From NCBI GenBank assembly GCA_947253945.1, contig CAMYAY010000003.1, positions 22,664 to 86,663 of the forward strand: a stretch of DNA of 64,000 nucleotides, given 5' to 3'. The position numbers were made by a program, and so were the translations under genes. The DNA is from an uncultured Candidatus Saccharibacteria bacterium (lineage in GTDB: Bacteria; Patescibacteriota; Saccharimonadia; Saccharimonadales; Saccharimonadaceae). Of this stretch, positions 1 through 64,000 are shown piece after piece (within the stretch, counting starts at the first letter, position 1; each line of letters starts with the position of its first letter). The notes beneath the pieces are model-generated. The model was not told the DNA's origin, did no database searches, and was given only the letters and a program-made list of their open reading frames with translations.

Positions 1-391
1 GTACGCCAGCAAGGTGGGGCTGATTGTGGCGGCCATCTTCGTGGCGATTTCCGTGTTGATTATCTTTAACACCATCCGCATGACCATCTTTAGCCGCCGC
101 GACGAGATTGCTATGATGCGCGCCATTGGGGCGGACAACTATTTTATTCGCGGGCCGTTCCTCGTGGAGGCGGAGCTGTACGGCGTGATTGCCGGCGTGC
201 TGACCGTGGCCGCGGGCTACCTACTCTTGCTCTATATCTTGCCAAATATGCGTAATTACATCACCGTCGACCATACCGGAGCCATGTTCCGTCAGTGGTG
301 GTGGCTAGTAATGCTTGGCATGATGGCAGCCGGTTGGCTGATTGGCAACATTTCCGCCCGCCTCGCCATCCACCGTTACATGAAGTGGTAG
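1..391 (+). CDS. ftsX: Cell-division ABC permease FtsX, C-terminal part (5' end lies outside the window)
   Basis: Multi-pass membrane C-terminus ending ...IHRYMKW, typical of FtsX. A coiled-coil CHAP hydrolase (PcsB-like) and CtpA follow downstream on the same strand. Confidence 0.7.
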   Translation, partial: YASKVGLIVAAIFVAISVLIIFNTIRMTIFSRRDEIAMMRAIGADNYFIRGPFLVEAELYGVIAGVLTVAAGYLLLLYILPNMRNYITVDHTGAMFRQWWWLVMLGMMAAGWLIGNISARLAIHRYMKW

Positions 392-535
392 GGGTCGACA
401 AGCCTTTCTCAATTATTGTTGTTATACCAATAGCCGCCGCGCGCGGCTATTATTTTGTCTTTGTGGATCTGTTTATCTTACGCATGTATTGCAAATTGCG
501 GCACATTTGCTACAATAAAAGCAGAAGGAGGACGT

Positions 536-838
536 ATGGCATCAACTAAAACCGCAACCGTCAACGTTAGGATACAAGAGGACGTCAAGCAGCAAGCCGA
601 ACAAATTTTAAGCACTATTGGCGTGCCACGCGCTACGGCCATTGATATGTTTTATCGTCAAATTATTTTGCACCGAGGCATCCCATTTGAGCTAGCGTTG
701 CCGCAAGGTTTGCCAGTGCAAGAAGACCTCAGTAAGGCAGAACTTGACCAATTGTTTGCCACTGGTTACGCGCAGGCTCGTGCCGGCGCCACTCAGCCCG
801 CCGACGCCGTTTTTGCCTCACTTGAAAAGGGGCTTTAA
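536..838 (+). CDS. RelB/DinJ-family (ribbon-helix-helix) antitoxin-like protein. No toxin partner is visible.
   Basis: MASTKTATVNVRIQEDVKQQAEQILSTIGVPRATAIDMFYRQII... matches the DinJ N-terminal RHH pattern. Preceded by an AGGAGGA SD. The longer ORF beginning at 455 is probably an upstream over-extension. Confidence 0.6.
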   Translation: MASTKTATVNVRIQEDVKQQAEQILSTIGVPRATAIDMFYRQIILHRGIPFELALPQGLPVQEDLSKAELDQLFATGYAQARAGATQPADAVFASLEKGL

Positions 839-978
839 TGGCTGACTACAGAATTGGGCGATTTAGCGTGATTATTGCCACGGCATCGTGCTTGTGCTAT
901 ACTAATTGAGTAAGAAAATTGTGCGAGAATTAGCTACGAGAGCTAGCTAATAACCAGTTGACGAGAAGGAGGGTTTTA

Positions 979-3015
979 ATGAGCCGAAGTTATTTAGTGG
1001 CGCCGCGGGCGGCAATCTATACTGGAGCGGCGTTAGTAGCTGCGCTGGGATTATTTGCGATGCCGGCGCATGCGGCCGAGCCGACTAGTGCGACTAAGGC
1101 AATTAGCATTAATGTTGGCCCAGTAGTTAATTTGACGTCGCAAGGCGACTCTTATAAGGCGACGGCTAATATTACGGTGCGGGCGAGTGAATCAAATGGC
1201 TTTAGGCTGACTATGGCAGCGAGCGGGCAGGATTTGGTGAATGTAGCGAACGATAAGTATAAGATTACCGCTGTTAGTGAGGGCAAGCCGGCTAAATTAT
1301 CGGCTAACCAATGGGGCTACGCGTTCAACCAAGCTGCGACTGAGTTTAGTCAAGTTCCTACGGCGGCCCATTCGTTGCAGCTTGCGAATACTCTACCGAA
1401 CAACTTGGATGGTTGCGCTAGTATTAGCGAGTGCACAAAGTCGGTGACTTTTGCGGCGAATATTGACAATACCACTCTACCAGCTGGCCGTTACAGCACG
1501 CAGGTTGTTTATACTGTCACGCCAAAGCTGGCGCCGAAGCCACCAGTGGTGAGCAAGTCTATTTGCCGGGCGGGCGCCGCGGATAACAACTGTAAGGTTG
1601 ACATCGACCCAGACATGGTGCCGGTTAAATACATTAGTAAGATTGACAAAAAAGGCCAAGAGACTGGTAAAGCCGAGCTGCTAAGTGTAGCCGACCCAGA
1701 AGCTGCCAATAGTGGCTGGTATGATTATGCCAACAAGCAGTGGGCGAACGCTGTGACGGTGAAGAAGGAGGCTTACGCGAAGTACAAGGGTAAGAGTGAG
1801 CCAATTGACCCAGCTGATGTTTTGGGCTACTGGGTGTACATCCCGCGCTACGCTTATGAGGTAATGCGCCGTGACTATACTGATAAAATAGCTAAGGAAC
1901 AGGATTTTAATATTCACTTTGAAAAGGCGACCGACCCGAAGCGCGTGCCAGCAGCTTGCGCGAGCGAGGGCAGTGACTACCGTACGGAATGTGGCTTGAA
2001 TCGCGATTATATTGATGGTAAGCCAAGTAACCAAGGCACTTGGGCGACCCACCCAGCATTTACCTTTGGTAAGAAGGAGCTGAACGGCATTTGGTTTGCG
2101 AAGTTTAACACTACTGGCAATCTCAAGCAGCCAACCGTTTTGCCAAATGTGCCACAGATTTCTGGCACGACCGAAGGTGTCGATAGTACTAACGCTCCGA
2201 TGGAGTTTTATGCGGCGGCGAAGTCACTTGGAGTGGCTGATGCAGCTAATACAGCTGGTGGCACGCCGTTAGCCGTTCAGAATAGCCATAATTTGGCGCG
2301 CTATAGCTCGCGTATGGTTAACAATAAGGATTGGAGCGCTATGGCTTATCTCACGGCGAGCCAGTATGGCGCTGGCAATAAGGGCGGCAGAAAGACCGGC
2401 TCAACAACTTATCGTACTAAAAAATCTAAAGATAGATATAAACTATACCTTACTGGCTGCGGTAGAAGTTCGAGTGCTAAGAGGAATAATGATACAGATA
2501 AATTTGATACGAGTGCGATTTGCGGTGGTAGCGGTGCTGGTAAGGAGTATGATTATGACAATATAGGGCGGTTTACTAGTACAACCAAGACTGTTTCTGG
2601 TGTTTATGACACAGCTAGTGGCGACGCAAGAGCTTTTGTAGCGGCAGGATATAGCGACGACCTTGCACACGCCATGGGCGAGGCTAAGACTGATGTACGG
2701 TATGCCAACCTGTATAACTTTAGCGAATTCAAGCAATGTACTTGGCTAACTTGTGGTGGCCAAGCGTTACATGAGGTTAACCTATATCACGATATAAAAT
2801 CAGGTAACTCATCGAAAGAACGTACTGGCCAATGGCTGTCTAACGAAGGGAGTAAATTTGTTTCGGCCGATAAACCTTGGTTTAGCCGATATAGCCTCTT
2901 TGATGCAGACCCTGTAGCTGGTATGCCGACCAAGCCAGCTGACAATAAGAAAGACAAAGACGTCAGATATACGTATTCCTTCCGCGTCGTGCTGGGCGAC
3001 TTTCGCCAGCAGTGA
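979..3015 (+). CDS. Secreted surface-protein family member A. N-terminal ANQWGY beta module, Pro-rich linker, C-terminal FGE-sulfatase-like domain. No poly-G switch.
   Basis: ATG at 979 with AAGGAGGG SD; the ORF-track start at 958 is an upstream TTG. Signal peptide ends ...AMPAHA. Shares the motifs NITV..GF.LTM, ANQWGY, AGRYSTQVVYTVTPKLAPKPP, CKVDIDPDMVPVKY, YWVYIPRYAYEVMRRD, GTWATHPAFTFGKKELNGIWFAKF, CGGQALHE and the GVYD FGE-like motif with seven paralogs in the window. Confidence 0.7.
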   Translation: MSRSYLVAPRAAIYTGAALVAALGLFAMPAHAAEPTSATKAISINVGPVVNLTSQGDSYKATANITVRASESNGFRLTMAASGQDLVNVANDKYKITAVSEGKPAKLSANQWGYAFNQAATEFSQVPTAAHSLQLANTLPNNLDGCASISECTKSVTFAANIDNTTLPAGRYSTQVVYTVTPKLAPKPPVVSKSICRAGAADNNCKVDIDPDMVPVKYISKIDKKGQETGKAELLSVADPEAANSGWYDYANKQWANAVTVKKEAYAKYKGKSEPIDPADVLGYWVYIPRYAYEVMRRDYTDKIAKEQDFNIHFEKATDPKRVPAACASEGSDYRTECGLNRDYIDGKPSNQGTWATHPAFTFGKKELNGIWFAKFNTTGNLKQPTVLPNVPQISGTTEGVDSTNAPMEFYAAAKSLGVADAANTAGGTPLAVQNSHNLARYSSRMVNNKDWSAMAYLTASQYGAGNKGGRKTGSTTYRTKKSKDRYKLYLTGCGRSSSAKRNNDTDKFDTSAICGGSGAGKEYDYDNIGRFTSTTKTVSGVYDTASGDARAFVAAGYSDDLAHAMGEAKTDVRYANLYNFSEFKQCTWLTCGGQALHEVNLYHDIKSGNSSKERTGQWLSNEGSKFVSADKPWFSRYSLFDADPVAGMPTKPADNKKDKDVRYTYSFRVVLGDFRQQ

Positions 3016-3105
3016 GCTACTGTTAAATTCGCCGCGAGACTATCATTAGCCCCTTGCGCAATTTGGCATAAGCGGTTATAATATAAATATTACGAAGGAT
3101 AGGTT

Positions 3106-4305
3106 ATGATGCGCAAAATAACAAAAAATCTAAGCTTTAAGCCAGCACATCGCCGTTACGGCACCGCCAAAGTTCGCTTTGGTACGCTGGTGTTTGGTAC
3201 TTTAATGGTGTCGGGCATGGTGGCACCGTACTTCTCGGGGAATGTGGCGCGCGCCGACAAGTATGACGACCAGATAAATGCCATCAAGTTGCAGATTGCC
3301 GATTACGACAATCGCCGGAACGACTTGCGGGCGCAAGCGGACAACTTGCAGAACAAAATTGCCGATTTGCAATTGCAGCAGCAGCAAATTCAGGCACAAA
3401 TTGACTTGACCACGGCCGAGCGTAATAGCTTGCAGCAGAAGATTGCCGAGCTTGAGGCGAAGATAAAGCGTCAAGCGACCGCCCTCAGCGAGAGCCTTAA
3501 GACACAGTACCTCAATGGCGAAATGTCTGCTCTTGATATCCTAATGAACAGCCACTCTATTAGTGACTACGTTGACCGTCAGACCCAGCAGAAGGTGGTG
3601 AGCGATAACATTAAGAAGAGCGTGGATAGCATTAAGTCGATGAAAATTGACCTCGAGAAGAAGAAAAAGCGCACTGAAGTTTTATTGGCGAGCCAACAAG
3701 ATCAAAAGACGGCGCTCGGTGCGAGTCGGCAGGAGCAGCAGACACTTCTCGACCAAACGAAGGGGCAGGATGCTGCTTATCGGGCGCTGACTAAGCAGAG
3801 TAATGACCGTATCGCGCAGTTGAAGCAGCAGCAGGCTGCGGAAATTGCCGCCCGTATGCGTGCGAAGGGTGGCAACCGCCTCAAGACGGCGGCGGGCACT
3901 GCTTGCGGTGGCGGTTATCCGGATCGCTGGTGTCACGCGCCGAAGGATTCCATGGTGGATAGCTACGGCATGTATAGCCGCGAGTGTGTGAGCTACGCCG
4001 CGTTTAAGGTGGCAAGTACCTATGGCTGGCCATCGTACTGGACGCGCGGCGGTAACGACGCCAAGAACTGGCTGGGTCGCGCCAGAGGTTATGGTATTCC
4101 AACCGGCAGCACGCCAAAGCCGGGTGCGGTGGCGGTGATGCGCAATGGCACTTATGGCCACGTGGCGTGGGTTGAGTCGGTCAACTCAGATGGCACGTTT
4201 AATTATTCAGACTACAACTCAGACAACCGTGGCAATTACGCCATGCACTACAACGCCAGCCCAGGGTTGTTTGATGGCTACATCTACTTCGCTCAGATGC
4301 CATAG
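3106..4305 (+). CDS. PcsB-like peptidoglycan hydrolase with a coiled-coil N-terminus and a CHAP amidase/peptidase domain
   Basis: Long Q/L-rich coiled coil followed by ...GGGYPDRWCHAPKDSMVDSYGMYSRECVSYAAFKV...GTYGHVAWVESV, which is the Cys/His CHAP signature. Lies on the same strand downstream of ftsX, matching the FtsEX-PcsB partnership known in Firmicutes. Confidence 0.65.
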   Translation: MMRKITKNLSFKPAHRRYGTAKVRFGTLVFGTLMVSGMVAPYFSGNVARADKYDDQINAIKLQIADYDNRRNDLRAQADNLQNKIADLQLQQQQIQAQIDLTTAERNSLQQKIAELEAKIKRQATALSESLKTQYLNGEMSALDILMNSHSISDYVDRQTQQKVVSDNIKKSVDSIKSMKIDLEKKKKRTEVLLASQQDQKTALGASRQEQQTLLDQTKGQDAAYRALTKQSNDRIAQLKQQQAAEIAARMRAKGGNRLKTAAGTACGGGYPDRWCHAPKDSMVDSYGMYSRECVSYAAFKVASTYGWPSYWTRGGNDAKNWLGRARGYGIPTGSTPKPGAVAVMRNGTYGHVAWVESVNSDGTFNYSDYNSDNRGNYAMHYNASPGLFDGYIYFAQMP

Positions 4306-4317
4306 CCTCTGCGCCGG

Positions 4318-4350
4318 CATCCACATAACCCCCGCATTTGCGGGGGTATA
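4318..4350 (+). terminator. Rho-independent terminator after the CHAP hydrolase gene
   Basis: aacccccgcatttgcgggggtatattttt is a GC stem followed by a T run. Confidence 0.6.
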
Positions 4351-4383
4351 TTTTTATCCTCATGTAGTCGCGCTTGTGGTATA

Positions 4384-5601
4384 ATGGTAACAATGAGTGA
4401 GGGTGAAAATAATTATCAGGGAGTTTGGGCGACGCAGCCAAACTCGACCGCCCGTAAGCCACGCCAAGGCGTGACTCCAGCGGTATGCTTTTTAATCGCG
4501 CTGGGTACGGGGTTGGTGTGCTTCGCGCTAGGCACGCGGTTCCAAAATGTGTCATTTAATACCATCGACTACGGCAGTTTGCGCGAGGTTTACGACACGT
4601 TGCAACAGAAGTTTGACGGCAAGCTTGATAAAACTAAGCTTGAACAGGGCGCGGTGCGTGGTCTGGTGGCCGGTGCGGAAGACCCGTATACAGTTTATCT
4701 GACCGACGAAGAAGCCAAGGCTCTGACTGATGACCTCGCGGGCTCGTTTGAAGGCATCGGCATTGCTATGGGCATCAGCCAAGACAAGCAGTTGCAGGTG
4801 ATGTCGATTCTTGATGGTGGTCCGGCGCAAAAGGCGGGGCTGAAGAGTGGTGACCTGATTGCAGCCATTGACGGCGAGCCGTCGCTTGACTTGCATCCGG
4901 CGAAGGCAGCGAAGAAGATTCGCGGGCCGATTGGTACAGAGGTAAAGCTGACTATCATTCGCGGTACGGAGCGCAAGGACTTCACCCTGAAGCGTGACAA
5001 AATTACCACACCGAGCGTCACGTGGCGTAAGGAAGGCGACTTTGGCTACATTCGCGTGTCGCAGTTCGGCGCAGATACGGCGTCGTTGATGAACAAGGCG
5101 GGCAAGGAGTTGACCGACCAGCACGTGAAGGGCTTGGTGCTTGACTTACGCGATAATGGTGGTGGCTACGTGGACGCTGCGCAAGATTTGGCTGGTATGT
5201 GGCTACCGAAGGGCAACATGGTGGTGCAGGAGCGCCGTGGTTCGCAGGTGATGGGTACGTTGCTGTCGCAGGGCGAGCCAACCCTTAACCAGTACAAGAC
5301 TGTGGTGTTAATTAACGGCGGTACGGCTTCGGCGGCGGAAATTTTGGCAGGCGCCTTGCATGATTATGGCCGCGCTACCTTGTTAGGTGAAAAGTCTTAC
5401 GGCAAGGGTAGTGTGCAGCAGCTATTGCCGATTGATGGCGGCCAGCTCAAGATCACCGTGGCTAAGTGGTACACGCCGAAGGGCAAGAACATCAACCACG
5501 AGGGTATCAAGCCAGACAAAGAAGTGAAGCTTGACGCTGAGCAGATTCAGCAGGGTCACGATAACCAGCTCCAAGCCGCGCTTGACGAGCTAAAGAAATA
5601 G
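4384..5601 (+). CDS. ctpA: C-terminal processing peptidase, S41 family, with a PDZ domain
   Basis: PDZ segment GIGIAMG...DGGPAQKAGLKSGDLIAAIDGE and S41 core LVLDLRDNGGG...TASAAEILAGAL. A TGnTATAAT promoter lies at 4366-4380. Confidence 0.8.
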   Translation: MVTMSEGENNYQGVWATQPNSTARKPRQGVTPAVCFLIALGTGLVCFALGTRFQNVSFNTIDYGSLREVYDTLQQKFDGKLDKTKLEQGAVRGLVAGAEDPYTVYLTDEEAKALTDDLAGSFEGIGIAMGISQDKQLQVMSILDGGPAQKAGLKSGDLIAAIDGEPSLDLHPAKAAKKIRGPIGTEVKLTIIRGTERKDFTLKRDKITTPSVTWRKEGDFGYIRVSQFGADTASLMNKAGKELTDQHVKGLVLDLRDNGGGYVDAAQDLAGMWLPKGNMVVQERRGSQVMGTLLSQGEPTLNQYKTVVLINGGTASAAEILAGALHDYGRATLLGEKSYGKGSVQQLLPIDGGQLKITVAKWYTPKGKNINHEGIKPDKEVKLDAEQIQQGHDNQLQAALDELKK

Positions 5602-5935
5602 CCAAGCTAATAGCTCAATAAAATATCCCAGCCCTTAATAATTGGGCTGGGGTTTAGTTTTATTGAGTTAGCTATGGCTGCAAGGGGTAAAATCGTAGTC
5701 CAGTCGTGACAAATTGCTTTTATGCTGCATAGCGCAGTAACGGGTCAAGCTCCGCCAGAGGCAACCCATATTTGGTAACGCGCACGGTGTAGATAAAAGG
5801 ATGTGGCGGCGGTGCTGGATGCAGCGCTGAGGCATTAAGCTGCTAGCGACGGGGCTTTATGAAGTTAGTTCGCCATACGCCCATACGCTCATAATTAAAT
5901 CCCAGCCTTATGGCTGGGATTGGGGCTAAGTTTAG

Positions 5936-6631
5936 TTAAAATAGCTTGATTTTATTGACTGGCCAGAGGCGAACACCAACCGGGCCAACGATGTTTTCAA
6001 ATGGGATGGTGCCGAGGCTTGGCCGGCCGCCGCCATTGCGGCTATCGGTGGAGTAGTTACCGTAACGGTGGTCGCCATCGACAAAGATTTCGCCTTGTGG
6101 TACGGTGATGTCGGTACCTTCGCCGGCAACGCACGGGTTGACCTCTTTATCGTTCGGTGCCAAATTCTTGAAAGTCGGATACGGGTCGAAGCCCTCAGGG
6201 TGCTCTTGATTGTGAACATAGAGGTGACAATCCTTTACCACCATGCGCTCGCCCGGTAGACCGGTGACGCGTTTCACGATATATTCTGGCTGACCGGTGC
6301 TGGTCATGGCAGTGCTCTTAAAGACGATGATGTCGCCGCGCTTCGGCACGTATGGCTTGCCTTGCAGGCGCGCAAAGGTGACGGGCAGGCGGTTAACTAA
6401 CACGCGGTCGCTGCCGTTTTGGCCTTCGAGAGTCGGCTCCATACTCGGACCCACGACGTCGAAACTCTGAAAAATAAAGGTATTAATGGCCCAGGCGCCG
6501 ACGATAACGGCGACAACAAAACCAAAAATGCGCGTAAAATCGTGCCAAGCATTTTTGGCTGAGGCGCGGTCCATCGGGTGTGGCTCTTCGACTGGCTGCG
6601 GCTTTAATGGTTCATCTGCATTAATTTTCAC
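5936..6631 (-). CDS. lepB: Signal peptidase I (S26)
   Basis: N-terminal TM segment, then GPSMEPTL (catalytic Ser box), RGDIIVF, VKRVTGLPGE, and GEIFVDGDHRYGNYSTDSR (box E). Confidence 0.8.
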   Translation of the reverse strand: MKINADEPLKPQPVEEPHPMDRASAKNAWHDFTRIFGFVVAVIVGAWAINTFIFQSFDVVGPSMEPTLEGQNGSDRVLVNRLPVTFARLQGKPYVPKRGDIIVFKSTAMTSTGQPEYIVKRVTGLPGERMVVKDCHLYVHNQEHPEGFDPYPTFKNLAPNDKEVNPCVAGEGTDITVPQGEIFVDGDHRYGNYSTDSRNGGGRPSLGTIPFENIVGPVGVRLWPVNKIKLF

Positions 6632-6701
6632 TCTATTTATTGTAGCGCAACTATAAGCATTTTGTCCAGAACCCGCGCGATATGTTATAATGTAATTATC
6701 T

Positions 6702-7556
6702 ATGGTGGATTTTATACATTCGGCGCATCACCACGGCTGGCTCGCGCTGGCGACACATGTGATTGCCAACGTGGCACTCGGCTTTTTGCTGGTGCTACTA
6801 GTGTACTTTTTTAAGACGCCGTGGCTCGCCATTGGCTTGTTGCTGATTTCGAAGTGGCGCGTGCTGGCGGTGCGGCCGCGTTACTGGTGGGCAAATATTT
6901 TGAGCTCGCTGCCGGACTTGGTGGTCGGGCTGAGCGTGATTATGTTGTCAGCCTATGTGGGCGACACGTACGAGAACCTGATTCGTAACGGTTTGCCGCC
7001 GACGATGGGCACGATGTTTTGGAGTTTTAATGTCAACGCACTTGAGGTGCAGCTGGGTATTGCGACCTTGTACGCCATTTGGCTGACGTGGATTAAGCCG
7101 TTGTCGAGTGAGCGCGCGGTGCTGTTTCAGGCGGGCGTGTGTGAATTGTTCGGGCTGATGGTGATCTATACGCTGTCGAAGGAGACGCTCTGGCTGGCGC
7201 TAGTGCTGACCTTCGTGGTGGCGTTTAGCGCGGCGCGGCAAGCGTTGGGGCAGTACGACGAAAAGTCGCGGTCGCTGCTGGCTTCAGTTTGGGGCGTCTT
7301 GGTGACTATTCTTGGCTATGCCTGCTGGCACTGGAACGTGATGTATCCGGTGATTTCGCTGCTGATTTTATTGCCGCAGATTGTGATTTTTGTGGCGATG
7401 ATTTCATTTGTCACTATCAAGGTGTACAAGGCGTGGGCAGACGACCGCCACGTGACATGGGAAGAGCTCGGCGCACCGGTGGTGTTCGCGCTGGCAATGA
7501 CGGTGGTGCTACTCATCTTCTTTAGCCGCTTGTTCGAGCTGCCAATACAGCCATAA
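6702..7556 (+). CDS. Polytopic integral membrane protein of unknown function
   Basis: About eight hydrophobic segments. I recognised no catalytic motif. Confidence 0.45.
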   Translation: MVDFIHSAHHHGWLALATHVIANVALGFLLVLLVYFFKTPWLAIGLLLISKWRVLAVRPRYWWANILSSLPDLVVGLSVIMLSAYVGDTYENLIRNGLPPTMGTMFWSFNVNALEVQLGIATLYAIWLTWIKPLSSERAVLFQAGVCELFGLMVIYTLSKETLWLALVLTFVVAFSAARQALGQYDEKSRSLLASVWGVLVTILGYACWHWNVMYPVISLLILLPQIVIFVAMISFVTIKVYKAWADDRHVTWEELGAPVVFALAMTVVLLIFFSRLFELPIQP

Positions 7557-7650
7557 CAGAGGTGGCAGCGTTATTTGATTGAGCTACGGGGCTGGATAAT
7601 AAAAAATGTATTCAACCGCTCGGTGTCGCTTGAGCGGTTTTAGTTTGCCA

Positions 7651-8490
7651 TTAAGTGGCGCGTCTTAAGACGAGGGTGAATGGTGCTTTTGAGACGACCT
7701 CAAGCCCGCTCCTGGCGGCTCGGTCGGCCACTTGGTCAAGCTGGTGGGTTTCCATCTCCATTATCAGGTAGCCGCGCGGTGTGAGGTAGTTGCGGGCGGC
7801 GGCAACGAGCTCCAGTATTAGGCAGTTGCCATGGTCATAAGTGTAGAGCGCGAGGTTTGGCTCGTGCGCCAGTTCGGGGGAGTAGTCCGCGCGCCGGTCG
7901 TAATCGAGGTACGGTAGGTTGGCGAGGATGAAGTCGAAGCGCCCCGTGATATTGTTAAATAAGTTCGAGTTGACGAAGGTGATTTTATTGTCTACGTGGT
8001 AGTGGCCGGCGTTAAGTTCGGCAACGGGCAGCGCTTCTTGGCTGATGTCGCTGGCTGTCACCTTGAGGTCGGGCAGTTCAAGCTGCGCCGTGATAGCAAG
8101 GCAGCCCGAGCCGGTGCCGACGTCTAGTAAGGTGTGGTGTTGGTCGGGCTGGTAGAGCTGCTTTAGGGTATCAATTATGACCTCGCTTTCGGGGCGCGGA
8201 ATCAGCGTAGCGGGCGTGACGGTGAAGTCGCGGCCGTAAAATGCCTTGCGGCCAGTGAGGTAGGCAACGGGAATGTGCCGCGCGCGCTGGGCGATGAAGT
8301 CGAAGAAGACGGCGGCGGTCACGGCGTCAACTGCTTGGTCGCCGTGGGCGAGCAGGGCGGTGCGGTCGAGCTTGGTAGCAAAGGCAAGCAAAAGCTCGGC
8401 GTCAAGCCGCGCCGAGTCAATGTGGTGCAACATAAGGCGCTGCGTACCAGTGGTTAAAAGTTGTTCAAGCGTGAAGTCGGCCAAATTCAC
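7651..8490 (-). CDS. prmC: Release-factor glutamine N5-methyltransferase PrmC/HemK
   Basis: SAM-binding VGTGSGCLAI and a substrate motif FDFILANLPYLDY (NPPY-like). Sits immediately downstream of prfA on the same strand. Confidence 0.7.
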   Translation of the reverse strand: MNLADFTLEQLLTTGTQRLMLHHIDSARLDAELLLAFATKLDRTALLAHGDQAVDAVTAAVFFDFIAQRARHIPVAYLTGRKAFYGRDFTVTPATLIPRPESEVIIDTLKQLYQPDQHHTLLDVGTGSGCLAITAQLELPDLKVTASDISQEALPVAELNAGHYHVDNKITFVNSNLFNNITGRFDFILANLPYLDYDRRADYSPELAHEPNLALYTYDHGNCLILELVAAARNYLTPRGYLIMEMETHQLDQVADRAARSGLEVVSKAPFTLVLRRAT

Positions 8491-8492
8491 CT

Positions 8493-9563
8493 CTATTTAA
8501 TCGCCGCCTGTTGCAAGTTTAGTTCGCGTTCGTGGGCGCGGAGGTGTTCGATGATGTCGTCAATTTCGCCGTTCATCGCGGCCGGCACGTTGGAGCGTGA
8601 GTACTTGATGCGGTGGTCGGTGATGCGGTCCTGCGGGAAGTTGTAAGTGCGAATCTTTTCGCTGCGGTCGCCCGAGCCAATCAAGGCGCGGCGCTCGGCA
8701 GTTTCGGCGGCGTTCTGCTTATCAATCTCGATTTGGAGCAAGCGCGAGCGCAAGACTTCCATGGCCTTCTTTTTGTTTTCAATCTGTGAGCGGCCGTCTT
8801 GGTTTGTGACAATCAGGCCGGTTGGCAAGTAAGTGATGCGCACGGCGGAGTCGGTGGTGTTGACGCCCTGGCCGCCCTTGCCGGAACTGCGGTAGATGTC
8901 GATGCGGAGGTCCTTCGGGTCGATGTCAATGTCGGCTTCGGAGGCCTCGGGCAATACGGCAACAGTGGCGGTGCTGGTGTGGATGCGGCCCTGCGACTCG
9001 GTGACGGGCACGCGTTGCACGCGGTGGACGCCGGATTCAAACTTGAGCTGGGCGTATGGCTCGTCACCCGTCACTTTAAAGACTACCTCTTTAATGCCGC
9101 CGGCGTCGTTGGCGCTTTCGGTCATAATTTCAGTCTTGAGGTGATGCGTCTCGGCGTAGCGGAGGTACATCTTGAGTAATTCGCTAGCAAAGAGCGAAGC
9201 TTCGTCGCCGCCTGCACCAGCGCGGATTTCCATAATGACGTTTTTGTCGTCGTTTGGGTCGTGTGGAGCCAGCAAAGTGTTGATGGCGTCGTTGATTTGC
9301 GCCAGCTGCGCCTCAAGGTCAGGAATTTCAGCCTGCGCCAGATCGGCTAGCTCGTCGCTGCCGGTGGCGAGCTCTTTAGCTTCTTCTAGTTGGTGATGCA
9401 GTTCATTGCGGCGTTCGGCCTTCGCCAAAATGTCGCTGATTTCCGCCAGCCGCTTGGCCTTTTTACTGTACTGCGGGTCAGAGAAGGCCTGCGGGTCGGC
9501 CATAAATTGCTCGAGCTCGGCTTGCTCGCGCTTTAGTTCATCAAGATTGATTGCAATTTCCAT
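8493..9563 (-). CDS. prfA: Peptide chain release factor 1
   Basis: GGQ motif ([24 protein letters not shown]) and RF1 domain order. The start is set at [10 protein letters not shown]; the ORF track extends to 9593. Confidence 0.9.
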
Positions 9564-9638
9564 AATATTATTATACCAGATATGAGTAGGCAAAATAAAA
9601 CTACCCCTAACGGCGTCAGGGGTAGCGATGCGGACAGG

Positions 9639-9992
9639 CTAAGCCTCGAGTTCAGCCTTGGCTTTGGCAGCCTCAGCCTCAGCTTTGGCCTTGGCGGCAG
9701 CCTTTGCAGCAGCAACCCGCTTGGCTTGAGCTTCCTTAAGTTCTTTTGCAGCCTTCATCTTGGCGGCAAAGCGATCAACACGACCTTCGGTGTCGATAAT
9801 CTTCTCTTCACCAGTGAAGAATGGGTGGCTCGCTGAAGAAATGTGGAGCTTGATTAGCGGGTACTCGTTGCCGTCCTCCCACTTGGTGGTCTCGTTTGAT
9901 GGAGCGGTTGACTTCGTCAAAAATGAGAAGTGTGCGGCTTCGTCTTCAAAAACTACCAAGCGATAGTCCTGTGGATGAATACTTGTCTTCAT
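9639..9992 (-). CDS. rpmE: Ribosomal protein L31 with a Lys/Ala-rich C-terminal tail
   Basis: [29 protein letters not shown]...[11 protein letters not shown]...SHPFFTG is a canonical L31 N-terminus. Confidence 0.8.
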
Positions 9993-10081
9993 ATCTACTA
10001 TATTTTACCGCATTTATTTTGAAATGTCAAAACTCGCGGCGCGCGGCAGTATAAAACCCCGCCGGAGCGGGGTGGTTAGAC

Positions 10082-11038
10082 TTAGTGGCCGGGCTGTGGT
10101 TGTGGCGGCTGCTGTTGTGAATTGAGTTGGACGCAAGGCGCAGAACCGGCAATGCTCGGGTTGCTGGCGCAGAGCGTGACAGCGAGGCTGTGCATGTTGT
10201 CTGAGATAGCCTTGTCGGAATTAATCTTGTTCTGGAAGTCGCCGTTCTGCTTGGTAAGGTCGGCAATCTTCTTGTTCTGGTCGTCGATGTTCTTTTGTTT
10301 CTCGTCAAGCTGCTGCTTGGCTTCGTCGTTCTTCTTGGTGAGGTCAGCAATTTTGGCTTGCAAGGCGTCAAACTGAGTTGAAGTCTTGGTGCTGGTGTTG
10401 GTCTTGTCGCTCAAGTAGTCTTTTGACTGGGCGAGCTTAGCCCGGGCGTCAGCTAGCGCAGTGGACTTCTTGTTATTATCATAGCCAAACCACACAGCCA
10501 CGCCGGTGCTCACAAGGAACAACAGGAAGAAGATGATAGTAAGTAATGAGATGGTTACTTGCTTTTGTCGTGGTGGGGTGAGTTTTGGTGGTTTTTTCTG
10601 GTTGTCGGCGGCTTGCGCGGCTTGGTCGAAGAGGTTAGCACTCTGGTCGTCGTCAGCAGGAGTTGTGTCGTCTTCTGGCGGTAAGACGTTGGTGTTTGCT
10701 TCGCTTGGCGTGGCAAGCGGGTTGTTTAATGGGTCTTGATTTGGTGCAGCGTTAAGGTCGCTAAAATCAGGTGCCGCTGGGGTGTCTGGAAAACTGGTTA
10801 AGCCGGGCGCCACTGGTGCGCTTGGGGCTGGTTGTTCGATTGACTGTGGTTGCTCAACTGCATCTGGTGCCTCTGGTAGCTCGGGCTGCATTACGCCATC
10901 CATCGTCATGCGGCGGTTTAAGCGGCGGCCTAGACCATCATTGCCGGCCAAAAAATTGTCCGGATGCGGGTCGTTTGCTAAATCACTATCAGACAGCGGC
11001 CTCGCCAGCGCCGGTTTGAAAGGGTCATTATTTCTCAT
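10082..11038 (-). CDS. Membrane-anchored protein with a Pro-rich N-terminus, one TM segment and an extracytoplasmic coiled coil
   Basis: TM segment ISLLTIIFFLLFLVSTGVAVWF. The downstream half has heptad periodicity (KIADLTKKNDEAKQQLDEKQKNIDDQNKKIADL). Confidence 0.45.
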   Translation of the reverse strand: MRNNDPFKPALARPLSDSDLANDPHPDNFLAGNDGLGRRLNRRMTMDGVMQPELPEAPDAVEQPQSIEQPAPSAPVAPGLTSFPDTPAAPDFSDLNAAPNQDPLNNPLATPSEANTNVLPPEDDTTPADDDQSANLFDQAAQAADNQKKPPKLTPPRQKQVTISLLTIIFFLLFLVSTGVAVWFGYDNNKKSTALADARAKLAQSKDYLSDKTNTSTKTSTQFDALQAKIADLTKKNDEAKQQLDEKQKNIDDQNKKIADLTKQNGDFQNKINSDKAISDNMHSLAVTLCASNPSIAGSAPCVQLNSQQQPPQPQPGH

Positions 11039-11203
11039 TTATATCTAAATCTCCCACCTCATTGTTATTCTGCTTAAGATAATAACAAATTCCGCCACGC
11101 ATTGCAAGACGTTTATGGCTACTTTGGATCAATTGAGGTGCTATATGTATAAAGCGCGAGCGCTTCGGTTGACAAATTTAGCCTTTTGTGCTAATGTATA
11201 AAT

Positions 11204-11419
11204 ATGATGAAAAACCACAATAGCGAAAAAACCAATCGTGCGCCGCAGTCTGAACTAGAGCGGCAAGTGCGCGAGCGTGAGCAGCGCAAGGTGGTTGGCC
11301 AGATCGCCGTGCGCGCCGGCTTGCTCTACGATGTCAAGGCACTCGACCAGACCGAGGTTGGCCAGTTCAAGCTACCGCAGTACGACCAGCCCGCCACCAA
11401 AGCCAACAAGGCGAAATAA
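11204..11419 (+). CDS. Small basic hypothetical protein
   Basis: 71-aa ORF preceded by a tataaat element. No homology recognised. Confidence 0.25.
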   Translation: MMKNHNSEKTNRAPQSELERQVREREQRKVVGQIAVRAGLLYDVKALDQTEVGQFKLPQYDQPATKANKAK

Positions 11420-11518
11420 TTTAGATTAGAACTCGCCACACCCAGCTCTTCACTAAGGCTGGGCTTTATTTATATATAATGTATAGCAATTTTGACACAT
11501 TGAGCTTACGCCAAGTAC

Positions 11519-11546
11519 TTGACGTAAGCTCGCGGGGGGGTACAAT
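11519..11546 (+). promoter_or_regulatory. Sigma70-like promoter TTGACG-N16-TACAAT upstream of the 11608 gene, whose spacer contains a G7 homopolymer
   Basis: ttgacg taagctcgcggggggg tacaat, with the G run at about 11534-11540. The spacer is 16 nt, so one more G would give the optimal 17. Confidence 0.45.
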
Positions 11547-11607
11547 AAAAGCACATGCATTTACAAGCACTTGTTTATGTAGAGGCTAGTTTAAAGAAGG
11601 AGAGTAT

Positions 11608-13269
11608 ATGAGTAAACGCAAATACTTGAACGCTATATCGGTTGGCGTGATGGCTTTTGGTACGTTGGCGCTGGGCGTGGCATTTGTCTTGCCGGACGCT
11701 TTGGTGACTAACGCTGCGAGTGACAGTGACATTCAGAAGGAGTTGGATAGAATTGTCAAGCAGGGTGATGCGGCTTATCCTAAGTATGTGCAATACAAAA
11801 AAGTAGCTGATGAAGCGAAGGCAAAGCTAGACAAGGCTGCTGCTGATGCAGTTGCGGCTGATAAGGCGGCAGCTGATAGTAATACCATGTCTACTATAGC
11901 GTGGTTTCGACAAAATTACGTCAAGGCCTTGGATGAGGCCGAGAGCTTGCGCGCGCCAGGTTCGGCTACATATAAGGCGGCTGACGAGCTTGAGAAGTTT
12001 GACCAAGAGAAGGGCTACACCAAAAATCGCATTGAAGAAGCCTTCCTTAATAGTCTCATCAAGGCTGCCGACAAGCCAAAGCCAGCGGCAGACAAGGAGG
12101 CTCAGTTGATCGCACTAGCCGATGTCATGGACGGTATCGACGCCAAAGTCTTAACCGACAAGCAGGCAGGTGCTCTCAAGAATCACAGTGAGTACTTCCG
12201 CGGCAAGAAGGTGGTAGACGGCAGGCCGAGCAAGGTTCTTGAAGATATCAATGACGCTATTAAGCACGCTGCTGGTGCCGAGCGCAGAGCAGAAGGTGAG
12301 GGTATGTCTAGCGATTCTAAAACCTCAGGCTGGGGCTACAGCCAGCCAGTCCTCAGTGTGTGTGGTGCGACGCGTTACGATGAGAAGGCTTGGGCCTACG
12401 CAACTTACAAAGGCTTTGGAAAAGAGGGAACTGCGCATGTCGCTAGGGTCAATCAGGACTTCGCGATGTTTATGCAAAATGTGGAAGACCGCTTCCATGC
12501 CGTGCTTGATGGTAAGTTAGACAAGGCTGCCCTCACTACTCAGCGTGACCAAGCTAGGCAAGCCTACGAGAAGGTAGCTGCAGAGTTTGCCCAGAAGGAA
12601 AAGGCGGCGCAAGATGCTTGTACCGCTGCTAAGGCAACGTTTGAAGCACCAACAAGGGTAACTGAGCAGTTTAGGAAGGCTAAGACAGAGGCTCCGAAGT
12701 TAGCTGCTAAGGCTAAGGCGGCGCATGCTGCAGTATTGCCGCTAGCAGTTGCGGAATGGGATGCTGCTACTAACTTGCGCCCGTATGCTGAGGAAGTTAG
12801 CTCGCTCAAGGAACAGCTAGCAAAACTAGCTGAGGGTAAGGGGCTTAACTTTGTTGCTAAGCAGATTCGTAGTAGCAAGAATTCAACCTTTGCTGCACTA
12901 GCAAATCTAGTACGCGAGGGTCTAAGGGCTGCTACTCCAACTCCGGCTCCAACCCCAGCTGATGATAGCGATGACCATCTATTGGATTACCCGCAGCTTC
13001 CAGATAATAACGACTATGACCTAAGTGATTACATGGGGCTAGGTAAGTACGAGGGCACTAATAAGGAGAATGGTTCAGAGAAGAACACTCCGAACAAGCC
13101 GGCCGAGAAGGGCGATAAGACCATTGAGGTTACCCCAGAGAGCAATAAGCAGCCTAACGCTGACCAGGACGCTACTAAGAATGCTCCTAAGGACACTCCT
13201 CAGGGGCAACAGCAGGTCAAGAAGGGTCACCATAAGTACGGTGCACCTAACACCGGTTACAAATTCTAG
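11608..13269 (+). CDS. Secreted Ala/Lys-rich surface protein
   Basis: GAAGGAG SD. Signal peptide MSKRKYLNAISVGVMAFGTLALGVAFVLP. Long Ala/Lys-rich helical repeats and a Pro/Thr-rich C-terminus. A terminator follows at about 13296-13330. Confidence 0.55.
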   Translation: MSKRKYLNAISVGVMAFGTLALGVAFVLPDALVTNAASDSDIQKELDRIVKQGDAAYPKYVQYKKVADEAKAKLDKAAADAVAADKAAADSNTMSTIAWFRQNYVKALDEAESLRAPGSATYKAADELEKFDQEKGYTKNRIEEAFLNSLIKAADKPKPAADKEAQLIALADVMDGIDAKVLTDKQAGALKNHSEYFRGKKVVDGRPSKVLEDINDAIKHAAGAERRAEGEGMSSDSKTSGWGYSQPVLSVCGATRYDEKAWAYATYKGFGKEGTAHVARVNQDFAMFMQNVEDRFHAVLDGKLDKAALTTQRDQARQAYEKVAAEFAQKEKAAQDACTAAKATFEAPTRVTEQFRKAKTEAPKLAAKAKAAHAAVLPLAVAEWDAATNLRPYAEEVSSLKEQLAKLAEGKGLNFVAKQIRSSKNSTFAALANLVREGLRAATPTPAPTPADDSDDHLLDYPQLPDNNDYDLSDYMGLGKYEGTNKENGSEKNTPNKPAEKGDKTIEVTPESNKQPNADQDATKNAPKDTPQGQQQVKKGHHKYGAPNTGYKF

Positions 13270-13406
13270 TCTAGCCTATAGCTAACTTTGCGAACACTGT
13301 CCGCCACTCTGTAATGGGGTGGCGGTTTTGACTATTGCACTAATGTTTATGTGGCGATATAATGAAAGCATTAGTGGAGACACTAAGAGAAAATAAAAGG
13401 AGTAAT

Positions 13407-14021
13407 ATGAAATTAGTAAAATCTTTTCCGCTTCTAGCCATGGGCGTGTTGGCTTTTGGCTTGGTTGGTGTGGCTGCGTTGGCGCCGGTTGCTAATGCAG
13501 CTAAGCCGAACCCTGGTGCTAGACCTTCTAATCAGGTTGAGGGTAATAAAAGCGGTCAGCAAACAGTCGAGACGGTAATACCGATGAATTTGGGCATTAA
13601 TTTAAGCGCTGGCAGCGAGTTAATCCAGGGCAAACCGGGCGAAATCAGCAAATTTGCTGAGGGTAATGTGACGAGCAACGCGATTGATGGTTACACTGTG
13701 ACGCTTAAAGACCAAGATGAAGACAACTCTCTGAAGCTTAACGGCACCGACGCGCAGCATACCATACCGGCCGTCGATAATGTGACTGCTGCTGGCGTCA
13801 CCAAGGGCTGGAATATCTTGCTTGGCGACCAGCCGCGTAAGGTACCTACCTCTAAAGAGACGCCGCTAACAGTTGATAGCACCAAGAAACCGGGTGACGG
13901 TAAGTTTTACATCCGTTACAACTTTAAGGCTGATAATTCAGTGCAAAATGGTACCTATAGCGACACAGTGGTATTTACCGTAACGTCAAACTTCGCTACT
14001 GCTATCGCGGAATACAAATAG
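13407..14021 (+). CDS. Secreted single-domain protein, a distant stand-alone relative of the family N-terminal module
   Basis: AAAGGAG SD. Signal MKLVKSFPLLAMGVLAFGLVGVAALAPVANA. Single beta-rich domain ending NGTYSDTVVFTVTSNF (compare AGRYSTQVVYTVT in the family) and containing GWNIL (compare QWGY). Confidence 0.5.
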   Translation: MKLVKSFPLLAMGVLAFGLVGVAALAPVANAAKPNPGARPSNQVEGNKSGQQTVETVIPMNLGINLSAGSELIQGKPGEISKFAEGNVTSNAIDGYTVTLKDQDEDNSLKLNGTDAQHTIPAVDNVTAAGVTKGWNILLGDQPRKVPTSKETPLTVDSTKKPGDGKFYIRYNFKADNSVQNGTYSDTVVFTVTSNFATAIAEYK

Positions 14022-14319
14022 AGCTTGACCGCATCGTAGCTTCTGGTGTGCTCGAGCCTCTAGCGCCTCGCGTATCATCTTGAAATATTCTAATAAGGCA
14101 GATTCTATAGACATTATCCTTAAGATTTGACGCTTAAGCCCGATGCCAGCAGGGAATCTGCTTTATTTTTGGTAGTTAGACCTTATTATTTACTATTTCA
14201 TAAAATTGTTCCACAAAACTCTTGTATTTATAACCGTAAGTGCTACAATGTTGGTATATACAAAAGAGTATAAAAACGGAGGACAAAACAATATGAACAT
14301 ACTAAGACTAAACAGCTGC

Positions 14320-14328
14320 GGGGGGGGG
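14320..14328 (+). repeat. Poly-G tract (G9 as read) in the 5' leader of family member B. Candidate slipped-strand phase-variation switch, currently OFF.
   Basis: ATG at 14293 has a GGAGGA SD, but the reading MNILRLNSCGGG hits TAG straight after the tract. With G8 it reads through into the 14420 ORF frame. Confidence 0.6.
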
Positions 14329-14419
14329 TAGATTTTTAAGCCCTCTACTCCAAATTACTAAAAGTAGGGGTAAAATAGCCGGTGCCGCTAAGTGGAACTT
14401 ATATTATTGTCTAGCATTT

Positions 14420-15730
14420 TTGTCCATAGCAGGTTTGGCAGGGGTATTTTTGCCATTGCCAGCAATGGCTGATGATTCAATCGATATTTCCGTTGACCCA
14501 GATGTTAGTTTGATTAAGCACGGTAATCTATATAAGACTACCGTTGGTATAACTGTTGGTGCAGAAGAGCCATATGGATTTAATATCTCCATGCAGGCTG
14601 CCGACTCTAGTTTGTCTAATAGCATAGACAAGAGCCATAAAATAACGTCTACACAAAGCGATACACCGGTTGAACTAGGGGCCAATCAGTGGGGGTACGC
14701 ATTAGATAACAATGCGGGTAAATTTAGCAAAATTCCTAGTAGCTCAGAGAGTGTGGCTAATATAGTGGATGTTACTAAAGATAATTTGTCCGGGTGTAAA
14801 AGTGTAAAATTCTGCACCAAGCGGGTTACTTATGCTGCCAATATTGATGCAGCTAAGTTGTCAGCTGGTAATTATAGTACCAGTATTACTTATACGGCCA
14901 CAGCAAAGGCGGCCCCTGCGCCAGTTCCAACTCCGCCAGCACCTGAGCCGTATGTGCCGCCGGCACCAAAAAGTAATGGCTGTCGTCAGGGCAGTTCTAA
15001 CTGTTCTATTCATATACCTAGGCAAGGTTACGATGCTAGCTCTAGCTACGTCTATGATAATTACTATGGCTGTTCATCTTTAGGTGGAGACTATGGTGTT
15101 GAAAGAGCATGCAAAGACCATCGTAGATCTTATGATAACAATATGTTGTCTTTGGATTCGCTTTTGCCGGTAAAACGAGAAGGTGGTGAATGGGTGTCGG
15201 TTCCGTCTTCTAATGATGATGACTATAATTATGACGGTACCAGTGGCAATAAATGGACATATATTGCTGTTATAGATAATGATGATAAACGTAGGCTGTA
15301 TTTCCAGAAAAAAACAGTGGTTGATTTAAAATATGTTACCGCAATTTATACATATGTACCACGCTATAAGATGGAAGATGGCAAAGTGGTGTTTTGTAAA
15401 CAAGCGGATTTCGCTAGTTGTGAGGGCCGACACGATTTTTATGGGGTGTTTAGTGATGCAACTGTAACGAATTATACGGATGGGTTTTGGGTTGATCTTA
15501 AGAGTGTGATGGGATGTAGCTATATGATGCCGAGCACTACGATGTATTCCTTTAACCATAACACTGTATATGATGATCATCTTCTGAATAGCTATGTTTT
15601 TGTAGAAAGGGATTATGGGTCATTTAAAGAGTATGGCGCTAATTACTATAGTGATTATAGGAATACTGATAGCCCTATTGAAACTACAGCAAAAGATCTT
15701 GCCAAAGCTATTGGTTCGCCATGCTATTAG
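14420..15730 (+). CDS. Secreted surface-protein family member B (N-terminal ANQWGY module, Cys/Tyr/Asp-rich C-terminus). Phase-OFF; the ON form would start at 14293.
   Basis: The ORF-track start is a TTG without an SD. The upstream frame with G8 gives MNILRLNSCGGGRFLSPLLQITKSRGKIAGAAKWNLYYCLAFLSIAGLAGVFLPLPAMA, an extended signal peptide. The N-domain motifs YGFNISMQA, ANQWGYAL and AGNYSTSITYTATAKAAPAP are present. Confidence 0.6.
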   Translation: MSIAGLAGVFLPLPAMADDSIDISVDPDVSLIKHGNLYKTTVGITVGAEEPYGFNISMQAADSSLSNSIDKSHKITSTQSDTPVELGANQWGYALDNNAGKFSKIPSSSESVANIVDVTKDNLSGCKSVKFCTKRVTYAANIDAAKLSAGNYSTSITYTATAKAAPAPVPTPPAPEPYVPPAPKSNGCRQGSSNCSIHIPRQGYDASSSYVYDNYYGCSSLGGDYGVERACKDHRRSYDNNMLSLDSLLPVKREGGEWVSVPSSNDDDYNYDGTSGNKWTYIAVIDNDDKRRLYFQKKTVVDLKYVTAIYTYVPRYKMEDGKVVFCKQADFASCEGRHDFYGVFSDATVTNYTDGFWVDLKSVMGCSYMMPSTTMYSFNHNTVYDDHLLNSYVFVERDYGSFKEYGANYYSDYRNTDSPIETTAKDLAKAIGSPCY

Positions 15731-15910
15731 AATTAGCTGGTGTAAGATAGCGGATTATAATCATACGGCATAATATCCGTAGCGGAACCCAAAAATCCTA
15801 AATGTATTGAACTAATGCAACCAGCTTGACGGATGGCGGGGGAATATGGTACTATGGTCTAGGTAAGTTAATAATAAATCAGCTATCCACGGAACTCCTG
15901 ATTACTCGGG

Positions 15911-16669
15911 GTGGGTAGCGCAGGAAAGGAGTTTGAGGTGTCAAACGTTGACATTAAACAGCTATTTGAAGCTGGTGCCCACTTCGGTCACAAGACCGCT
16001 CGGTGGAACCCGCGCATGGCGCAATATATTTACGGCAAAAAGGACGGTGTACATATCATCGACCTCGAGAAGACTGTAGCGCAGATTGAGGCTGCTCAAA
16101 AGTTTGTTGAGAGCGTAGCTGAGCGTGGTCGCCAAGTGCTATTTGTCGGCACGAAGCAGCAGGCAAAAGAGGTAACTGCCGAGGCTGCAACTGCTGCCGG
16201 TATGCCTTATGTTACCGAGCGCTGGCTTGGTGGTATGCTAACCAACCAGACCACCGTGGTTGCACAGATTAAGAAGCTAAAGCTATTAGAGAAGCGCATG
16301 GCTAGCGGTGAGCTTGCCAGCCGCTACAACAAGCTCGAAGTGCAGCACTTCCAAGAGGAAATTAACGTCCTCAACACCCGTTATGGCGGCATCAAGGACA
16401 TGCACGGCAAGCCAGGCGTACTCGTGGTACTAGACGCTGTGTCAGACCGCAACGCTATCAACGAAGCTATTAAGCTAAACATCCCAGTGGTAGCCGTTTG
16501 CGACACCAACGCCGACCCGAAGGGCATCGACTATGTCATTCCAGCAAACGACGACGCAATCTCAACCTTGAAGCTTGTGGCGGGCTATCTCGCTGAATCA
16601 GCTAAGGCTGGTAAAGAGAAGTCAGCTAAGGTTGCCGAAGAGCGCAAAGCTGCCAAGGGCGACAAATAA
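15911..16669 (+). CDS. rpsB: Ribosomal protein S2
   Basis: QLFEAGAHFGHKTARWNPRM... is the S2 signature. The likely true start is GTG at about 15937, after GGAAAGGAG. Confidence 0.9.
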   Translation: MGSAGKEFEVSNVDIKQLFEAGAHFGHKTARWNPRMAQYIYGKKDGVHIIDLEKTVAQIEAAQKFVESVAERGRQVLFVGTKQQAKEVTAEAATAAGMPYVTERWLGGMLTNQTTVVAQIKKLKLLEKRMASGELASRYNKLEVQHFQEEINVLNTRYGGIKDMHGKPGVLVVLDAVSDRNAINEAIKLNIPVVAVCDTNADPKGIDYVIPANDDAISTLKLVAGYLAESAKAGKEKSAKVAEERKAAKGDK

Positions 16670-16698
16670 TTAACTAATTTAACTAAGAAGGGGAGAAA

Positions 16699-17310
16699 AT
16701 GGGCGTTACATTAGACGAAATCCGCCGCCTACGCGAATTGTCTGGCGTTGGCTTAACTGATGCAAAGAAGGCACTTGTGGCCGCCAACGGCGACTTCGAC
16801 AAGGCTTTAAAGGACATGCGCGAAAAGGGCCTCACCAAGGCTGAAAAGCGTTCCGAGCGCGAGGCGCGCGAGGGCCTTATTGAGTCCTACGTACACGGTG
16901 GCCGCATCGGCGTTATCGTGGAGCTGAACTGCGAGACCGACTTCGTGGCTCGCACCGACAACTTTAAGGAATTGGCGCACGAGATTGCCATGCAGGTTGC
17001 TGCTATGCGGCCAAAGTGGGTGTCTGAAGATGACATCCCAGCAGAGGTGAAGGCGGCCAAGCGTGAAGAACTCGTGGCTGCCGTTAAGAGCGACCCGAAG
17101 AACGCGAACAAGCCAGCCGACATTCTAGACAAGATTATCGACGGCCAGCTCGCCAAGTACTTCGGCGAACTAGTTTTGCTCGACCAGGCCTACTGGAAGG
17201 ATGACACCAAGACTATTGCCACTCTCGTCAAAGAGAATATTGCAAAGCTCGGTGAAAACATTGTGATTCGCCGCTTTGCTCGCTTTGAGCTCGGCGTCAC
17301 CGAAGACTAG
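16699..17310 (+). CDS. tsf: Elongation factor Ts
   Basis: MGVTLDEIRRLRELSGVGLTDAKKALVAANGDFDKALKDMREKG is the UBA-like N-terminus of EF-Ts. Sits in the rpsB-tsf operon with a terminator at 17361-17385. Confidence 0.9.
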   Translation: MGVTLDEIRRLRELSGVGLTDAKKALVAANGDFDKALKDMREKGLTKAEKRSEREAREGLIESYVHGGRIGVIVELNCETDFVARTDNFKELAHEIAMQVAAMRPKWVSEDDIPAEVKAAKREELVAAVKSDPKNANKPADILDKIIDGQLAKYFGELVLLDQAYWKDDTKTIATLVKENIAKLGENIVIRRFARFELGVTED

Positions 17311-17493
17311 TCTTTAGAGTCAAAGATAAGGCGCAAGCTAATTAAGCTAATTAAAACACCCCAGAATTACTGGGGTGTTTTTGTGTGGCGGGCGGGCTTG
17401 GCTGCCACGGAACAATTTGCTCGCGCGCGTATGACTCGCAGCCAAATAGGCCAATTTAAAGGCCCCCACTGAAGTGGGGGCTGGCGATAGGGG

Positions 17494-18303
17494 CTAAGCA
17501 TAATGGATGTATCTTGGCTTACTATCAGCTCTAATTAATGTTTTGTAGAAGCCGAAAGTGCACAGTGTTATTAGAGAACACACGCATTCTGCCATGTATA
17601 GATACATAATAGTCTCTGCGTAGTAGATACTGTCATCAGAAAACATCAAATAGAGTATTATGTTTTGACACAACACCACTATGATTGGCCATGCCATATA
17701 CGACATGCCATTGCCCGCGTCACGTATGCGGCGTGTGCAGAGCGCAAGCCAACATACACTGAAGTAGAGCGTTAAAGCGCATAGTATCACTGGCGACCCA
17801 ATAAATAGTCTAAACACGATGGCGTAAGCTACATCAATCAAGATACTGCCAACCCACCAAGTGAGTCGGGTAGAGCAATCGTAAAAATTCAAGAACTGCG
17901 CAAATGCTTCGCCAAGCATATTTTTTAGATTATACTGTGGTTTTTCGGTTAATATAGCACCGGCGGAAGTTTTTGGCTCAGTTGGGGTACTAGTATTCGG
18001 TTGTTCTGGCATCTCTGCCGTTGGCGCCATTGGTGGCGTTTGCGGTTGATCTGCATTGGTAGGTAGCTGCTGCTGTTGAGGCCCCGGCTGTGTCGAGTTG
18101 GCGCTTGGCGGTGCCGGTGGCTGACTTGGCATAGTAGTGCCGGTGTTAGCCGTTTGATGTGGCGGTACCGGTGGCGTAAGACGCGACATTGTCGGATTGG
18201 TCGGCGGTGCCGGCGGCTGGTTCGGTTGAACCGGTGGTTTCGGCGGCATATTTTGCTGTGTTGGCGGCGCCGGTGGCATACCTTGAAAATTGTCATTAGA
18301 CAT
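17494..18303 (-). CDS. Pro-rich N-terminus with a C-terminal DUF805-like membrane domain
   Basis: PPAPP-rich low-complexity region of about 110 aa, then TM helices with RRIRDAGNG (DUF805 has RRLHDxGxSG). Confidence 0.45.
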   Translation of the reverse strand: MSNDNFQGMPPAPPTQQNMPPKPPVQPNQPPAPPTNPTMSRLTPPVPPHQTANTGTTMPSQPPAPPSANSTQPGPQQQQLPTNADQPQTPPMAPTAEMPEQPNTSTPTEPKTSAGAILTEKPQYNLKNMLGEAFAQFLNFYDCSTRLTWWVGSILIDVAYAIVFRLFIGSPVILCALTLYFSVCWLALCTRRIRDAGNGMSYMAWPIIVVLCQNIILYLMFSDDSIYYAETIMYLYMAECVCSLITLCTFGFYKTLIRADSKPRYIHYA

Positions 18304-18430
18304 AATGTTAACTCCTAGCTAGAAGGAACATATCGGCATTTGCTGATAATGCTTTAATTGTACAATATTGCAGTGCTATTGTCAATAAGAAAGCCCCACC
18401 GAAGTGGGGCAATGCTAGTCGTTGGTCAGA

Positions 18431-19003
18431 TTAACAATCCCAATTAAATACCATGTAACGTGGTTCGTTATCTGACCGGCTTGGCTTAAATGCCGCAATG
18501 GCAAGTGGTGCAACGAGAGCGCAAGTGTTCGCAATGGCGATAACTTGGCTCAGTAGTGGGCACGGCGTGATTAATAGTACATCCATAAAATAGACTACGA
18601 TAATCGCGTGCAATGCGGTGACGCTACTAGTGGCGCCGGCGTCGCGGAGGCGGCGGGTGGTGAGCGCAATGAGGCAAATCAACAGATAAATGGTTACCGT
18701 AAAGGCAGCCATCACGATGATGCTGAGCGCCATCGACGCAATTGTGTCGATGAGCCCGAGGCGGGCAAAGCACATGTGTCTGGCTGAAATTAAGGTGGCG
18801 AGCGGAATGGTGCCCGTCACGGCAATGGCGATGAGGCCAAACCAGAATTCAAAGCGGCTTGCGCCGAGGCTAGCGTCGTGGCGAATGCAGAAGGCTTGGC
18901 TAACTAAGTTGCCAAAGGTGTGCACTGGGCGACGGCTTAAACGGATAAATCCGGCTATAGTGCGTTCGACCGGCTGGTCAGCGTGGTTAAATTGGTTGTT
19001 CAT
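18431..19003 (-). CDS. DUF805-like membrane protein
   Basis: TM helices around TTRRLRDAGATSS. Paralogous to the C-termini of the 17494 and 20128 genes. Confidence 0.45.
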   Translation of the reverse strand: MNNQFNHADQPVERTIAGFIRLSRRPVHTFGNLVSQAFCIRHDASLGASRFEFWFGLIAIAVTGTIPLATLISARHMCFARLGLIDTIASMALSIIVMAAFTVTIYLLICLIALTTRRLRDAGATSSVTALHAIIVVYFMDVLLITPCPLLSQVIAIANTCALVAPLAIAAFKPSRSDNEPRYMVFNWDC

Positions 19004-19132
19004 GAGATCAACTCCTAGTTCGTAAGGTACATTGTGGAATTACCACTAACGCTTTGAGTGTAACATATTTTAGCTAATATGTCAATAAGCCTACAGAGGT
19101 GGAGCTGAAGTTATTGAGTGTCGGCGTTTGGC

Positions 19133-20071
19133 TTATTTGCTATGAGGGAAGAGCGTCGAGAGGCTGATGCCGTTGTTTTGCGCTGGGTTATAGGTTGTGG
19201 CCGGTTGGATGGTTTGTGTTGGATCTGGGATCGGGGTCGGAGCTGGAGCTGGCTGTGCCTGAGGTGTTGGTTCTGGGGCTGGGACTGGCTGCTCTAACTG
19301 TGGTGCTGGTGCAGCGGGTTGCTCTTGTGGTGTCGTTGGCACCGTTGATATTGGCGACATGACGGCCTGCGGCTGGTAAGTTGGAGTTGGCATTGGGGTC
19401 GGAGCTGGAGATTCGGTGTCTATTACTGGTGCAGCAAGTGGCGCTTGTGGTGCAGGGGCTTCAACTGGCGGTAATGGATTAGTATCTGGCGCTGACTGTT
19501 CTAACGGTGGCATTGGCGCTGAGAGCTGTGCTTGTGGCTGCTGTTGGAGGCGTGGGTCGGCCTGCGGCTGGTAAGTCGGCTGAGGTTGTGGTTCCGGAAT
19601 TTGTTGCGGCGCTGGAGCTGCGGTCGGTGCTTCGGCGGGCTGCGCCTGGGTATAAGTTGGCTGGCTGTACTGAGCTACTGGCTGTGCTGGCGTGGGAGCC
19701 GCCTGTGGTGCTGGTTGTGCTGGCTGTTCCTGAGGTGCAGGCGTAGCTTGCTGTGCTGGTTGAGGCTGCACTAGTGGTTTAATGCTAGCCGACATTTGCC
19801 GCGGCATGCCCACTGGTACGCTTGGCTGCATACGACGGAGTGGCTCGGAGAGCAGATCTGGGTTGCTATAGGCATCGAACTCGTCGACGTTGTCGATGTT
19901 GCTAAAGCTACTTGAGCTGGTGGCAACTTGAGTTGAGGCTTGTGCCTTGGTCGGCATAGTGGTGTCCTGCGGTTCGGTCTTGGTGATGGGTTTGCCGATG
20001 GGCGAGAGCTGCACGCCTTGGAAGGGGCTGCTGGCTGGTTGATTGTTTTGATTTTGATTTTCGTTTTGCAT
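19133..20071 (-). CDS. Low-complexity Pro/Gln/Ala/Thr-rich protein
   Basis: MQNENQNQNNQ... with the remainder being PQPA repeats and no TM segment. Probably related to the N-terminal regions of the flanking DUF805 genes. Confidence 0.35.
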   Translation of the reverse strand: MQNENQNQNNQPASSPFQGVQLSPIGKPITKTEPQDTTMPTKAQASTQVATSSSSFSNIDNVDEFDAYSNPDLLSEPLRRMQPSVPVGMPRQMSASIKPLVQPQPAQQATPAPQEQPAQPAPQAAPTPAQPVAQYSQPTYTQAQPAEAPTAAPAPQQIPEPQPQPTYQPQADPRLQQQPQAQLSAPMPPLEQSAPDTNPLPPVEAPAPQAPLAAPVIDTESPAPTPMPTPTYQPQAVMSPISTVPTTPQEQPAAPAPQLEQPVPAPEPTPQAQPAPAPTPIPDPTQTIQPATTYNPAQNNGISLSTLFPHSK

Positions 20072-20127
20072 GGTTATCCTTACTTACCTATATCTTAACG
20101 CAACTTAGCGCTGAGCGCAAATTGAGA

Positions 20128-21315
20128 CTACTTTTTATTAAAAAATGAGAGGTAGCGCGGGACGTTGTCTTGCCATTGAATGCTTGGCGCAAAGTTGGCG
20201 ATAAAGCAAACAACCGGTGCAGCGGGAGTAAAGACTAAGAAGCGCAGCCAAGTCGGTTTGCCGGCATCGCAGAGGCGGCGACGCATGAGCATAAAGAGTG
20301 ACACTAGTGGGTAAATGACGGTGAACGGAAATACAAGGAGGTCGAGGAGGCCCATGCCGGATATTGCTAGGATGATACAGAGAATTATTAGAAGTATTAT
20401 CACTACTACCTGAACGGTTGCGGCGAGGATGTAGGTAAGGCGGCTGGTGCAATAACCACTGGTGGAGACGGGAATTAGGGCTTCACAAAGGATGTTTTTG
20501 AATGAATTTGGCGGCGTGGCGACAGCGGTAATGTAGTGCGGTAGCCGAGACTGAGGGACTTGGCTGGCGCCGAATTGCTGGCTTGGCAGAGTCGGTCGGT
20601 CGGCGATGATGTTGCCGGCTTGCGTGGTGAGCTGGTTGAAGGCGCTGGGGTTGGCACTACTAGTGTTGTTGGAGTTGCTGGCGGAAGTCTTGTGGGTCAG
20701 GACTGACGGGTCGATGGCAGCAAAGCCGGCGCCAGTGTAGCCACTGGTGGTTGAAGTGGTTGGCTGCGTTGAAGTGGTCGGCTGAAAAGAGGTAGCTAGC
20801 GGCGCGGCTGGTTGAAAAGAAGCGGCTGCTGGTGCAGCTGGCTGTGCCGTAAGTGGGTTAAATGGTGAAGTTGCCGCAGTTGACTGGGCAGAGGTGACTG
20901 CTGCCGCAGTCGAGGCGGCTGAGCTAATCGGGTTAAACCGAGCGGCTTGGTTAAGTTGCGTTGTCGCTACGTTAGTAGCGGTTGACATGACCGGGTTAGC
21001 TTGGGCGGTTCGATCTGGCTGAGCTGGCTGGGCAATGTTGAAGCTTTGGCCTTGAGGTGTGGTCGGCTGAAACTGTGTTGGCTGAGGCTGATCCGGTTGG
21101 AAGACACGTTGTTGTGTTAGCGGGGACTGTGCAGGCTGAGCTGTGATTGGGTTAAACTGAGATACTGGCATGCTTGGCCGAGGCGTGGTTAGATTAAACG
21201 ATAAAGCCGATGTAGTTGGCTGTTGTGGCTGGGCGGAAGTAGCTGCTGGTGTAGTTGGCTGGGCGGCGGTTAGTGGTTGATTTTGAAATGGATTAAAATT
21301 TGAATTGTTTTGCAT
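20128..21315 (-). CDS. Q/P/T/A-rich N-terminus with a C-terminal DUF805-like membrane domain
   Basis: About 280 aa of low complexity, then TM helices with MRRRLCDAGKPTW. Confidence 0.45.
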   Translation of the reverse strand: MQNNSNFNPFQNQPLTAAQPTTPAATSAQPQQPTTSALSFNLTTPRPSMPVSQFNPITAQPAQSPLTQQRVFQPDQPQPTQFQPTTPQGQSFNIAQPAQPDRTAQANPVMSTATNVATTQLNQAARFNPISSAASTAAAVTSAQSTAATSPFNPLTAQPAAPAAASFQPAAPLATSFQPTTSTQPTTSTTSGYTGAGFAAIDPSVLTHKTSASNSNNTSSANPSAFNQLTTQAGNIIADRPTLPSQQFGASQVPQSRLPHYITAVATPPNSFKNILCEALIPVSTSGYCTSRLTYILAATVQVVVIILLIILCIILAISGMGLLDLLVFPFTVIYPLVSLFMLMRRRLCDAGKPTWLRFLVFTPAAPVVCFIANFAPSIQWQDNVPRYLSFFNKK

Positions 21316-21498
21316 GTTTGTCCTTTGATTAATTACTCATATCTTACCGCGCTATCATAAATCGCGCAAGACTGAAGGCGGCGACAGAGGTGGCAGGGTG
21401 GTGCGCGAAAAATTTGGCATTTTATTTTGTTAGTGCTATAATTCAGGTATCTACCTTGGAGGCAGAAAAAGAAAAAATAAAGGAGGAGAATAAACAAT

Positions 21499-22467
21499 AT
21501 GAATAAATTACGGCAAACAGCTGTGGGGGGGGGTAAATTTTTAAGACTTTTGCCTCACGTTACTAAGTGTAGGGATGAAGTGGCTACATCAGCGCCTGCG
21601 ACGTTAAGCTTCAATCATCTCGTTTTTGCGGCGCCCACTACATTATTTAGCTTGTTAGCGTTGGCTATCGTGCCGTTGGTTTTTACTGCGCCAGCCCATG
21701 CAGACTATATTAATGTTGTCCTTGATGCACCCAATGCTACATTGAATGGTGTAGGGAAGTATTTTAGCTATAGGAATGTTATTACAGTAAACAATAGTAA
21801 TAGTTATGGTTTTACGCTTGGTATGTATGCCAATAATCCCAATCTAGTCAATAACAGAGATTCAAATTATACAATTAGTAGTGTTTCGGGGCGTGGAAGA
21901 TATCTTGGCTCTAATCAATGGGGGTACAGCATGACGGGTGATGACGGTACATTTAATGAGATACCAAGGTCATTGTATAATGCTGTAACATTGGCAGATG
22001 TAACGAACAAAGCAAAGGGCGTATGTAGTAGTGTTGCGTACTGCCATATTCCAGTTACTTTCGGCGCTAATATTGAATCTAATAAAAGCGCCTCGGGCTA
22101 TTACTCTACGACGTTAATTTATACTGTTACCAGTAAACCAAAACCGTATACCCCACCAACGCCACCGGCGCCAGATCCAGAGCCATATCATCCGTCTACA
22201 CCACCAATTGGTGGCGGGACGGGCTATCATGATTGGTGGAGTGCATGTCGCACTAGATATCCTGGCTATGATTTAGTAACTGAGGACAAGATTAGTTATT
22301 GCGCGCATCATGAAGGCGACATGGACGGCTATGCCCCGGATTGGAATTCGATATGTACTAAGAGATATCCTGGTACTTATAGCCGGCAACTTAATGCAAG
22401 GTCATATTGTATAGCTCACGAAGGCAACATGAATGACTATCCGGATGATCCTAATAATAATATATGA
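21499..22467 (+). CDS. Secreted surface-protein family member C (N-module plus two Cys-rich C..RYPG..YC.HEGDM.GY repeats). Poly-G leader in frame (ON).
   Basis: AAGGAGGAG SD. MNKLRQTAVGGGKFLRLLPHVTKCRDEV...FSLLALAIVPLVFTAPAHA is an extended signal peptide. The G9 tract at 21525-21533 encodes VGGG. Confidence 0.65.
   Translation: MNKLRQTAVGGGKFLRLLPHVTKCRDEVATSAPATLSFNHLVFAAPTTLFSLLALAIVPLVFTAPAHADYINVVLDAPNATLNGVGKYFSYRNVITVNNSNSYGFTLGMYANNPNLVNNRDSNYTISSVSGRGRYLGSNQWGYSMTGDDGTFNEIPRSLYNAVTLADVTNKAKGVCSSVAYCHIPVTFGANIESNKSASGYYSTTLIYTVTSKPKPYTPPTPPAPDPEPYHPSTPPIGGGTGYHDWWSACRTRYPGYDLVTEDKISYCAHHEGDMDGYAPDWNSICTKRYPGTYSRQLNARSYCIAHEGNMNDYPDDPNNNI
21525..21533 (+). repeat. Poly-G tract (G9) inside the leader codons of member C, ON configuration
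   Basis: GCT GTG GGG GGG GGT AAA is in frame. Confidence 0.6.
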
Positions 22468-22732
22468 CACGTATAGTTGCTATTTTTTGTAATGATAAAA
22501 TATTGCCAAGAAGCTTGATTAACTGTGTATCATGAATGATGACACGAGATAATTATTGTCCATTGGTCATTGCTAGTTGGCTTTATATTATTGTATGTAG
22601 AAATTCATTGTTCCGCTAATTATTAAATTAATAAAAAGTTTGGCATTTTATTTTGCTAGTGTTATAATTCAGATATCTACCTTGGAGGCAGAAGAAAGAA
22701 AAAATAATGAAAAACAAAGAGAAATAAACAGC

Positions 22733-23695
22733 ATGAGAAAGCATTTGACATTGGCGCGCAGTGATAGTCAATCAACTGGCGCAAATAGCAACTCCATTTG
22801 TATGGTATCGATTGCTTTGTCTTTGTTGTTTGTTGCGTCGTTGGCTTTTGCCACACCGGCTTATGCGGACAGTATTTCAATAAGCCTCGACTCTACCGCC
22901 GTTGCTCTACAGCGCAGTGGGGATTTGTATAAGCACACTAGTAGTATCCATGTACACAACAATAATACTTACGGCTTTACGCTTAGCATGAGTGCCAGTC
23001 AGCCAAATTTGGTAAACAGCAAGGACTCTACTTATAAGATAAACTCCGTTTTTGGCACCAACCAGCACCTTGCCGCTAACCAGTGGGGTTATGGCATGGG
23101 TAAGACGCCCGCTACATTTAGTTCAGTTTCTTCTGCGTCGCTGGCGGATATTACCAGCAACAATAAAGGCAGCTGCAGCGCTGTTGATGACTGTACACTC
23201 TATCTCACCTTTGGTGCTAACATTGATTCGAAGCGCCTGCCAGTAGGTAATTACAGTACTACATTGACTTATACCGCAGTTAGTAAGCCAGCTCCGTATG
23301 TACCATCAACGCCAACACCAACGCCGAGCCCACCTTCGGGTGGTGGATCGTCGGGTCATAGTTCTTTGTATTATTTATGCGAAAGGAGATATCCCGGTAA
23401 TAGTGATATAGATAGGTGGGAATATTGTTTCGATCATCATGGCGACATGAGTGGATTTGATGACTACTATTTAAATAAGACATGTAGTGAAAGATACTCC
23501 GGCGATGATGATAAGATATCATACTGTAAGGATCATGATGGCGACGTGAGTGGCTATGTACCTGATTGGAATAAGATATGTAGTAGAAGATACCCTGACT
23601 ACTATCTTGATTCTCTTAGTAAGAGGGCATATTGTTACCATCACCATGGCGATATGAGTGGCTATGTTGACTATTATCATCCCGGCGGCAACTAA
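22733..23695 (+). CDS. Secreted surface-protein family member D (N-module plus four Cys-rich C..RYP..YC.HHGDMSGY repeats). No poly-G.
   Basis: Start set at MRKHLTLARSD; the ORF track extends to 22640. Signal ends ATPAYA. ANQWGYGM and VGNYSTTLTYTAVSKPAPYVPSTPTP are present. The C-terminal repeats are CERRYPGN..YCFDHHGDMSGF, CSERYSGDDDKISYCKDHDGDVSGY, CSRRYPDYY...YCYHHHGDMSGY. Confidence 0.6.
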   Translation: MRKHLTLARSDSQSTGANSNSICMVSIALSLLFVASLAFATPAYADSISISLDSTAVALQRSGDLYKHTSSIHVHNNNTYGFTLSMSASQPNLVNSKDSTYKINSVFGTNQHLAANQWGYGMGKTPATFSSVSSASLADITSNNKGSCSAVDDCTLYLTFGANIDSKRLPVGNYSTTLTYTAVSKPAPYVPSTPTPTPSPPSGGGSSGHSSLYYLCERRYPGNSDIDRWEYCFDHHGDMSGFDDYYLNKTCSERYSGDDDKISYCKDHDGDVSGYVPDWNKICSRRYPDYYLDSLSKRAYCYHHHGDMSGYVDYYHPGGN

Positions 23696-23736
23696 TGATC
23701 TGCCTCATCCCGCTTACGCTATGATATAATAAGACT

Positions 23737-24390
23737 ATGTATTTTGAGTCTCGGGCGACGGCGGGGGCACAGCTTGCGGCGGAGTTAATTGGCGAATATC
23801 GCTACGAAAACACGGCAGTGTTGGCGCTGTCGGATGGCGGCGTGGCGGTGGGCTACCAAATAGCCATTTACTTGCACGCGGCCTTGCACCGGTTGGCGAT
23901 GGGCGAGGTGGTGATTGAGGACGAATCCATCGACTATTGCACGGTGCTGCCGGGCGGCGTGGTGGCTATCAACCCGCACATTTCGGCCGGTACGCAGGAG
24001 TACTACATGAAGGAGTACTCTGGCATTCTCGATATCCAGTTGCGCGAACAGATGTCAAAAATCAACCAGATGGCGGGTCTTAGCGACATCACGCCGGAGA
24101 TTTTCCGCGACTACAATGTCATTGTGACCGACGACGGCATTCACACCGACACGGCGATGGATGCGGTGCGAGTTTGGCTGAAGCCGGCGCGTATCAAGCG
24201 GTTGATTTTGGCGACGCCGCTCATTTCGGTTGACGCGCTCGACGCCGCGCATGTGATTTTTGACGAGCTGCACATCTTAAGCGTCAAGCCGCACATGATG
24301 GACACGCAGCATTATTACGACGTTTACGACGAACCGAACCAGCAAATGCAGCAGGCGATGATTCGCGACAGCATGCTCCACTGGAAATAG
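23737..24390 (+). CDS. Phosphoribosyltransferase-domain-like protein
   Basis: NVIVTDDGIHTDTAMDAV resembles the type I PRTase PRPP-binding loop. Otherwise uncharacterised. Confidence 0.35.
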   Translation: MYFESRATAGAQLAAELIGEYRYENTAVLALSDGGVAVGYQIAIYLHAALHRLAMGEVVIEDESIDYCTVLPGGVVAINPHISAGTQEYYMKEYSGILDIQLREQMSKINQMAGLSDITPEIFRDYNVIVTDDGIHTDTAMDAVRVWLKPARIKRLILATPLISVDALDAAHVIFDELHILSVKPHMMDTQHYYDVYDEPNQQMQQAMIRDSMLHWK

Positions 24391-24476
24391 CTAAGCACAA
24401 GCCTGTTGCGCGGAATAAAAAGTTGTGGTATCATAATTACAACACGTGGCTGAGCCACTGAAGAAAGAGGAGGAAA

Positions 24477-24767
24477 ATGCTTGACGTCTTTATTACATCA
24501 CGCGTACGGCGCAAGATTATCGTAGTCTACGCAAAGTACCCAGATTTTAAGACGCACGTGCGCGGCCTAGCCAAGCTGATTAAAGAGGACCCTGGCAACA
24601 TTCAGCGCGAGCTGAGGCGACTGGAGAAGGCGAACTTTTTGAAGGCTGAACGGCGCGGCAACACCAAAGTCTACTCAACCAACAAGGACTTTCCAATCTT
24701 TAAGGAGTTGCAGGCCATCGTCATCAAATCTCAGCAGGCGACAAAGGCGCGCAATCTGCATCAATGA
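24477..24767 (+). CDS. Small winged-helix DNA-binding protein (putative transcriptional regulator)
   Basis: 96 aa with a basic helical pattern (GNIQRELRRLEKANFLKAERRGNTKVY). Its stop overlaps the recJ start. Confidence 0.4.
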   Translation: MLDVFITSRVRRKIIVVYAKYPDFKTHVRGLAKLIKEDPGNIQRELRRLEKANFLKAERRGNTKVYSTNKDFPIFKELQAIVIKSQQATKARNLHQ

Positions 24768-26584
24768 CCCCGAGTGAGGCAAGCGGTAGCTTGCTGCAGC
24801 AAATTTTGACTAAGCGGGGCTATCGGACACCCGCCCAGCAGGCGGCTTTTTTAGACCCGAATTATGTGGCGGCGAAGCACGACCCAGCATTACTACCGGA
24901 CATGCTCAAGGCGACGGCGCGCCTTAGGCAGGCGATTGACCGCGGCGAGCAAATCACGATTTACGGCGATTATGATGTTGACGGCGTGACGGCGACGGCG
25001 CTGCTATTAGACGCCTTGCCTCGCTTTGGTGCTAAGGTGAATAGCTACACGCCCGACCGCTTTCGCGAGGGGTACGGCTTGAACGTGGCGGCCATTGAGC
25101 ACTTGCACGACGCGGGCACGCAGCTGATTATCACAGTGGACAACGGCATCGTGTCGGTGCCGGAGGTGGCGCGGGCGAATGAGCTGGGCGTGGACGTCAT
25201 CGTGACTGACCACCACAACCCGCGGGCGGAGTTGCCAGCGGCCGTGGCGGTGGTGGACCCGAAGCGGTTACAGTTCGACCACCCCGATTGGTACGATGAA
25301 CATTATTTACTGAAGCCGGCGGTGGCGGAGCGGCTGAAGGCTGCTGGGACGGCTGATGCCACTATCGCGGGCGACTTTGCAGTTAATGAAGCGGCGGCCA
25401 GTGATTACTTCGACCCGACTTATGCTGGCGTGCCGGTTTATCCATTTCTTGACCTTTGTGGCTGCGGTGTGGCGTTTAAGCTGGTGCAGCAGTTGCAGCG
25501 CGAGTTGCCGGATAAATTGCCCGACGGCCAAGAGAAGTGGTTATTGGACTTGGTGGCGTTGGCGACAGTGGCGGATATCGTGTCGCTAGTGGACGAGAAC
25601 CGCGCTTATGTGCGCTGGGGAATTGAGGTCATCAAGCGCACCCGCCGGCCGGGCATCAAGGCGTTGGCTGCCGCGGCGGGCTACAAGTTAACTGAGGTGA
25701 ATGCGGTTGCCATCGGCTTTACTTTGGCGCCGCGTATCAACGCGGCTGGGCGGCTGGCGCACGGACAGTTGGCGGTGGATTTGCTTTCGACCGACGACCC
25801 GCAGCGGGCACTGGAACTAGCGAACCAGTTAAATGACTTAAACAACCAGCGGCGGGGTTTGCAACAAGAGATTTATGCGGCGGCGATTCAGCAGGTTGAC
25901 CTTGAACAGCCAGTGGCGATTGTGTCGGGTGCGGGCTGGCACGAGGGCGTGATTGGCATCGCGGCGAGCAAGGTGGAGGAGAAGTTTTGTCGGCCAACTT
26001 TTGTGTTCAGCGACGGCGGTGAGTTCTTGAAGGCCTCGGGGCGGAGCTTCGGTGACTTTTCGATTGCCGACGCCATCACGGCGACGCGCGACCTCCTTGA
26101 GAAGGGCGGTGGTCACCGTGCGGCCGGTGGCGTGACGGTGCGGCGCGAGCACTTCGCGGCTTGGTGCGCGGCCATTCAAGATTATTATCGTTCACTAAAT
26201 TTGCCCGACCAAGCGCCGCTGTTCTACGCTCAGCCCGACTTGACAATTACCAGCTTAGATGGTGTGGACGTGGAGACAGTGCAGGAGCTCGGCAAGCTCG
26301 AACCTTGCGGCGCCGGCAATGCTAAACCGGTGTTTCTATTGAAGGGCTTTACCGTGATGGCGCGGCGCACGATGGGCGATAGCGGCCAGCATGTGCGGTA
26401 CACTTTGACCGACCTTGGCGGGCGGAGCATTCAGGTGGTGGCGTTCGATGCCGCCGACCGCTTTACGGTACTGCCCGGCGCGACAGTGGACGCTTTGGTA
26501 CAGCTCACCGTCAGCTGCTATCACGGCTTGAACGTTGAGGGCTACCTCATGAACCTTACTACCACGCTATCAGAAAAGAACTAA
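24764..26584 (+). CDS. recJ: Single-stranded-DNA-specific exonuclease RecJ
   Basis: DHH motifs ITIYGDYDVDGVTATALL and VIVTDHHNP, plus a DHHA1 region (GGGHRAAGG). Confidence 0.85.
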   Translation: MTPSEASGSLLQQILTKRGYRTPAQQAAFLDPNYVAAKHDPALLPDMLKATARLRQAIDRGEQITIYGDYDVDGVTATALLLDALPRFGAKVNSYTPDRFREGYGLNVAAIEHLHDAGTQLIITVDNGIVSVPEVARANELGVDVIVTDHHNPRAELPAAVAVVDPKRLQFDHPDWYDEHYLLKPAVAERLKAAGTADATIAGDFAVNEAAASDYFDPTYAGVPVYPFLDLCGCGVAFKLVQQLQRELPDKLPDGQEKWLLDLVALATVADIVSLVDENRAYVRWGIEVIKRTRRPGIKALAAAAGYKLTEVNAVAIGFTLAPRINAAGRLAHGQLAVDLLSTDDPQRALELANQLNDLNNQRRGLQQEIYAAAIQQVDLEQPVAIVSGAGWHEGVIGIAASKVEEKFCRPTFVFSDGGEFLKASGRSFGDFSIADAITATRDLLEKGGGHRAAGGVTVRREHFAAWCAAIQDYYRSLNLPDQAPLFYAQPDLTITSLDGVDVETVQELGKLEPCGAGNAKPVFLLKGFTVMARRTMGDSGQHVRYTLTDLGGRSIQVVAFDAADRFTVLPGATVDALVQLTVSCYHGLNVEGYLMNLTTTLSEKN

Positions 26585-26689
26585 AATTTGGCGAAATCAT
26601 TGCGCTTGTGCTATAATGCAGGTATCTAGGAGAATGGTGTAAAAATGGAGGACAAAAACAATATGAATATACTAAGACTAAACAGCTGC

Positions 26690-26699
26690 GGGGGGGGGG
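26690..26699 (+). repeat. Poly-G tract (G10 as read) in the 5' leader of family member E. Candidate phase-variation switch, currently OFF.
   Basis: ATG at 26663 has a GGAGGA SD and reads MNILRLNSCGGGVDF then TAA. With G8 or G11 it reads MNILRLNSCGGGRFLRYFPHIVKREGKIATPAP... straight into the 26854 ORF. Confidence 0.6.
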
Positions 26700-26853
26700 T
26701 AGATTTTTAAGATATTTTCCCCACATTGTCAAGCGTGAGGGTAAAATAGCCACTCCGGCGCCTCTGGCGCCAACAGCCAGCCATAATTTTGCGCCGGCAG
26801 CCGATAGCCAAGCCAATTATAAGAATTTATTAGCGGGCGGTCTCGCCCGCGGG

Positions 26854-28824
26854 GTGGCACTCGGTCTGTTTGTTTTAGCTTTTGCGCCATTAATCTTAGT
26901 TACGCCAGCCCACGCCACCGATGATAACACTGTCAGCATCGCGGTTGACCAGAACGCTACACTAAAGCCAGCTGGCACGCTCTATAAAGCCACCACGAAC
27001 GTTACCGTTAAGACCGGCAAACCCTACGGCTTCAATCTCACCATGCAAGCCGATACGGCTGACCTTGTAAACAGTAAGGACCCAACCCATAAAATCTCCG
27101 CCACTCCAAGCACCACCCCGGTTGCCTTAAACGCTAACCAGTGGGGTTATGCTCTTAATAAGTCTGCCTCTACTTTCAGCGCCGTCCCAGCTGGCACCCA
27201 AGCCACGCCAGCCGTCATTGTTGATACATCAGTTAAAGGCAAGCAAGCTGGTTGTAATTGTAAAGACCATTGCGATACCACTGTTACTTTTGCAGCCAAC
27301 GTCGACCCAGCTAAATTAGCCAGCGGTAGCTATAGCACCACCATTATCTACACGGCTACTGCCAAACCAGCTCCAAAACCACCGGTAGTTGAGCCAACGG
27401 TTTGTAAGTCCGGCGACCCAAAGAACGATTGCCAAGTTGACCTCGACCCAAACATGATCCCAGTCAAATATACTGGCAGTATCTATAACGCAGAGTGGAC
27501 CAGTGTAGCCGATCCAGAAGATAGTTCCAACCAAGGAAATTGGTATGACTACGATAACAAGCAATGGGCTAATGCTATCACTGTAAAGCCATGGGCTCTC
27601 AGTAAATATCAGGGTCAGACCAGGGTAGTAGACCAATCAGATATTCTTGGCTTTTGGGTCTACATACCACGTTATGCTTATGAAGTCATGCGCCGTGATG
27701 CTACAGACAAGCCGGTGCCAGCGCAGAATTTCCTAATTCATTTTGAAAAGAAGACCGACCCGAAGCGCTATCCAGCCGAATCAAAATGTGCTGGCCGTAA
27801 TATGGATTACCGTACCACCTGTAGACTCAATCGCGATTATATCAAGGGCCAGCCAAGCACCCAGGGCACCTGGGCCACCCACCCAGCCTTTACCTTCGGC
27901 GCTAAAGAACTCAATGGCATCTGGTTTGCTAAGTTTGAGACGACGGGTAGTATTGACCATCCAACTATTTTGCCTAATCAATCCCATATAGGGTATGAGC
28001 CTATCGGAACATATTACACGGTAGCTAAATCTCTTGGGGTTAACGACCCACAAAATATTGGTGGCAACAGTATATCCACTACCCAAAATAGCCACAATCT
28101 TGCTAAGTTTAGCTCTCACATGGTAAATAATAGCGACTGGGGTGCAGCTACTTACTTATCTGCTAGTAAGTATGGTTCTGGCTATAATAAGGTTCAAATG
28201 AATACTAATGGACAGGGGCATAGTACTGGCTACAATGATATGTCGTCATATGGTATTACTGGATGTGGTCCGCGTTCTAGTGGCGATGCTAGTAGCTATG
28301 GAGGTAATAGCAGCTATCAGTATAGGCCAAACTATACCGACGAAGTTGGTGGTGTGCTAGGCACCCAAAGTGCTTGCTATTCTGGTGATATACAGCGTGC
28401 TTACAATGGCACCCTTGGCCAACTCGCTAGTACCGCCAACAACCCAACAGGTATTTATGATATGTCTGGTGGGGCTTCGGAATATACTGCATCTAGTTAT
28501 ACTAGTGATCTAAATAATTCTAGTACTATTAATTTCAGACAATCGCCTGCTCGTCCACCGTATGCTAACATATATAATTTCGATACCCTAAATAGATGTA
28601 CTTTTTCTACCTGTGGTGGTCAAGCTCTACACGAAACAAATAGTGATAGCACCGTAGCTCGATGGAATGGTGGCTGGGTAAAATTTGTGGGGCATTCTGC
28701 TCCGTGGTTTGAACGTGGTGGCTACTATGGTGACTCGCATATAGGACTGTTTCGTGTTAGTATTTCGAATGGTGGTCCCATTGGTATGGTCGCGTTCCGC
28801 GTCGCGCTCGCGCCTACGGTGTAA
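26854..28824 (+). CDS. Secreted surface-protein family member E (N-module plus FGE-sulfatase-like C-domain). Phase-OFF; the ON form would start at 26663.
   Basis: The ORF-track start is a GTG without an SD. About 85-90% identical to member G (40276) over the N-module. Motifs ANQWGYALN, CQVDLDPNMIPVKY, YWVYIPRYAYEVMRRD, GTWATHPAFTFGAKELNGIWFAKFETTG, GIYDMSGGASEY, CGGQALHE and FRVALAP are present. Confidence 0.65.
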   Translation: MALGLFVLAFAPLILVTPAHATDDNTVSIAVDQNATLKPAGTLYKATTNVTVKTGKPYGFNLTMQADTADLVNSKDPTHKISATPSTTPVALNANQWGYALNKSASTFSAVPAGTQATPAVIVDTSVKGKQAGCNCKDHCDTTVTFAANVDPAKLASGSYSTTIIYTATAKPAPKPPVVEPTVCKSGDPKNDCQVDLDPNMIPVKYTGSIYNAEWTSVADPEDSSNQGNWYDYDNKQWANAITVKPWALSKYQGQTRVVDQSDILGFWVYIPRYAYEVMRRDATDKPVPAQNFLIHFEKKTDPKRYPAESKCAGRNMDYRTTCRLNRDYIKGQPSTQGTWATHPAFTFGAKELNGIWFAKFETTGSIDHPTILPNQSHIGYEPIGTYYTVAKSLGVNDPQNIGGNSISTTQNSHNLAKFSSHMVNNSDWGAATYLSASKYGSGYNKVQMNTNGQGHSTGYNDMSSYGITGCGPRSSGDASSYGGNSSYQYRPNYTDEVGGVLGTQSACYSGDIQRAYNGTLGQLASTANNPTGIYDMSGGASEYTASSYTSDLNNSSTINFRQSPARPPYANIYNFDTLNRCTFSTCGGQALHETNSDSTVARWNGGWVKFVGHSAPWFERGGYYGDSHIGLFRVSISNGGPIGMVAFRVALAPTV

Positions 28825-28953
28825 CACTTAATGTAACGGTGGTGGCGTACCGAACGTAAAGCCGCCGTTTTGACTGAACTAATACAAGCGGGTTTACTCG
28901 CCATTGTGCCTGTGCTATAATAGGAGTATCTAAGCCATAGGAGGTGGCCAATA

Positions 28954-31080
28954 ATGGTAGAGGTAAGGTCTAAATTGCGGCGGATTTATTTGGTGAGTGG
29001 CATGGCATTGATTGTGCTCGCCACCCTTCTGGTGTTGCATCCGGCGCCGGTGCAGGCGCGGCTGGCCAGCCAGAGCGCGACGCCGACTAATGACGGCATA
29101 GAAGTTACGTCTGTTGACGAACTGAAGCTGCAGCGGGGTGAGCACCGCTTTTACAAGGCTACCAATCACATTTTTGTCAAGACAGGCTGGAAGTACGGCT
29201 TCAGTGTGACCATGTTGGCGTTGACGCCGGATTTATTGCACAATCCGAACCCTATTTCTGACTGTGGTAGCGTTGTGATCGCAGCCCCTAAGAGCTATGA
29301 GCCGGTGGATTTGCAGCCGGGGCAGTGGGGCTTTAGCCTCGACCAAAATGCTACCAAGTTCAGGCATATTCCGAGTATGTGGCAGGCTCGGCCGCACGAC
29401 GACCCGCTACTGATAGCCGAAACGTCTCCAAACAAGACCGGCAAGTGTGCCAGCGCCCATGAGTGTGATGTGCCGGTGACCTTTGCGGCTAATTTAGACT
29501 CCAATGACATCGCTGCTGGCAAATACGAGACTAATGTTTATTACACGGTGACCGCTAAGCCGCGCCCGCCGCATGTGATTGAGGAGCCGAACATGAGCAC
29601 TAATTTTTGCCAGTCCGGCAACGCAGCGAACAGCTGTAAGGTTGATATCGACGCCAACATGATTCCAGTGCGCTACGACACCGAATATGCCAAGTGGGTG
29701 AGTGTAGCCAAGACCGAAGACGCCGCGCATCAGGGTAGTTGGTATGATTATAATAAGAAGCAGTGGGCGAACGCCGTGACGGTGAAGAAATCGGCATTAA
29801 GTAAGTACCAAGGCCAAGCTAAACCTGTCGACCCAGCTGATATTCTCGGTTACTGGGTGTATGTGCCGCGCTATGCTTATGAGGTGATGCGGCGTGACTT
29901 TAGCAACCACCTTCCAGTGAAGCCGCAGAATTTTGCCATTCACTTTGAAAAAGCGACTGACCCAAAGCGCACTCCGGCGCCATGCGAGCGTAGTTCGTAC
30001 TTCATGCCGGATTACCGGAAGGATTGTAAACTCGACCGCAGCTACATTGCTGGCAAGCCGAGCAAGAACGGCACTTGGGCGACTCATCCAGCGTTTAGTT
30101 TTGGCAAGAAGGAGCTGAACGGCATTTGGTTTGCGAAGTTTGAGACCACTGGTACGAAGACTCAGCCAACGGTGCTGCCGAACCAGCGTCGTATGACTGG
30201 CGCTGACCTTGGTGGCGACGCTGCGGGCTTGTTCTATACGCTGGCTAAGACTGTGGGCACTGTTGACCTTGGTAACGTTGGCGGTACGCGCATCAAGGAC
30301 GCGCCAAGTAACGCGCACGACCTCGCCAAGTTTAGCTCACGCATGATAAACAATAAGGACTGGGGCGCCTTAGCTTACCTCAGCGCCAGCGAGTTCGGCA
30401 CGGGCTACAACGGCTTACAGTCAAACAACCAGACCGACGACCAAATGGACGCCGACCAGAATTTCAGCAAGGGTGTAACGGGCTGTGGCGCCGGCACCGG
30501 CGAAGACTACTCCGACACTGGCAAGTTGGGCACGGAGCAGGCTTGTAACGCAAACCACCCAGAGTACGCCTATAATGGCACCGTCGGACAGCACGCCAGC
30601 ACCACTGGTAACGTGACAGGCGTGTACGACATGGCGGGCTATGGTGGCTACGTGGCGGCGAAGTATGTTGTTGATCCAAATACGCTAGTGCCGAGCTCCA
30701 TACCAGAGTTTGCACGACCGAAGTATACGTGGTATCACAAGAGCGACCCGACTGGCATTGGCGCGCCGCTCAACTCGCCGTACCTCAATGCTTATAACTT
30801 CTCGTCGTTTGACAAGTGTACTTATGAGCTTTGTGGTGGGCAGGCTAGCTATGAAGTTCACAACATCTACGTCCCGTCCGGTCCAAATCAGTGGCTGGGT
30901 CAAAAGTATGACGATTACAAGATGGAGGTTGAGGATACTTGGGTTTACCGTGGCGGCAGTAGCGACCTTGAAGGCGACATTGCGACAGGTGACCGCGGTA
31001 TTTACACCTTCCATCTTGCGAACGGTGGTTCAACTGGCCAAGACGGCTTACATATTGTCCTCGGCGCATTTAAGCAGTAA
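28954..31080 (+). CDS. Secreted surface-protein family member F (divergent N-module plus FGE-like C-domain). No poly-G.
   Basis: GGAGGTGG SD. Signal ...LHPAPVQA. Motifs QWGFSL, CKVDIDANMIPVRY, YWVYVPRYAYEVMRRD, GTWATHPAFSFGKKELNGIWFAKFETTG, GVYDMAGYGGY and CGGQASYE are present. Confidence 0.7.
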   Translation: MVEVRSKLRRIYLVSGMALIVLATLLVLHPAPVQARLASQSATPTNDGIEVTSVDELKLQRGEHRFYKATNHIFVKTGWKYGFSVTMLALTPDLLHNPNPISDCGSVVIAAPKSYEPVDLQPGQWGFSLDQNATKFRHIPSMWQARPHDDPLLIAETSPNKTGKCASAHECDVPVTFAANLDSNDIAAGKYETNVYYTVTAKPRPPHVIEEPNMSTNFCQSGNAANSCKVDIDANMIPVRYDTEYAKWVSVAKTEDAAHQGSWYDYNKKQWANAVTVKKSALSKYQGQAKPVDPADILGYWVYVPRYAYEVMRRDFSNHLPVKPQNFAIHFEKATDPKRTPAPCERSSYFMPDYRKDCKLDRSYIAGKPSKNGTWATHPAFSFGKKELNGIWFAKFETTGTKTQPTVLPNQRRMTGADLGGDAAGLFYTLAKTVGTVDLGNVGGTRIKDAPSNAHDLAKFSSRMINNKDWGALAYLSASEFGTGYNGLQSNNQTDDQMDADQNFSKGVTGCGAGTGEDYSDTGKLGTEQACNANHPEYAYNGTVGQHASTTGNVTGVYDMAGYGGYVAAKYVVDPNTLVPSSIPEFARPKYTWYHKSDPTGIGAPLNSPYLNAYNFSSFDKCTYELCGGQASYEVHNIYVPSGPNQWLGQKYDDYKMEVEDTWVYRGGSSDLEGDIATGDRGIYTFHLANGGSTGQDGLHIVLGAFKQ

Positions 31081-31150
31081 GCCCAAGCCTCGGCTGCGCC
31101 CGCAACAAAATGTTTGCGTTATAGGATAAAGTTTGTTATAATGTAGCTAT

Positions 31151-31375
31151 ATGATTACAGTGAAGAGAAAAGATGCCCGTGAGGCTAATGAGAATTTGCT
31201 ACGCCGCTTCAACCGCCGCGTGTTGCAATCAGGGGTGATTGCAAACGCCAAGGCTGCCCAGCGTTTTAGCAAGCCAATTAGCAAGCGCGAGCGCCGCGAG
31301 GGTGCTATCATCCGCGAACAGCGCAAGGCAGAAAAGACTTTGCAGATTCGTCTTGGTCTTGCCAAGGCTCGCTAG
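31151..31375 (+). CDS. rpsU: Ribosomal protein S21
   Basis: MITVKRKDAREANENLLRRFNRRVLQSGVIANAKAAQRFSKPISKRERRE fits the S21 pattern. A terminator follows at about 31400-31440. Confidence 0.7.
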   Translation: MITVKRKDAREANENLLRRFNRRVLQSGVIANAKAAQRFSKPISKRERREGAIIREQRKAEKTLQIRLGLAKAR

Positions 31376-31504
31376 TCCAGCTTGTCGGCAATTAGTCTAA
31401 GAACTTAGCAAAAGCACCACCTAATAGAGGTGGCGCTTTATTTTGCTATTGACTATTTCGCGCGATTATGCTATTTATATAGATAGTATATAGCTTAGAG
31501 AAAG

Positions 31505-33388
31505 GTGAAGATGGAGCGATTTAATCATGTCACTCCGGCTGCGCAGCCGGAGTCGGACGATACTCAAGAATTCCCAATTCAGTACAAGGGTTGGGCCAAC
31601 CGTGGTGATAATACAGACCACCACCAAGAGAAGAGAGCTTCTTTAGATGACACTATTGTTACCCCAGTAGTATCGGCGCCGTTGTCGGACGATACGATTG
31701 CCATGCTGCCAGTTAATGCCGCACCGCGTCCCGTAAAGTTAAGTTGGCCAAGTGAACCTACGCCAACCGAAGCGACGAGTGAAGCCAAGGCTGCTAATCC
31801 AGATAGTTTATTTAGTAAGCACAACAAAATTATTGCTGGCGTAGCAGGCGCGGCGATATTGTTGGGTGTTGTAGTGGCGGGTGTTATGTCGCGCAAAAAT
31901 GAGCGCGCAGATAAGCCAAGCGCCTCTGTTAGCGCACCGGCCAAGCCGCAGAAGCCGGCTAAGCCTGATGTTAAGTCGGAGGCAAAGCAACAGCCTAGCC
32001 CTGAAGCAGTTGACGCCGGCGGCCCAGCCGATTACTCCGCCTTGCCGCTCAACCAGATTTACGACCAAAATTGGTACAAGGTAGGCAGTGAGTTGGTTGG
32101 GGATCCGGGGCATACTGCTGCTGCTGGTAAGCAAAATGATGTTGGAATGGACGCAAGTGCTCCAGTCAATGACCACGATGGCTTTTATAATTTCTACAAC
32201 GCTCGCTATCAAATCGATTCAGCCGCCGAGAAGGGTCAGATTGGCAAGGTGATCCGCAGCGAAATTGCTAATAGTGTAGCCGACGATACCGCCATGGCTA
32301 CGTATTACGACATAAAGAGTGACAGAAGTGGTAATAGTGATAACTCTAAGGAACCTAAATTAACTGATGCGCAGCGTAATTATTTTGAGCGGCTGAAGTC
32401 TGTTGTTGGCGGCGACTTTAAGACGTACACGCGCAATACTATGTATGCTGACCGTGTTACTTATCTTTTGCACAGTGGCCATTCTTTCAATACCACATAT
32501 AACGAACGTCACCCAGGTTCTGTGGGATATGCTGATATGTATCAAAGCAATGCAGAAGAGCTTAACGTGCCATACGTAGACGAAAACGGCAACAACATCG
32601 GACTTGACAAGTCTGCCCACTACGATAGCCTAATGAGCGTGATGCGGTGGATGCTATACGACCAAGGGTTTTACAATGTCGCCGTCAGCCCGGCTGGTGT
32701 TTGGGGTACTTGTCGCCTAGATAACCGTGGTTATATGGAAGCCGTGCAAATTGTTTTGCCATCGCAGGACAATCCGGACAAGTTCGATGTGTTTGTTGGT
32801 GTGTTGGACGACATCTATTACAATCGAGTATTGACAAGTGACGTAAATTATACTGTGGCGGACTATAGCGGTACGAACGATTATGCACTTTATGCCTCAG
32901 TGCTCCGCCAAAGCAACAAGAGTACCGGAATTTTGCCATTCCGTGCTATTTTACATGATGTTGACCGGCCGTTGCGTGCCAAGGATAATGAGCTGTCACG
33001 TGTGATGCGTAAGTTTGGTGTTGATGACAGAAAAATGGCTTCAATCGTCGGTAGTAGCTTTGCCACGTTGGTAGGTAGCAATATGTTCGTTGACAATGAA
33101 ATTAAGGGTGTGGGCTATGGTGGATTTATCCATCGTGGCGATGTGGAAGCATTGCCGCATTACGAACAATATGTGGGAAGTGGAAGTTTGCCGGTTTATC
33201 TTAACGGTCTTAATGCTCACAGAGATGAAAACGGTGACGACGTGGAACGCTATCGGGCATTTATGTTAAAGGCGGCGCCGACGAGCCGTCAGTGGTATGG
33301 TGAGCCTAATAAAGGTATTGATTACAATAAGGGGATGCTTAATTACGACGAGTTTGTAAAGCTTGATCGTGCAGCGTTTGGTAATTAA
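31505..33388 (+). CDS. Membrane-anchored extracytoplasmic protein of unknown function
   Basis: Cytoplasmic N-terminus, one TM segment (IIAGVAGAAILLGVVVAGVM), and a large C-terminal domain of about 480 aa. A terminator follows at 33392-33420. Confidence 0.5.
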   Translation: MKMERFNHVTPAAQPESDDTQEFPIQYKGWANRGDNTDHHQEKRASLDDTIVTPVVSAPLSDDTIAMLPVNAAPRPVKLSWPSEPTPTEATSEAKAANPDSLFSKHNKIIAGVAGAAILLGVVVAGVMSRKNERADKPSASVSAPAKPQKPAKPDVKSEAKQQPSPEAVDAGGPADYSALPLNQIYDQNWYKVGSELVGDPGHTAAAGKQNDVGMDASAPVNDHDGFYNFYNARYQIDSAAEKGQIGKVIRSEIANSVADDTAMATYYDIKSDRSGNSDNSKEPKLTDAQRNYFERLKSVVGGDFKTYTRNTMYADRVTYLLHSGHSFNTTYNERHPGSVGYADMYQSNAEELNVPYVDENGNNIGLDKSAHYDSLMSVMRWMLYDQGFYNVAVSPAGVWGTCRLDNRGYMEAVQIVLPSQDNPDKFDVFVGVLDDIYYNRVLTSDVNYTVADYSGTNDYALYASVLRQSNKSTGILPFRAILHDVDRPLRAKDNELSRVMRKFGVDDRKMASIVGSSFATLVGSNMFVDNEIKGVGYGGFIHRGDVEALPHYEQYVGSGSLPVYLNGLNAHRDENGDDVERYRAFMLKAAPTSRQWYGEPNKGIDYNKGMLNYDEFVKLDRAAFGN

Positions 33389-33461
33389 TTTATGAGTCAC
33401 CGCCACGAGGCGGTGATTTTACTGCCCGCCCGTGGCTGGGCTGGTGTGCTACAATATTACT

Positions 33462-33911
33462 ATGAGTTTACAAGAACAAATTAAGGCGGATTTTAAGGCA
33501 GCAATGCTGGCGCATGATGAAGTGAAAAAGCTCACCATCAGTGGTTTGAAGTCGGCCATGCAGTATAAAAAGGTGGCGTTGGGGAACCAAGCTGACCTCA
33601 CGGAAGACCAGATGCTTGACGTCGTGGCGGCGCAAGTGAAGCAGCGCGACGACTCGATTGCTATTTATCAGCAGGCGGGTGACACGGAGCGCGCCGCGGC
33701 CGAGCAGGCGCAGCGCGACATTTTGGCGGCGTATTTGCCGAAGCCACTTTCGGCGGACGAGCTGAGCGCCGTGGCGCATGAGGTGATTACGGCGAACAAC
33801 TTCACGATGAAGGATATGGGCAAGGCCATTGCCGCCGTCAAGGCGAAGGTTGGCCACGCCGCCACCGGTGGCGACATTGCTGCGGCGGTTAAGCGGAGCT
33901 TCAACCAATGA
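33462..33911 (+). CDS. GatB/YqeY-domain protein
   Basis: MSLQEQIKADFKAAMLAHDEVKKLTISGLKSA...LPKPLSADELSAVAHEV matches the YqeY family. Confidence 0.7.
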   Translation: MSLQEQIKADFKAAMLAHDEVKKLTISGLKSAMQYKKVALGNQADLTEDQMLDVVAAQVKQRDDSIAIYQQAGDTERAAAEQAQRDILAAYLPKPLSADELSAVAHEVITANNFTMKDMGKAIAAVKAKVGHAATGGDIAAAVKRSFNQ

Positions 33912-34489
33912 TTATGTTTGTGGGCCCAGCTGGGGCAGGCAAGTCGGTGCAAGGTCAGCTTTTGGCGGTGTGCCATCAGCTGACTTGGTTGAGTGCTGGC
34001 AAGCTGTTACGTGAGACCAACGACCCGCAGGTGTATGAGGTGATGGCGCGCGGTGAGCTCGTTTCGCCCGCACTTGTTAATCGGGTAATTTTCCATCATT
34101 TGGACGACCAGCCAGAGCTGGACAATATCATTATCGACGGCTACCCACGCAGCCTTGACCAGGCGCAGGCGCTTTCGGAGTACAGCCAGCAGCGTATGGG
34201 GCGTGAGTGTATCGACTTCGTGGTGGTGTTTGACGTCACGGCCGACGAAATTTTCCAGCGGCTGAGCTTGCGTGGGCGACTTGACGACACGCGTGAAGTA
34301 ATTGAACATCGTTTGGAGAGCTACAAAGCCGACACTCTACCTCTGGTGAACTACTACACCGAGCGTGGCGCCAAGGTGGTGCACGTCAACGGTATCGGTT
34401 CGCGCGGCGAAGTGCTCGACCGCATCGAAAGCGCATACAACGACTACCGTGCAACGCGGCCAGCGGAGGCGGCGGATGCGAATCATTAA
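33908..34489 (+). CDS. adk: Adenylate-kinase-like nucleoside monophosphate kinase
   Basis: P-loop FVGPAGAGKSVQGQLLA, the NMP-binding/LID arrangement, and DGYPRSLDQA. Confidence 0.6.
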   Translation: MIMFVGPAGAGKSVQGQLLAVCHQLTWLSAGKLLRETNDPQVYEVMARGELVSPALVNRVIFHHLDDQPELDNIIIDGYPRSLDQAQALSEYSQQRMGRECIDFVVVFDVTADEIFQRLSLRGRLDDTREVIEHRLESYKADTLPLVNYYTERGAKVVHVNGIGSRGEVLDRIESAYNDYRATRPAEAADANH

Positions 34490-35261
34490 GGCAGCTAACT
34501 TCACACCCGTTGAAATCGACCACATGCGCGAGGCGGGGCAAATTTTGGCTTCGCTCTTCCGTGACGTACGGCAAGAAGTGGTGGCGGGTGCGACACCAAA
34601 GGACATTGACGCTTGGTTTGCGCGTGAAATAAAGGCGCGCGGCGCTCACGCGACTTACCTTGACCCAGATGTCAACTTCCCTGGGGTAATTTGTATCAGC
34701 GTGAACGACGTGGTGGTGCATGGCGTGCCGAACGACGTGCCGTTTGAGGCAGGTGACGTCATCAGCTTTGATTTGGTAGTAGACGTTGATGGTATGAAGG
34801 CAGACAGCGCTTTTACCATGTTGACCGACGACGCGGCGCCAACTGGGGCAAAGAAGATGTTGATTCACACCACGGAGCGCAGTTTGTATGCCGGCATTGA
34901 TGCCGTGAAGCGTGCCCGTGGCGATGTTTGCGTGGGCAACATTGGCGCGGCAGTGCAGGCCGTACTAGAGAAGGAGAAGCTGGGCGTGGTGCGCGACTTG
35001 GTCGGGCATGGCATCGGGCGTGAAATGCACGAGGCGCCGGACATCCCGAACTACGGCAAGCGTGGCATTGGCCCGATTGTGCCGACCGGCAACGCCATCG
35101 CCATTGAGCCGATGGCAACTTTGGGTACTTGGCGTGTGGCGTTCGACCCTGATGGTTGGACGATTCGCACGCGCGACGGCAGCTTGGCGGCGCACTTTGA
35201 GCACACCTTGCTATTGCACGACGACGGCCCCGAGATTATCACCAAGTTGAAAGAAAATTAG
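34476..35261 (+). CDS. map: Methionine aminopeptidase, type I
   Basis: MRIIKAANFTPVEIDHMREAGQILA..., metal ligands in VVHGVPND...FDLVVDVDGM...HGIGREMHE...IEPM, and a terminator at 35268-35292. Start set at 34476, inside the longer ORF-track call. Confidence 0.85.
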   Translation: MRIIKAANFTPVEIDHMREAGQILASLFRDVRQEVVAGATPKDIDAWFAREIKARGAHATYLDPDVNFPGVICISVNDVVVHGVPNDVPFEAGDVISFDLVVDVDGMKADSAFTMLTDDAAPTGAKKMLIHTTERSLYAGIDAVKRARGDVCVGNIGAAVQAVLEKEKLGVVRDLVGHGIGREMHEAPDIPNYGKRGIGPIVPTGNAIAIEPMATLGTWRVAFDPDGWTIRTRDGSLAAHFEHTLLLHDDGPEIITKLKEN

Positions 35262-35359
35262 TTTTAGCCACCCCGCGCGGGTGGCTTTTTGTCTATTTTT
35301 GTGACAAAATTTTGTGTCACCGTCTAATTTAAAAGCCACCTCTAGGAGGTGGCTGGGGG

Positions 35360-36064
35360 TTAGGCTTTCGCCCAATCGACTAAAGTGCTATCCACTATGC
35401 AACGCGCTGGGTCTTGTTCGTCTTGGCGGACATAAATAATGTAGCCATGACTCCAACCGGGGTCGAGCATAGAAGACATGATAAAGTGGGTGCAATAGTG
35501 GTACTGGCCGGCGACGCGTTCGCGAGTGCGGTAATAGTAGCACTCCGGCATGATGTTAGCCGCCGCGGGAACGATTTCATTGACTTGGTCAATGAAGGCG
35601 CTGTTGGGCGTAAAAGCCGTGGCGCCACTCAGCACCGTGGACCTGGCGATGTCGGCGCGGTAGTTGTCGTGCAAGTGGCGGGCGATGCCTTGCCAGATGA
35701 CCTTGATGCCGCCTTCGCCAATTAAGTTGCAGTCGATGGCGCCCACCATTGAGCCGGACTTGACAACACTAATTAAATCTTGTCTGGTTCGTTCCGCCAT
35801 GTCAAGCAAATGCCCTGGGCAATACCAACCGCTGTCGCGGCGCTTGTGTTTGCCTTTGGTGGTACATTGCCAGGTGCGGTGCTCGCCAAGCCTCAATGGT
35901 CGAGTTGCCGCTTCTTCAGCAAGTTCAGCTTTCGCTTGCTCGTTAAGCTGATTGGCTTGGCGGAGGCGCGGGCTAATCCAGCTTGTTGCTACTGGGGTAG
36001 CCGCTTCATAGTTATGCGTCTGGTCAATTTTATCAGCAACCAACATTGCAGTTTGTGTATCCAT
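35360..36064 (-). CDS. Hypothetical protein
   Basis: 234-aa ORF with GGAG upstream. No recognisable domain. Confidence 0.4.
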   Translation of the reverse strand: MDTQTAMLVADKIDQTHNYEAATPVATSWISPRLRQANQLNEQAKAELAEEAATRPLRLGEHRTWQCTTKGKHKRRDSGWYCPGHLLDMAERTRQDLISVVKSGSMVGAIDCNLIGEGGIKVIWQGIARHLHDNYRADIARSTVLSGATAFTPNSAFIDQVNEIVPAAANIMPECYYYRTRERVAGQYHYCTHFIMSSMLDPGWSHGYIIYVRQDEQDPARCIVDSTLVDWAKA

Positions 36065-36227
36065 TAATTTTACTCCTTAAGGTACGACTCCAGAGGGGTG
36101 CTAGAGAATATTATTTAATTCTATAACATTTTGCGTATATTGTCAATGGCGGGAGGTGACGTCGCGGACGCACTAACAGATGTGAGTGGGGCAAAGAAAA
36201 GGCCACCCCCGAAGGGGTGGCAGGCTA

Positions 36228-36821
36228 TTAGTAGTTGATATGAGACTTACGATAATCATAAACGAGGCGACCGAACTCAACGTTCATGTGGTCAAAGTAA
36301 GCCACTAGGGTAAACTCTGTGTCGTAGTGCGTGGTGTAATTGCCGACATGCATGCCGAGCAGAAAGGCGTTGTACTCCTGTCCACGGGCATTTTTGCCGA
36401 CAATCGGCGCGACGAAACAGCTGTTCGTGTCGTGTTTAACTTGGTCCTCGGCGCGTGGATGCGCAACAAAAGTGGAGCCCGGCAGGCTATGCTTTAGGGT
36501 TTGCGCCAGCACGCGGTAAAATTCTCCCGTTGGCTGGAAGAACTTGGCGTGTTGGGTGGCGCAATCGAGCCAGAGGTTGTTAAACGCGGCGCGTAGGTCG
36601 GGGTATTCTTGGTTAGCAATGTATTGCTGAGCCCAATCCATACAATCGACCACTTGAGGCGCGCAAGCGTCAGGGGCGCGAGCTAGCCGCGCGGCGCGCG
36701 GGTCGGCTTCGGCAATTAACAGACAGTACTTCAGTAAGGGCGGCGTAAGCGCCTCCACTCCCATCAGTGTAGCCTGTTCAACTACCTTGCCGAGTGTCTC
36801 GGTGTAGCTAAACTTTATCAT
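36228..36821 (-). CDS. Hypothetical protein, last gene of a three-gene minus-strand operon
   Basis: Its start overlaps the stop of the upstream gene at 36821. No recognisable domain. Confidence 0.4.
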   Translation of the reverse strand: MIKFSYTETLGKVVEQATLMGVEALTPPLLKYCLLIAEADPRAARLARAPDACAPQVVDCMDWAQQYIANQEYPDLRAAFNNLWLDCATQHAKFFQPTGEFYRVLAQTLKHSLPGSTFVAHPRAEDQVKHDTNSCFVAPIVGKNARGQEYNAFLLGMHVGNYTTHYDTEFTLVAYFDHMNVEFGRLVYDYRKSHINY

Positions 36822-37636
36822 TAGACGCCCTCCGTGTAGTGAATGTGAACAGCTTTCACCCTTGTCGCAATGGAGTTCGTCTTTTCGCTCTCGTCCGCGT
36901 CTTCGCCCGAGTCCTCGTCCTCATCTGCTTCGTCGTAGTCGTAATACGGCTCGCCGTCCCAGTCTTCGTCGTCGAGATAGTCGCTATAATCTTCGCGTGC
37001 GTCGGAATAGGCGCAGATAAACAAGCGACTAGCTTCAGGCTTAAAGAGATGCTGGCGCATCAAAACAGTCGTTTGCTCGATGTCGTCGAGGTGCGGACTG
37101 CTTCCTTGGAAGCCAAAAACCAACTCGGTCGGTTGGTCATCGGTTTCACTGAGTGGGCGGGGCACACGCGACATGCCGGCAAGTTCGTCAGCGGTAAAAC
37201 TCCGCGGGCGGCGGCGCAGCAGGGCGACAAAGCACGAGTAGTTTGCCAAATCGTAGAGGGTGTGATCCGGATAGTACAAGTCGCGCAGCTCGCAATCGAG
37301 CTGGTCGATAAATGTGCTGTCAGGAACAAAGCCCTCAAAGGCGCACGGGTGCTCAAGGTCAAGGTCGCCGAGTACGTTGTACGGCAGGATGGCGGTCTCG
37401 CAAGCGGCATCAAGCCATTCGCGCGGGCTGCTCACCACGGTATTTTCGTTGCGCTCCCAAGCCTCAATGTGAAGCTCGCTGGCAGTCTTAGACGTAATTG
37501 CGCCTTCGCGGCCGGCGGTCAAAATGGCGCGGCAGTAGTCGCTGGTAACGCCCAAAACGGCTTTCTCACCTTGCACGTGTTCGACGCGGATATTGACGCC
37601 GCTAGCGTAGAAGCTACCGAGTGCAAATTTTTCCAT
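36821..37636 (-). CDS. Hypothetical protein with a strongly acidic C-terminal tail
   Basis: Start set at MEKFALGS after AAAGGAG. Ends DYSDYLDDEDWDGEPYYDYDEADEDEDSGEDADESEK. Confidence 0.4.
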   Translation of the reverse strand: MEKFALGSFYASGVNIRVEHVQGEKAVLGVTSDYCRAILTAGREGAITSKTASELHIEAWERNENTVVSSPREWLDAACETAILPYNVLGDLDLEHPCAFEGFVPDSTFIDQLDCELRDLYYPDHTLYDLANYSCFVALLRRRPRSFTADELAGMSRVPRPLSETDDQPTELVFGFQGSSPHLDDIEQTTVLMRQHLFKPEASRLFICAYSDAREDYSDYLDDEDWDGEPYYDYDEADEDEDSGEDADESEKTNSIATRVKAVHIHYTEGV

Positions 37637-37811
37637 AATATCTCCTTTAATAGCGGTAATGTACATCAAAATTAGTGGAGGCCACCTCATTTGAATGGTA
37701 AATATCATACCATAATTCGGCCAAAATGTGTAGGAGCGGGGTACTAAAAAAGCCGCCCCTTGGGGGCGGCATGCTTGCTGTCGCTTTAAGCGTAATGAGG
37801 CCGGGCGACCG

Positions 37812-38450
37812 TTATGCAAGCTTTATCTTGAGGTAATACCGTAGAGCGTTATGCTCAGGATGACGAACGTCATTACGGTACACAAGTCCAAAACGACTGT
37901 AGCTGTCGCACAGCTCGCCTGAGAAGGCGCGGATTAGTAAGAGCGAAGCCGGCTGAGCCGAATCATCGTCCGATTCAAGTGGTACGTAGAGTGCCTTGAC
38001 CTTGTCTAGCTTGCGCGAAATTTGGGCGCAATAGGTTTCCGCATCCGTATTGTCATAGTTAAACGGTGAACCCGCCTTTTCTGCGCTGCTAGCAACATCG
38101 TGGGCAATCCTATCGTAGAATTCACAACTTGGTTTAAACTCCACATACTCACGCCGTTTGGCGGGGTCAATATCATCCAACGCACTCAGGTAGTGCTTGT
38201 ATTCCTCATCCCTTGAGATGACAAACAACGAGTGTAGCACTTCGCCGATACTGCCATAACCACCGTCGTGGCCGAGCGTAATTGAGCCGGGCACGGCGTA
38301 CTTGGATCTGCCAGTCCCACGTGCTGCTTTCAGCACATCTTGACAGGCATAGGCGGTATTGGCGGCAAGGAGTTCGTTTGCTTTTGACGTAGCGTTATAG
38401 TCTTCGATGTAGCAACTTGCTGTTTTGCTTGAATACCAATTTGCAATCAT
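37812..38450 (-). CDS. Hypothetical protein, first gene of the three-gene operon
   Basis: 212 aa. Its stop overlaps the start region of the next gene. A bidirectional terminator lies at about 37745-37775. Confidence 0.4.
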   Translation of the reverse strand: MIANWYSSKTASCYIEDYNATSKANELLAANTAYACQDVLKAARGTGRSKYAVPGSITLGHDGGYGSIGEVLHSLFVISRDEEYKHYLSALDDIDPAKRREYVEFKPSCEFYDRIAHDVASSAEKAGSPFNYDNTDAETYCAQISRKLDKVKALYVPLESDDDSAQPASLLLIRAFSGELCDSYSRFGLVYRNDVRHPEHNALRYYLKIKLA

Positions 38451-38566
38451 ATCAACTTACCTCTAGATATCGTAATGTACAACAAGACTTTGTGTCTTGC
38501 ACCGTGATATATTACCACATAACAGGTGGCGCGTCAATACTGAAAGCGTGGTATAATGTTACCATG

Positions 38567-40066
38567 GCAACACTAGCAGACTATCGCAATGAGCGACTCA
38601 AGAAACTCGAAACCCTGAAGGCGCAGGGGTTCGACCCGTATCCGGCCAAAGTCGAGCGCACGGTTGGCGCGGGTGAAGTTGCGCCGCAGTTTGACCAGCT
38701 GGAAGGCAGCACGCAGACCGTGGTGGGGCGCATCGTGTCGCTTCGCAAGTTTGGCAAGCTGGCGTTTATCGTGGTGCGCGATTTTACAGGGCAGCTGCAA
38801 CTGTTCTTGCGTGCCGGCGCGGTGGCTGAGACCGACGGTAAGACCAATCAGCTCGGTTTGAGCGACCTCAATTTGCTAGACACCGGCGACTTTGTGCAGG
38901 CGACCGGCGAAGTCATCAAGACCAAGACGGGCGAGATTTCGCTTGGTGTGACATCGCTTAAGCTAGTGGTGAAGACTTTGCGCCCAATGCCTGACCGGCA
39001 GGGCTTTACTGATAAAGAGCAGCGCTTGCGCCGCCGTTACATTGACATGAACGTCAACCCAGAGGTGCGGGAGCGCTTTGTGCGCCGTTCGAAGTTCTGG
39101 CAGGCCACGCGCGACTACTTAAATCAGCACGGCTTTATTGAAATTAACATTCCGGTGCTTGAGCACACCACGGGCGGCGCTGACGCCAACGCCTTTAAGA
39201 CCCACATGGACTCGCTTGACCAAGATTTGTACCTCCGCATTAGCCACGAGCTGCCGCTGAAGCGTTTGCTCGGTGCGGGCTACGAGCGTGTGTACGATAT
39301 CGGGCCGCGCTTCCGCAACGAGGGCATCGACGATGAGCATCTGCCGGAGCACATTGCTATGGAGTGGTATCACGCTTACTGGGACTGGCGTGACGGCATG
39401 AAGTTTATGGAGGGCATGTATAAGTACGTGGCCGAGCAGACTTTTGGCACGCTGCAGTTTAAGATTGGCAAGTTTGACGTTGACCTCGGCAAAGAGTGGG
39501 AGGTTTGGGACTACGCTGATGTGATAAAGCAGCACTACGGCATTGACGTCTACAATGTTACTCTCGAGAAGGTAGTGGAGCTGTTGAAGGCGAATAAACT
39601 TGAGGTCGGCAAGAGTGAAAACCTCTCGCGTGGCATCGATAAGCTGTGGAAGAATATCCGCAAGGACGTGGCGGGGCCGGTCTGGCTGGTCAACACGCCA
39701 AAGTTCATTTCGCCACTCGCGAAGGCAAATCCGGACGGCGTCAGCACACAGCGCTTTCAGCCGGTGATTGCCGGCTCGGAGCTAGGCAATGGCTACTCAG
39801 AATTAAACAACCCGATTGACCAGTTGAGCCGCTTTGAGGAGCAGCAGAAGTTGCGCGAGGCGGGCGACGACGAGGCTATGATGCTGGATGTCGACTTTGT
39901 TGAGATGCTAGAGTACGGCATGCCGCCGGCCTGTGGTTGGGGCTACAGCGAGCGCGTGTTCTGGATGCTAGAAGGCGTGACGGCGCGCGAGGGCGTGCCA
40001 TTCCCGACCATGCGTTATGAGGTCGACCCAGTAACCCGCAAGATTTACCCTGAGCTGAAGCTGTAA
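38567..40066 (+). CDS. lysS: Lysyl-tRNA synthetase, class II
   Basis: MATLADYRNERLKKLETLKAQGFDPYP..., an OB-fold anticodon-binding domain, class II motifs (FRNEGID...), a TGGTATAAT promoter at about 38557, and a terminator at 40085-40115. Confidence 0.9.
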   Translation, partial: ATLADYRNERLKKLETLKAQGFDPYPAKVERTVGAGEVAPQFDQLEGSTQTVVGRIVSLRKFGKLAFIVVRDFTGQLQLFLRAGAVAETDGKTNQLGLSDLNLLDTGDFVQATGEVIKTKTGEISLGVTSLKLVVKTLRPMPDRQGFTDKEQRLRRRYIDMNVNPEVRERFVRRSKFWQATRDYLNQHGFIEINIPVLEHTTGGADANAFKTHMDSLDQDLYLRISHELPLKRLLGAGYERVYDIGPRFRNEGIDDEHLPEHIAMEWYHAYWDWRDGMKFMEGMYKYVAEQTFGTLQFKIGKFDVDLGKEWEVWDYADVIKQHYGIDVYNVTLEKVVELLKANKLEVGKSENLSRGIDKLWKNIRKDVAGPVWLVNTPKFISPLAKANPDGVSTQRFQPVIAGSELGNGYSELNNPIDQLSRFEEQQKLREAGDDEAMMLDVDFVEMLEYGMPPACGWGYSERVFWMLEGVTAREGVPFPTMRYEVDPVTRKIYPELKL

Positions 40067-40275
40067 GGAAGGTGAGGCTATAACTAAATCCCCGCGTTGG
40101 CGGGGATTTTTGGTGACAGAAAGTAGCTTTGATGGCTTAGCTTTTGCTCTAGCAGCGGGGCAGCTTGTTTAAAGTTTGGCGTTTTATCCCGCTTGTGGTA
40201 TAATGCAGGTATCTAGCCGGTGGTGGCAGAGATAAACCTAAACAGGACAATAACCAAAAATGGAGGACAAACAAC

Positions 40276-42381
40276 ATGAGTAAATTACGGCAAACAGCTG
40301 TGGGGGGGGGTAAACTTTTAAGATATTTTTCCCACATTGTCAAGTGTGAGGACAAAATAGTTACTCCGGCGCCAACAGCCAACCGCAATAATTTATTGGC
40401 GAGCAGTCTTGCCCGCAGGGTGGCGTTTAGTGCTATCGCTCTGGCCGTTGCGCCATTTATCCTCACTGCACCAGTCTATGCTGCTGACGATAACACCGTC
40501 AGCATTGCCGTTGACCAGAACGCCGCACTAAAGCCTACTGGCAATCTCTACAAAGCCACCACCAATGTCACTGTCAAGACCGGCAAGCCCTACGGCTTCA
40601 ATTTAACCATGCAAGCCGACACGGCTGACCTTATCAACAGCAAGGACCAAACCCACAAAATCTCTACCACCCCAAGCTCCACGCCGGTTGCTCTTAATGC
40701 CAACCAGTGGGGCTATTCCTTAAACTCTAAGGCCACCACTTTCAGCAGTGTACCAAATCGCACCCAACCTGCGGCCATGATTGCCGACGTCACCAAAGCC
40801 AAGCCAGCAGGTTGTACCAACCCAGCAAGTTGCACTAAGTCCGTTACTTTTGCGGCTAACGTCGACCCGGCGAAATTAGCCAGCGGTAGTTACAGCACCA
40901 CTATCACTTATACCGCAACCGCGAAGCCAGCCCCAAAACCACCTGTAGTTGACCCAACGGTTTGTAAGTCTGGCGACCCGCAGAACGATTGCCAAGTTGA
41001 CCTTGATGCCAACATGATTCCAGTTAAGTACACCGGCAGCACCACCAATGCTCAGTGGACCAGCCTTGCCAATCCCGAAGATAGTTCCAACCAAGGTAAT
41101 TGGTATAACTATAATAACAAGCAGTGGGCTAACGCCTTAACTGTAAAAGACCCAAGCAAGTACAAGGGTAAGAGCATGGTGGTTGACCAAGCCGATATCC
41201 TCGGCTTCTGGGTGTACATTCCACGCTACGCTTATGAGGTGATGCGGCGTGATGGTACGGATAAACCAGTTCCAGCCCAAAACTTCCTAATTCAATTTGA
41301 GAAGACGACAACGCCAAAGCGTGTGCCGGCGGCTTGCCCGGAGCAGGGTAAAGACTACCGCACTCAGTGTGGCTTAGACCGTAGTTACATTAAAGGCCAA
41401 CCAAGCAACCAAGGTACTTGGGCGACCCACCCCGCCTTCACTTTCGGTGCTAAAGAGCTCAACGGCATCTGGTTTGGTAAGTTTGAGACAACAGGCACTA
41501 CAGATCAACCAACCGTCTTACCAAACGAAGCCCATATTTCTGGTGAATATAGTGGTATGAATAACGAAGTCGGTAACTTCTACTCACTCGCCAAGACTCT
41601 CGGCGTTGAAGACCTGAATAACGTTGGTGGTAGCGGCTTTACCACCACTCAAAACAACCATCACTTTGCCAAATTTAGTTCTCACATGGTCAACAATGAC
41701 GATTGGGGTGCCGTCACTTACTTAAGTGCCAGTAAGTACGGCGCTGGCTATAATGGTGTCCAAATCAATGCTAATGGCACAGGACATAATAATATTAGTT
41801 CTGGTACTACTGGTTGCGGTCCATATGCTAATGGAGATACTGGCTCATATTCTGCTAATACAACAGAATCGTATATAACTTACAAAAATATTAGTATCGG
41901 TTCACTTGGTTCTCAACAAGCCTGTAGCAGCGACGGCACTCGTGCCTACAACGGCACTCTCGGCCAACTCGCCAGCACCACCAACAACCCAACCGGCATC
42001 TACGATATGTATGGTGGTGGCTATGAATATGTCGCTGCTAGAAGATATACTGGTGACGACTCTAGTACTGACTACTTCAGCCAACCAGCTAATCCGCCAT
42101 ACGTCAACACATATAACTTCAGCGACCTGGATAGCTGCACTTTCGCTACTTGTGGCGGCCAAGCCCTTCATGAAACCAATCTATCCAATTCTGCAAATGG
42201 TTCTAAACAATGGAATAACAACATCTCATACTTCGCGAGTTATATTAAACCGTGGTTTGAACGGGGTGGCGACTACAGCTCTGGCTCGTTTGCTGGTTTG
42301 TTCTCTGCCGTCTCCGACGATGGCTACAGCTACGACGGCAGTGCCTTTCGCGTCGCGCTCGCGCCAGCGCCGTATGATTAG
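40276..42381 (+). CDS. Secreted surface-protein family member G (N-module plus FGE-like C-domain). Poly-G leader in frame (ON).
   Basis: GGAGGA SD. MSKLRQTAVGGGKLLRYFSHIVKCEDKIVTPAP...VAFSAIALAVAPFILTAPVYA. The G9 tract at 40302-40310 encodes VGGG. Near-identical to member E. Confidence 0.7.
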   Translation: MSKLRQTAVGGGKLLRYFSHIVKCEDKIVTPAPTANRNNLLASSLARRVAFSAIALAVAPFILTAPVYAADDNTVSIAVDQNAALKPTGNLYKATTNVTVKTGKPYGFNLTMQADTADLINSKDQTHKISTTPSSTPVALNANQWGYSLNSKATTFSSVPNRTQPAAMIADVTKAKPAGCTNPASCTKSVTFAANVDPAKLASGSYSTTITYTATAKPAPKPPVVDPTVCKSGDPQNDCQVDLDANMIPVKYTGSTTNAQWTSLANPEDSSNQGNWYNYNNKQWANALTVKDPSKYKGKSMVVDQADILGFWVYIPRYAYEVMRRDGTDKPVPAQNFLIQFEKTTTPKRVPAACPEQGKDYRTQCGLDRSYIKGQPSNQGTWATHPAFTFGAKELNGIWFGKFETTGTTDQPTVLPNEAHISGEYSGMNNEVGNFYSLAKTLGVEDLNNVGGSGFTTTQNNHHFAKFSSHMVNNDDWGAVTYLSASKYGAGYNGVQINANGTGHNNISSGTTGCGPYANGDTGSYSANTTESYITYKNISIGSLGSQQACSSDGTRAYNGTLGQLASTTNNPTGIYDMYGGGYEYVAARRYTGDDSSTDYFSQPANPPYVNTYNFSDLDSCTFATCGGQALHETNLSNSANGSKQWNNNISYFASYIKPWFERGGDYSSGSFAGLFSAVSDDGYSYDGSAFRVALAPAPYD
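40302..40310 (+). repeat. Poly-G tract (G9) inside the leader codons of member G, ON configuration
   Basis: GCT GTG GGG GGG GGT AAA is in frame. Confidence 0.6.
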
Positions 42382-42496
42382 GTTGTCGGGATATTGGTAT
42401 CTGATGGGCGGGTGGGAGCTCGCCCATTTATGTTGATGTAAGTAGCCCGCCGCTAACCTAACTAAAAACCCACCCGGTAAGGGTGGGGGATAATGT

Positions 42497-42573
42497 TGGT
42501 GTGCCTGGTACGATTCGAACGTATGACCTTCAGTTCCGCAAACTGACGCTCTATCCAACTGAGCTACAGGCAC
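42497..42573 (-). tRNA. tRNA-Arg (anticodon GCG as read)
   Basis: The reverse complement GTGCCTGTAGCTCAGTTGGATAGAGCGTCAGTTTGCGGAACTGAAGGTCATACGTTCGAATCGTACCAGGCACACCA folds as a cloverleaf. Acceptor GTGCCTG pairs with CAGGCAC. Anticodon stem is TCAGT/ACTGA with loop TTGCGGA. The T-loop is TTCGAAT and the 3' end is CCA. Confidence 0.7.
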
Positions 42574-42840
42574 ATTTCGCGTTCAGCTTTATTTAGTGTA
42601 GCACACTTTGATTTAAAACGCAAATTTAAAGTTAAACTGCACCCTGACGCGCCAGACAATAGAGGCGGCGGCGGTAGCCAATCGTCGGTCTGTCGCAACA
42701 TGACCCACAGCCAAGACCCACGAACTCCACGTCGGTCTGCCGCAACATGACTCACAGCTAAGCCCGCCGCGCGCAATCAAGCCGCACTCACTACCAACTT
42801 TTTCATAATAAAAGCACCCAGACAAGCTGGGTGCTGGTTG

Positions 42841-43281
42841 TTATGTGGTGTCCCGTAAGGTGGGGCGGGGAATGTCTAGTGGTTTGGTACTGTGGTACGG
42901 TTCAACTAATTGGCCCGTGTTAGGGTCAAACGCCGCGCCGCGGCAGACTAGACGGTAGCCGTCAGCCTGATTTATTAGCCCCCACACGCCGAACACTCGC
43001 GTGCCGCGGTAAGCGATGCGCAGGTCAGTCGCCAAGCAGTAGCGAAAGTTCTCAATCGACAGGCGATAAATGGTGTCGCCCGATGACCGATTGCTGGCAA
43101 AGTGGCTTAATGCCGCTTGCTCCACGCTACTTGGCAAATATTGCTCGCCCGCACCGTGGTTATTCCGGTACTCCGGCGCTAAAAAGTCCCATGCCCGCTG
43201 GATGATTGCCTTGGCTTCCGCCTCGAGCCCCAGATTCATGGCCTCACGCACCGAGTCGATTTGGCATTCGATGGTTGCCAT
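42841..43281 (-). CDS. Hypothetical protein
   Basis: 146-aa ORF with GGAGG upstream. No recognisable domain. Confidence 0.4.
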   Translation of the reverse strand: MATIECQIDSVREAMNLGLEAEAKAIIQRAWDFLAPEYRNNHGAGEQYLPSSVEQAALSHFASNRSSGDTIYRLSIENFRYCLATDLRIAYRGTRVFGVWGLINQADGYRLVCRGAAFDPNTGQLVEPYHSTKPLDIPRPTLRDTT

Positions 43282-43382
43282 TTTAACCTCCTTTGGAGCA
43301 CTCCAGTAAGGTGCTATCTTTTGATTGCTACTATCATAACATAAGCCCGCCGCCCGCGCCAGAAGCGCGTATAATAAAAGTG

Positions 43383-43808
43383 ATGAAGGATGAAGTAAAT
43401 CACGTGCCTAAAGTGAAGCTAGCTAGGGTAGGTCAAGTCACACCCGCTGACCAAGCTTATGCGGCGGCGTTGCTGGAACGACTCAGTAAATCGAAGTTTC
43501 GCAGCAGCTTTAGTTTGCGACCCGCTGACCGTGATTATTTCGTGAAGAAGGGCCGCGCCATCATTTGCCGCCACGCTCACGAACTCCTCGCGGCGCGCGT
43601 GGGTGTTGTCGACCCGCCAAAGGATGGCAAGCAGACCCCTTACCGCGGCCATCCGGTGTTTACGGCACAACACGCCACAGCGACTTGCTGCCGCGGTTGT
43701 ATCGCCAAGTGGCACGGCATCCCCAAAGGCCGCCCGCTGACGCCCGCCGAGCTTGACCGGTTGGTGACGCTCATCATGGCGTGGCTAGATGAGCAAATGG
43801 CGCGCTAG
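43383..43808 (+). CDS. DUF4186-like protein
   Basis: ...ATCCRGCIAKWHGIPKGRPLTPAELDRLVTLIMAWL matches the conserved DUF4186 Cys cluster. Confidence 0.5.
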   Translation: MKDEVNHVPKVKLARVGQVTPADQAYAAALLERLSKSKFRSSFSLRPADRDYFVKKGRAIICRHAHELLAARVGVVDPPKDGKQTPYRGHPVFTAQHATATCCRGCIAKWHGIPKGRPLTPAELDRLVTLIMAWLDEQMAR

Positions 43809-43940
43809 AACGCTAAGCGTAAAATATCAAGTTCGCCTCGGTAATTGTGGTGGTTTTCCACAGTTCGCTATCTCGGCGAACTATTTTCGTGTTCAAATTG
43901 CTTGACCAGTACTATACACTAAGTGTATAGTAATAACATA

Positions 43941-44582
43941 ATGAATGCACAATTGACGTTACTGGGGCTGCTAGCTATCGAGCCGAATTACGGCTACGAG
44001 CTGAAGAAGCTCTACGACCAATTTTTTGGCCGTGACAAGCCCATTTTGACCGGGCAAATTTATTCCACATTGAACCGCCTTGTGCGCGACCACAAGGTTG
44101 AACCAGTGCCTGCCGCGGCGCTCAACTCCGACCCCGCGACTGACAATGCGGCGAATTCAACTGCGGCGTTAGATGCTGCGGCGACGGCGTCCACGCTTGC
44201 CGCTCATATCAAGGCCAAAGCCACGGCCAAGCCGCAAGGTCCGAGCCAGATACAGTACCAAATCACGCCCGACGGTCTCGCCACGTTGCACACGTGGCTG
44301 ACCACGCCCGAGGAAATCGGCGAGCACTTGCGCTCCACCTTTTACTGCAAGGTGATGCTCGCGCTCCTCGTGGACGGCGACCCGCACCAGTACATCGACA
44401 GCCAGCGCCACACCCACTTGACGGCGATGCGCCAGCTGGTGCGGCGGCAGCTGATAGCGACCGACGTGGCGGAGCAGCTCCTGCTGGACGGGGCGATTTA
44501 CCACATCGACGCCGACTTGAAATGGATGGATAAAGCAGAAGGAAAGATTGACAACATAAGGAGGGAACTATGTCAAAAATAA
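43941..44582 (+). CDS. PadR-family transcriptional regulator
   Basis: MNAQLTLLGLLAIEPNYGYELKKLYDQFFG...GQIYSTLNRLVRDHKV is the PadR wHTH signature. Its stop overlaps the start of the ABC ATPase. Confidence 0.6.
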   Translation: MNAQLTLLGLLAIEPNYGYELKKLYDQFFGRDKPILTGQIYSTLNRLVRDHKVEPVPAAALNSDPATDNAANSTAALDAAATASTLAAHIKAKATAKPQGPSQIQYQITPDGLATLHTWLTTPEEIGEHLRSTFYCKVMLALLVDGDPHQYIDSQRHTHLTAMRQLVRRQLIATDVAEQLLLDGAIYHIDADLKWMDKAEGKIDNIRRELCQK

Positions 44583-45253
44583 TTATTGCGGGCAGTGATT
44601 TACACAAAAACTACGGCAGCACCAAGGCGCTCCGCGGCGCCAACCTAGAGGTAAAGCAGGGCGAGATTTTGGCCATCATGGGTGCTTCGGGCTCGGGCAA
44701 GTCAACATTGCTCCATGTCCTCTCGGGCATCATTAAGCCAACCAAGGGCACGGTGCGATTTAACGACCAGCGCATTGACCGCGCGCCCGACCGTGTGCGC
44801 ACGGCACTTCGGCGGACGAAGTTTGGTTTTGTGTTTCAATTTTCGCAGCTGGTGCCGGAGCTGACCGCGCTTGATAATGTGGCGGTGCCACTCCTCTTGG
44901 CGGGCGTGCGGCGCAGTGAAGCTTATACCCGTGCCGCGGATTGGCTGAAGCAAATGGGGTTGGGCGACAAGGCGAACGCTCTCGCGACCGAGCTCTCGGG
45001 CGGCCAAGCGCAGCGGGTGGCGATTGCCCGCGCCATGGTGATTGAGCCTGAGGTAGTGTTCGCCGACGAGCCGACGGGCAGTCTTGACGTTATCAACTCC
45101 GAGCAGGTGATGCGCATTTTTACCAAGGCGGCGCGCGAACATAATGTGACCGTGATTATGGTGACGCACGAACCAACCATTGCCGCTTACGCCGACCGCG
45201 AAGTGATTGTGCGCGACGGGGTGGTAGAGCACGTTAAGCGGGAGCAGAAGTAG
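44570..45253 (+). CDS. ABC transporter ATP-binding protein (MacB/FtsE-like)
   Basis: Walker [12 protein letters not shown], signature [14 protein letters not shown], Walker [13 protein letters not shown]. Confidence 0.85.
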
Positions 45254-45255
45254 CC

Positions 45256-47520
45256 ATGTTGGGTTGGACACTCTTTCGCACCTCATTTAAGTCGAGCTGG
45301 CGGCGCTTTGCTTTGATTAGTGGCGCCGTGGGGGTGGGGTTTGCCGTTATGCTCCTCTTTACTGCCATGTTTGGCCCGTTTATGTCGAGCGGACGCGATG
45401 TCTTTATGTCCTCTTTTATGGGCGAGCAGAAGCAAATTTACAACGTTGACCCAGTGGAAATGGTGGCGTATCAGACGAATTGGCGCGGGCAAAGCGTAGC
45501 GCAGTACGAATTGCAGCCGACGGGCGCACGTTTGCCGCAGTTGCCAGAGGGCATGACGCGGCTGCCAAGCAAGGGCGAATATCTGGTTTCGCCGGCATTA
45601 TATGAGGTAATGCAACGCTATCCGGCGGACAATTTGGGGCAGCGCTTTGGCGATAAGCTAGTTGGCGTCTTGCCGAAGCAGGCCACGTTGACGCGCGACG
45701 CGTTGGTGGCGGTGACGGGCGGCATTAGTCCGGCGCGACGTAATTCTGTGGGCAAAGTTTACCGCTTTGTGCCGACGATTTGGCGCGCTGACCCAATTGA
45801 AGCGCGGATTCCCGCGGTAAAGCTGATTAAAACGGTGATGTACGCCGGCGTGGTGATTCTAATGTTGCCAGTGCTGTTCTTGCTCTCGATTGCGATTCGC
45901 TTGGGCTCGATTCAGCGCGCGCGCCGTTACTCGGCATTACGCTTGGTGGGCGCTACCAACGGGCAAATCACGCGCATTATTTTACTGGAGGCTATCTTGG
46001 CTTCAGTGGTTGGCTTGGCGGTGGGCGGCGTGTTGTACTTGCTAACGCGACCATTCCTTGCCGAGTTGAAAATGGTTGGTGGGCAGCGGTTGTGGCTGGA
46101 AGAGATTACCTTGACACTGCCGCAAGTAGCATTGCTAATTGCTGGCACACTAGTGCTGGTTTGTCTCACTAACTGGTGGGCGATGCGCAAGGTGCACACT
46201 TCGCCACTGGGTGTCATGGTGGCGCATGCTAGCGAGAAGCGTCCTCGCCTCTGGCGGCTGATACCGCTGGTACTGGGGCTGGGGATATTGGTCTGGGTGA
46301 AGGTGAGCAAAATGTCGACGCTCAACGTCTCTTATTGGCTGCTTGGCTCTATTGCCATCTGCATGTGCGGTATTGTGCTGGCGGTGCCGTGTTTCACTTA
46401 CCACTTGTCTCAGTTACTTGCGAAGTGTTCTCGCCGCCCAGTTGGCCTGATTAGTTTTAAGTACATCAACCGCCACGCCCGCGCCATCTCGCGCGCGGTG
46501 GGTGGCATTGGCTTGGCAGTGCTGGCGGGGACGTTCTTCCTTGCTTGTTCTGGCGGCGTGGAGCAGGTCTTAAGCAACGCCGCCGGTCTGGCGCAGCCGA
46601 ACGCTACTTTCGCCAAATTAGGGCAGAATTCCGCGCAGCCGCTGAGCCATGACGCGGTTGCCCAACTCGGGCGGTGGCTGCAGCAGTTTGGCGCGAAGAA
46701 TCTCACGCTGGTGACGCTGCGTTATACAGACGAGAAGAACGGTGAAGACACGCTGTCCAATCTCTATTATGTCGCGGAGTGTCGGGCAATGTTGCCGCAC
46801 ATGAAGCAGCTGGACTGCACCACGCCGCAGCACCGTTACGTGGCGTTTAGTCCGGAGTCGAAGCTGGAAAAAGCGGTGTTGTATGCGCCGGCACCAGATA
46901 AGTTTGCTAATCTCAAGCAGTCTAGTGGCTGCAACGACCCGTCGGTTTGTGCGAAGCCGGCGACAAACAAGCAGGGGTATTTAGCGACGATTACACTTGA
47001 GCAGCATGAGGCGGCGATTAGCGCCATTGAGAAGATGGACCGCGATGCGAAGAATTTGGCGGGCGGTCAAATTACGCTGTATCGGTTGCACGAAACAGCA
47101 TTAAGTTCGACTCGCGCAGCTATGGAGTCGCTGTCCAAGCTGACTTATTGGGGGCTGGCCTTTACCATGACTGTGGCGATGATTAGCGTGGCCATTTCGA
47201 CCGTGGCGGGTATGCTGGAGCGCCGCCGCACACTGTACGAGTTGCACCTCTGCGGTATGCAAGTGGGTGAGTTGCGCCGCATGCTGATAATTCAGGCCGT
47301 GCTACCACTGGTTGCCGCGACGTTGCTAGCGCTTGGCGTGGGCTACTTGGAGGCGAACTCGTTCCTTACTCTCAGTTCCAGCGTGAAAGTCGCGCCGAAG
47401 TTGCCACCGCTGTTTTACGGCATCGTGGGTGGCTTGCTCGTGGCGACGCTTGTGGTGGTGGCGGTACTTACGAAGTCTGTCTCCCGCACCGTTGACCCTG
47501 AAAACAATCAGACTGAGTAG
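45256..47520 (+). CDS. ABC transporter permease, FtsX-like fold, 754 aa
   Basis: Two multi-TM blocks separated by a large extracytoplasmic region, with FtsX-type C-terminal helices. Co-operonic with the ATPase. Confidence 0.7.
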   Translation: MLGWTLFRTSFKSSWRRFALISGAVGVGFAVMLLFTAMFGPFMSSGRDVFMSSFMGEQKQIYNVDPVEMVAYQTNWRGQSVAQYELQPTGARLPQLPEGMTRLPSKGEYLVSPALYEVMQRYPADNLGQRFGDKLVGVLPKQATLTRDALVAVTGGISPARRNSVGKVYRFVPTIWRADPIEARIPAVKLIKTVMYAGVVILMLPVLFLLSIAIRLGSIQRARRYSALRLVGATNGQITRIILLEAILASVVGLAVGGVLYLLTRPFLAELKMVGGQRLWLEEITLTLPQVALLIAGTLVLVCLTNWWAMRKVHTSPLGVMVAHASEKRPRLWRLIPLVLGLGILVWVKVSKMSTLNVSYWLLGSIAICMCGIVLAVPCFTYHLSQLLAKCSRRPVGLISFKYINRHARAISRAVGGIGLAVLAGTFFLACSGGVEQVLSNAAGLAQPNATFAKLGQNSAQPLSHDAVAQLGRWLQQFGAKNLTLVTLRYTDEKNGEDTLSNLYYVAECRAMLPHMKQLDCTTPQHRYVAFSPESKLEKAVLYAPAPDKFANLKQSSGCNDPSVCAKPATNKQGYLATITLEQHEAAISAIEKMDRDAKNLAGGQITLYRLHETALSSTRAAMESLSKLTYWGLAFTMTVAMISVAISTVAGMLERRRTLYELHLCGMQVGELRRMLIIQAVLPLVAATLLALGVGYLEANSFLTLSSSVKVAPKLPPLFYGIVGGLLVATLVVVAVLTKSVSRTVDPENNQTE

Positions 47521-47522
47521 AC

Positions 47523-47786
47523 TTACTGCTCTTGCGGGCGCTGTTCTTTGCGATAAGCGTCAATTAACCGGCGAAGCTCTGCTTTGCCGGTTTTGTTATA
47601 GAGGTCGCCTTCAATTGCGCCCAGCCCAGCCACGATGGCACTGGCAATATCGTCATCCTGCAGCTGAGGGTTAAGACTTGCCAGTGAAAAAATATGTTCA
47701 ATTGCCGTGCCATCCAGCTCTGCCAAGTGTTGGTCGACAAAATCGATAAATTCCGCCCGCGTCATCTTTTCAAATTGCTTATTCAT
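47523..47786 (-). CDS. Small hypothetical protein
   Basis: 87-aa ORF that converges on the permease gene. Confidence 0.3.
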   Translation of the reverse strand: MNKQFEKMTRAEFIDFVDQHLAELDGTAIEHIFSLASLNPQLQDDDIASAIVAGLGAIEGDLYNKTGKAELRRLIDAYRKEQRPQEQ

Positions 47787-47809
47787 AGTTTGCTAATGGA
47801 CATTAAAAA

Positions 47810-48076
47810 TTAGTACTTACGGTCGCCGTAGTCTAGTGTAGCGTCAGGCTCGTTGACGCGCGCGCCGGCTTGTCCGCCATCTAGCAGCTGCATGATAAAT
47901 TCATCAAAGTCGTAAGCCGCCGGCTGCTCGTTAAAAATCACCACGCGCCGTGGCACAGACAAGCCACTGAGTTCCACTAATGCTGCTGTGGTTTGGTCGT
48001 AGCGGTCGGTACTTACGAGACGTGCCGCGCTGGCTTCTGGCACATATTGCCGCGCCACTGTGAGATAATCTTCCAT
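47810..48076 (-). CDS. Small hypothetical protein
   Basis: Start set at MEDYLTVARQY. The ORF track extends further upstream. Confidence 0.3.
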   Translation of the reverse strand: MEDYLTVARQYVPEASAARLVSTDRYDQTTAALVELSGLSVPRRVVIFNEQPAAYDFDEFIMQLLDGGQAGARVNEPDATLDYGDRKY

Positions 48077-48190
48077 AATATTATTATAAAATATATATAC
48101 ATTAGTAGCCACTACTTTGTCTGTGCGTCTGCCGCTTTGTTGGCTAGAGGTTTTGGGTATTTTTATGAAGCGTGTGCTAAAATACTGTTT

Positions 48191-48691
48191 ATGGAGCAGG
48201 GGCAACTAGACATTCAAGCGACATACGACGATTTAATGTCGCGCGTGGGCAAGTCGACAGAGGCGGACCGGCTGATCGCCATCCAGCTGCTGGCGCAAAT
48301 TGATGCGCGCCACGCGGCGCGTCATGCAGCGGAGCGCAAAAAGCAAGCCAAGATGATTGAGACCGGCCAACTGGCGTTCGACTTTGATGGCTTTAACGAG
48401 ACAGACACCATTGCGTTGGCGCTAGAGCTGGTCGACCGCGCCACTGCTGAGAAAATCGTCCAAAATATTGAGGATTATCCAGATGAAGACCACTATAACA
48501 TCAAGTGGCTGGCGCAGCGTTGTCGGCGCGTGAAATACGCGGATATCTTTGACCGCCGCGATGAAGCACTCAGTTCTGCTATTGCCGAAGCGTGGGGCGA
48601 TGCTGATATGATGGAACGCAACTTGCGTGATATCGCCGGCTTGCCATCGCAAGACGAGCCTGCGGAGGATGAGTCTGACGCTCGCCGATAA
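48191..48691 (+). CDS. Hypothetical acidic protein
   Basis: Start set at MEQGQLDIQATYDDLM. A terminator follows at about 48721-48750. Confidence 0.4.
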   Translation: MEQGQLDIQATYDDLMSRVGKSTEADRLIAIQLLAQIDARHAARHAAERKKQAKMIETGQLAFDFDGFNETDTIALALELVDRATAEKIVQNIEDYPDEDHYNIKWLAQRCRRVKYADIFDRRDEALSSAIAEAWGDADMMERNLRDIAGLPSQDEPAEDESDARR

Positions 48692-48751
48692 AGTAGACTA
48701 AGCCAATCCATCTCATATGATAAACCCCCAGCTGCAGTGCTGGGGGTTTAA

Positions 48752-49645
48752 TTAATTTTTGTGTAGACCGCGCAGAAAGTCGGTGGGCTTCATGCGCTTG
48801 CCGCTCTTTGGGTTTAAAATCTCGATGAGTTGCAGCGCGCTATCGCCTTGGCAAGGGATGACGTCCGCCCAAGCGTCGCCCGTGAAGGGTTCTAACGCCT
48901 TGGCTTTAGTCACAATGACCGACTGCCCGCCAAACTCAATCCGACACTTCGGCCACGCGCCGAACGCCCGCAGGCGGTTGTAGCACTCGCGCGCCGTCAT
49001 GGTGGCTGGGTCGAGCGCGCCATCTTCCTTGCGAATCATGTGACAGTAAGTGGCGAGGTCGTCATCTTGCGCGAGCGGCGGCAGTTTGCCCGCCACGATA
49101 TCGGCCAGCTTCGCAACAAAGAGTTCCGCGCCGCGCTGGGCAAACTTGGCGTAAAGGTCGGCGGTGGTTTCGTCGCCGGTTAAGTCCACGCGCTCTTGAT
49201 AAAAAATCGGGCCGGCATCCATAGCCTTGGCGACTTGCATCAGCGTCAGCCCAGTGAAGTGGTCGCCCCGCGCCACGGCAGTCTCGATTGGCGACGGCCC
49301 GCGGTAGATGGGCAGCATAGACGGGTGAAAGTTGATGATGCCGTGTGGAAAGAGGTCAATCACGCTCTCCGGTATAATCTTGCCGTACGCCACCAGCGCA
49401 CCGCAGTCGGCGTGAAAGGCGGCGATGTCGTTCACGGCGGTGCTCAGCTTTTCGGGCTGCAAGACAGGAATGCCGTGTTGGTCGGCAATTTGTGCTACCT
49501 CAGGGCGGGTCAAGGTTTGGCCGCGGCCGCGCTTAAAATCTGGCTTGGTCACTACGGCGACCACCTCATATGGCGCGGCGTCAATCAAGGCTGACAGGCT
49601 GGGCGCCGAGATGGCGTCGGTGCCGAAGAAAATCACTTTAATCAT
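48752..49645 (-). CDS. fmt: Methionyl-tRNA formyltransferase
   Basis: MIKVIFFGTDAISAPSLSALIDA...HPSMLPIYRGPSPI... Downstream of def. The ORF-track N-terminal extension into def was rejected. Confidence 0.85.
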   Translation of the reverse strand: MIKVIFFGTDAISAPSLSALIDAAPYEVVAVVTKPDFKRGRGQTLTRPEVAQIADQHGIPVLQPEKLSTAVNDIAAFHADCGALVAYGKIIPESVIDLFPHGIINFHPSMLPIYRGPSPIETAVARGDHFTGLTLMQVAKAMDAGPIFYQERVDLTGDETTADLYAKFAQRGAELFVAKLADIVAGKLPPLAQDDDLATYCHMIRKEDGALDPATMTARECYNRLRAFGAWPKCRIEFGGQSVIVTKAKALEPFTGDAWADVIPCQGDSALQLIEILNPKSGKRMKPTDFLRGLHKN

Positions 49646-49665
49646 AGGGCTATTATACCACGCGG

Positions 49666-50304
49666 CTAGGCGCGCTTTTTGCTGTAAAGCGTGGCGCATT
49701 GGCGAATGTACTCGGGGTCGGTCGGCAGGATGCGCATTTTTTGCACTTCGGCGTAAGGAATCGGCTTGAGGTCGCCGTTTGGCATTAAAATGGAGAAGGC
49801 GCCTTCGTCTTGCGCGATGCGGTCGATAAAGCAAATGCCATTGGTGTGGTCAATCTCGTGCTGCAGCACCCGCGCCAGAAAGGCGTTGGGCGATTTGACG
49901 TGGACGCGGTTGCCGTGGATGTCGGTGGCGCGCACGCGCACCTTGGTGTAGCGGGGCACTTCGCCGTAAATGTCTTTAATGGAGAGGCAACCCTCTTGGT
50001 CGTATTCAATTTTGCCTTCGTATTTAACAATTTCGGGGTTGATGAGCACGGTAAAATTGTGGTTGTCTTTGTCGTCAAAATCTTCGCGGATGATAATCAC
50101 GCGCGCCATTTGGTCAATTTGCACCGCTGCGAGCGCCACTGCCACCTCATGCGGGCGCGAGGCTTCCCAGTCGAGCGCGGCCGCCTTCATGTCGGCGATA
50201 ATCTGCTGTGTCGCGGGCGATAGGGCGTCGACCCGCTGGCTGCGCTCGCGCAAGTGGTCGTTGGGCAGGGTAATAATATCTTGATATGTGTAGCTAGACT
50301 TCAT
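49666..50304 (-). CDS. def: Peptide deformylase
   Basis: Motifs GVALAAVQI, EGCLS, QHEIDHTNG. Confidence 0.9.
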   Translation of the reverse strand: MKSSYTYQDIITLPNDHLRERSQRVDALSPATQQIIADMKAAALDWEASRPHEVAVALAAVQIDQMARVIIIREDFDDKDNHNFTVLINPEIVKYEGKIEYDQEGCLSIKDIYGEVPRYTKVRVRATDIHGNRVHVKSPNAFLARVLQHEIDHTNGICFIDRIAQDEGAFSILMPNGDLKPIPYAEVQKMRILPTDPEYIRQCATLYSKKRA

Positions 50305-50384
50305 GGTACCATTATACCAGATTAAGCGTTGACCTGCGGCGGGCGATGTGTTACACTGGTAGAGTTAATAAGTAAAGGAATTAA

Positions 50385-50690
50385 ATGAAAGCAGTCATTA
50401 CAAGTGGCAACAAGCAATACACTGTTGCCGAAGGCGAGACCCTTTTGGTAGATCATCTGCCAGAGGCTGAAAAAGCTCTCACGTTTGATGCACTGTTGAC
50501 TATCGATGGAGACAAAACGACAGTCGGCACGCCAACCGTGAAGGGTGTAAAGGTAAGCGCCGAAGTCGTTGATGCCCTCGTTAAGGGTGAGAAGACGTTG
50601 GCGATTCGCTTCAAAGCTAAGAAGCGTGTCAACAAGGTTCGTGGCGGTCGTCACGAGTACACTCGCATCAAGATTACCTCTATCAAGTAA
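50385..50690 (+). CDS. rplU: Ribosomal protein L21
   Basis: MKAVITSGNKQYTVAEGETLLVDHL... Confidence 0.9.
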   Translation: MKAVITSGNKQYTVAEGETLLVDHLPEAEKALTFDALLTIDGDKTTVGTPTVKGVKVSAEVVDALVKGEKTLAIRFKAKKRVNKVRGGRHEYTRIKITSIK

Positions 50691-50943
50691 TACAGGTAGT
50701 CGCTTGAGCCCGCCAGCTTGGCGGGCTTTTTTGATTGGCTTTTGTCGGCAAATTAGTCTAAGCCGCGAGCTAAATCGGTTTGAGCTGGGTCGCCGCGTCC
50801 GCCGGCGGGCTTTACGCTAAAGGCTTGTTGCCGCATTGTGCTTGTGTTATACTAGAGGTATACGCGCGAGAGACGTAGTTAAATAACTATCCACACTACT
50901 AGTGACCGATAGTTAATTGCGAGAGTTAATAACAAGGAGGGTA

Positions 50944-53189
50944 ATGCGGATAGCAAATCTATGCCAACTTTTGTCACGCCGGCTGGCGTGGAACAATGGC
51001 GCGGGGCGCTGGTTATTTGGGCTACCCCTGTTAGTTGCGGCGCTGGCGGTGGCTAATGTGCAACCGGTAAGGGCTGAGATGGCGGACTACGTTGGCATGG
51101 ATCTTGATACTAATGAGGTGAAGCTTAACGATGACAATGATTTTACGCAGGACACTACCATCACAGTGAACCACGCCACGCGCAAATTCAACCTCAGCAT
51201 GTTTGCTGACACGGCTGAATTAAAGAGTACTGACGACAAAAATACGGCTAGCATCAAGCCAATAGGGGGGGCAATCGCGACCTCGAGGCTGGGCAGTGGG
51301 GTTACCGTTTGGCGGGGCAGACTAAATTTAGCCCAGTTTCCGCCGACCAAGCGAAGCCGACGATTTTAAAGCAGGACGCCGACGGCCCACAAGAGATGGA
51401 CGAGAAAGTGACATTTGCTGTCAACAAGTCGGGTGTGTTACAGGGCACTTATAAGACCAAGGTGACTTATACGTTGACGTTTGCGCCGTCGTCATGGCCG
51501 TTTGATAGCGATACTTGCCGCTCGGGTGACCAGAAGAGCGGTTGCAAAGTTGACATCGATCCACACATGATACCCGTCAAATACACCGGTAATGAGACGA
51601 AGCCGGAGTGGCGGACGGTGGCGAAGGCGGAGGACGCCGCGAATCAGGGTGACTGGTACGATTACAGTCAGCGCCGTTGGGCGAATGCCATCACTGTGAA
51701 GAAGGATGCACTCGCTAAATATCAGCTCGCTAAAAAACAAGGTGAGTCGATAAAGGTGGACGACGCCGACGTGCTAGGCTATTGGGTGTATGTGCCGCGC
51801 TACTCGTACAAAGTGCGCGATTATAGTGATGTCGACGAAGATAGTCACGGCGCAGACAATAACTTTGAGATTAAGTTTGAGCGCGCCAACCAGCCGCGGC
51901 GGATTTCGGACCCGAGTGATACTGTTGACCACGACACTTACGAACCAGATATTGCCTCTTGGGATTGGCATAGCCCTTGGAAGACGCCGCGTGGCTTTGT
52001 GTTTGGCGACCGTGACCTCAATGGCATTTGGCTTTCAAAGTACCAGATTAGCTTCGCCAACAATACGGCTCAGTCGTTGCCGAACCAGCCAATGCTTCGC
52101 GGTGGCACTAAGGATACTGATTTGTTGGTGAAGTCGCTGACGGTGCTTCAGAGCATTGGCAAGCCTGACCCGAAGCAACCCAAGCCAGCAGGCGAAGTCG
52201 ATTTACCACCGGTGAAGCAAAATTCACACAACTTGGCCGAGCTCAGCTCGCGCATGCCGCGCAGTTCTGAGTATGCCACGGCTATTTATCTAGCTTACAG
52301 TAAGTACGGTATTGGGCTTAATCGTGAGCATAAGTATACCGAGGGCAAGAATCGTGGTAAGGTGCAGTGGTATGACGGCATTCAGGGCAATAATTTTGAC
52401 CTCTATGCTTCTCATGGAGGTGGAGATCCTACTTATGGTAGTATTACCGGCTGCGGGCCGTTAGCTGACCAGAGTACGGCTAAGTACGGTAAGGAGGGTA
52501 GCGCCGTGCGTGGTGGCACAGCTGGTACTGACGCGGCTTGCGGCGTTGACCTTAAGCATGGCTATTACACTAAGTTGGGACAGCTCGCGAGCACTAGTGG
52601 TAATCAAACCGGTATTTATGATATGGCGGGATCGAATAGCTGGGAAGTGACAGCGTCGCTGATGAAGAATGTGAATGGCGATGGCGGTTCCAACGACAAT
52701 AGCGACAGCGGTATTGAGATTGAGGATGACAAGGATAAGAAAAGAAAACGAAAATGGAGTTTTAAGGAAGCACTTGAAGAGCAATTTGAAAGTGGTAAGT
52801 TGCCAGCGCCATACTATGAATACCTAAGATATAACGCTTCTGGCGACGATGAGCAAAATGAATTTACTCTTAATAGTGGCAAAGATTTTGGCGACGATGT
52901 TGGCTATGACGGCGAAATAAATGACTGGATTAATGCTGGTGGCATGGCAAATGACGAGTTTAGTTGGGGAGGCAGTAACTATCTTGATGGCAGTACTACC
53001 CTTTCTGGCGGTGATAACTGGAATGGGTTTCCTCTGGTGTCGCGTGGCGGTGGCTATAAGGAGGATGTCTCGAATGGGCCACTTTCGACGTTTGTAAGTT
53101 CAATCTTTAAACCTGATGGCAGCGACACTTACCGTGCCGTGCTGACTTTGCCACCAGAAATCCCAAAGAACGATGTTTCTGATAGCTAG
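50944..53189 (+). pseudogene. Surface-protein family member H, split by a frameshift at an internal poly-G tract. Either a phase-variable gene in the OFF state or a pseudogene.
   Basis: AAGGAGGG SD and ATG at 50944. The ORF track splits it into 50917..51369 and 51309..53189 in different frames. The break falls at a G tract around 51265-51271, just before the family QWGY motif. The downstream part carries CKVDIDPHMIPVKY, YWVYVPRYSYKV and GIYDMAGSNSWEV. Confidence 0.55.
51265..51271 (+). repeat. Internal poly-G tract (G7 according to the ORF-track frames; I count 7-8 in the printed sequence) at the frameshift site of member H
   Basis: With one more G the frame reads ...KPIGGGNRDLEAGQWGYRLAGQTKFS... 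and continues to 53189. Confidence 0.5.
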
Positions 53190-53254
53190 GCTAGCAGCAT
53201 AAACTCTAGTGGCACGAGCTGCGCACTGACGGGCCACATTAAGCTAAGCAATGG

Positions 53255-55228
53255 CTAAAGCAGGCTGAGCGGGTCGAGTTCGGCGTGCCAGCCCAGTGGT
53301 AGTTCGCTCAAGATTTGCCGCAGGGTGGTGCGACGGGGTGCGCGTACTACGATTTGCCAAGTGTACTGACCGCCGAGGCGCTCATAAAAGCTGGGCGCCG
53401 GCCCCAGTACCGCTACTTGGTCGCGGTAGGCGGTGCGGAGGTGGTTTGCAAGGCGGCTGCTGGCGCCCGCGGCGCCGCGCTCAGTCTTGTATGTGCAAGT
53501 TAGCTTTAAGAGGTAGGCGAAGGGCGGGAAGTGCCCACGCTCGCGCGCTTGAATTTCGGCGGCGTAAAATCCGGCGTAGTCTTGTTTGGCGCCGAAGGTG
53601 ACGGCCGGCGCGGTTGGCTGGTAGGTTTGAATAATAGCCGTGGTCGGGTCGGCAGTGCGCCCCACGCGCCCACAAACTTGGGCAATCAGCTGGAAGGTGC
53701 GCTCGTGAGCGCCAAAGTCGGGCAGATTTAGGCCGGCGTCGGCTTGCACCACACCCACCACGCCGAGTTTGGGTAGGTCGAGCCCCTTGGCGATGGTTTG
53801 CGTACCTATGATGATATCGATGTTGCCGTCGCGCAAGTCGGCGTAGCGGTCTTGCACTTGTGCGCCAGCGGCGGTGTCGCTGTCAAAGCGCGCCACGGTG
53901 GCGGACTTGAACAGCTTGTGCACCTCCTCCTCAATGCGCTTAGTGCCGATGCCCTTATTTCTGATGTCGATGCTCTGACACTCAGGGCACTTGAGAAAGG
54001 GCTTGGTGGCGTAGCCACAGAGGTGGCAGCGCAGCCGGAAGAGGTCGTGGTGCAGGGTGAGCGGTAGGTAGCAGCGCGGGCAAAGCGCCACCCAACCGCA
54101 GTCTTGGCACATGGTGGTGCTGGCGGTGCCACGGCGATTGTGGAAGAGAAGAACTTGGCGGTGAGCGTCGCGCGCTTGACACATGGCGTTGATGAGCGGC
54201 GTGGATAAGAGGCGACTCTCGGTGTGAAAGTTGTCGCGGCGCGTCATGTCAACAATTTGCACGGTCGGCGGCACGGCGCCGGGGCGGGCGAGCTGGTTGA
54301 GTTCAATAATCGGCCGCTGGAAGTGCTGCGCAAGGTAGTAGTCGGTGATGGACGGGGTGGCAGAGCCTAGAATCAGCCGCGCGCCGGTGAGCTGGCGCAG
54401 CTGGCTGGCGACAGTAGAAGTGAGGTAACGCGGCGCGGAGTCTTGCTTGTATGACGGCTCGTGGCACTCATCCACCACAATCAGCCCGAGGTGCTGCACG
54501 GGCATGAATAGGGCAGAGCGCGGCCCCACCACGACCAGCGGTTCGGTGGCGGTCAAAATGTAGTGCCAGATGATGACTTTTTCGGCGGCGGTCAGGGCAG
54601 AGTGGACGGTAACCACGTGCGGGAAGGTCTGGCGAAACTCCGCCACTAGCTGGGCGGTGAGGGCAATTTCGGGTACCAAGATAATCACCGACTGCCCGCG
54701 TTGCAAAGTCGCTTGCGCCACGGCCTTGTAGACGTTGGTTTTACCACTGCCGGTGATGCCGTGGAGTAGGCTAGTGCCGGTTTGGGCGAGAATTTGCTGG
54801 ACGGCGGCTTGTTGCGCCGCGTTGAGGGGCGGTGTAGTCAGCGGTTGTGGCGCCGGCTCGGTGTAAGGTTTGATGCGTTTGCGGTTCAAGCGCGTGGGCA
54901 GCATGGTTTGCCATGCCGCGCCGCCATTAACGGCGTAGTAGTCGCGCAACCATTGTTGCAGGTCGACTAAGGCAGCGGGCAGCGGCCGGGAGTAGACCAC
55001 GCGGCAGATGGGCTTGTAGTTAATCTTGCGCCCCTTGGCATCAGTGAGTGGCGGGTCGGTGACGGGCTTTAGCACCACGCCCAAGCGAGTCTTGGTTTCG
55101 CCCACTGGCACCTCAACAATCAGCCCGCGCTCTAGCGGTTCATCTGCTGTATAAGTCAGCTCGCCGCTCCAACGCCCTATGTCTCCTACCATCGACACCA
55201 AGTAATACATACCTAAATTATACAACAC
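53255..55228 (-). CDS. priA: Primosomal protein N' (PriA helicase)
   Basis: Walker A GITGSGKT, DExH (VVDECHE), the Cys-rich zinc region CQDCGWVALCPRC...CHLCGY...CPEC, and helicase C-terminal motifs. The exact start is uncertain. Confidence 0.85.
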   Translation of the reverse strand: MLYNLGMYYLVSMVGDIGRWSGELTYTADEPLERGLIVEVPVGETKTRLGVVLKPVTDPPLTDAKGRKINYKPICRVVYSRPLPAALVDLQQWLRDYYAVNGGAAWQTMLPTRLNRKRIKPYTEPAPQPLTTPPLNAAQQAAVQQILAQTGTSLLHGITGSGKTNVYKAVAQATLQRGQSVIILVPEIALTAQLVAEFRQTFPHVVTVHSALTAAEKVIIWHYILTATEPLVVVGPRSALFMPVQHLGLIVVDECHEPSYKQDSAPRYLTSTVASQLRQLTGARLILGSATPSITDYYLAQHFQRPIIELNQLARPGAVPPTVQIVDMTRRDNFHTESRLLSTPLINAMCQARDAHRQVLLFHNRRGTASTTMCQDCGWVALCPRCYLPLTLHHDLFRLRCHLCGYATKPFLKCPECQSIDIRNKGIGTKRIEEEVHKLFKSATVARFDSDTAAGAQVQDRYADLRDGNIDIIIGTQTIAKGLDLPKLGVVGVVQADAGLNLPDFGAHERTFQLIAQVCGRVGRTADPTTAIIQTYQPTAPAVTFGAKQDYAGFYAAEIQARERGHFPPFAYLLKLTCTYKTERGAAGASSRLANHLRTAYRDQVAVLGPAPSFYERLGGQYTWQIVVRAPRRTTLRQILSELPLGWHAELDPLSLL

Positions 55229-55294
55229 CCCGCACCGCGCCTATAAAATATAAGCGCATATGTTATAATAGATACATAACAAAGGAGCCAGCCA

Positions 55295-55765
55295 ATGAGT
55301 AAGATGATAACGCCAGAGGATGTTTTACGAGTACTATTAGAATTACAGTCTCTCGATGAAGATTCGGGTGACGTTATTACTAATCTCAAGGCGCAAAAGT
55401 TGCTCTATTACGTACAGGGCGTGGCGTTAGCCAAGCTCAACCAACCGATGTTTCAGGAGGATTTTGTGGCATGGCAGTACGGGCCGGTGATAGTTCGGCT
55501 GTATAACGAGCTTAAGCAGTTTGGCCGGAATCAAGTTGAGCTGCCGCCCGTGACTGGCTTGGTGGAAGACAAATTCAGCGACGACCAGCTGGATGTTATT
55601 GCTTCGGTGTATAAGACCTTCGGTCAGTTTTCGGCTTGGAAGTTGCGTGATATGACACACGCCGAGGCGCCTTGGCTAGACGTCAACATTAACGACACGA
55701 TACCAAAGGCCTCAATTGCGAAATTCTTTAAAGCAAGATACTGCAATATCCCGGTATGCCAGTAA
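55295..55765 (+). CDS. Panacea-domain (DUF4065) protein, putative PanA-like antitoxin
   Basis: ITNLKAQKLLYYVQGVALAKLNQPMFQEDFVAWQYGPVIVRLYNELKQFG is a close match to the Panacea core. GGAG SD. Confidence 0.6.
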   Translation: MSKMITPEDVLRVLLELQSLDEDSGDVITNLKAQKLLYYVQGVALAKLNQPMFQEDFVAWQYGPVIVRLYNELKQFGRNQVELPPVTGLVEDKFSDDQLDVIASVYKTFGQFSAWKLRDMTHAEAPWLDVNINDTIPKASIAKFFKARYCNIPVCQ

Positions 55766-56190
55766 GCCGTTCTAGCCGTCTTCGTCAGGCGTATCAGCGA
55801 GCTAATCACGGCGGTGACATTGTATCGCCCGATTTGTTGAATTCACAGGATGATAACGACTATGTTTTAGTGTCATTCCAGTATTTACAAAAAGGTTACG
55901 ATTTGGATGATAAAAGTCTCACGAAAGACCATCGGGCGAATTTGTTGAGCAAGCTGGTGCTAATTACGCAGTCAACTTGGACGACACTCATAACGGCTCC
56001 GAAGCGGAGTGGGTTTGAGATGATGGAACGCGCTGAAACAAAGTTGCGTCCTAGAGGTGTAACGGATGATGTCAAAAAGTTTATAGTGGCGCGCTTTTCT
56101 TCGCAAAAATGTCGCTTGATTGGCTTTCGACGAGACAATGTATTTTTTGTTTTATATATTGACGCGAAGCTTACCGCCTACAAGCATTAA
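55756..56190 (+). CDS. Putative toxin partner of the Panacea antitoxin (unclassified, RelE/HigB-like tail)
   Basis: Overlaps the upstream stop by 10 nt. 144 aa, ending ...CRLIGFRRDNVFFVLYIDAKLTAYKH. Confidence 0.4.
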   Translation: MPVSRSSRLRQAYQRANHGGDIVSPDLLNSQDDNDYVLVSFQYLQKGYDLDDKSLTKDHRANLLSKLVLITQSTWTTLITAPKRSGFEMMERAETKLRPRGVTDDVKKFIVARFSSQKCRLIGFRRDNVFFVLYIDAKLTAYKH

Positions 56191-56221
56191 GTCTGCGGGC
56201 GGTGTGATATAATAGGAGTAT

Positions 56222-56773
56222 ATGGATACTAGTATTTACGAGGAAAAATTTGCGGGGGTAGCAGAGCACTTCGCAGAAGAATTAAAGAAGGTGCGCACCG
56301 GTCGTGCTCATCCAGACATGCTAAGTGGCGTGCGGGTTGAGGTTTACGGCACTAAGATGCCGCTCAACCAAGTGGCTAGCATCACAGCTAAAGAGGCCAC
56401 GCAGATTTTGGTGACCCCATTTGACGTCGCCAACGTGCAGGCCATCTCAAAGGCCATCAGCAGCGACCCAAGTTTAGGCTTTAACCCAAGCGACGACGGC
56501 CGCAACGTGCGTGTGCCAATCCCACCGCTCACTGAGGAGCGCCGCAAAGAGATTTCGCGCCAAGTCGATGCCAAGGTAGAAGAGTCAAAGATTGCCTTGC
56601 GTAGCATCCGCGATGAAGCTCGCAAAGCCATCAAGGCCGCCAAGCAGGCCAAGGAAATTGGCGAAGACGACCAGAAGCGTCTTGAGGCGGGCATTGACGA
56701 CAGTCTCAACAAGACGGTTGCGAAGCTTACCAGCCTTGCCGCTGACAAGCAAACTGAAATCATGACAGTTTAG
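56222..56773 (+). CDS. frr: Ribosome recycling factor
   Basis: ...GRAHPDMLSGVRVEVYGTKMPLNQVASITAKEA... and the RRF fold pattern. Confidence 0.9.
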   Translation: MDTSIYEEKFAGVAEHFAEELKKVRTGRAHPDMLSGVRVEVYGTKMPLNQVASITAKEATQILVTPFDVANVQAISKAISSDPSLGFNPSDDGRNVRVPIPPLTEERRKEISRQVDAKVEESKIALRSIRDEARKAIKAAKQAKEIGEDDQKRLEAGIDDSLNKTVAKLTSLAADKQTEIMTV

Positions 56774-56781
56774 AGGTAGCC

Positions 56782-57480
56782 ATGGCCGACGTACCGCAGC
56801 ATATTGGGTTCATCGTGGACGGTAACCGCCGCTGGGCGCGCGCTCGCGGCTTGACGACCGAGCAGGGGCATAGGCGCGGGTTTGAGGTGCTAAAGCAAAT
56901 GGCGTATGTCGCCCGCGACCGCCAGATTCCGTATGTCAGCGCCTACATCTTTTCCACGGAGAATTGGCAGCGCAGCAAACCAGAGGTGGACTATCTGATG
57001 CGCCTGTTTTTGCAGGCGTTTCAGCACGACCTCAAGCAAATGATACGGGACGGCTTTAAAATTATCTTTTTAGGTAGTAAAGACCACGTCAGCCAGCCAA
57101 TTTTGCGCGCCACCGCCGCTGCCGAAGCCGATTCAAAGGCTAACACCGGCACTACGCTGGCACTGTGCTTTAATTACGGTGGGCAGCAGGAGATTGCCGA
57201 CGCCGCGCGCCAGCTCGCAACCGAGGCGCAGGCGGGCAAGCTTGACCCGCAAACCATCACACCGCAGACGGTGGCGCAGGCTATTTACCACCCTGAGCTG
57301 CCGCCGCTTGACTTTGTGGTGCGCACCAGTGGCGAGGAGCGGGTGAGTGGCTTTATGCTGTGGCGTCTCGCTTACGCCGAATTTTTGTTCGTCAAAGCCA
57401 ATTGGCCAGAGATGACGCCGGCGCTGCTGGACGATTGTTTGGCTGAGTACGCGCGGCGACAACGCCGATTTGGCAAATAA
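56782..57480 (+). CDS. uppS: Undecaprenyl diphosphate synthase
   Basis: HIGFIVDGNRRWA and the cis-prenyltransferase motifs. Confidence 0.9.
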   Translation: MADVPQHIGFIVDGNRRWARARGLTTEQGHRRGFEVLKQMAYVARDRQIPYVSAYIFSTENWQRSKPEVDYLMRLFLQAFQHDLKQMIRDGFKIIFLGSKDHVSQPILRATAAAEADSKANTGTTLALCFNYGGQQEIADAARQLATEAQAGKLDPQTITPQTVAQAIYHPELPPLDFVVRTSGEERVSGFMLWRLAYAEFLFVKANWPEMTPALLDDCLAEYARRQRRFGK

Positions 57481-57525
57481 TTAACTCGCTTGTGTTATAA
57501 TAGAATTTGATTAATTAGGAGGGAA

Positions 57526-58680
57526 ATGAATTTAGCTTGGTGGCAGATTATCTTAGGGGCGATTGTAGGGCTGATTATACTGGTGATTCTCGTGGTAATT
57601 CACGAGCTCGGCCATGCCATTGCCGCCATTCGGAATGGCGTTGAGGTTGAGGAGTTTGGCATTGGCTTCCCGCCGCGCGCGTGCCAAATTGGCGAGTATA
57701 AGGGGACTAAAATTACCCTAAACTGGCTGCCACTGGGCGGCTTTTGCCGGATGAAGGGTGAGAGCGACGATGCCAAAGAGCCACACAGTTACGGTGCCGC
57801 CAGCCTCTGGGCGAAGACCAAGATTTTGCTTGCTGGTGTGTGGATGAACTTCTGGACGGCGGTGGTAATTTTTGCCATTTTGGCGCTTTTTGGGATGCCA
57901 AAGCTCGTGCCTGACCAGTTCGCCATGAAGGAAGACTACCACGGTACGGCGGGCGAAGTTTCAGTGGTTGAGGTAATGAAAGACACGGTGGCGGCGCATG
58001 CTGGCGTGCAGAAGGGCGACCGCGTGCTGAGTATCAACGGCACGAAGGTCGAGTATTCGAGCGAGGTGCCGCGGTTAGTACACAACTTGGCAGGCAAGGA
58101 ACTCAACCTTGTGGTGCGGCGGGGCAACGCCGACAAGTCGTTTAAGTTGCAGCTGCCGGCGCAAGCGGCGGCCGGACACGGCATACTTGGCATTGCAACC
58201 TCAGATAGTAAGCCGGCGACGATTCGCGCCACGTGGAGCGCGCCGCTAGTAGGCTTTATTGATACCTTGCAGCTGATGTGGCTCACCATCGCGGGCATCT
58301 TCGGTATGATTGGTAATCTCTTCACTGGCCTTTGGGGAATGGTGACGGGTGCCGGCGCCGGCGGCCGGTTGGCTTCGGTGGCGCAGGGCGTGGCTGGGCC
58401 AATTGGCATCTTGGGCGTCATCTTCCCAACTGCCATGGCGAGCGGTCCAAGCATCTTGCTCTACATTTCTGGTATGATTGCAGTGTCGCTGGCGGTAATG
58501 AACCTGCTACCGATACCGGGGTTGGACGGCGGCCGCTGCTACCTCACTTGGGCGTATCACGCGCTGAAGCGCCCGCTGACGAAGGAAAAAGAAGAGAAAA
58601 TTGTCGGCTACGGCATGCTCTCGTTGTTTGGTTTAATGATTTTGGTGACACTAGTCGATGTTTGCAAGTTATTCAAATAA
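57526..58680 (+). CDS. rseP: RIP site-2 metalloprotease RseP (M50) with a PDZ domain
   Basis: HELGHAIAA zinc motif, a PDZ segment (GVQKGDRVLSINGTKV), and C-terminal LPIPGLDGG. Confidence 0.8.
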   Translation: MNLAWWQIILGAIVGLIILVILVVIHELGHAIAAIRNGVEVEEFGIGFPPRACQIGEYKGTKITLNWLPLGGFCRMKGESDDAKEPHSYGAASLWAKTKILLAGVWMNFWTAVVIFAILALFGMPKLVPDQFAMKEDYHGTAGEVSVVEVMKDTVAAHAGVQKGDRVLSINGTKVEYSSEVPRLVHNLAGKELNLVVRRGNADKSFKLQLPAQAAAGHGILGIATSDSKPATIRATWSAPLVGFIDTLQLMWLTIAGIFGMIGNLFTGLWGMVTGAGAGGRLASVAQGVAGPIGILGVIFPTAMASGPSILLYISGMIAVSLAVMNLLPIPGLDGGRCYLTWAYHALKRPLTKEKEEKIVGYGMLSLFGLMILVTLVDVCKLFK

Positions 58681-59473
58681 ATGGCGTCAACTCAAGTCGC
58701 CCGTCGCGTCGCAGAGTGAAGATTCCGCCGACCGCGCGGTGCGTACCTTGCGTGTTTACTGGTCGAAGTTCTGGCGTGTACTGCTGTGGGTGATTTGGGT
58801 GATGACCTGTATCTCTTGCGGTGAAGCCGTGGCTTCAACTTTGGCGCAGTACAAGACTGTCGCCAGCCCAATTACTTTGCAATTAGTTGATTATGTTATC
58901 TCACTTACGCTGATGATTGGCGGCCCGTACCTCTGGCACAAGTTGCGCCGTCATCCAGTAAAGTTGATGCCTGAGCTCGGCATTGGCCGCCCGCCGCGCG
59001 CCTCGGACGCTGCTCTGACAGTGAAGGCTATCTTGCCATATTACGCGGCGATTATGTTTGCGGGGTTTGTGCTGTCGCTGTTTGCGCCGGATTTGGCGAG
59101 TGAGAAGCAGCGTATTGTGACTAGCGACGGCCCGTTGGGGTTGGCTGGTATGTTGGCCTCAAACCAGCTGGTGGTAATCTTGTTGCTATACATTTCAGTG
59201 GCGGTGTTAGCGCCAATTGCAGAAGAGATTATCTTCCGTGGCTTTTTGTACACTAAGCTACGCCGTGTAGTAGGGGTGGCCAACGCCATGCTCTGGGTTT
59301 CATTGGTATTTGGCATGGCGCATGGCCAAGTGGCGGCAGGCATGGTGACTTTTATGCTGTCGATGTGCAACTGCTACATGCGCGAGAAGACTGGCCAGAT
59401 TTACTCGGGCATTTTTCTACATATGATGTGCAACACGATTGCGCTGACGCTACAGATAGCGCTTCTGCACTAA
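58658..59473 (+). CDS. CPBP-family (CAAX) intramembrane metalloprotease
   Basis: EEIIFRGFL motif, conserved His (FGMAHG), polytopic. The start is uncertain (58658 or a downstream ATG). Confidence 0.55.
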   Translation: MFASYSNKWRQLKSPVASQSEDSADRAVRTLRVYWSKFWRVLLWVIWVMTCISCGEAVASTLAQYKTVASPITLQLVDYVISLTLMIGGPYLWHKLRRHPVKLMPELGIGRPPRASDAALTVKAILPYYAAIMFAGFVLSLFAPDLASEKQRIVTSDGPLGLAGMLASNQLVVILLLYISVAVLAPIAEEIIFRGFLYTKLRRVVGVANAMLWVSLVFGMAHGQVAAGMVTFMLSMCNCYMREKTGQIYSGIFLHMMCNTIALTLQIALLH

Positions 59474-59489
59474 ACAGGCTAGCCAAGCC

Positions 59490-60767
59490 ATGGGTAGATG
59501 TGCTAAAATGGAAAGCATGAAACGCACTGAATTATTTACCAAGACGAGCAAAACGGTGCCAGCAGACGAGACTTCATTAAATGCTCAGCTGCTCATCCGC
59601 GCGGGGTTCGTTCATAAAGAGATGGCAGGGGTATACGCCTTCTTGCCACTGGGGCTACGCACGCTCGAAAAGATAAAGGCGATTATTCGCGACGAGCTGA
59701 CCAAGGTTGGCGGGCAGGAATTGCTGATGACTCACTTGCAGCCAAAAGCGTTGTGGGAGACTACCACGCGGTGGGACGATAAGGTGGTGGACATCTGGTT
59801 CAAGACGAAGTTGCAAACGGGTGAAGATATTGGTCTTGCTTGGTCACACGAGGAGCCGATTATGAATATGCTCCGTGAGTATGTCCATAGCTACAAAGAC
59901 TTACCAGTGGCGGTGCACCAGTTCCAGACGAAGTTGCGCAACGAATTGCGCGCCAAGGCAGGCATTATGCGCGGCCGCGAGTTCCTGATGAGTGACATGT
60001 ACAGTGTGCACGCGACCAAAGAGGACCTCGACCGCTTCTATGAAGAAGTCAAGCAGGCGTATTTGCGAGTGTACGACCGTCTTGGCATTGGCGACCAGAC
60101 TTACGTAACTTTCGCCTCTGGTGGTGCCTTCACTAAGTTCAGTCACGAGTTTCAGACCATTTGTGACGCCGGCGAAGACTGGCTTTACCTAGACCGCGCG
60201 CGCAACATCGCCGTCAATGAAGAGGTGCTGGATGACGCGGCGGCAGAGCTGGGCCTCGATAAGAGCAAGCTAGAGCGTGTCCGCAGCGCAGAGGTGGGTA
60301 ACATCTTCAACTTTGGCACTGACAAGGCGGAACAGATGGGTATCACCTTCATGGACCAAGACAACCAGCCAAAGCCATTCTGGTATGGTTCGTACGGCAT
60401 TGGCGTGACCCGCGTGATGGGCGTGATTGCCGAGCTCTTTTCTGACGACCGCGGCCTCGTGTGGCCGGATAACATTGCGCCGTATCGCGTGTACCTCGTA
60501 TCGATTGGCGACAGCGAGCCAGTACAAAAATCGGCCGAAGCGGTGTATAATTTATTGCAGTCCAAGGGCATTGAAGTGTTGTGGGATGACCGCGACGCCC
60601 GCCCAGGTGAGAAGTTTGCCGACGGCGACTTGATGGGTATTCCACATCGCGTGGTGATTAGCCCGAAGACCGTGGCAGCAGATAAGGTAGAATACAAAGC
60701 TCGTACGGCAGCCGACGCTAGAGCGTTGACGGTGAGCGAGTTAGTTGAACGATTGACTAAGGAGTAG
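59490..60767 (+). CDS. proS: Prolyl-tRNA synthetase, short form lacking the editing insertion
   Basis: Class II motifs and the ProRS N-terminus ...LLIRAGFVHKEMAGVYAFLPLGLRTLEKI, with a C-terminal anticodon-binding domain. Confidence 0.85.
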   Translation: MGRCAKMESMKRTELFTKTSKTVPADETSLNAQLLIRAGFVHKEMAGVYAFLPLGLRTLEKIKAIIRDELTKVGGQELLMTHLQPKALWETTTRWDDKVVDIWFKTKLQTGEDIGLAWSHEEPIMNMLREYVHSYKDLPVAVHQFQTKLRNELRAKAGIMRGREFLMSDMYSVHATKEDLDRFYEEVKQAYLRVYDRLGIGDQTYVTFASGGAFTKFSHEFQTICDAGEDWLYLDRARNIAVNEEVLDDAAAELGLDKSKLERVRSAEVGNIFNFGTDKAEQMGITFMDQDNQPKPFWYGSYGIGVTRVMGVIAELFSDDRGLVWPDNIAPYRVYLVSIGDSEPVQKSAEAVYNLLQSKGIEVLWDDRDARPGEKFADGDLMGIPHRVVISPKTVAADKVEYKARTAADARALTVSELVERLTKE

Positions 60768-60778
60768 AAGGAGGAGAA

Positions 60779-61234
60779 ATGAAGAAGATTTTTCACATTA
60801 CGGCCGCTGGTAAGCGGGAACTCGAAGACGAGCTCAAGAACTTGATTGATTCGCGCCCAGACGTGGCAGAAGAAATTGCCACTGCGCGCGCTCAAGGCGA
60901 CCTTTCAGAGAACGCAGAGTACACTTCAGCTCGTGAGCACCAGAACCGTGTGGAGAGCCGTATCGCGGAGATTGAAGAAATTTTGAAGGGGGCGAAGATT
61001 ATCGCCTCTGATGGCGACGGTACGGTTAGCCTTGGCGACACTTTGACGGTGGAGAGCAACGGCGTTCAGACCGAGTACCAGCTGGTGGGTGCAATCGAGG
61101 CCGACCCGCTTAACAACAAAATCAGCCACGAGTCGCCACTTGGTTCGGCTTTGCTTGGCAAGAAGGTGGGCGACACTGTGACTATCAAGACCCCGAAGGG
61201 TGAGCGACAGTACACGATTGTCTCATTGCTATAG
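60779..61234 (+). CDS. greA: Transcription elongation factor GreA
   Basis: N-terminal coiled coil with the acidic tip and a C-terminal FKBP-like domain. GGAGGAG SD. Confidence 0.9.
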   Translation: MKKIFHITAAGKRELEDELKNLIDSRPDVAEEIATARAQGDLSENAEYTSAREHQNRVESRIAEIEEILKGAKIIASDGDGTVSLGDTLTVESNGVQTEYQLVGAIEADPLNNKISHESPLGSALLGKKVGDTVTIKTPKGERQYTIVSLL

Positions 61235-61294
61235 AATTATAAATTAGAGCAAAAATAAAGGCGCTACGATGGTAGCGCCTATTAAGTTAAGTTA

Positions 61295-61858
61295 TCACAT
61301 GGTTTTCCAGTAGTAAACGGTGTGGTTGTTATCTGATTCGATTGGGTCAAGTAAGACGACTACGGCGAGTCGCGCGTTGTTGCCAAACGAAGTGAGATAA
61401 ATCAACTCGGCGCCGTGGCCGTTTGCAGTGTACTTTTTTGGTACTTGCAAATAGAGGCACATGGCAGGGTCTAGCTGCCTTGCGAGGCGCTTTGGATAAT
61501 CCATGGCGCAGTTATCAATGTCTTTCGACAGGGCGCGCAAGAAGTCGTCACTTGGCATGAAGGCGGTGGCCTTTTGCTTGCAACTCTCGAGGTCGATACC
61601 ATCAAGGACGGTGGTGAACTTGGGGTAATCTTTGGCGATGTCGTCAACGCAATATTTAATGTTGACCGCTGGGCAGTCAACAAAGGCGTGAACAAAGCGC
61701 GAACTTTTGTGGTGACGCTTGTCGTAAACCAAGCTGTGGCAGGCGGAGAGTGACTCTCTAGTGTGCGCCTCGGCGCCGTGCTTGATGCCCGAGTCTTCGC
61801 GCTCAAAGAGCTTATGAACATTGCGCATTAGCCGGCTAAGCGGGTGATTTGACTGCAT
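61295..61858 (-). CDS. Hypothetical Cys-containing protein
   Basis: Start set at MQSNHPLSRLM after AAAGGAGGAG. No recognisable domain. Confidence 0.4.
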   Translation of the reverse strand: MQSNHPLSRLMRNVHKLFEREDSGIKHGAEAHTRESLSACHSLVYDKRHHKSSRFVHAFVDCPAVNIKYCVDDIAKDYPKFTTVLDGIDLESCKQKATAFMPSDDFLRALSKDIDNCAMDYPKRLARQLDPAMCLYLQVPKKYTANGHGAELIYLTSFGNNARLAVVVLLDPIESDNNHTVYYWKTM

Positions 61859-62382
61859 AGTTATCTCCTCCTTTTGTGATAACGGTAAGGTGCGATCAAA
61901 TGATACTCTATTATAGTGCCATAAAAATGTGTAATTGTCAAGAGGTAGGTGTCTGGGATAAAAGTGTTGACATGTTGCGGGGAATATGATATATTTAGAT
62001 TGGTTCAGGTAAACTGGACTTGTCTGAATAGATATGAGAAGGGTTTTGGCACGGTCCGCGTTGTAGCCAAACCTCTCATTGCACATTGAAAAGGAATAAT
62101 TATGCAGATAGCCTCTGTTGGTAATCTGTATTATTACGTAGGAAGTTGCCGTTACCGGTAATTGCGGAGTGGAGGTTTTACGTACTCCCCATAATATATT
62201 CGGCCTTTGGCAGGTAGTTAGCTCCTCGTAATGTACATAAGTAACCTGCTAGGCACGACCAATCCAAGTTCTGTTGGTTGTGATGACATCGTGCCTAGCG
62301 GGCCACTTAATTTCCTAAGCCGTTGCGGCATCATATTTATTTATCTTATGACTTGTTAATAAAATATGCCGTTACCGCTGTT

Positions 62383-62410
62383 TACCCCCGCCTTTGGGGG
62401 TTATTTTTTA
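62383..62410 (+). terminator. Rho-independent terminator, possibly the 3' end of an unannotated structured RNA
   Basis: acccccgcctttgggggttatttttt, with no upstream plus-strand CDS within 300 nt. Confidence 0.45.
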
Positions 62411-62504
62411 TCTACGCATTATTGACAAATTAGGCTTAATGTTGTACTATAAAACTGTTCCAGAGAGTCTGGGATGTTCTTTGGTAAATTGGAGTGTGAT
62501 AAAA

Positions 62505-62687
62505 ATGTCACAACATTGTGAATATGCTAAGGCATATGAAGAGGGCAGAATTGCTAACGTTAGTAAACCAACTCTACTTGGTAATTGTAGCCAGCCCGCT
62601 ATTTGGTACATCAACGGTACTGATATACCGGTTTGCTATTATCATAAAAAGTTAGCCGAAGGTGCTATTGGTTCATACGCAGTTTAA
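62505..62687 (+). CDS. Small Cys-containing hypothetical protein (60 aa)
   Basis: MSQHCEYAKAYEEGRIANVSKPTLLGNCSQPAIWYINGTDIPVCYYHKKL. The RBS is weak. Confidence 0.25.
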   Translation: MSQHCEYAKAYEEGRIANVSKPTLLGNCSQPAIWYINGTDIPVCYYHKKLAEGAIGSYAV

Positions 62688-63463
62688 TTAATATCCAACT
62701 CCATGGTCAGCCAAGGCTGACGCTCGGGCGGCTTAGCCGCCCTTTTTTAGTGGTCGCAAGCAGGGCAATCGGCGAATTTAAAAAAGTTAAGTGGTTATGC
62801 TTGCAAAGCTCAAATAGTATGATACAATTAATATAGTTTAGCGTTGCTGCTAAACTAACCATATCTAGGGTCTAGCTAGCTAGACCAGCTCATTATAAAC
62901 CCATTAGTTAGGAGGTGGGCCTATTGACTACCTCTACATTCTGGATAGAGTATTGTTAATCTAATTATGTTGCATGAGGCACGCGTAGTACCATTATTAA
63001 TGCGTGGGCTATGAGTCTTATCTGTAAGGTCAAGCAATTATCTTGCACGGTAACTAGCTCCTTTGATATAACATCAAGCACAGGCTCATAGCCCATTTAT
63101 TCATAACTAGATTTAACTTGTTGTATTACAACTTAATAGCGTGGCTAATTATTTTATTATATATAAAGTATTTATCCTTTGCTATAATTGTATAGCGTAT
63201 CTTCTTTCTTGTTAAAAACTTATTGGGTATTACACCGCCTTAGCCGATACTGATTTCATTGAGTTTCCTTTGCCATGGGTCAGTGTCCGCTAAGGCGGCT
63301 TTTTCTTTTGTATTATTTAGTATTATTGGGCATTAGACACTTGTTGGCGGAAGTGGCGGCAGGGCAATAACAGAGTTAGACAGTATGGCAAATTGGCAAA
63401 TATTGCAAATTGATGCTATAACTATTGACATTTTAACGCGCTTGTGGTAGTATAATAAATGTT

Positions 63464-63712
63464 ATGAAGAACAACACAAACAAATCAAACAAATCAAACA
63501 AATGTCAAAAAGCTAACAAGAGCACTAAGGCTGTTGCTGTCGAGCAGGAAGTTGACCGCGCACGCGTCAACGCTCTCTCAAACGAAATTGTCAAGAATAG
63601 CGTCTTGTTTGGTTCACTAATGGTCAACCTTTTTGTCTTGACCGCCTTCATGTTGGCCGTGACCGACGCGCCAAGTGCCCAAGCCTTAGGTAGCTTGATT
63701 GCCAACCTTTAA
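63464..63712 (+). CDS. Small membrane protein with an N-terminal NKS repeat
   Basis: cttgtggtagtataat promoter. One TM segment (LFGSLMVNLFVLTAFMLAV). Terminator at 63748-63775. Confidence 0.4.
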   Translation: MKNNTNKSNKSNKCQKANKSTKAVAVEQEVDRARVNALSNEIVKNSVLFGSLMVNLFVLTAFMLAVTDAPSAQALGSLIANL

Positions 63713-64000
63713 ACCTTTTAATATTAAACCCACTAACTTTGACCCCGACCTCTGGTCGGGGATTTTGGTTGGGGCGGGGTAGTGTGTAAATTTACAACAC
63801 AAGTTGGCAGGCAGTTATATCTGTTAAATGCCCATTTTTTCCACACACGCGCCCTTAAAATGGCAGCTTGTGGGTAAAAATGTCAAAAAAAGACTTGCAT
63901 GTGGGGCGTGGTGGGTAGTATAATTAAGTCAGTGGAAGAAAAGAAACAACCACGAACATAAAAACAACCAAGCTAACTAAAATAGTTGATTGTACCATAC

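Follow-up and report, generated by a model that had tools for sequence, protein, structure and literature searches.

A probable poly-G translational switch at the start of a gene from vaginal Candidatus Saccharibacteria

The poly-G tract near the 5' end of gene B, in a 64,000-nt stretch of Candidatus Saccharibacteria DNA (the window, analysed as a whole), most likely is a genuine on/off switch operated by mutation, because copies of the gene that are otherwise identical carry 9, 10 or 11 G. Judged from its sequence, gene B very probably is a translational slipped-strand switch that starts at ATG 14293, with G8 and G11 as ON states and G9 and G10 as OFF states. A preliminary description of this DNA had proposed the architecture of slipped-strand phase variation in what it took to be a CPR-like genome. 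The genome does belong to Candidatus Saccharibacteria, in the vaginal TM7-H1/BVAB-TM7 clade, and comparison of alleles supports the proposed architecture, with G9, G10 and G11 found beside 2,227 nt of flank without a mismatch. TM7-H1 (BVAB-TM7) is an uncultured member of the vaginal Saccharibacteria for which an association with bacterial vaginosis and preterm birth is described (PMC6750801). The mechanism itself is a classical one; within the literature searched, its occurrence in CPR bacteria is new: the preliminary description knew of no such case, and our search likewise returned no account of phase variation by homopolymers in Saccharibacteria or the CPR.

Anatomy of the gene B locus

All features described here lie on the forward strand. 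A terminator-like hairpin and T run (14148-14172; stem 14148-14162, then TTTATTTTTGG) closes the upstream unit, so gene B apparently forms its own transcription unit. A candidate promoter with an extended -10 element, TTGTAT-N16-TGcTACAAT (14222-14249), falls under the -35 threshold of the scan tool; this block (gtgctacaatgttggtatatacaaaagagtataaaaa) is kept in the gene B orthologues L001, L064 and L065. The Shine-Dalgarno (SD) sequence GGAGGA (14278-14283), kept in all class-1 leaders, is followed after a 9-nt spacer by ATG 14293-14295 and by the codons AAC ATA CTA AGA CTA AAC AGC TGC GGG GGG GGG TAG. In the G9 state this leader ORF (14293-14331) reads MNILRLNSCGGG and then stops; in the ON state the same leader would encode the n-region of a signal peptide. 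The G run, which begins 27 nt after the SD-ATG and within that n-region, is exactly nine residues long (14320-14328), and is thus a homopolymer in 5' coding sequence of the kind found at contingency loci.

Immediately downstream lies the conserved block TAGATTTTTAAG (14329-14340), which reads G-R-F-L-S in the ON frame and supplies a stop in both OFF frames, TAG at 14329-31 and TAA at 14337-39 (..GGGVDF and stop). A full-length product is encoded at G8 and at G11, whereas G9 terminates after 12 codons and G10 after 15; a one-unit change is enough to toggle the gene between a full-length ORF and early termination. Removal of one G yields, on translation, MNILRLNSCGGGRFLSPLLQITKSRGKIAGAAKWNLYYCLAFLSIAGLAGVFLPLPAMA followed by DD....

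The final upstream stop in the main frame is TAA 14309-11, and the frame is stop-free from 14312. Its earliest ATG, GTG or TTG is the TTG at 14420, which has no purine-rich SD 5' of it. The intervening stretch (14312-14419) contains neither stop nor start, codes for a long N-region and the beginning of the h-region, and can be translated only from the leader ATG after a change in tract length. The ORF list accordingly gives gene B as 14420-15730 (436 aa), a body that begins with the rest of the signal peptide (predicted to be cleaved after AMA, 14468-70), continues with a pilin-like Ig domain and, beyond a Pro-rich linker, ends in a C-domain rich in Cys. Direct reading bears out the preliminary account of this anatomy in every detail, from GGAGGA and ATG 14293 through the leader to the G9 run and its TAG; the main ORF does begin at an SD-less TTG in a shifted frame with no earlier start, and the fusion of leader and body that had been predicted for loss of one G occurs at G11 as well.

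Folding energies around the tract were no better than those of shuffles in four leaders (z +0.22, -1.36, +0.10 and -0.26). In all four leaders the G run pairs with a pyrimidine run further downstream. Rfam at gathering thresholds found only a tRNA (42500-42573) and no known RNA element at the gene B leader.

A family of tract-bearing genes

Four runs of at least nine G occur in the window, against 0.36 expected in dinucleotide shuffles (0 of 100 shuffles reached the observed count), and the window has no C run of six or more. All four lie 26-27 nt 3' of an SD-ATG in the same conserved leader. Calls of ON and OFF assume that this SD-bearing ATG is the start. Besides gene B, the runs belong to paralogue C (21499-22467; leader MNKLRQTAV, G9 at 21525-33) and paralogue G (40276-42381; leader MSKLRQTAV, G9 at 40302-10), both found in frame (ON) as the preliminary description had said, and to paralogue E (26663-28824; leader MNILRLNSC, G10 at 26690-99), which is OFF (..GGGVDF and stop) and would be ON at G8 or G11. 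Paralogue H (50917-53189) consists of two ORFs split by an internal G7 (51265-71) that would be fused at G8; exact-protein look-ups gave no record of H orthologues. Tract-free paralogues at 979-3015, 22733-23695 and 28954-31080 have ordinary SD-ATG signal peptides directly before the same mature domain. The ORF at 958-3015 was considered as a translation factor and rejected, being a further family member without a tract.

Across at least six Saccharibacteria genomes we found 46 non-redundant tracts behind conserved leader cassettes, ranging from G7 to G12 with modes at 9 and 10. The cassette, consisting of SD, ATG, 23-34 further nucleotides, Gn and a stop-rich block, starts about half of the pilin-domain protein family, at roughly ten tracts per 0.7-Mb genome. 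In every copy all three Gly codons are GGG, and a stop follows within four codons in both OFF frames. Leaders fall into at least three types (of 26, 27 and 37 nt); where the leader is short, the product has a textbook signal peptide, MNIIRLNSCGGGGRFLSLIALAIILL..PVHA. The preliminary description held that a related homologue lacking the upstream ATG and leader would speak against a switch; the SD-ATG-leader-tract cassette is present in every orthologue and in most paralogues from related genomes. A genome scan placed the family in six Candidatus Saccharibacteria genomes only, and neither the cassette DNA pattern nor a protein-profile scan of JGI metagenome contigs brought up relatives beyond the vaginal clade.

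By state, the 46 tracts divide into 14 ON, 20 OFF(-1) and 12 OFF(+1), so that about one third are ON, the share that unbiased frames would give. Lengths gather at 9-10 whichever length is ON, which fits a mutational equilibrium and shows no selection for the ON state.

The finding that consensus genomes have about two thirds of the copies out of frame but all bodies intact would also be expected under recoding, in which the G run and its flanks (..CAGCTGY-Gn-TAGATTTTTAAG) drive RNA-polymerase slippage or +1/-1 ribosomal frameshifting at GGG-GGG-TAG, so that every allele gives some full-length protein and tract length in the DNA merely tunes its level. The G9 run abuts a stop codon, an arrangement that favours P-site slippage and is typical of RF2-type frameshifting. 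Further, the 26- and 27-nt class-1 leaders read the same pre-tract DNA motif in two different frames, and it is therefore not for its protein sequence that the motif is conserved. This nucleotide conservation is equally well explained, however, by concerted evolution within a multigene family, and the changes in length are seen directly in the DNA and suffice for the pattern. The absence of significant RNA structure around the tract and of any Rfam match also argues against recoding, as does the tract being a G run, since transcriptional slippage is best documented at runs of A or T. We consider recoding improbable. Ribosomal or transcriptional slippage at a G run that adjoins a stop codon could make the OFF state leaky.

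Tract length among alleles

The reading of the tract as a mutational switch rests on gene B orthologues from other vaginal metagenomes, which, like gene B of the window, precede rpsB-tsf and have tracts of 7, 8, 9, 10 or 11 G. For one allele we compared 2,227 nt of flank (327 nt 5' and 1,900 nt 3' of the tract) and found 0 mismatches among contigs with G9 (SRR19067248, SRR28705565, ERZ27230856), G10 (SRR13167695, ERZ27230853, ERZ28570452) or G11 (ERZ28570470, ERZ27230854, ERZ14212924, ERZ28570512), although several of these contigs may stem from repeated assembly of the same samples or of related ones, as consecutive ERZ and BioSample numbers suggest, so that independent observations are fewer than contigs. 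Three consecutively numbered BioSamples carry this identical allele with G10 (SAMN25037418) or G11 (SAMN25037419 and SAMN25037421). The tract is therefore polymorphic in length between identical sequences and hypermutable relative to its flanks, and one and the same allele occurs both ON and OFF.

Other comparisons extend the range. A near-identical allele, L072, has G8, and a third leader allele has G7 (L064, L069) or G9 (L065). Over 4.95 kb, L005 and L006 differ by three SNPs, one A deletion and one additional G at each of two G tracts. A single protein cluster at 90% identity contains GGG forms (P0065, P0066) and GGGG forms (P0001, P0070, P0059/60), together with 533-aa OFF calls that start at an internal MADDS. 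The exact allele of the window was found only as G9, on an ENA scaffold with 100% identity across the 7,266 nt that were compared, from which the window probably derives; the G8 and G11 translations of this allele are absent from the protein collection. The L060 allele, whose leader and 130-nt flanks differ from those of the window by one base, is also G9.

Homopolymers are error-prone, and a sequencing or assembly error would imply a true tract of G8 or G11 and a gene B that is simply in frame. Four MAG contigs (L013, L015, L020, L025) end exactly at the tract, and one reference genome is PacBio-only; this is CP026537, whose tract lengths are less trustworthy because it is a PacBio HGAP assembly (PMC6750801). 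Most contigs, however, have names of the NODE_, k141_ or Logan kind and were thus assembled from short reads, with k-mers longer than the tract, and the same length recurs in separate assemblies of one allele (four times for G11, three times each for G9 and G10). Error would have to affect about two thirds of the 46 tracts, yet no other frameshift occurs in the 2.2 kb of identical flank. A miscounted G would in any case leave the presence of the tract and its location unaffected. We regard error as a very improbable explanation.

None of the 32 OFF loci has a stop in the body frame between the tract and the first start codon, over a sum of 1,159 codons; a composition-based calculation gives P ~6e-25 for this, which is not an independent-trials figure because the loci are related. 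We give hardly any credence to decay, under which the out-of-frame copies, gene B among them, would be pseudogenes in a reduced genome and the G run a functionless mutational hotspot: most copies are OFF and an internal G7 splits paralogue H, but the OFF bodies (215 to 861 codons) contain no further stop or frameshift, ON and OFF forms of one allele exist, and the cassette, with its GGG-only Gly codons and its stops in both OFF frames, is kept in genomes whose proteins share only 35-45% identity, among them a more distant one that has a leader of its own (L053).

Protein family, switch model and known systems

The structural model of the gene B N-domain (pLDDT about 90) matches chaperone-usher pilins in Foldseek, namely CfaB 4y2l (E 2.6e-5), CS17, CooA, FimG and the PapG pilin domain, and paralogue G is modelled with the same Ig-like chaperone-usher (donor-strand) pilin fold. 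The C-domain of paralogue G gives a tentative match to TaqVP 5vf4, a DGR variable protein with a lectin fold (E 6.6e-6, but a TM-score no higher than 0.39-0.43 and a model pLDDT of 60-80); the model of the gene B C-domain is of low confidence. Because a chaperone-usher-pilin-like Ig domain is combined with a variable C-domain that may in part be lectin-like, these models suggest that the proteins of the family are probably adhesins. The TaqVP match raised the question of DGR involvement, which we rejected when a direct-repeat scan of the window found paralogue similarity only and no TR/VR-like pair.

Pfam contained nothing for B, C, F, G, H or gene A at E <= 0.01 and nothing useful for the isolated domains of B and G at E <= 5, and it lends no support to a lectin-like C-domain. 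In NCBIfam, the only collection in which the body of paralogue E was scanned, the family produced a single sub-threshold Pam match: gene B hit NF058581 (CPR_Pam_pilin_C) at E 0.008 and 16.3 bits, below the cut-off of 55 that would assign it to that family. This model did not match C, F, G, the downstream ORF of H or gene A at E <= 0.01, or the E body and the upstream ORF of H at E <= 0.001. Pam pilins are described as confined to the CPR and mostly to Saccharimonadia, with a truncated, Ig-like, donor-strand-accepting C-terminal domain that resembles chaperone-usher pilins (bioRxiv 10.64898/2026.03.03.709456). Gene B resembles PamA and PamB in its N-domain fold and in its weak match to the Pam C-terminal model (16 bits against 55). 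Unlike them, it has the pilin-like domain at its N terminus and a variable domain after it, and no pam chaperone genes were recognised nearby, as no PamC- or PamD-like family of NCBIfam or Pfam appeared among the neighbouring ORFs scanned.

We propose that the gene B product would be secreted, and probably surface-exposed or pilus-associated, and that translation would begin at the SD-preceded ATG 14293. Slipped-strand mispairing during replication would add or remove G in the n-region-coding tract, presumably reversibly within a lineage. With 8 or 11 G, the leader would be fused to the body and form a complete signal peptide; with 9 G, as in this assembly, or 10 G, translation would stop early, leaving a body without a usable start or signal peptide, and probably no protein. 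Because the shared cassette heads about half of the pilin-domain family, each genome would contain about ten independent stochastic switches, most of them OFF in any one consensus.

In this respect gene B resembles pilC of Neisseria gonorrhoeae and N. meningitidis, where a one-unit change in a 5' coding G homopolymer likewise shifts the frame of a gene for pili and adhesion; Jonsson et al. are said to have placed the pilC poly-G tract, in 1991, in the part that encodes the signal peptide. Many loci per genome are also a feature of the contingency loci of Neisseria, Haemophilus, Campylobacter and Helicobacter, and for N. meningitidis 115 candidate phase-variable genes are given in one account (PMC5084427). 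Unlike those systems, the present one is in another phylum, in an ultrasmall CPR organism, and in unrelated proteins, about ten genes share one SD-leader-tract cassette with at least three leader types, and switching is deduced from sequence comparison.

The Mycoplasma vlp, vsa and vsp genes are surface-protein families with conserved 5' regions and divergent bodies, whose members switch individually through homopolymer length. The Saccharibacteria family shares the reduced genome, the surface multigene organization, the conserved 5' ends and the divergent bodies; unlike vlp, with its promoter poly-A and lipoproteins, its tracts are translational, gene A excepted. A sialidase gene of Gardnerella, nanH3, is described as having a poly-C tract of 8-14 that varies within colonies, as seen by cloning (bioRxiv 10.1101/2020.09.16.300947). 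It shares with gene B the human vagina and BV-associated niche, a homopolymer at the signal-peptide region, and out-of-frame alleles annotated without a signal peptide; the commonest nanH3 length varies by strain. Unlike nanH3, a single gene with its tract just after the signal peptide, gene B has its tract in the n-region and belongs to a multigene family, and the evidence for it is comparative.

Such switches would point to the gene family most likely to mediate attachment, commit about ten loci of a 0.7-Mb genome to stochastic surface variation, and add the ultrasmall CPR bacteria, of which those in culture live as epibionts, to the host-adapted pathogens in which contingency loci are a known strategy. 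They would also explain why family genes are annotated without a signal peptide, as truncated, or at MAG contig ends, and would mean that automated annotation of the TM7-H1 clade is systematically wrong at switch genes. Counting tract lengths in reads would offer a simple assay of surface-state dynamics in existing longitudinal vaginal metagenomes.

We also suggest, tentatively, that the cassette is portable and recombines among the roughly ten pilin-domain adhesin genes of each 0.7-Mb genome, giving a combinatorial, stochastic repertoire of Pam-type pilus tips or adhesins, because L046 is a chimera joined at the tract, identical N-domains are found with different C-domains, and a promoter-type G tract lies on a neighbouring gene. 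If this is true, the choice of bacterial host or human surface and the evasion of antibodies or phages could depend on the repertoire, and the Candidate Phyla Radiation would have its first contingency-locus system.

The neighbour is gene A (11608-13269), whose promoter-like TTGACG-N16-TACAAT (11519-11546) has a G7 run (11534-40) inside its spacer. The spacer of the opc promoter owes its length to a homopolymer that lies between the -35 and -10 elements (PMC3960869). Gene A is like the poly-C promoter tracts of opc (N. meningitidis) and fim3 (Bordetella) in that a homopolymer between these elements would fix the spacer. It differs from them in that G7 is short for a variable tract and its promoter is recognised by sequence. 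In gene A orthologues the promoter-spacer tract is G9 or G10, and, counting the copy in the window, the element takes the form TTGACG-(9+n)-TACAAT with n = 7, 9 or 10.

The start of gene B

We reexamined the proposed OFF-state poly-G switch at the surface-protein gene B and found every feature of the preliminary description in place. A Shine-Dalgarno (SD) sequence, GGAGGA, occupies 14278-14283 and an ATG follows at 14293; the leader it opens, MNILRLNSCGGG, runs into exactly nine Gs (14320-14328) and stops at a TAG at 14329. The last stop before the body in its own frame is the TAA at 14309-14311, so that this frame is open from 14312, and its earliest possible start is an SD-less TTG at 14420 (ORF 14420-15730, 436 aa). 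If one G is removed, leader and body join into an uninterrupted precursor of 478 aa, whose N-region is followed by a hydrophobic core (LAFLSIAGLAGVFLPL) and an AxA site (PAMA/DD). Because family members that lack a tract (979-3015, 22733-23695 and 28954-31080) carry normal signal peptides behind an SD-ATG, immediately ahead of the same mature domain, the sequence argues that 14293 is the true start of gene B. These three members, presumably expressed at all times, can serve as internal controls when placing the beginning of the mature domain.

The window contains four runs of at least nine Gs, where dinucleotide shuffles predict 0.36 on average; none of 100 shuffles reached the observed count, and the window has no run of six or more Cs. 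All four long runs sit 26-27 nt past an SD-ATG, in one conserved leader. Those of paralogues C (start 21499) and G (start 40276) are in frame, as first described, and those of gene B (G9) and paralogue E (start 26663, G10) are out of frame. The window is 28.7% G and 23.3% C, with positive GC skew in 15 of 16 4-kb bins and a slightly negative value only at 40001-44000. The long homopolymers are without exception G when read on the + strand, which makes every tract G in the coding strand of its gene; these genes are presumably co-oriented with replication.

Tract length in matching sequences

Orthologues of gene B carrying one allele were recovered from many runs with no mismatch in 327 nt 5′ and 1,900 nt 3′ of the tract. 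The tract itself is G9 in SRR19067248, SRR28705565 and ERZ27230856, G10 in SRR13167695, ERZ27230853 and ERZ28570452, and G11 in ERZ28570470, ERZ27230854, ERZ14212924 and ERZ28570512; it varies in length amid 2.2 kb of unchanged flank. Counting two or more events within ~10 nt against none across 2,227 nt, we estimate a per-base excess of change over the flank of more than two orders of magnitude, for a comparison between assembled sequences some of which may share the same or related samples. A near-identical allele (locus L072) has G8, and a third leader allele has G7 in L064 and L069 and G9 in L065. Over 4.95 kb, the fetched loci L005 and L006 differ by three SNPs, one A deletion and an additional G at each of two G tracts. 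Further, one 90% protein cluster unites ON forms with GGG or GGGG and 533-aa OFF calls that begin at an internal MADDS; the mature sequence is identical throughout.

The original observation is thereby confirmed, and its interpretation as slipped-strand phase variation is supported by the G9, G10 and G11 forms within mismatch-free flank. Classical slipped-strand mispairing at a coding homopolymer, through which the tract would gain or lose units and translation of gene B would turn ON or OFF stochastically, is very probably the mechanism. Recoding, by transcriptional slippage or ribosomal frameshifting on a G run that adjoins the TAG, could act as a leak but has no positive support: RNA structure around the tract is not significant, no Rfam family matches, and the length change is seen directly in DNA.

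Leader tracts across the family

Across the fetched loci, 46 non-redundant leader tracts have lengths of 7 (2 tracts), 8 (4), 9 (18), 10 (18), 11 (3) and 12 (1); 14 are ON, 20 OFF(-1) and 12 OFF(+1). They fall into three leader types. In class 1a (B, E) the tract begins 27 nt after the first ATG base, reads ..AACAGCTGC-Gn-TAGATTTTTAAG and is ON at n = 8 or 11; in class 1b (C, G) it begins after 26 nt, reads ..AAACAGCTGY-Gn-TAAAYTTTTAAG and is ON at n = 9 or 12; class 2, ATGAGACA..AAAACCCTGT-Gn-TAATTTTTTGGCC, is ON at n = 9. Yet another leader, with G9, occurs in a more distant genome (L053). Because lengths cluster around 9-10 regardless of the ON length, their spread looks like a mutational equilibrium rather than maintenance of reading frame. 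All glycine codons in the tract are GGG. Classes 1a and 1b use the same DNA motif 5′ of the tract in different reading frames, with the 1-nt offset made up by tract length; the leader residues are therefore free of protein-level constraint, as one would expect in the n-region of a signal peptide. Short-leader paralogues, when ON, encode a textbook signal peptide, MNIIRLNSCGGGGRFLSLIALAIILL..PVHA.

Each OFF frame terminates no more than four codons past the tract. In none of the 32 OFF loci does a stop interrupt the body frame between the tract and the first start codon, a total of 1,159 stop-free codons (P about 6e-25, only indicative since it is composition-based and the loci are related). 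OFF copies are unlikely to be eroding genes: their bodies (215-861 codons) are intact, with no further defects, and one allele is seen both ON and OFF. Sequencing error is likewise an unlikely source of these lengths, as it would have to make two thirds of the tracts wrong, in mostly short-read assemblies, and the same lengths recur in separate assemblies of one allele.

One leader (L046:2880-2990, CAMIMA010000001.1) is chimeric, class 2 5′ of the tract (..AAAACCCTGT) and class 1 3′ of it (TAAACTTTTAAGCC..), and out of frame at G9; its sequence points to cassettes having recombined in the tract or close to it. Four MAG contigs start or end exactly at a poly-G tract (L013:1, L015:1-9, L020:1 and L025:5264-5272), consistent with mixed tract lengths or with a repeated leader breaking the assembly graph. 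Such breaks imply that genes of this family are systematically fragmented or mis-annotated in MAGs.

Relatives, encoded proteins and other G tracts

The switch mechanism is ordinary and already known elsewhere. Poly-G switches of the pilC type have the same architecture, and the vlp and vsa multigene families of Mycoplasma, with conserved 5′ cassettes, are reminiscent of the gene B family. Closest is the poly-C switch of Gardnerella nanH3, from the same niche, whose out-of-frame alleles are also annotated without a signal peptide and whose within-colony variation was demonstrated by experiment (bioRxiv 10.1101/2020.09.16.300947). In the literature searched, no account of homopolymer phase variation came up for Saccharibacteria or for other CPR bacteria, in agreement with the preliminary description, which knew of none in a CPR-like genome; the sole mention found of slipped-strand mispairing in CPR deals with 9-mer, in-frame repeats of a Gracilibacterium (PMC6851277). 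The system stands out for its lineage, for how densely switches are packed into a 0.7-Mb genome and for its clinical setting. Searching with a profile built on the conserved N-domain turned up 49 loci. These lie in six genomes, every one of them Candidatus Saccharibacteria, and one is the complete genome (CP026537) of TM7-H1, the vaginal, preterm-birth-associated BVAB-TM7, whose genome paper leaves homopolymers and phase variation unmentioned (PMC6750801). Window positions 11465-18730, the stretch compared, match an ENA scaffold from a vaginal metagenome (ERZ28569506) at 100% identity. Downstream of gene B lies rpsB-tsf, a synteny kept by positional orthologues in other metagenomes; scans of JGI metagenomes found no relatives.

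Pfam has no match at E ≤ 0.01 for B, C, F, G or H, and the sole NCBIfam match is a sub-threshold one, linking B with the Pam pilin C-terminal domain of CPR (E 0.008, 16 bits, cut-off 55). The AlphaFold N-domain is confident (pLDDT about 90 in B, 80-93 in G), and its Foldseek matches are chaperone-usher pilins, CfaB first (E 2.6e-5), followed by CS17, CooA, FimG and the PapG pilin domain. The Pam C-terminal domain has an Ig-like fold (bioRxiv 10.64898/2026.03.03.709456), the same kind as this N-domain; membership of the Pam family is not established. The C-domain model of paralogue G (40966-42378), of a type common to E, F, G and H, resembles TaqVP (5vf4), a lectin-fold variable protein of a diversity-generating retroelement, at E 6.6e-6 with a modest TM-score; the window shows no template/variable repeat pair. 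The C-domain of gene B is Cys-rich and its AlphaFold model lacks confidence. B orthologues combine a near-identical N-domain and Pro-rich linker with two unrelated C-domain types, the window's Cys-rich ..GSPCY type or the lectin-like type of E and G (P0001 and P0003-P0005 versus window 14420-15730 and P0002), an arrangement that reflects domain shuffling at the linker. The family is best understood as secreted pilin-domain proteins whose binding domains can be exchanged, and hence as probable adhesins.

Upstream of the neighbouring gene A (ORF 11608-13269, an Ala/Lys/Glu-rich secreted protein), a promoter-like TTGACG-N16-TACAAT (11519-11546) holds a G7 (11534-11540) in its spacer. The orthologous tract is G9 in L005 and L007 and G10 in L006, so that the spacer there measures 18 or 19 nt rather than 16; the arrangement looks like a transcriptional phase switch of the opc/fim3 type. 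Paralogue H, for which exact-protein look-ups found no orthologues, is split into two overlapping ORFs (50917-51369 and 51309-53189) at an internal G7 (51265-51271) directly preceding a conserved QWGY motif; G8 would fuse them, and the tract could be either a third site of switching or simply a frameshift. Finally, three family members have in common an upstream block of ~77 nt with TGcTATAAT, an extended -10 (21408-21484, 22634-22710 and 40170-40246), a putative promoter module separate from the leader cassette.

Follow-up and report, generated by a model that had tools for sequence, protein, structure and literature searches.

Among described bacterial proteins, the nearest counterparts of the repeat treated here are the Sel1-like repeat (SLR) proteins HcpA, HcpB and HcpC of Helicobacter, which are secreted proteins of a host-associated bacterium built of tandem alpha/alpha hairpins of 34-36 aa, the helices of each being bridged by a disulfide. 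Work on the Helicobacter cysteine-rich proteins addresses how the family has adapted in a lineage-specific manner and reports high antibody titres against several members. Small Cys-linked helix-loop-helix folds, in which the staple makes up much of the core, are also generally known from plant alpha-hairpinins, CHCH twin-Cx9C domains and Cs-alpha/alpha toxins, which are single domains with two disulfides per hairpin and a fixed CX3C or CX9C spacing. Concerning the context in which the present repeat is found, two further systems are relevant: the class 5 chaperone-usher pilins (CfaB of CFA/I, CooA of CS1, and CS17), with their pilin Ig-like fold, and Neisseria Opa together with the poly-G genes of Campylobacter and Neisseria, large exported paralogous families with a frame-setting tract in the leader-peptide codons.

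Saccharibacteria (TM7) are ultrasmall, and those of them that have been cultivated live on other bacteria, to which they are attached. Apart from type IV pili, little is known of the means by which they recognise their hosts and stay bound to them. Here we describe two adjoining secreted proteins, members C and D, encoded in a stretch of 64,000 nucleotides (64 kb, referred to as the window) from a Saccharibacteria genome, which carry at their C-terminus a repeat of 32-36 aa with two cysteines. The named taxon closest to the window is TM7-H1, which is found in the vagina and has been associated with preterm birth (PMC6750801). The repeat is previously undescribed; as a domain family it is new, though its general kind is known.

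A two-cysteine repeat in two adjoining genes

The consensus unit, 32 or 36 aa in length, reads W-x2-I-C-x2-R-Y-P-G-(4-9 x)-D-K-x-S-Y-C-x2-H-x-G-D-M-S-G-Y-x-P-D. The six-frame translation of all 64 kb was scanned with two loose regular expressions, C-x(1-3)-R?-Y-[PS]-[GD] and YC-x(1-2)-H-x-G-[DN]-[MV]; the YC..H.G(D/N)(M/V) core occurs five times, always inside ORFs C and D, and an HMM of the repeat unit yields per-unit E-values of 7e-14 to 1e-16. The repeat in C and D is hence real and far beyond chance. Its copies are old and diverged, since the 48-nt core is only 65-77% identical in DNA among the five of them, and for the same reason, units too diverged, no tandem DNA array is detected by Tandem Repeats Finder (TRF).

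Both proteins show the same architecture, a Sec signal peptide followed by a pilin-like beta-sandwich N-domain, a linker rich in Pro, Ser, Thr and Gly, and the Cys units, and all features given here lie on the + strand. Member C (21499-22467, 322 aa) is preceded by a near-consensus sigma-70-type promoter (21414-21442, TTGGCA-17-TATAAT with TG), located within a block of 77 nt (21408-21484), which shares 87% identity with its counterpart ahead of D. Its signal peptide (21499-21702) would be cleaved after APAHA; the N-domain (21703-22140) and a Pro-rich linker (22141-22233) lead to two units of 36 aa, WWSACRTRYPGYDLVTEDKISYCAHHEGDMDGYAPD (22234-22341) and WNSICTKRYPGTYSRQLNARSYCIAHEGNMNDYPDD (22342-22449), and a short tail. 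Member D (22733-23695, 320 aa) has the same TTGGCA-17-TATAAT promoter with TG at 22640-22668, within the conserved block 22634-22710, and a weak Shine-Dalgarno sequence. Its start is the ATG at 22733, in agreement with the public gene call, the TTG at 22640 being the -35 hexamer of the D promoter and not the D start. The signal peptide (22733-22867) is probably cleaved after TPAYA, so that both signal peptides, as read from sequence, have A-x-A sites. The N-domain (22868-23290) and a Pro/Thr/Ser/Gly linker (23291-23365) are followed by three units, LYYLCERRYPGNSDIDRWEYCFDHHGDMSGFDDY (23366-23467, 34 aa), YLNKTCSERYSGDDDKISYCKDHDGDVSGYVPD (23468-23566, 33 aa) and WNKICSRRYPDYYLDSLSKRAYCYHHHGDMSGYVDY (23567-23674, 36 aa), and the tail YHPGGN. 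The preliminary description of this DNA had rightly counted two copies in C and was correct in its motif details, i.e. RYP(G/D), YC.(H/D)H.GDM(S/D)GY and the PDWN.IC unit junction; the four copies that it gave to D come down to three, and its span of 22190-23695 was too wide, since it takes in the end of the C linker, the intergenic promoter and the whole D N-domain. Rfam yields one tRNA and nothing else in the whole 64-kb window.

An alignment of the two proteins with a third paralogue's N-domain served as the query for homologues; the D repeat region alone (118 aa) gave no matches. The homologues comprise 198 units in 40 proteins, with 1-9 units each, joined head to tail. Exactly two Cys are found in 157 of the 159 distinct units, and single-unit proteins retain both. 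C22 is conserved in 100% of units and C5 in 98%, being shifted and not lost in the remaining three, with a Cys-Cys spacing of 16-20 residues. Other well conserved positions are Y9 (96%), G27 (95%), Y21 (94%), S30 and Y32 (91% each), H25 (88%), M29 (87%) and D28 (83%), while variation is seen in the loop and at positions 2, 3, 6, 7, 19, 23, 24 and 26. At both ends of the arrays stand units of conserved, position-specific types.

The distribution of the repeat is narrow. Scanned with an HMM, 1.84 billion representative proteins show it only in about 40 proteins of one family, eight of the nine matches at E<=1e-3 belonging to that family and the ninth to an unrelated repeat protein, and outside the family no relatives of the Cys repeat appear in 15 billion proteins. 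The genomes that carry it are a small group within Candidatus Saccharibacteria, akin to TM7-H1. Members C and D, scanned with Pfam (E<=0.1-1, as in all Pfam scans of the repeat) and NCBIfam, give sub-threshold noise only, Pfam on five repeat-bearing homologues gives nothing above threshold, and on 70 three-unit windows only sub-threshold matches stand among the best 25 of 38 families; these weak matches are to EGF_TEN, zinc-finger motifs and TGase_elicitor. Two profiles retrieved nothing relevant in a PDB sequence search, and the literature found on Saccharibacteria with cysteine-rich proteins, repeats or phase variation contains nothing on this protein family.

Predicted fold of the unit and its comparison

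An AlphaFold2 model of three units, computed from a 70-row alignment of three-unit windows, shows six helices, two per unit, with a pLDDT of 93.4, and identical helices appear in an independent full-length run with a pLDDT of about 85-90. The prediction for each unit is thus a helix-loop-helix in which both helices bear one Cys, located in the middle of helix 1 and late in helix 2. Mutual information in the unit alignment yields i/i+4 couplings within both helices as well as the cross-helix pairs 6-20 and 2-23, and the register set by these two pairs places C5 opposite about C22. The unit may therefore be pictured from the model as an antiparallel helix-loop-helix, a lineage-specific extracellular module of 32-36 aa, in which helix 1 would correspond to W-x2-I-C-x2-R-Y and helix 2 to D-K-x-S-Y-C-x2-H, and the conserved G-D-M-S-G-Y-x-P-D loop would run directly into the following unit. 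C5 and C22 would lie on conserved, buried helix faces, where most likely one intra-unit disulfide staples each hairpin, and the units, two to nine of them set head to tail without linkers, would build a compact helical array.

The preliminary description had considered disulfides or metal binding plausible, a view that stands since each unit has two invariant Cys; the knots that it had envisaged do not agree with the prediction, which is a simple helix-loop-helix per unit, neither knotted nor a beta-rich Cys domain. In mature family members the number of Cys is even in 81 cases and odd in 14, using a crude cleavage call. A point against the disulfide is that Pfam scans of 34 window ORFs brought up no enzyme that forms such bonds.

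Compared with known folds, Foldseek of the repeat model gives only two matches in the PDB, with E>7 and probability <0.1, and no neighbour among the viral structures of BFVD. Together with the Pfam, NCBIfam and PDB-sequence results this indicates that the repeat is not a known domain; the preliminary description had not recognised it as one either. The units agree with SLR proteins in being tandem alpha/alpha hairpins of comparable length, as judged from AlphaFold2 and covariation, but no sequence relationship is apparent: no Sel1 or TPR model is among the Pfam matches listed for C, D, the five homologues and the 70 windows, and Foldseek against the PDB retrieved neither HcpB, HcpC nor any other SLR/TPR structure. 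Unlike SLR proteins, moreover, the present units have their two Cys 16-20 residues apart, mid-helix 1 and late in helix 2, together with the long conserved G-D-M-S-G-Y loop, and the array is fused through a Pro-rich linker to a pilin-like N-domain. The putative staple recalls alpha-hairpinins, CHCH domains and Cs-alpha/alpha toxins, from which the units differ in having one Cys per helix and in forming tandems with as many as nine members; neither sequence nor Foldseek comparison links these three groups to the repeat.

Some further modules were considered and set aside. Zinc-finger modules of the treble clef and CCHC types have four invariant ligands, which the units lack, and among the matches listed no such model reaches its threshold, the matches being scattered over many unrelated models. 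EGF-like domains, including teneurin EGF, are beta-rich modules with six Cys; homologue P0030 matches PF25024 with 25.9 bits where the gathering threshold is 65, the units have two Cys each and the prediction is all-helical. A cupredoxin-type copper site, with its C-x2-H-xn-M ligand loop and an upstream His ligand in a Greek-key beta-sandwich, was dropped in view of the helical prediction, the lack of a conserved upstream His and the Val or Ile that takes the place of M29 in about 9% of units. The P-G-x-D-x-D-K loop was also considered as an EF-hand or Ca-loop, a reading given up since the 32-aa units leave this loop only about 6 residues and since EF-hand, dockerin and Excalibur models are absent from the matches listed.

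A shared N-domain, mosaic alleles and poly-G tracts

The N-domain is common to eight paralogues in the window, which differ in their C-termini, and the Cys repeat is present only in C and D; it is thus one alternative among the several C-termini that follow a common N-domain, as had been proposed. Other paralogues carry C-terminal regions of about 450 aa with a weak match to the FGE-sulfatase domain, and one family member has a weakly SH3_3-like C-terminus. The N-domain is predicted with a pLDDT of about 95 and matches the CfaB, CooA and CS17 pilins (Foldseek probability 1.0, E = 1e-4 to 6e-4, TM(target) 0.48-0.56). It has the pilin Ig-like fold of the class 5 pilins but is unlike them in sequence, with about 12-18% identity and no Pfam pilin match. 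A strand with alternating hydrophobic residues, DSISISLD, can be read from the sequence at the mature N-terminus. Pfam detected neither a chaperone nor an usher domain in the 34 window ORFs scanned, and Saccharibacteria are, as far as we know, regarded as lacking an outer membrane.

Two kinds of variation are observed in the family. The near-identical strain L027 has a mosaic syntenic allele of D, in which identity breaks at about 23540-23557, within unit 2: downstream of about 23557 the two alleles are 90-100% identical in nucleotides, mostly 95-100% (98-100% in unit 3), whereas upstream, within the D gene, identity is only 45-88%. Clusters at 90% identity also include variants in length and unit number.

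The second kind concerns homopolymers. Member C has a G9 tract (21525-21533) in codons 9-12 (VGGG), a candidate slipped-strand on/off switch: in silico, G9 gives the 322-aa protein, and G8 or G10 gives a peptide of 14 or 12 aa. The allele P0001 has GG in place of GGG. The window has five poly-G tracts, at 14320, 21525, 26690, 40302 and 51265. Poly-G tracts of G7-G12 are found behind a conserved leader in paralogues of five genomes; the homopolymer lies 26-27 nt past the start codon, ranges from G6 to G12 across paralogues, alleles and genomes, lengths that may be erroneous in metagenome or PacBio assemblies, and in-silico changes of +/-1 switch between full-length products and products of 12-15 aa. 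Member D has no such tract. The family thus displays the features of phase-variable contingency genes, i.e. a 5' coding homopolymer of at least 7 that sets the frame and is polymorphic in length between alleles, and looks like a fast-varying, switchable, surface-located one. In its size, export and tract position it resembles the Opa and poly-G families of Neisseria and Campylobacter; the general mechanism of phase-variable repeat-tract genes is described in PMC2831843 and PMC8355987. No report of phase-variable poly-G surface families in Saccharibacteria was found in the literature searched. Given the weak FGE-sulfatase matches of the paralogues, a diversity-generating retroelement was also considered, and was rejected as a window-wide repeat scan yields paralogue-level repeats only and no template/variable pair.

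Possible roles of the array

The explanation that we favour, with somewhat more confidence than doubt, is that a disulfide-stapled helical-hairpin array forms the exposed, variable, adhesin-like end of a diversified Saccharibacteria surface protein; from the features described above we infer the disulfide, the surface exposure, the binding role and actual switching. The array would stand at the C-terminal end of the secreted protein, past a flexible Pro/Ser/Thr/Gly linker, and we read it as an exposed, ligand- or antigen-facing end because a conserved core carries variable helix faces and a loop of variable length. Diversification would proceed by recombination in which units are gained, lost and exchanged, by allelic mosaicism, and by poly-G on/off switching in the leader codons of member C and several paralogues. 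The repeats could also be wall-proximal rather than the exposed end.

The main rival to the disulfide is a metal site, which we consider unlikely. Here each unit would be a small metal-binding module, for Zn or for Cu via Cys/His/Met, with C5, C22, H25 and D28 or M29 as ligands, and the metal would join the two helices. These five residues are classic ligand types and among the best-conserved side chains, and C22-x2-H25 are one turn apart on predicted helix 2; C-x2-H-x3-M moreover resembles, from general knowledge, a cupredoxin ligand loop, although the predicted fold is helical and not that of a cupredoxin. Zinc-finger families do appear for the 70 windows (CCHC_ZFPM2 in 14 and an FmdE treble clef in 6), but among the best 25 of 38 families all such matches are below gathering score and mutually inconsistent. 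The low-oxygen mucosal niches of these organisms, a partly general consideration, would favour a metal, whereas Cys-based structural Zn sites are generally uncommon extracellularly and the protein is exported. The Cys are never lost from units, but D28 is missing in 27 of 159 (17%), M29 varies as mentioned above, and H25 is changed to Tyr, Asn, Arg, Ser, Gly or a gap in 19 of 159 (12%), including a well-conserved 'CIDYKGDMSGY' unit type present in at least eight proteins. That H25 is replaced in units which are otherwise intact and conserved makes an obligatory metal site less likely.

Two other explanations concern the array as a whole. In one, which appears rather improbable, the repeats would be a non-covalent anchor to the cell's own wall polymers, comparable to choline-binding, GW, LysM or SH3b repeats, with the Pro-rich segment spanning the wall and the pilin-like N-domain exposed as the functional part. 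An N-domain followed by a Pro-rich spacer and C-terminal tandem repeats is, as generally known, the usual layout of non-covalently anchored Gram-positive proteins, the unit has conserved aromatics (W1, Y9, Y21, Y32), one family member ends in the SH3_3-like region, and no C-terminal anchor, sorting signal or membrane segment is seen in the sequence that could serve instead. However, the FGE-sulfatase-like regions of the paralogues occupy the equivalent position and are not anchor-like, unit number ranges from 1 to 9, the constant module of the family is the N-domain, and between near-identical strains no part is more divergent and mosaic than the repeat region, while anchors are usually conserved. 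In the other, for which the chances seem smaller still, the array would be a mere rigid spacer or stabilising cap for a fibre of N-domains, without a ligand of its own, and neutral expansion and contraction would account for its variation. The linker-free joining of units with high-confidence predicted local packing, the free variation in copy number and the structural-looking character of the most conserved positions, in core or loop, are consistent with a spacer; the position-specific conservation of first and last units, the sharp recombination boundary in a near-identical strain with divergence far above that of the flanks, and phase-variation signatures typical of exposed proteins under selection argue against it.

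If the favoured adhesin-like reading holds, the array becomes a concrete candidate for what sets host or partner specificity, and for what varies antigenically, in a TM7-H1-like lineage; if it is only a structural spacer, it is still a clean case of lineage-restricted domain invention. The Cys repeat also represents a compact new repeat scaffold. A broader and speculative view, to which we give little probability, is that in TM7-H1-like Saccharibacteria much of the genome, roughly 0.7 Mb in size, is taken up by a single phase-variable family whose pilin-like N-domains would polymerise, donor-strand style, into surface fibres without chaperone-usher, with interchangeable heads among them the structurally new Cys-stapled array, acting as a programmable scaffold that chooses the bacterial host or the human mucosal ligand. 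Within the window, the secreted-protein family fills roughly a fifth of the 64 kb.

Gene layout and the Cys-rich repeat

The sequence belongs to a metagenomic Saccharibacteria (TM7) scaffold (ENA ERZ28569506 scaffold_16), and the named genome nearest to it is that of TM7-H1 (CP026537); this vaginal taxon has been associated with preterm birth (PMC6750801). Members C (21499-22467, plus strand, 322 aa) and D (plus strand, 320 aa, starting at ATG 22733 in agreement with the public gene call) are adjoining repeat-bearing genes. The alternative start proposed for D by the ORF finder, TTG 22640, was rejected, as it lies in the -35 hexamer of a promoter close to consensus (TTGGCA-17-TATAAT). Both products share an identical layout: a long signal peptide of Sec type with A-x-A at its end, an N-domain of about 140 aa, a Pro/Ser/Thr/Gly linker, the Cys-rich units and a short C-terminal tail that bears no anchor motif.

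Over a 77-nt block of promoter and 5'UTR, C (21408-21484) and D (22634-22710) are 87% identical, more than in their coding regions. The block holds the TTGGCA-17-TATAAT promoter and, close to where transcription probably starts, a short inverted repeat, AGGTA..TACCT; a 62%-identical copy (40170-40246) precedes the paralogue starting at 40276. Directly upstream of C, and divergent from it, lie four tandem minus-strand genes (17494-21315) whose products have long Pro/Gln/Ala/Thr-rich low-complexity regions, three of them (17494-18303, 18431-19003 and 20128-21315) with a C-terminal DUF805-type membrane domain, although one of these matches is weak.

When the 64 kb are translated in all six frames, the core YC..H.G(D/N)(M/V) occurs five times, always in the C and D ORFs. 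The preliminary description gave two units to C, as found here (22234-22341 and 22342-22449, plus strand), and four to D, which has three (23366-23467, 23468-23566 and 23567-23674, plus strand). With the copy number so corrected, the Cys repeat is real. The 48-nt DNA cores of the units are 65-77% identical and TRF detects no tandem DNA array, which argues that the copies are old and maintained by selection at the protein level. Iterated HMM searches over 105 homologues yielded 198 units in 40 proteins, arranged head to tail with 1-9 in each; they form a 32-aa and a 36-aa length class and have the consensus W-x2-I-C-x2-R-Y-P-G-(4-9 x)-D-K-x-S-Y-C-x2-H-x-G-D-M-S-G-Y-x-P-D. The two Cys per unit noted earlier extend to the family, 157 of 159 distinct units having exactly two, and where C5 (unit numbering) seems to be absent, in three units, this Cys is shifted in position.

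The statement that the repeat is no recognised domain also stands, since Pfam, NCBIfam, PDB sequences and 1.84 billion proteins gave no known family. Neither C, D, their homologues nor 70 three-unit windows had an above-threshold Pfam match, and NCBIfam, run on C and D, gave none either; sub-threshold matches are scattered over Cys/His motifs and teneurin EGF, the latter scoring 25.9 bits where the cut-off is 65. PDB sequences searched by profile yielded no match for the repeat. An HMMER profile of 84 units, run against 1.84 billion representative proteins, retrieved nine at E<=1e-3: eight belong to the family defined by this N-domain, one of them being a distant member with a single unit, and the remaining one, at E = 2e-4, is a repeat protein unrelated to it. 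No public source names any of the family members looked up, and a pattern scan of GTDB species genomes places the family only in five Saccharibacteria genomes, each with several paralogues and 2-3 repeat-bearing genes. The repeat is undescribed and appears to be new both as a domain family and as a fold; bacterial surface proteins with variable repeat modules are, as such, already known.

Predicted fold and proposed role of the units

AlphaFold2, given the three units of D and an alignment of three-unit windows with 70 rows, predicts two helices in each unit, six in all (mean pLDDT 93.4, pTM 0.65), where helix 1 corresponds to W..IC..R, helix 2 to DK.SYC..H, and H.GDMSGY.PD to a loop running into the next unit. 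Identical helices (pLDDT ~85-90) were obtained in a full-length run with a different, messier alignment. In the unit alignment (Neff ~92) the strongest mutual information pairs are i/i+4 inside both helices, and the cross-helix pairs 6-20 and 2-23 imply an antiparallel register with C5 facing approximately C22; covariation thus supports, independently of AlphaFold2, a putative helical hairpin. In each helix the conserved positions (1, 4, 5, 8, 9 and 17/18, 21, 22, 25) share one face, and the variable ones lie on the opposite face. Foldseek finds no neighbour of the repeat model in PDB (best E = 7, probability 0.08) or BFVD.

One disulfide inside each unit is somewhat more likely than not. Pointing in this direction are the exactly two Cys per unit, one in each helix and on buried faces; the retention of both in first, last, truncated and single units; the export of the protein; an invariant C-x5-C pair in the N-domain; and the mostly even Cys number of mature family members (81 against 14 odd, by a crude count). 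A metal-binding module, for which the conserved set C5, C22, H25, D28 and M29 speaks, is unlikely: H25 gives way to another residue (Tyr, Asn, Arg, Ser or Gly) or to a gap in 19 of 159 units, among them a unit type conserved in at least eight proteins, and D28 and M29 are replaceable too, whereas the Cys never are.

We lean slightly towards a new, lineage-restricted array in which each exported unit would be a helical hairpin stapled by one disulfide, the units stacking head to tail to form the distal, variable and exposed, adhesin- or antigen-like head of a surface protein. It is rather improbable that the repeats would anchor the protein to the wall and leave the N-domain exposed, and even more so that the array would be a passive spacer. 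The closest functional analogy is offered by the Helicobacter cysteine-rich proteins, which PMC1941758 describes as secreted, with tandem 34-36-aa alpha/alpha repeats each bridged by one disulfide; sequence and structure tests both failed to place the Cys repeat among them.

The N-domain family

The N-domain is modelled as a beta-sandwich (pLDDT ~95) that resembles in predicted fold the class 5 chaperone-usher pilins CfaB, CooA and CS17 (Foldseek probability 1.0, TM ~0.5-0.56), although it has no sequence-family match. In the full-length model, D residues 2-8 (22736-22756; RKHLTLA, before the signal-peptide core) form a beta-strand of moderate confidence, which may represent a donor-strand-like filling of the pilin-like groove or, equally, an artefact.

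Eight N-domain paralogues, all on the plus strand and each with a different C-terminal region, take up roughly a fifth of the window: 958-3015, 14293/14420 (ORF 14420-15730), C and D (21499 and 22733), 26663/26854 (ORF 26854-28824), 28954-31080, 40276-42381 and 50917/51309 (50917-53189, split in two ORFs). Only C and D carry Cys units, which bears out the proposal of alternative C-termini. In this family the N-domain is thus the constant module and the C-terminus the exchangeable one. The 26854-28824 paralogue and one homologue elsewhere show a weak C-terminal FGE-sulfatase match; the non-repeat paralogues 958, 14420, 28954, 40276 and both 50917/51309 ORFs have no Pfam match at E<=0.01. The paralogues are dispersed among housekeeping genes (such as those for signal peptidase, a class II tRNA synthetase, RF1, PrmC, RpsB, Tsf, RecJ, Adk and Map), and a window-wide repeat scan revealed no diversity-generating retroelement template/variable pair.

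Allelic variation and poly-G tracts

Several observations point to rapid variation. A syntenic allele from another sample (L027) has the same downstream genes as the D locus. From about 23557 onward, through the last unit of D, the phosphoribosyltransferase gene and RecJ, it is 90-100% identical to the window in nucleotides (mostly 95-100%); upstream, within D, the N-domain is 73-88% identical and units 1-2 only 45-57%, and the break falls inside unit 2. Unit number also varies among full-length members of 90%-identity clusters, e.g. 8 vs 9 or 7 vs 8.

Member C and the 14293, 26663 and 40276 paralogues share a leader, MN(K/I)L... (MNKLRQTAVGGG...), with a G9 or G10 tract 26-27 nt past the ATG, all tract lengths being subject to possible homopolymer errors in assemblies. 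The tract is in frame in C (G9, 21525-21533) and 40276 (G9, 40302-40310), and out of frame in 14293 (G9, 14320-14328) and 26663 (G10, 26690-26699), whose reading frames at the assembled lengths close after 12-15 codons; G8 or G11 would put both in frame. Lengthening an internal G7 tract (51265-51271) to G8 rejoins the overlapping ORFs 50917-51369 and 51309-53189 into a single 757-aa ORF, this paralogue being either a phase-variable gene in its off state or a frameshifted pseudogene. One allele of member C has GG in place of GGG, and G7-G12 tracts stand behind the same leader in paralogues of all five related genomes, repeat-bearing ones included (loci L003-L024). Judged from sequence, the pattern is a signature of slipped-strand phase variation, for which the whole surface-protein family is a candidate. 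The main interest of the repeat is that it is part of this large, apparently phase-variable family in TM7-H1-like Saccharibacteria.

At the TM7-H1 locus (L008; CP026537, ~429-430 kb), the N-domain (5968-6639) and the four Cys units (6474-7007) of a repeat paralogue (5968-7007 of the locus), which also has a G8 leader tract, are read in different frames; the cause is a frameshift or a PacBio indel error, or the gene is a pseudogene. In the window, a G7 tract (11534-11540) that precedes, by about 68 nt, the ATG of a 553-aa ORF without Pfam match (11608-13269) may be another length-variable tract, here in a promoter or 5' region.

Follow-up and report, generated by a model that had tools for sequence, protein, structure and literature searches.

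The DNA analysed here, called the window, is a stretch of 64,000 nucleotides from a vaginal-type Saccharibacteria (TM7) genome that is near the vaginal TM7-H1. It contains the genes E and G, which have the same orientation and lie 13.4 kb from each other. From their sequences, they appear to be two old paralogs in a large and hypervariable family whose members are secreted two-domain proteins (Table 1). These two are the only paralogs of the E/G type within the window, and at least one more lies just upstream of it; TM7-H1 has about 10 copies. The ORF of E had been listed as 26854-28824, starting at a GTG. The homology to G extends 5' of this start, where a promoter, an RBS, an ATG and a poly-G tract are conserved. 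No stop interrupts the frame between 26617 and 28821, and the intact reading frame counts about 708 codons. The promoter-like site of E aligns with that of G and both share the 18-nt exact block TATAATGCAGGTATCTAG. The collinearity reported in the preliminary description was confirmed over the full gene length, with 66.9% identity over 665 aa in blastp (E-value of 0) and 70.4% over 2030 nt in blastn. The peptides quoted there were found in the ORFs 26854-28824 and 40276-42381 and differ at 5 of 55 residues.

Table 1 Features of the genes E and G and of the members B and C, in window positions
Feature	Position	Strand	Remarks
E promoter-like site, TTGGCG-N18-TATAAT with TG extension	26588..26617	+	promoter scan; followed by a GGAGGA RBS
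E ATG (26663) and poly-G tract G10 (26690-26699)	26663..26699	+	out of frame, OFF
E reading frame 3' of the poly-G, intact	26701..28824	+	leader/signal peptide, N-module, C-domain, stop
E N-module	~26917-27399	+	
E patch P1 (…VDTSVKGKQAGCNCKDHC…)	27136..27255	+	allele type also carried by the G locus of three other genomes
E C-domain	~27400-28701	+	
E DGR-type variable-region-like segment (PWFERGG...AFRVALAP)	28702..28814	+	
G promoter-like site, TTGGCG-N17-TATAAT with TG extension	40176..40204	+	scan and alignment with the E promoter
G ATG (40276) and poly-G tract G9 (40302-40310)	40276..40310	+	in frame, ON
G gene, 701 aa	40276..42381	+	leader/signal peptide, N-module ~40483-40962, C-domain ~40963-42249
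G tract shared without a mismatch with another species' G-locus gene	40627..40716	+	95-nt exact match from 40624; pS=0
G DGR-type variable-region-like segment (PWFERGGDYSSGSFAGLFSAVSDDGYSYDGSAFRVALAP)	42250..42365	+	
Member B poly-G G9	14320..14328	+	ATG-to-poly-G stretch almost identical to that of E
Member C poly-G G9	21525..21533	+	ATG-to-poly-G stretch of the G type

The window has four poly-G tracts whose sequence context is conserved. Those of C and G are in frame and those of B and E are out of frame. In E, translation from the ATG reaches a stop after 15 codons, and G is read through to its end; the ON state of G and the OFF state of E had been recognised correctly. The frame of E would be regained with G8 or G11, and in the homologues of other genomes the E-type ATG/poly-G cassette is indeed in frame with G8 or G11. 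Among the homologues, the tract length ranges from 7 to 11. The promoter/RBS/ATG cassette is conserved in E and G, with a close variant in B and C (the -10 element of B is TACAAT). Since E has its own promoter-like site, RBS, ATG, poly-G switch and intact ORF, it is not a silent donor. With an E-G dN/dS of 0.12, it is a complete expression locus under purifying selection and not a silent cassette. Each copy probably acts as an independent contingency locus, in which an extended -10 promoter, an RBS and an ATG are followed by a frame-setting poly-G in the leader, the predicted switch.

The AlphaFold model of G was confident only for the residues about 70-220, which form a beta-sandwich resembling the chaperone-usher pilins. 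This N-module was modelled with a pLDDT of about 90 as an Ig-like beta-sandwich, and its top structural matches in Foldseek were the donor-strand-exchange pilins CfaB, CS17 and FimG (E-value about 5e-4, TM about 0.45-0.56). The pLDDT of the C-domain was below 50. A weak FGE-sulfatase/CLec-type Pfam signal was observed in 20 of 57 members, with a best E-value of 1.6e-4 that is under the gathering score, and a sequence search of the PDB gave no match. The predicted layout is a pilin-like N-module joined to a divergent lectin/FGE-like C-domain. A pilin domain with a binding domain would recall the tip adhesins of the chaperone-usher two-domain type (FimH, PapG, CfaE), although the domain order is reversed compared to FimH and PapG, and the proteins of this family may be adhesins. 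Member B alone matched the NCBIfam model CPR_Pam_pilin_C, at 16.6 bits and far under the cut-off of 55, which may be a weak likeness to the Pam pili of CPR bacteria, PamA/PamB (bioRxiv 10.64898/2026.03.03.709456).

E and G had been described as near-identical, which was not borne out. The proteins are 67-70% identical, and the codon alignment showed 70% identity for nucleotides, 70% for amino acids and 52% for third positions. Over the gene body pS was 0.675 (dS about 1.7) and dN 0.21, so that the synonymous sites are saturated, compared to a pS of 0.12-0.24 for the flanking housekeeping genes between the compared genomes. The longest exact match between E and G was 22 nt, against a median of 27-29 nt over all 496 family gene pairs, and G has many closer matches than E among foreign proteins (up to 82% identity). 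The best 120-nt windows reached 83-87% nucleotide identity at ~26926-27100 in the N-module and at ~27277-27440, straddling the junction of the N-module and the C-domain. The close match in the N-module is therefore real, but it is not specific for the pair: in these windows genes of other genomes matched E or G equally or better (0.88-0.97), and the similarity reflects a conservation across the subfamily. The median pS was 0.674 for same-locus pairs, 0.690 for E-locus versus G-locus pairs and 0.687 for within-genome pairs, which gives no signal of orthology. Since paralogs within a genome are not closer than genes of different genomes (0.687 versus 0.67-0.69), neither concerted evolution nor a conversion still under way is indicated.

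The genes were compared with those of five related genomes, all short-read MAGs except TM7-H1, whose chromosome is a PacBio assembly (PMC6750801). As had been suggested beforehand, the relatives were inspected for chimeric alleles, and these were found at the G locus of TM7-H1 and as patch types occurring at both loci; the relatives thus carry mosaic tracts. The nearest relative of E or G switched every 100–200 nt among the five genomes, with a local identity of 0.85-0.97 and in places with a wide gap to the next best gene (0.88 versus 0.62 or less). One and the same patch type is present at the E locus of two genomes and at the G locus of another three, and patch alleles with 86-90% nucleotide identity are common to different loci of different genomes. 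The patch P1 of E differs from the G-locus gene of the genome UOM with a pS of 0.26-0.29, so that tracts at the interspecies background level occur between E and the G-locus gene of another genome. In the G-locus gene of TM7-H1, G-like segments (0.92-0.97 nucleotide identity) alternate with E-like segments (0.85-0.91). The runs test for this alternation gave z=-4.5 (p<=1e-4; p=0.013 with third positions only), and z ranged from -4.5 to -8.2 in the runs tests of the triplets, which were picked post hoc from data already inspected. When only third positions were used, the PHI test was not significant and the LD was about 0.035 at all distances. These third-position tests are weaker, so part of the mosaic signal could come from saturation together with clustered selected sites, and since most of the relatives are short-read MAGs, some chimeras could be assembly artefacts. 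Taken together, the mosaic patches, the patch types common to both loci and the TM7-H1 chimera suggest that segmental exchange between the E and G loci did take place, but slowly, and that patches moved between the two loci over the evolutionary time of the clade.

The donors of such patches could have been other strains or species, whose DNA entered by transformation and was integrated by homologous or ectopic recombination, with the co-resident E-G pair being irrelevant. We consider this possible, though on the doubtful side. An unbiased GENECONV-like scan, further evidence of the mosaic structure, found globally significant tracts in 10 of 465 gene pairs, five of them between two G-locus genes. 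Of the 11 pairs that exceeded the 95% threshold from permutation, 10 were between genomes. The longest identical tracts (162, 134, 99 and 95 nt) were likewise all between genomes, compared to a within-genome maximum of 71 nt. Some tracts are closer than the genome background, such as that between G and the G-locus gene of the genome PVQ with a pS of 0 over 90 nt; this tract of G (Table 1) looks like an orthologous remnant inside the mosaic. However, the placement of a patch at the other locus requires an ectopic integration whichever the donor. Within a genome, one pair of 86 had a significant tract (H1_P0031 and H1_L15c). In addition, E combines at its 5' end an ATG-to-poly-G segment of the B type with a leader of the G type, both types being present in the genome of the window, and the paralog sets are partial in all MAGs.

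The preliminary description had taken E and G as substrates for a gene conversion that diversifies the expressed copy. In its strong form, the silent OFF copy E would be the donor for the expressed acceptor G, in an active and fast conversion of the pilE/pilS or vlsE type within the lineage. The silent-cassette systems, N. gonorrhoeae pilE/pilS, Borrelia vlsE, Anaplasma msp2 and Treponema tprK, have promoterless, truncated donors whose flanking blocks are nearly identical to those of the one expression site, and their clonal switching is frequent. Segmental transfer between paralogs leading to chimeric surface-protein alleles would be common to these systems and the E/G family. The opposite states of the two switches, the collinear arrangement on one strand at 13.4 kb and the chimeric E-like/G-like alleles in a related genome would fit such a model, and the related TM7-H1 has a RecA gene. 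In contrast to the silent-cassette systems, every E/G copy is a full expression locus, E included with its own promoter, RBS, ATG, switch and selected ORF, and long near-identical blocks are missing. At 70% nucleotide identity and at most 22 nt of exact match, E and G would be poor recombination substrates. No significant shared tract of E and G was found in a GENECONV-style scan (longest run of 16 polymorphic sites, p=0.26), and no gene-body window had a pS at or below 0.30, the background-level synonymous divergence. The within-genome pairs are also not closer than others. The E-G pair of this genome thus appears to have undergone no recent conversion, and a fast donor-acceptor conversion is improbable. 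What stands of the earlier proposal is the chimeric alleles in the relatives; the role of this pair as the substrate and of E as a silent donor does not.

Could the variable patches have arisen without any recombination, with structural core segments conserved and surface loops diverging in place by diversifying selection after an ancient duplication? The low overall dN/dS, the restriction of the variable patches to a few segments and the third-position PHI and LD results agree with this. Yet the same-locus pS between sister species is about 0.67, versus 0.12-0.24 for the flanks, and with low divergence in the flanks and saturation in the gene, point mutation in place would be too slow to explain the difference. 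Discrete patch alleles at different loci of different genomes, identical tracts that are significant in a global scan and the switches of the nearest neighbour also oppose it, which makes divergence in place very unlikely. An equally slim chance is left for chimeras that were produced by short-read metagenome assembly, in which strains or paralogs would be collapsed, or one taken for another, within conserved blocks. Of the six genomes, five are MAGs, and conserved blocks do interleave with variable ones, but the PacBio chromosome of TM7-H1 has the same mosaic relations, the pattern repeats in independent assemblies and the exact repeats between co-resident paralogs do not exceed 22 nt for E-G and 71 nt in any genome, which is under the typical final k-mer sizes of assemblies.

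The most divergent C-terminal patch of E and G is better explained as a variable region (VR) of the type made by diversity-generating retroelements (DGRs). DGRs are abundant in CPR bacteria, and known DGR variable proteins are Mtd of the Bordetella phage and TvpA of Treponema. With the exception of the long variant H1_P0055, all E/G-type genes whose 3' end is complete have a VR-like segment there. The segment terminates in ...AFRVAL and contains many of the residues that mutagenised AAY codons (AAC/AAT) would be expected to give, and the weak FGE-sulfatase/CLec-type signal of the family may be a further likeness. Pairs of a template repeat (TR) and a VR with core mismatches only at adenines were found in the three related assemblies L004 (137 nt, 85% identity), L018 (117 nt, 90.6%) and L030 (120 nt, 88%), adjoining a reverse transcriptase (RT) gene with an IGNYTSQ/LGSCTSQ motif and an Avd-like gene. 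Two of these three assemblies carry distinct reverse transcriptases. In each of the two cassettes observed, the TR has the opposite orientation to the RT gene and to the VR. About ten VR-bearing paralogs occur per genome, and apparently only the RT-adjacent one fits the TR cleanly. Compared with the TR of TM7-H1, the VR of E was changed at 19 of 28 A sites and 30 of 89 non-A sites (OR 4.2), and that of G at 20 of 30 A sites and 22 of 90 non-A sites (OR 6.2, p=5e-5). Unlike in the relatives, many differences from the known TR are at non-A positions (24-34% of such positions). No TR was found within the 64-kb window and no RT by tblastn; no RVT_1 domain was detected on the scaffold positions 33377-111038, and no RT homologue lay on a 113,651 bp contig. 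In E and G the DGR signature seems to be visible only as a relic.

Among known systems, the opa family of phase-variable opacity adhesins in Neisseria is the nearest working analogue. It consists of several complete, dispersed copies with their own promoters, in each of which a repeat in the leader peptide sets the frame, and its conserved blocks and hypervariable segments are reassorted among loci and strains to give mosaic alleles. Similarly, the E/G family has full-length copies with their own promoters, a simple repeat in the 5' coding region appears to set the frame copy by copy, and variable segments appear to be reshuffled from locus to locus and from strain to strain. The likeness is no more than an analogy, as sequence and fold are unrelated to Opa, and Pfam and NCBIfam searches gave no Opa match. 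The repeat is a poly-G homopolymer instead of CTCTT pentamers, and the proteins are secreted two-domain proteins of about 700 aa in a monoderm-like CPR bacterium instead of 8-stranded outer-membrane barrels. In the related genomes, a DGR layer is also added at the C-terminus.

In conclusion, E and G are probably old paralogs whose variation combines three processes. Independent poly-G contingency loci would switch each copy. Slow, short-tract homologous recombination would reshuffle the variable patches that lie between conserved blocks, both from locus to locus and across strains or species, and the recombination history of the clade would include exchange between the E and G loci. Adenine-directed DGR mutagenesis, as shown for the RT-adjacent members in the relatives, would act on the C-terminal variable region.

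The preliminary description took the paralogous surface-protein genes E (26854-28824) and G (40276-42381) for a near-identical pair, in which gene conversion could diversify the expressed copy. The peptides quoted in its support are present, one in each gene, and 5 of their 55 residues differ; E and G are collinear along their entire length. They are not near-identical, since the identity is 66.9% by blastp and 70.4% by blastn, and the codon alignment showed 70% identity of the nucleotides and 52% of the third positions. For the gene body, the NG86 method gave pS=0.675 (dS ~1.7), dN=0.21 and dN/dS=0.12, with a pS of 0.73 in the C-domain and 0.54 in the N-module. The longest exact match between E and G is 22 nt, against a family-wide median of 27-29 nt. 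Given what is generally known of the minimal exact homology needed, the two genes would be too diverged to be good RecA substrates. The quoted N-module stretch hardly varies in the alignment of all 57 family proteins, which come from many samples; genes of other genomes reach 0.88-0.97 to E or G in this stretch, and E reaches 0.83-0.86 to G. Because the genes of other genomes match as well or better, the N-module similarity is family conservation and indicates no special relationship of E to G.

Exchange was analysed with 32 E/G-type genes from six genomes, aligned by codon. Between genomes, the median pS was 0.674 for genes at the same locus and 0.690 for E-locus against G-locus pairs; for pairs inside one genome it was 0.687. 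Concerted evolution, where co-resident paralogs are homogenised, was rejected since the within-genome pS is no lower than the between-genome value. In a GENECONV-like scan for the longest identity run (1146 polymorphic sites, 500 column permutations), 10 of 465 pairs were globally significant; the window copies of E and G had a run of 16 sites and no significant tract (p=0.26). No 30-codon window with pS <= 0.30 was found in the E-G gene body, and the 5' leader alone qualified. Without a significant tract, a low-pS body window or concerted evolution, we conclude that no recent exchange has occurred between E and G. The PHI test and the LD decay at third positions were uninformative because the incompatibility (~0.88) and r2 (~0.035) were already at saturation.

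The window corresponds approximately to the positions 40272-104271 of scaffold_16 (113,651 bp) in the ENA assembly ERZ28569506. Syntenic loci were found in MAGs of uncultured Candidatus Saccharibacteria and in CP026537, the complete 723-kb chromosome of 'Ca. Saccharibacteria genomosp. TM7-H1', a vaginal taxon (BVAB-TM7) assembled from PacBio reads and associated with preterm birth. Uncultured vaginal Saccharibacteria of this type have been linked to preterm birth and to bacterial vaginosis (PMC6750801). The housekeeping flanks have a protein identity of 94-99% and a pS of 0.12-0.24 to those of the relatives; therefore, the source genome and its relatives are sister species in which the gene order is kept. 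The F locus (28954-31080) is kept at 91% amino acid identity in one relative (L012 2303-4426), and its position in TM7-H1 (L024 12324-12818) is occupied by a short C-type family member, so loci also change their content through the replacement of whole genes. The window genome has a third E/G-type paralog, whose 3' end lies immediately upstream of the window (L029 1-357, scaffold_16 33377-33733) and whose final 115 residues have 58-63% amino acid identity to E and G. After this paralog come RelB/ParE toxin-antitoxin genes, a D-like family member and the gene of an 817-residue sortase-domain protein. The G+C content is ~0.40-0.41 in two 2-kb stretches (14001-16000, which includes the family member B, and 62001-64000) and 0.49-0.58 elsewhere.

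When G was compared along its length with the genes of the other genomes, its nearest neighbour switched every 100-200 nt, and the same was observed for E. Along G, the neighbours are the G-locus gene of the relative XXV, PVQ_L7a (0.97), the G-locus gene of PVQ, the G-locus gene of TM7-H1 (0.91), again the XXV G-locus gene, the TM7-H1 E-locus gene, H1_P0031 (0.88; next best 0.62), PVQ_L23 and IMA_L6a. In the G-locus gene of TM7-H1, G-like (0.92-0.97) and E-like (0.85-0.91) segments alternate (runs test z=-4.5, p<=1e-4; p=0.013 with third positions only), for triplets that were picked after inspection of the data. In the unbiased scan, 5 of the 10 significant pairs are between G-locus genes and look like remnant orthologous tracts. 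Others of the 10 are cross-locus pairs, e.g. H1_P0055 and the G-locus gene of UOM with 134 nt exact. The most direct evidence for mosaicism is the typing of single patches. The type VDTSVKGKQAGCNCKDHC is found at the E locus in the window genome and XXV, and at the G locus in UOM, TM7-H1 and IMA; the type ADVTKAKPAGCTNPASC is found at the G locus in the window genome, XXV and PVQ, and at the E locus in UOM and PVQ.

In-place point mutation as the cause was ruled out, since the silent divergence of same-locus genes across genomes (pS ~0.67) is 3-6x that of the flanks (0.12-0.24). The patches have a nucleotide identity of 86-90%, and the pS of 0.26-0.29 between the window copy of E and the UOM G-locus gene is at the interspecies background level. 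The longest tracts always connect genes of different genomes; of the 86 within-genome pairs, only one was significant. The related genomes have mosaic tracts that involve both loci and do not show the two evolving independently, as would have refuted the proposed segmental exchange; a recent conversion between E and G is not supported. The sequences indicate that segmental exchange touching the E and G loci has occurred, roughly on the timescale of speciation, with donors that may be co-resident paralogs or imported DNA. The preliminary observation was borne out in part, and its interpretation is partly supported.

The homology of E to G extends upstream past the annotated GTG start of E into a common cassette, which consists of TTGGCG-N17/18-TATAAT with a TG extension, a GGAGGA ribosome binding site, an ATG, ~26 nt and a poly-G tract. 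The proposed ON and OFF states were confirmed: G (ATG at 40276, G9) is in frame, and E (ATG at 26663, G10) stops after 15 codons. The E frame is restorable by G8 or G11, and because the gene is otherwise intact, E would be open to switching, unlike a silent cassette. The poly-G device is also present in B (G9, out of frame) and C (G9, in frame); in other genomes, the tract of the homologues varies from 7 to 11 G, with some genes in frame and others out of frame. These tract lengths and frame states support a putative slipped-strand phase variation. The segment from the ATG to the poly-G comes in two subtypes, one common to B and E (identical at ~58 of 60 nt) and the other to C and G. At the 5' end of E, a B-type segment is joined to a G-type leader; since E resembles G rather than B past the poly-G, a recombination junction lies at or near the homopolymer.

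Positions of the poly-G segments and of the diversity-generating retroelement (DGR) cassettes
Feature	Position	Record or type
ATG-to-poly-G, B vs E	window 14293-14340 vs 26663-26711	subtype of B and E
ATG-to-poly-G, C vs G	window 21499-21545 vs 40276-40322	subtype of C and G
DGR cassette (Avd-like gene, RT, TR) beside family member	L004 11862-14203	CP026537.1
DGR cassette (Avd-like gene, RT, TR) beside family member	L018 12027-14086	CAMIMA010000002.1
DGR cassette (Avd-like gene, RT, TR) beside family member	L030 1817-4144	L004/TM7-H1 type

All E/G-type genes with a complete 3' end encode the C-terminus W(F)xRGG..Y..GS.AGLF-[Y/D/G/S/N-rich]-AFRVALAP, except the long variant H1_P0055. Long variants of 854-889 residues with an extra C-terminal extension past the segment resembling a variable region (VR) are P0055 (L003 9956-12622), P0005, P0014, P0016, P0020, P0032 and P0044. 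In TM7-H1, an Avd-like gene, a reverse transcriptase (RT) gene with the IGNYTSQ motif and a 137-nt template repeat (TR) come after the family gene P0070, to which the repeat is inverted. The core differences between this repeat and the 3' end of P0070 are all from TR-A to VR-N. A direct-repeat search of the locus had found nothing because the TR is inverted, and blastn then recovered it. The VR of P0070 (L004 11940-12049) has a 1-nt deletion relative to the TR, and the conserved AFRVALAP end is frameshifted into an unrelated tail. A second species has a different cassette immediately behind the G-locus gene, and its TR-VR pair spans 117 nt; the window lacks this insert and has 78 bp from the G stop codon to the common downstream sequence. 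A third strain is arranged like TM7-H1, and the TRs of the two are 98.3% identical. In both L004 and L018, the TR runs in the opposite orientation to the RT gene and to the VR, and their RTs are distinct with 47% identity. The cassette is beside different family members in different species; in one it lies at the G locus, in TM7-H1 between FtsK and S20.

Compared with the TM7-H1 TR, E is changed at 19 of 28 A sites and 30 of 89 non-A sites, and G at 20 of 30 and 22 of 90, respectively. The C-terminal patches of E and G look like descendants of DGR-diversified regions, not like current targets of that TR. In the window, no TR was found by blastn with the 3' ends of A, E, F, G and H, and no RT by tblastn with the TM7-H1 enzyme. 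The parts of the source scaffold covered on either side, by 10 kb each, contained no RT or TR, only the third E/G-type paralog. A protein database search showed that the TM7-H1-type RT is widespread and 93-97% conserved; the one candidate examined for the RT of the window genome belongs to a different sample.

Pfam gave only weak FGE-sulfatase matches, in 20 of 57 members, and a PDB profile search gave no meaningful match. In an AlphaFold model of full-length G, computed with 57 homologues, the N-module alone was resolved (pLDDT ~90) and matched donor-strand-exchange pilins. Member B has a weak match to the NCBIfam family CPR_Pam_pilin_C; Pam pili, which are specific to the CPR, were described only recently (bioRxiv 10.64898/2026.03.03.709456). 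It is reasonable to infer that the E/G-type proteins are pilus-associated adhesins. Proteins 30-32% identical to the C-domain (G residues 275-695) are encoded on CAKPNP01 contigs of an 'uncultured Bacilli' MAG (L025, L026, L027); either the domain occurs outside the CPR or the contigs are mis-binned. As a speculative extension that we consider rather unlikely, the E/G-type proteins might be tip or decorating adhesins of the CPR-specific Pam-type pilus, with a host-binding lectin domain varied by poly-G switching of each copy, by short-tract patch reassortment among ~10 loci and among strains, and by a DGR cassette that relocates between members across species (beside the G locus in one, beside another member in TM7-H1). 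Human-associated Saccharibacteria would then have, in the three mechanisms combined, a combinatorial system for host range or immune evasion.

In its working, the family is closest to the opa genes of Neisseria. In both, there are numerous complete copies with a repeat that acts as the switch of each copy from within the coding region of the leader peptide, and hypervariable segments are reassorted among loci and strains, but there is no homology between them. Of the defining features of silent-cassette conversion systems, promoterless or truncated donors with a single expression site, long near-identical blocks and recently copied tracts are not found in E and G. The family has a DGR layer in addition. 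DGRs are known in CPR generally; in the literature searched, phase variation, gene conversion or a DGR has not been described for this family. The probable source of diversity is a population-level pool of mosaic alleles together with DGR mutagenesis, not a fast two-copy conversion. The family has a silent-site divergence 6-10x that of the flanking genes, a switch for each copy, patch exchange across loci and, in relatives, a retroelement target, and its members are therefore strong candidates for determinants of the host, or the immune environment, that these epibionts can manage.

Follow-up and report, generated by a model that had tools for sequence, protein, structure and literature searches.

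Gene H of a vaginal, TM7-type bacterium (Saccharibacteria) is probably a slipped-strand contingency locus caught in its OFF state, and not a pseudogene; we give this reading, taken jointly with the assignment of its product as an exported lectin-fold protein, a probability of about 0.8. In the window (the whole 64-kb stretch of DNA analysed here), H runs from an ATG at 50944 to a stop at 53189, encodes about 748 residues and is interrupted at a run of seven G residues (G7). The initial annotation had proposed a phase switch within the coding body or a pseudogene; the first proposal is strongly supported by the occurrence of G7, G8 and G9 orthologs, by the lack of a second lesion in the OFF alleles and by a dN/dS of ~0.2. 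The parts of H are as follows (coordinates are those of the window).

50935 to 50946, + strand: Shine-Dalgarno sequence AGGAGG (50935–50940) and start codon ATG (50944–50946), read directly from the sequence
50944 to 51075, + strand: signal-peptide- or membrane-anchor-like N-terminus (residues 1–44), judged by eye from the translation
50944 to 51369, + strand: OFF-state product of 141 aa, comprising the signal peptide, a partial Ig-like domain and 32 out-of-frame residues
50998 to 51009, + strand: G-rich stretch GGCGCGGGGCGC encoding G-A-G-R, located by N-terminal alignment with paralogs
51265 to 51271, + strand: poly-G tract, G7 here (OFF), with flanks ...CCAATA-GGGGGGG-CAATCGC...
51272 to 53189, + strand: remainder of H in frame 3, with stop codon TAG at 53187–53189
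51294 to 51305, + strand: QWGY motif (CAG TGG GGT TAC) in the downstream frame

The start at ATG 50944 is supported by orthologs P0008, P0019 and P0024, which begin MRIANLCQLL... Residues 1–44 consist of a basic n-region, the hydrophobic LFGLPLLVAALAVA and then VRA|E; they are conserved in orthologs and have low confidence in the structure model. The segment from 51272 to 53189 encodes the rest of a pilin-like Ig domain, a confidently modelled middle domain and an FGE/C-type-lectin-like region containing a GIYDM motif (~52611–52625; repeat family D10). The C-terminus is acidic, indel-rich and poorly modelled.

The tract, previously counted as 7–8 G, is exactly G7. The two overlapping ORFs reported for H both exist, in frames 1 and 3: 50917..51369 (150 aa counted from TTG, or 141 aa if counted from the ATG that follows the Shine-Dalgarno sequence) and 51309..53189 (626 aa). 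The gene calls at H on the source contig (L020) are 141 aa and 593 aa. Past the tract, the uncorrected G7 frame reads PIGGAIATSRLG... and ends at TAA 51367–51369, losing the family motif as had been noted. Addition of one G yields a single 748-aa ORF reading ...IKPIGGGNRDLEAGQWGYRLAGQ..., in agreement with the earlier estimate of about 750 aa, and removal of two G (G5) likewise restores the frame; in the G9 state, translation ends after ~125 residues. On this frame logic (G8 or G5 giving the 748-aa ORF), tract length would switch expression. In the G8 state the tract encodes Gly108–Gly110 (codons GGG GGG GGC), 8 residues N-terminal to QWGY, in a loop between model strands E103–106 and E118–123.

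We compared the tract among 24 loci orthologous to H, representing 17 distinct alleles, in assemblies of Candidatus Saccharibacteria. These are consensus sequences, mostly metagenomic, and the length of a poly-G run is one of the less dependable features of such data. Among complete genomes, TM7-H1 (CP026537), a PacBio assembly (PMC6750801), is the closest. A tract is present at the same codons in all 24 loci. Ten alleles are G8 and in frame (ON), four are G7 and OFF (the window, identical to metagenome scaffold L020, and L003, L004 and L006) and two are G9 and OFF (L002 and L005); most alleles are therefore intact with G8, the state that the initial annotation had suggested looking for in related genomes. 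There are also two in-frame G7 derivatives, GTA GGG GGG GCG (L014/L015) and ATA AGG GGG GGC (L023). The DNA of orthologs spelling IKPVGGANRDL shows such a G7 tract, held in frame by an altered order of the downstream bases. At the protein level, 28 orthologous clusters are full length (733–755 aa, 80–89% identity) and six end just past the tract. The site thus has the properties of a mutable homopolymeric tract, here taken as a poly-G/C run of at least seven (G7 in the window, G7–G9 in orthologs); the same criterion, 'G7 or longer', is applied to C. jejuni in the literature (PMC4965091).

The window could carry a true G8 and an intact H if metagenome assembly had miscalled the homopolymer and dropped one G, and the exact match between the window and its metagenome scaffold is compatible with such an artefact. 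No assembly error is commoner than a homopolymer indel, and residual differences among oral Saccharibacteria genomes have been attributed to homopolymer tracts and short repeats (PMC9600527). However, six alleles from different samples and assemblers have out-of-frame lengths, some one base short (G7) and some one base long (G9). Between the closest pairs, no indel other than the H tract occurs in 6–8 kb: L003 (G7) aligns with L009/L010 (G8) over 7,744 bp with 0 mismatches and 1 gap, the tract, and L004 (G7) aligns with L022 (G8) over 5,945 bp with the tract as the sole gap. Runs of A6, T6 and G6 are constant among L003, L009 and L010. Close genomes therefore show tract-length polymorphism between conserved flanks, and the site would be length-polymorphic across strains even if the window call were wrong. 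We consider an artefact improbable.

The PriA protein of the window also occurs on four contigs, three of which have mostly the same neighbouring genes; this is a hint, counting against switching, that the strain may keep G7 stably. To find the same strain in other samples with another tract state, exact-protein look-ups were made with PriA and Adk; with other contigs grouped as similar, both returned the source scaffold only. A scan of JGI metagenome contigs for an exact 20-mer of the upstream flank gave only two hits, L007 and L008, both due to chance and neither related to H.

It is very improbable that the G7 allele is recoded, that is, that it yields the full-length protein by programmed -1 frameshifting or RNA-polymerase slippage. 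The change from the upstream to the downstream frame is indeed -1, and the zero-frame sequence, A GGG GGG, has some slippery character. Transcription, too, can slip on homopolymer runs, and some leaky expression from the G7 allele may occur. Against this, G8 puts most orthologs directly in frame and G9 puts others at +1, with no single conserved configuration; the 99 nt 3' of the tract show no folding advantage over shuffled sequence (z = -0.56); and RNA polymerase slips poorly on 7-G runs relative to long A/T runs.

The evolutionary pattern shows a gene under purifying selection. In six of six OFF alleles the tract frameshift is the sole lesion: no second lesion was found, and setting the tract to G8 restores an ORF of 733–748 aa in every OFF locus. 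The dN/dS ratio is ~0.20 both 5' and 3' of the tract and lies between 0.13 and 0.25 in almost every comparison of two OFF alleles (L004 and L005 are too nearly identical to be informative). A neighbour-joining tree requires at least eight changes of tract state and places every OFF allele as a tip beside ON relatives, with no OFF clade. The same allele occurs as G7 and as G8 in different samples. The tract codons themselves appear protected: among columns with an invariant Gly, 41 of 47 have a variable codon, and GGG accounts for only 12% of Gly codons, while of the GGG codons in the tract one is unchanged in 17 of 17 alleles and the other in 16. A decaying pseudogene, in which a one-base deletion inactivated H and the gene is being lost, is barely credible: the reduced genomes of symbionts accumulate pseudogenes, the window copy of H is broken and gene calling gives truncated products in several further assemblies, but the independent lesions and relaxed selection expected of decay are not seen, and the disruption of orthologs at other positions, named earlier as the mark of this alternative, was looked for and not found. 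H was also considered as a target of a diversity-generating retroelement (DGR) and rejected, with no TR/VR pair in the window, where the direct repeats are only paralog similarities of 62–89%, and no reverse transcriptase domain among the window ORFs scanned (part of all ORFs).

As a slipped-strand contingency locus, H would work as follows. Slipped-strand mispairing during replication would add or remove one base at codons 108–110; G8 would be ON, and G7 and G9 would shift the frame and be OFF, with stops after 141 and ~125 residues, respectively. In the OFF state the lectin-like domain would not be exported and the Ig domain would not be whole, and with G7 the window would hold H in the OFF state. 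We infer frequent, reversible switching within populations, with stochastic ON/OFF expression as the trait that selection maintains. Tracts that slip at high rates are mostly longer than G7–G8, and this counts against the mechanism.

The ON product would be exported and ~748 aa long, a member of a paralogous family specific to Saccharibacteria, with a signal-peptide-like N-terminus, a pilin/adhesin-like Ig domain bearing QWGY and an FGE-type C-type-lectin fold. That H belongs to a paralog family in the window was borne out by tblastn, which finds members at 26–34% identity:

958 to 3015: paralog
14420 to 15730: partial paralog
26854 to 28824: paralog
28954 to 31080: paralog
40276 to 42381: paralog

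The recognition of QWGY as a family motif also holds, with QWG invariant and Y nearly so (F in one member) in a 60-member alignment; in this alignment, GGG is absent from the paralogs at the site of the H tract. Searches of Pfam and NCBIfam with H and its paralogs gave no significant family, and a profile search of PDB sequences gave no significant match. The FGE-sulfatase family PF03781 is matched by 19 of the 60 members, below the Pfam gathering threshold (best E-value 3.3e-4), with no match in H or its ortholog P0008. The structure model of H is of medium quality (mean pLDDT 57.5, with the C-terminal third unmodelled), and at that quality its folds are pilin-like Ig and CLec/FGE-like, the latter assigned by structural similarity to solved members of the FGE-type C-type-lectin fold. 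H is probably an adhesin because it combines the signal-peptide-like N-terminus, the pilin-like Ig domain and this predicted fold, and it would be surface-exposed, with its ligand on a host bacterium, on the human host or on a phage.

H fits a known class of intragenic poly-G/poly-C loci in Campylobacter jejuni, Neisseria meningitidis/gonorrhoeae and Helicobacter (hmbR, hpuA, nalP, mspA, pgtA and C. jejuni capsule/LOS genes), a likeness drawn from assembled sequences. Poly-G tracts lie within ORFs in hmbR/hpuAB (PMC3786947) and in nalP/mspA (PMC3723659). In these loci, as in H, a G tract of at least seven lies inside the ORF, gain or loss of one base toggles the frame, the tract is conserved with a length that varies between close strains, and a small genome carries several such loci; their targets are surface or host-interaction proteins, as proposed for H. 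H differs in the organism that carries it, an episymbiont-type member of the Candidate Phyla Radiation (CPR; Saccharibacteria, TM7-H1-like), and in belonging to an unrelated, uncharacterised protein family.

By predicted fold, H is nearest to the DGR variable proteins with an FGE-type C-type-lectin fold (TaqVP, 5vf4; TvpA, 2y3c). Those proteins, and by our proposal H, are ligand-binding surface proteins that a dedicated genetic mechanism diversifies within the population. Unlike in DGR proteins, diversity in H would be ON/OFF by slippage and not by mutagenic retrohoming, the similarity to PF03781 lies below the Pfam threshold and the window lacks a template/variable repeat pair. The Vlp, Vsa and Vsp proteins of Mycoplasma offer a further likeness, as a surface multigene family switched individually by short repeats in a tiny-genome, host-dependent bacterium. 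Unlike H, many of those systems use promoter poly-A/TA tracts or site-specific inversion, and their products are lipoproteins with repetitive C-termini that are not homologous to the H family.

A single G7 could arise by chance in 64 kb: under a first-order Markov model, ~3.6 runs of at least G7 are expected, and the empirical decay of run lengths predicts <1. The set in the window is non-random. There are six G-runs of seven or more, with no G6, no G8 and no C-run >5, and all six are on the coding strand of secreted-protein genes. By position, the window holds at least six tracts in 64 kb, five within ORFs and one in a promoter spacer, a G7 at 11534 that is the only mechanistically different one. 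The paralogs carry 5' poly-G tracts inside their ORFs, at codons 9–12, in mixed ON/OFF states:

14320: 5' poly-G tract of a paralog
21525: 5' poly-G tract of a paralog
26690: 5' poly-G tract of a paralog
40302: 5' poly-G tract of a paralog; the ortholog of this gene (40276) is G10 (OFF) in L028/L029 and G9 (ON) in the window

These tracts share with H the family, the strand, the G homopolymer, the translational frameshift logic and, for the 40276 gene, a length that differs between strains. They differ in lying before the hydrophobic segment, in being G9–G10 and in being embedded in the conserved motif AAACAGCTGY-Gn-TARAYTTTTAAG; the H tract is G7–G9, lies in an Ig-like domain loop at codons 108–110 and has no shared flanking motif. 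H had been called a third type of switch, distinct from the 5' leader switches of its relatives. That was overstated, the paralog 5' tracts being in-ORF frameshift switches as well; judged by the reading frames, the mechanism is the same, ~100 codons further in, and only the position differs. At the position of the paralogs' 5' tract, H has an interrupted G-rich stretch (50998–51009) whose G-A-G-R aligns with their poly-G-encoded GGG(R/K), a similarity of only ~7 residues; speculatively, an ancestral 5' tract may have decayed here and become interrupted.

A wider reading, which we offer tentatively and regard as rather doubtful, is that the H tract is part of a dense poly-G 'phasome' that combinatorially switches Saccharibacteria-specific lectin-fold adhesins in a vaginal, bacterial vaginosis/preterm-birth-associated TM7-H1-like lineage. 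Choice among paralogs by ON/OFF slippage would parallel DGR mutagenesis of CLec proteins in other CPR lineages and would decide what the cell engages: which host bacterium, which human surface or which phage. In evolution, tracts would turn over, H having lost an ancestral 5' tract (GGC GCG GGG CGC, 50998–51009) and gained an internal one. An association of TM7-H1 with bacterial vaginosis and preterm birth has been described (PMC6750801). CPR bacteria, Saccharibacteria among them, spend their lives attached to other cells, and little is known of how their surfaces vary. Literature searches found no report of SSR/poly-G phase variation in Saccharibacteria, CPR or TM7-H1; related reports concern phase variation in the host bacterium, not TM7x (PMC11032452), and a hypervariable repeat gene in a Gracilibacterium (PMC6851277). 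If the switch proposed for H is real, 'frameshifted' or 'truncated' CPR genes at G runs should not be called pseudogenes or 'corrected' as errors, there is a defined list of candidate adhesins, and existing vaginal metagenome reads would allow a test of per-sample G-tract length distributions against the abundance of co-resident bacteria or clinical state. The mechanism is textbook; the value lies in its extension to a new phylum and protein family, with no new principle.

The transcriptional surroundings of H contain two further features.

50706 to 50728, + strand: terminator-like hairpin with a T-run after rplU (10-bp stem, 7 GC pairs)
50845 to 50853, + strand: putative extended -10 element TGtTATACT, by likeness to the paralog upstream sequence TGnTAtAAT...AGGTAT (repeat family D13)

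The element at 50845–50853 is a putative promoter element of H; the promoter consensus scan did not report it. The upstream neighbour, rplU, was identified as Ribosomal_L21p. Because the terminator-like hairpin lies 5' of H, H is likely a separate transcription unit, and with priA downstream in convergent orientation, the switch would therefore affect H alone.

The G tract that interrupts gene H (50944–53189) is exactly seven nucleotides long (51265–51271; 51260–51279 reads CAATA GGGGGGG CAATCGCG); of the 7–8 G counted in the initial annotation, seven is correct and eight is not. The features around it, with the two halves of H taken from a mechanical ORF list, are:

50706–50728, terminator-like hairpin 3' of rplU
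50845–50853, extended −10-like element (TGtTATACT) resembling promoters of the paralogs
50917–51369, ORF, first half of H; 150 aa if translation starts at TTG, 141 aa if it starts at the ATG of 50944 (preceded by AGGAGG)
51309–53189, ORF, second half of H, in a different frame; 626 aa

Unrepaired, the first frame continues as PIGGAIATSRLG... to a TAA stop at 51367–51369. One additional G produces a single 748-aa ORF (...ASIKPIGGGNRDLEAGQWGYRLAGQ...), and removal of two G likewise joins the halves, with one Gly fewer. What the initial annotation had stated about the two ORFs, the change of frame at the tract and repair by one extra G is borne out.

Loci related to H come from Candidatus Saccharibacteria MAGs, and the closest complete genome is CP026537 (TM7-H1, or BVAB-TM7), a vaginal Saccharibacterium with a 0.72 Mb genome associated with preterm birth (PMC6750801). 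The window matches ENA scaffold BLOO22-1_SAMN25037632_METAG-scaffold_16 at 100% identity over 8,306 bp and the remaining strains at ~93%. Gene order is kept: fmt-def (minus strand), rplU, H, priA (convergent), frr, uppS. Because a terminator-like hairpin follows rplU, H has its own −10-like element and priA is convergent, H appears to be monocistronic, and a frameshift in it would therefore lack polar consequences. In some strains a gene for the specificity subunit of a type I restriction-modification system (Methylase_S) is inserted between def and rplU (781–2043 in locus L015, 2627–3871 in L017); the window lacks it. An ORF encoding a SocA/Panacea-domain antitoxin-like protein (window 55295–55765, between priA and frr) occurs in the window, L004 and L006 but not in L003, L005 or L013, which makes it a strain-variable insertion.

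A search with the repaired protein returned 28 clusters of full-length orthologs (733–755 aa, 80–89% identity) and six of shortened ones (580–593 aa) that start at an internal Met shortly past the tract. At the DNA level we compared 24 orthologous loci, representing 17 distinct alleles. All 24 carry a G tract at the identical position between conserved flanks, ATCAAGCCA(A/G)TA and CAATCGCGACC. The initial annotation had raised the question whether related genomes hold intact orthologs with G8, and ten alleles are of this kind.

Tract states among the orthologs of H
G8, in frame (ON): 10 alleles
G7, out of frame (OFF): the window (same allele as L020), L003, L004, L006
G9, out of frame (OFF): L002, L005
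G7 derivative GTA GGG GGG GCG AAT, in frame: L014, L015
G7 derivative ATA AGG GGG GGC, in frame: L023

At each out-of-frame locus tract length is the sole lesion, and resetting it to G8 gives an ORF of 733–748 aa. The dN/dS is ~0.20 on either side of the tract (mean dS 0.30–0.37) and 0.13–0.25 in nearly all OFF-OFF allele pairs, the L004/L005 pair being too near-identical to inform. On a neighbour-joining tree every OFF allele is a single tip beside ON relatives, requiring at least eight changes of tract state. One G is the only difference between L003 (G7) and L009/L010 (G8) over 7,744 bp, and the only gap between L004 (G7) and L022 (G8) over 5,945 bp is the tract; A6, T6 and G6 runs are constant among L003, L009 and L010. 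The codon varies in 41 of 47 invariant-glycine columns of the 17 alleles, where GGG makes up 12% of Gly codons, and one tract GGG codon is constant in 17/17 alleles and the other in 16/17, as would be expected if the run itself were maintained.

Read from the sequence, the H tract bears the standard signature of a contingency locus operating by slipped-strand mispairing. Phase variation by homopolymer slippage is textbook biology in Campylobacter, Neisseria, Helicobacter and Mycoplasma. The tract within the ORF would gain or lose a base during replication, toggling translation. The ON state (G8) would yield the complete exported protein; the OFF state (G7, as in the window) would yield a 141-aa fragment that extends from the signal-like N-terminus into the first domain, and the downstream 626 codons would lack an export signal even given some internal initiation.

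One study put homopolymer differences between near-identical oral Saccharibacteria assemblies down to nanopore error (PMC9600527). The G7 of the window could be an assembly error. We consider this unlikely, as it leaves unexplained six out-of-frame alleles, deviating in both directions, and the tract as sole indel in the closest pairs. Recoding is very unlikely as the main route to full-length H, because the majority of alleles need no frame change and some are +1, and because RNA downstream of the tract is unstructured relative to shuffles (z = −0.56); some leakiness may occur. The pseudogene considered in the initial annotation is also very unlikely: the orthologs are not disrupted at other positions, which the initial annotation had named as the sign of decay, and the tract as only lesion, dN/dS, the tree, the near-identical pairs and codon constancy all argue against decay.

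No paper describing SSR phase variation in Saccharibacteria, CPR or TM7-H1 turned up in full-text literature searches; as far as these searches show, the mechanism proposed for H is established and the bacterial group is new for it. The H tract is relevant to annotation practice and points to candidate adhesins in an uncultured bacterium that has a clinical association, and its reading as a switch can be checked directly against reads already available.

H had no significant match to a Pfam or NCBIfam family; of the 60 family members, 19 matched PF03781 (FGE-sulfatase) below threshold. Ortholog P0008 was modelled with AlphaFold2 (input alignment of 60 sequences; mean pLDDT 57.5), and the model is confident for residues 50–285 and patchy beyond. 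In this moderate-confidence model the three tract glycines lie in a loop joining two β-strands, eight residues ahead of the QWGY strand. The same loop in paralogs has unrelated sequences (e.g. SATPSSTPV, TAVSEGKPA), and a tract here can evolve, and its length can change in steps of a codon, with the fold unharmed. We found no DGR-type template/variable repeat in the window and no reverse transcriptase among the window ORFs scanned. We infer that H is exported and binds a ligand; it is plausibly an adhesin.

The window contains five other long G-runs:

11534–11540, G7, upstream of ORF 11608–13269
14320–14328, G9, OFF; in frame at G8 or G11 (478 aa)
21525–21533, G9, ON (322 aa)
26690–26699, G10, OFF; in frame at G8 or G11 (719 aa)
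40302–40310, G9, ON (701 aa)

A first-order Markov model predicts ~3.6 runs of G7 or longer in 64 kb at 52% G+C, and the empirical run-length fall-off predicts <1; a lone G7 is unremarkable by itself. As a set, the runs are unusual: the observed lengths are 7, 7, 9, 9, 9 and 10, with none of 6 or 8, and all six runs are on the coding strand, within or slightly 5' of genes for proteins with a hydrophobic N-terminus. For non-randomness of the H tract, the decisive sequence-level support is the comparison with other genomes. A run-length scan of the 64 kb found no C-run of six or more, unlike the stretch upstream of fmt in the close strains L004 (~290–360) and L005, where short C/G runs differ in length (C7/G6 vs C6) and may form a further variable tract that does not belong to the family.

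The four paralog tracts (14320, 21525, 26690, 40302) had been described as 5' leader switches, and H as a possible third type. They lie inside ORFs, at codons 9–12 after a short MN(I/K)LR... start, in a common motif (AAACAGCTGY-Gn-TARAYTTTTAAG); the frameshift logic is shared with H and only tract position differs. Many database homologs of the paralogs begin at an internal Met shortly after the leader, as expected of gene calls on OFF states, and gene 40276 has an ortholog in a different strain (L028/L029) that is OFF, with G10 at the same site. The G7 at 11534 lies in a 16-nt spacer between TTGACG (−35-like) and TACAAT (−10-like), upstream of an ORF for a 553-aa protein whose N-terminus is hydrophobic and which has no Pfam match. 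It is a candidate transcriptional phase switch, and would be the sole mechanistically distinct tract because it would affect promoter spacing.

The N-terminus of H (LAWNNGAGRWLF) aligns with LNSCGGGRFL and TAVGGGKFL of paralogs, placing GGC GCG GGG CGC (50998–51009, 'GAGR') opposite the GGG(R/K) encoded by their 5' tracts; this may, speculatively, be a decayed 5' poly-G tract, the similarity being short. The 40276 ortholog has an extra, in-frame G7 (L028 3419–3425, L029 2069–2075) ~110 nt before the stop, in the conserved family motif PWFxRGG, where G6, G8 or G9 alters the C-terminus or cuts it short; in the window, gene 40276 reads PWFERGGDY at this point and is without a tract. Two tandem short members (21499–22467 and 22640–23695; 322 and 351 aa) comprise only the N-terminal Ig-like part. 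The promoter regions of the two genes share 87% identity (repeat family D13, 21408–21484 and 22634–22710), and the second gene is without a poly-G tract. Many homologs from other Saccharibacteria (P0038–P0078 in family alignment A1) have an alternative leader, MRQ(H/Y)KQSN.KTLWGGVIFW, whose W-G-G, read at the protein level, could be encoded by TGG GGG GGT, another G-run.
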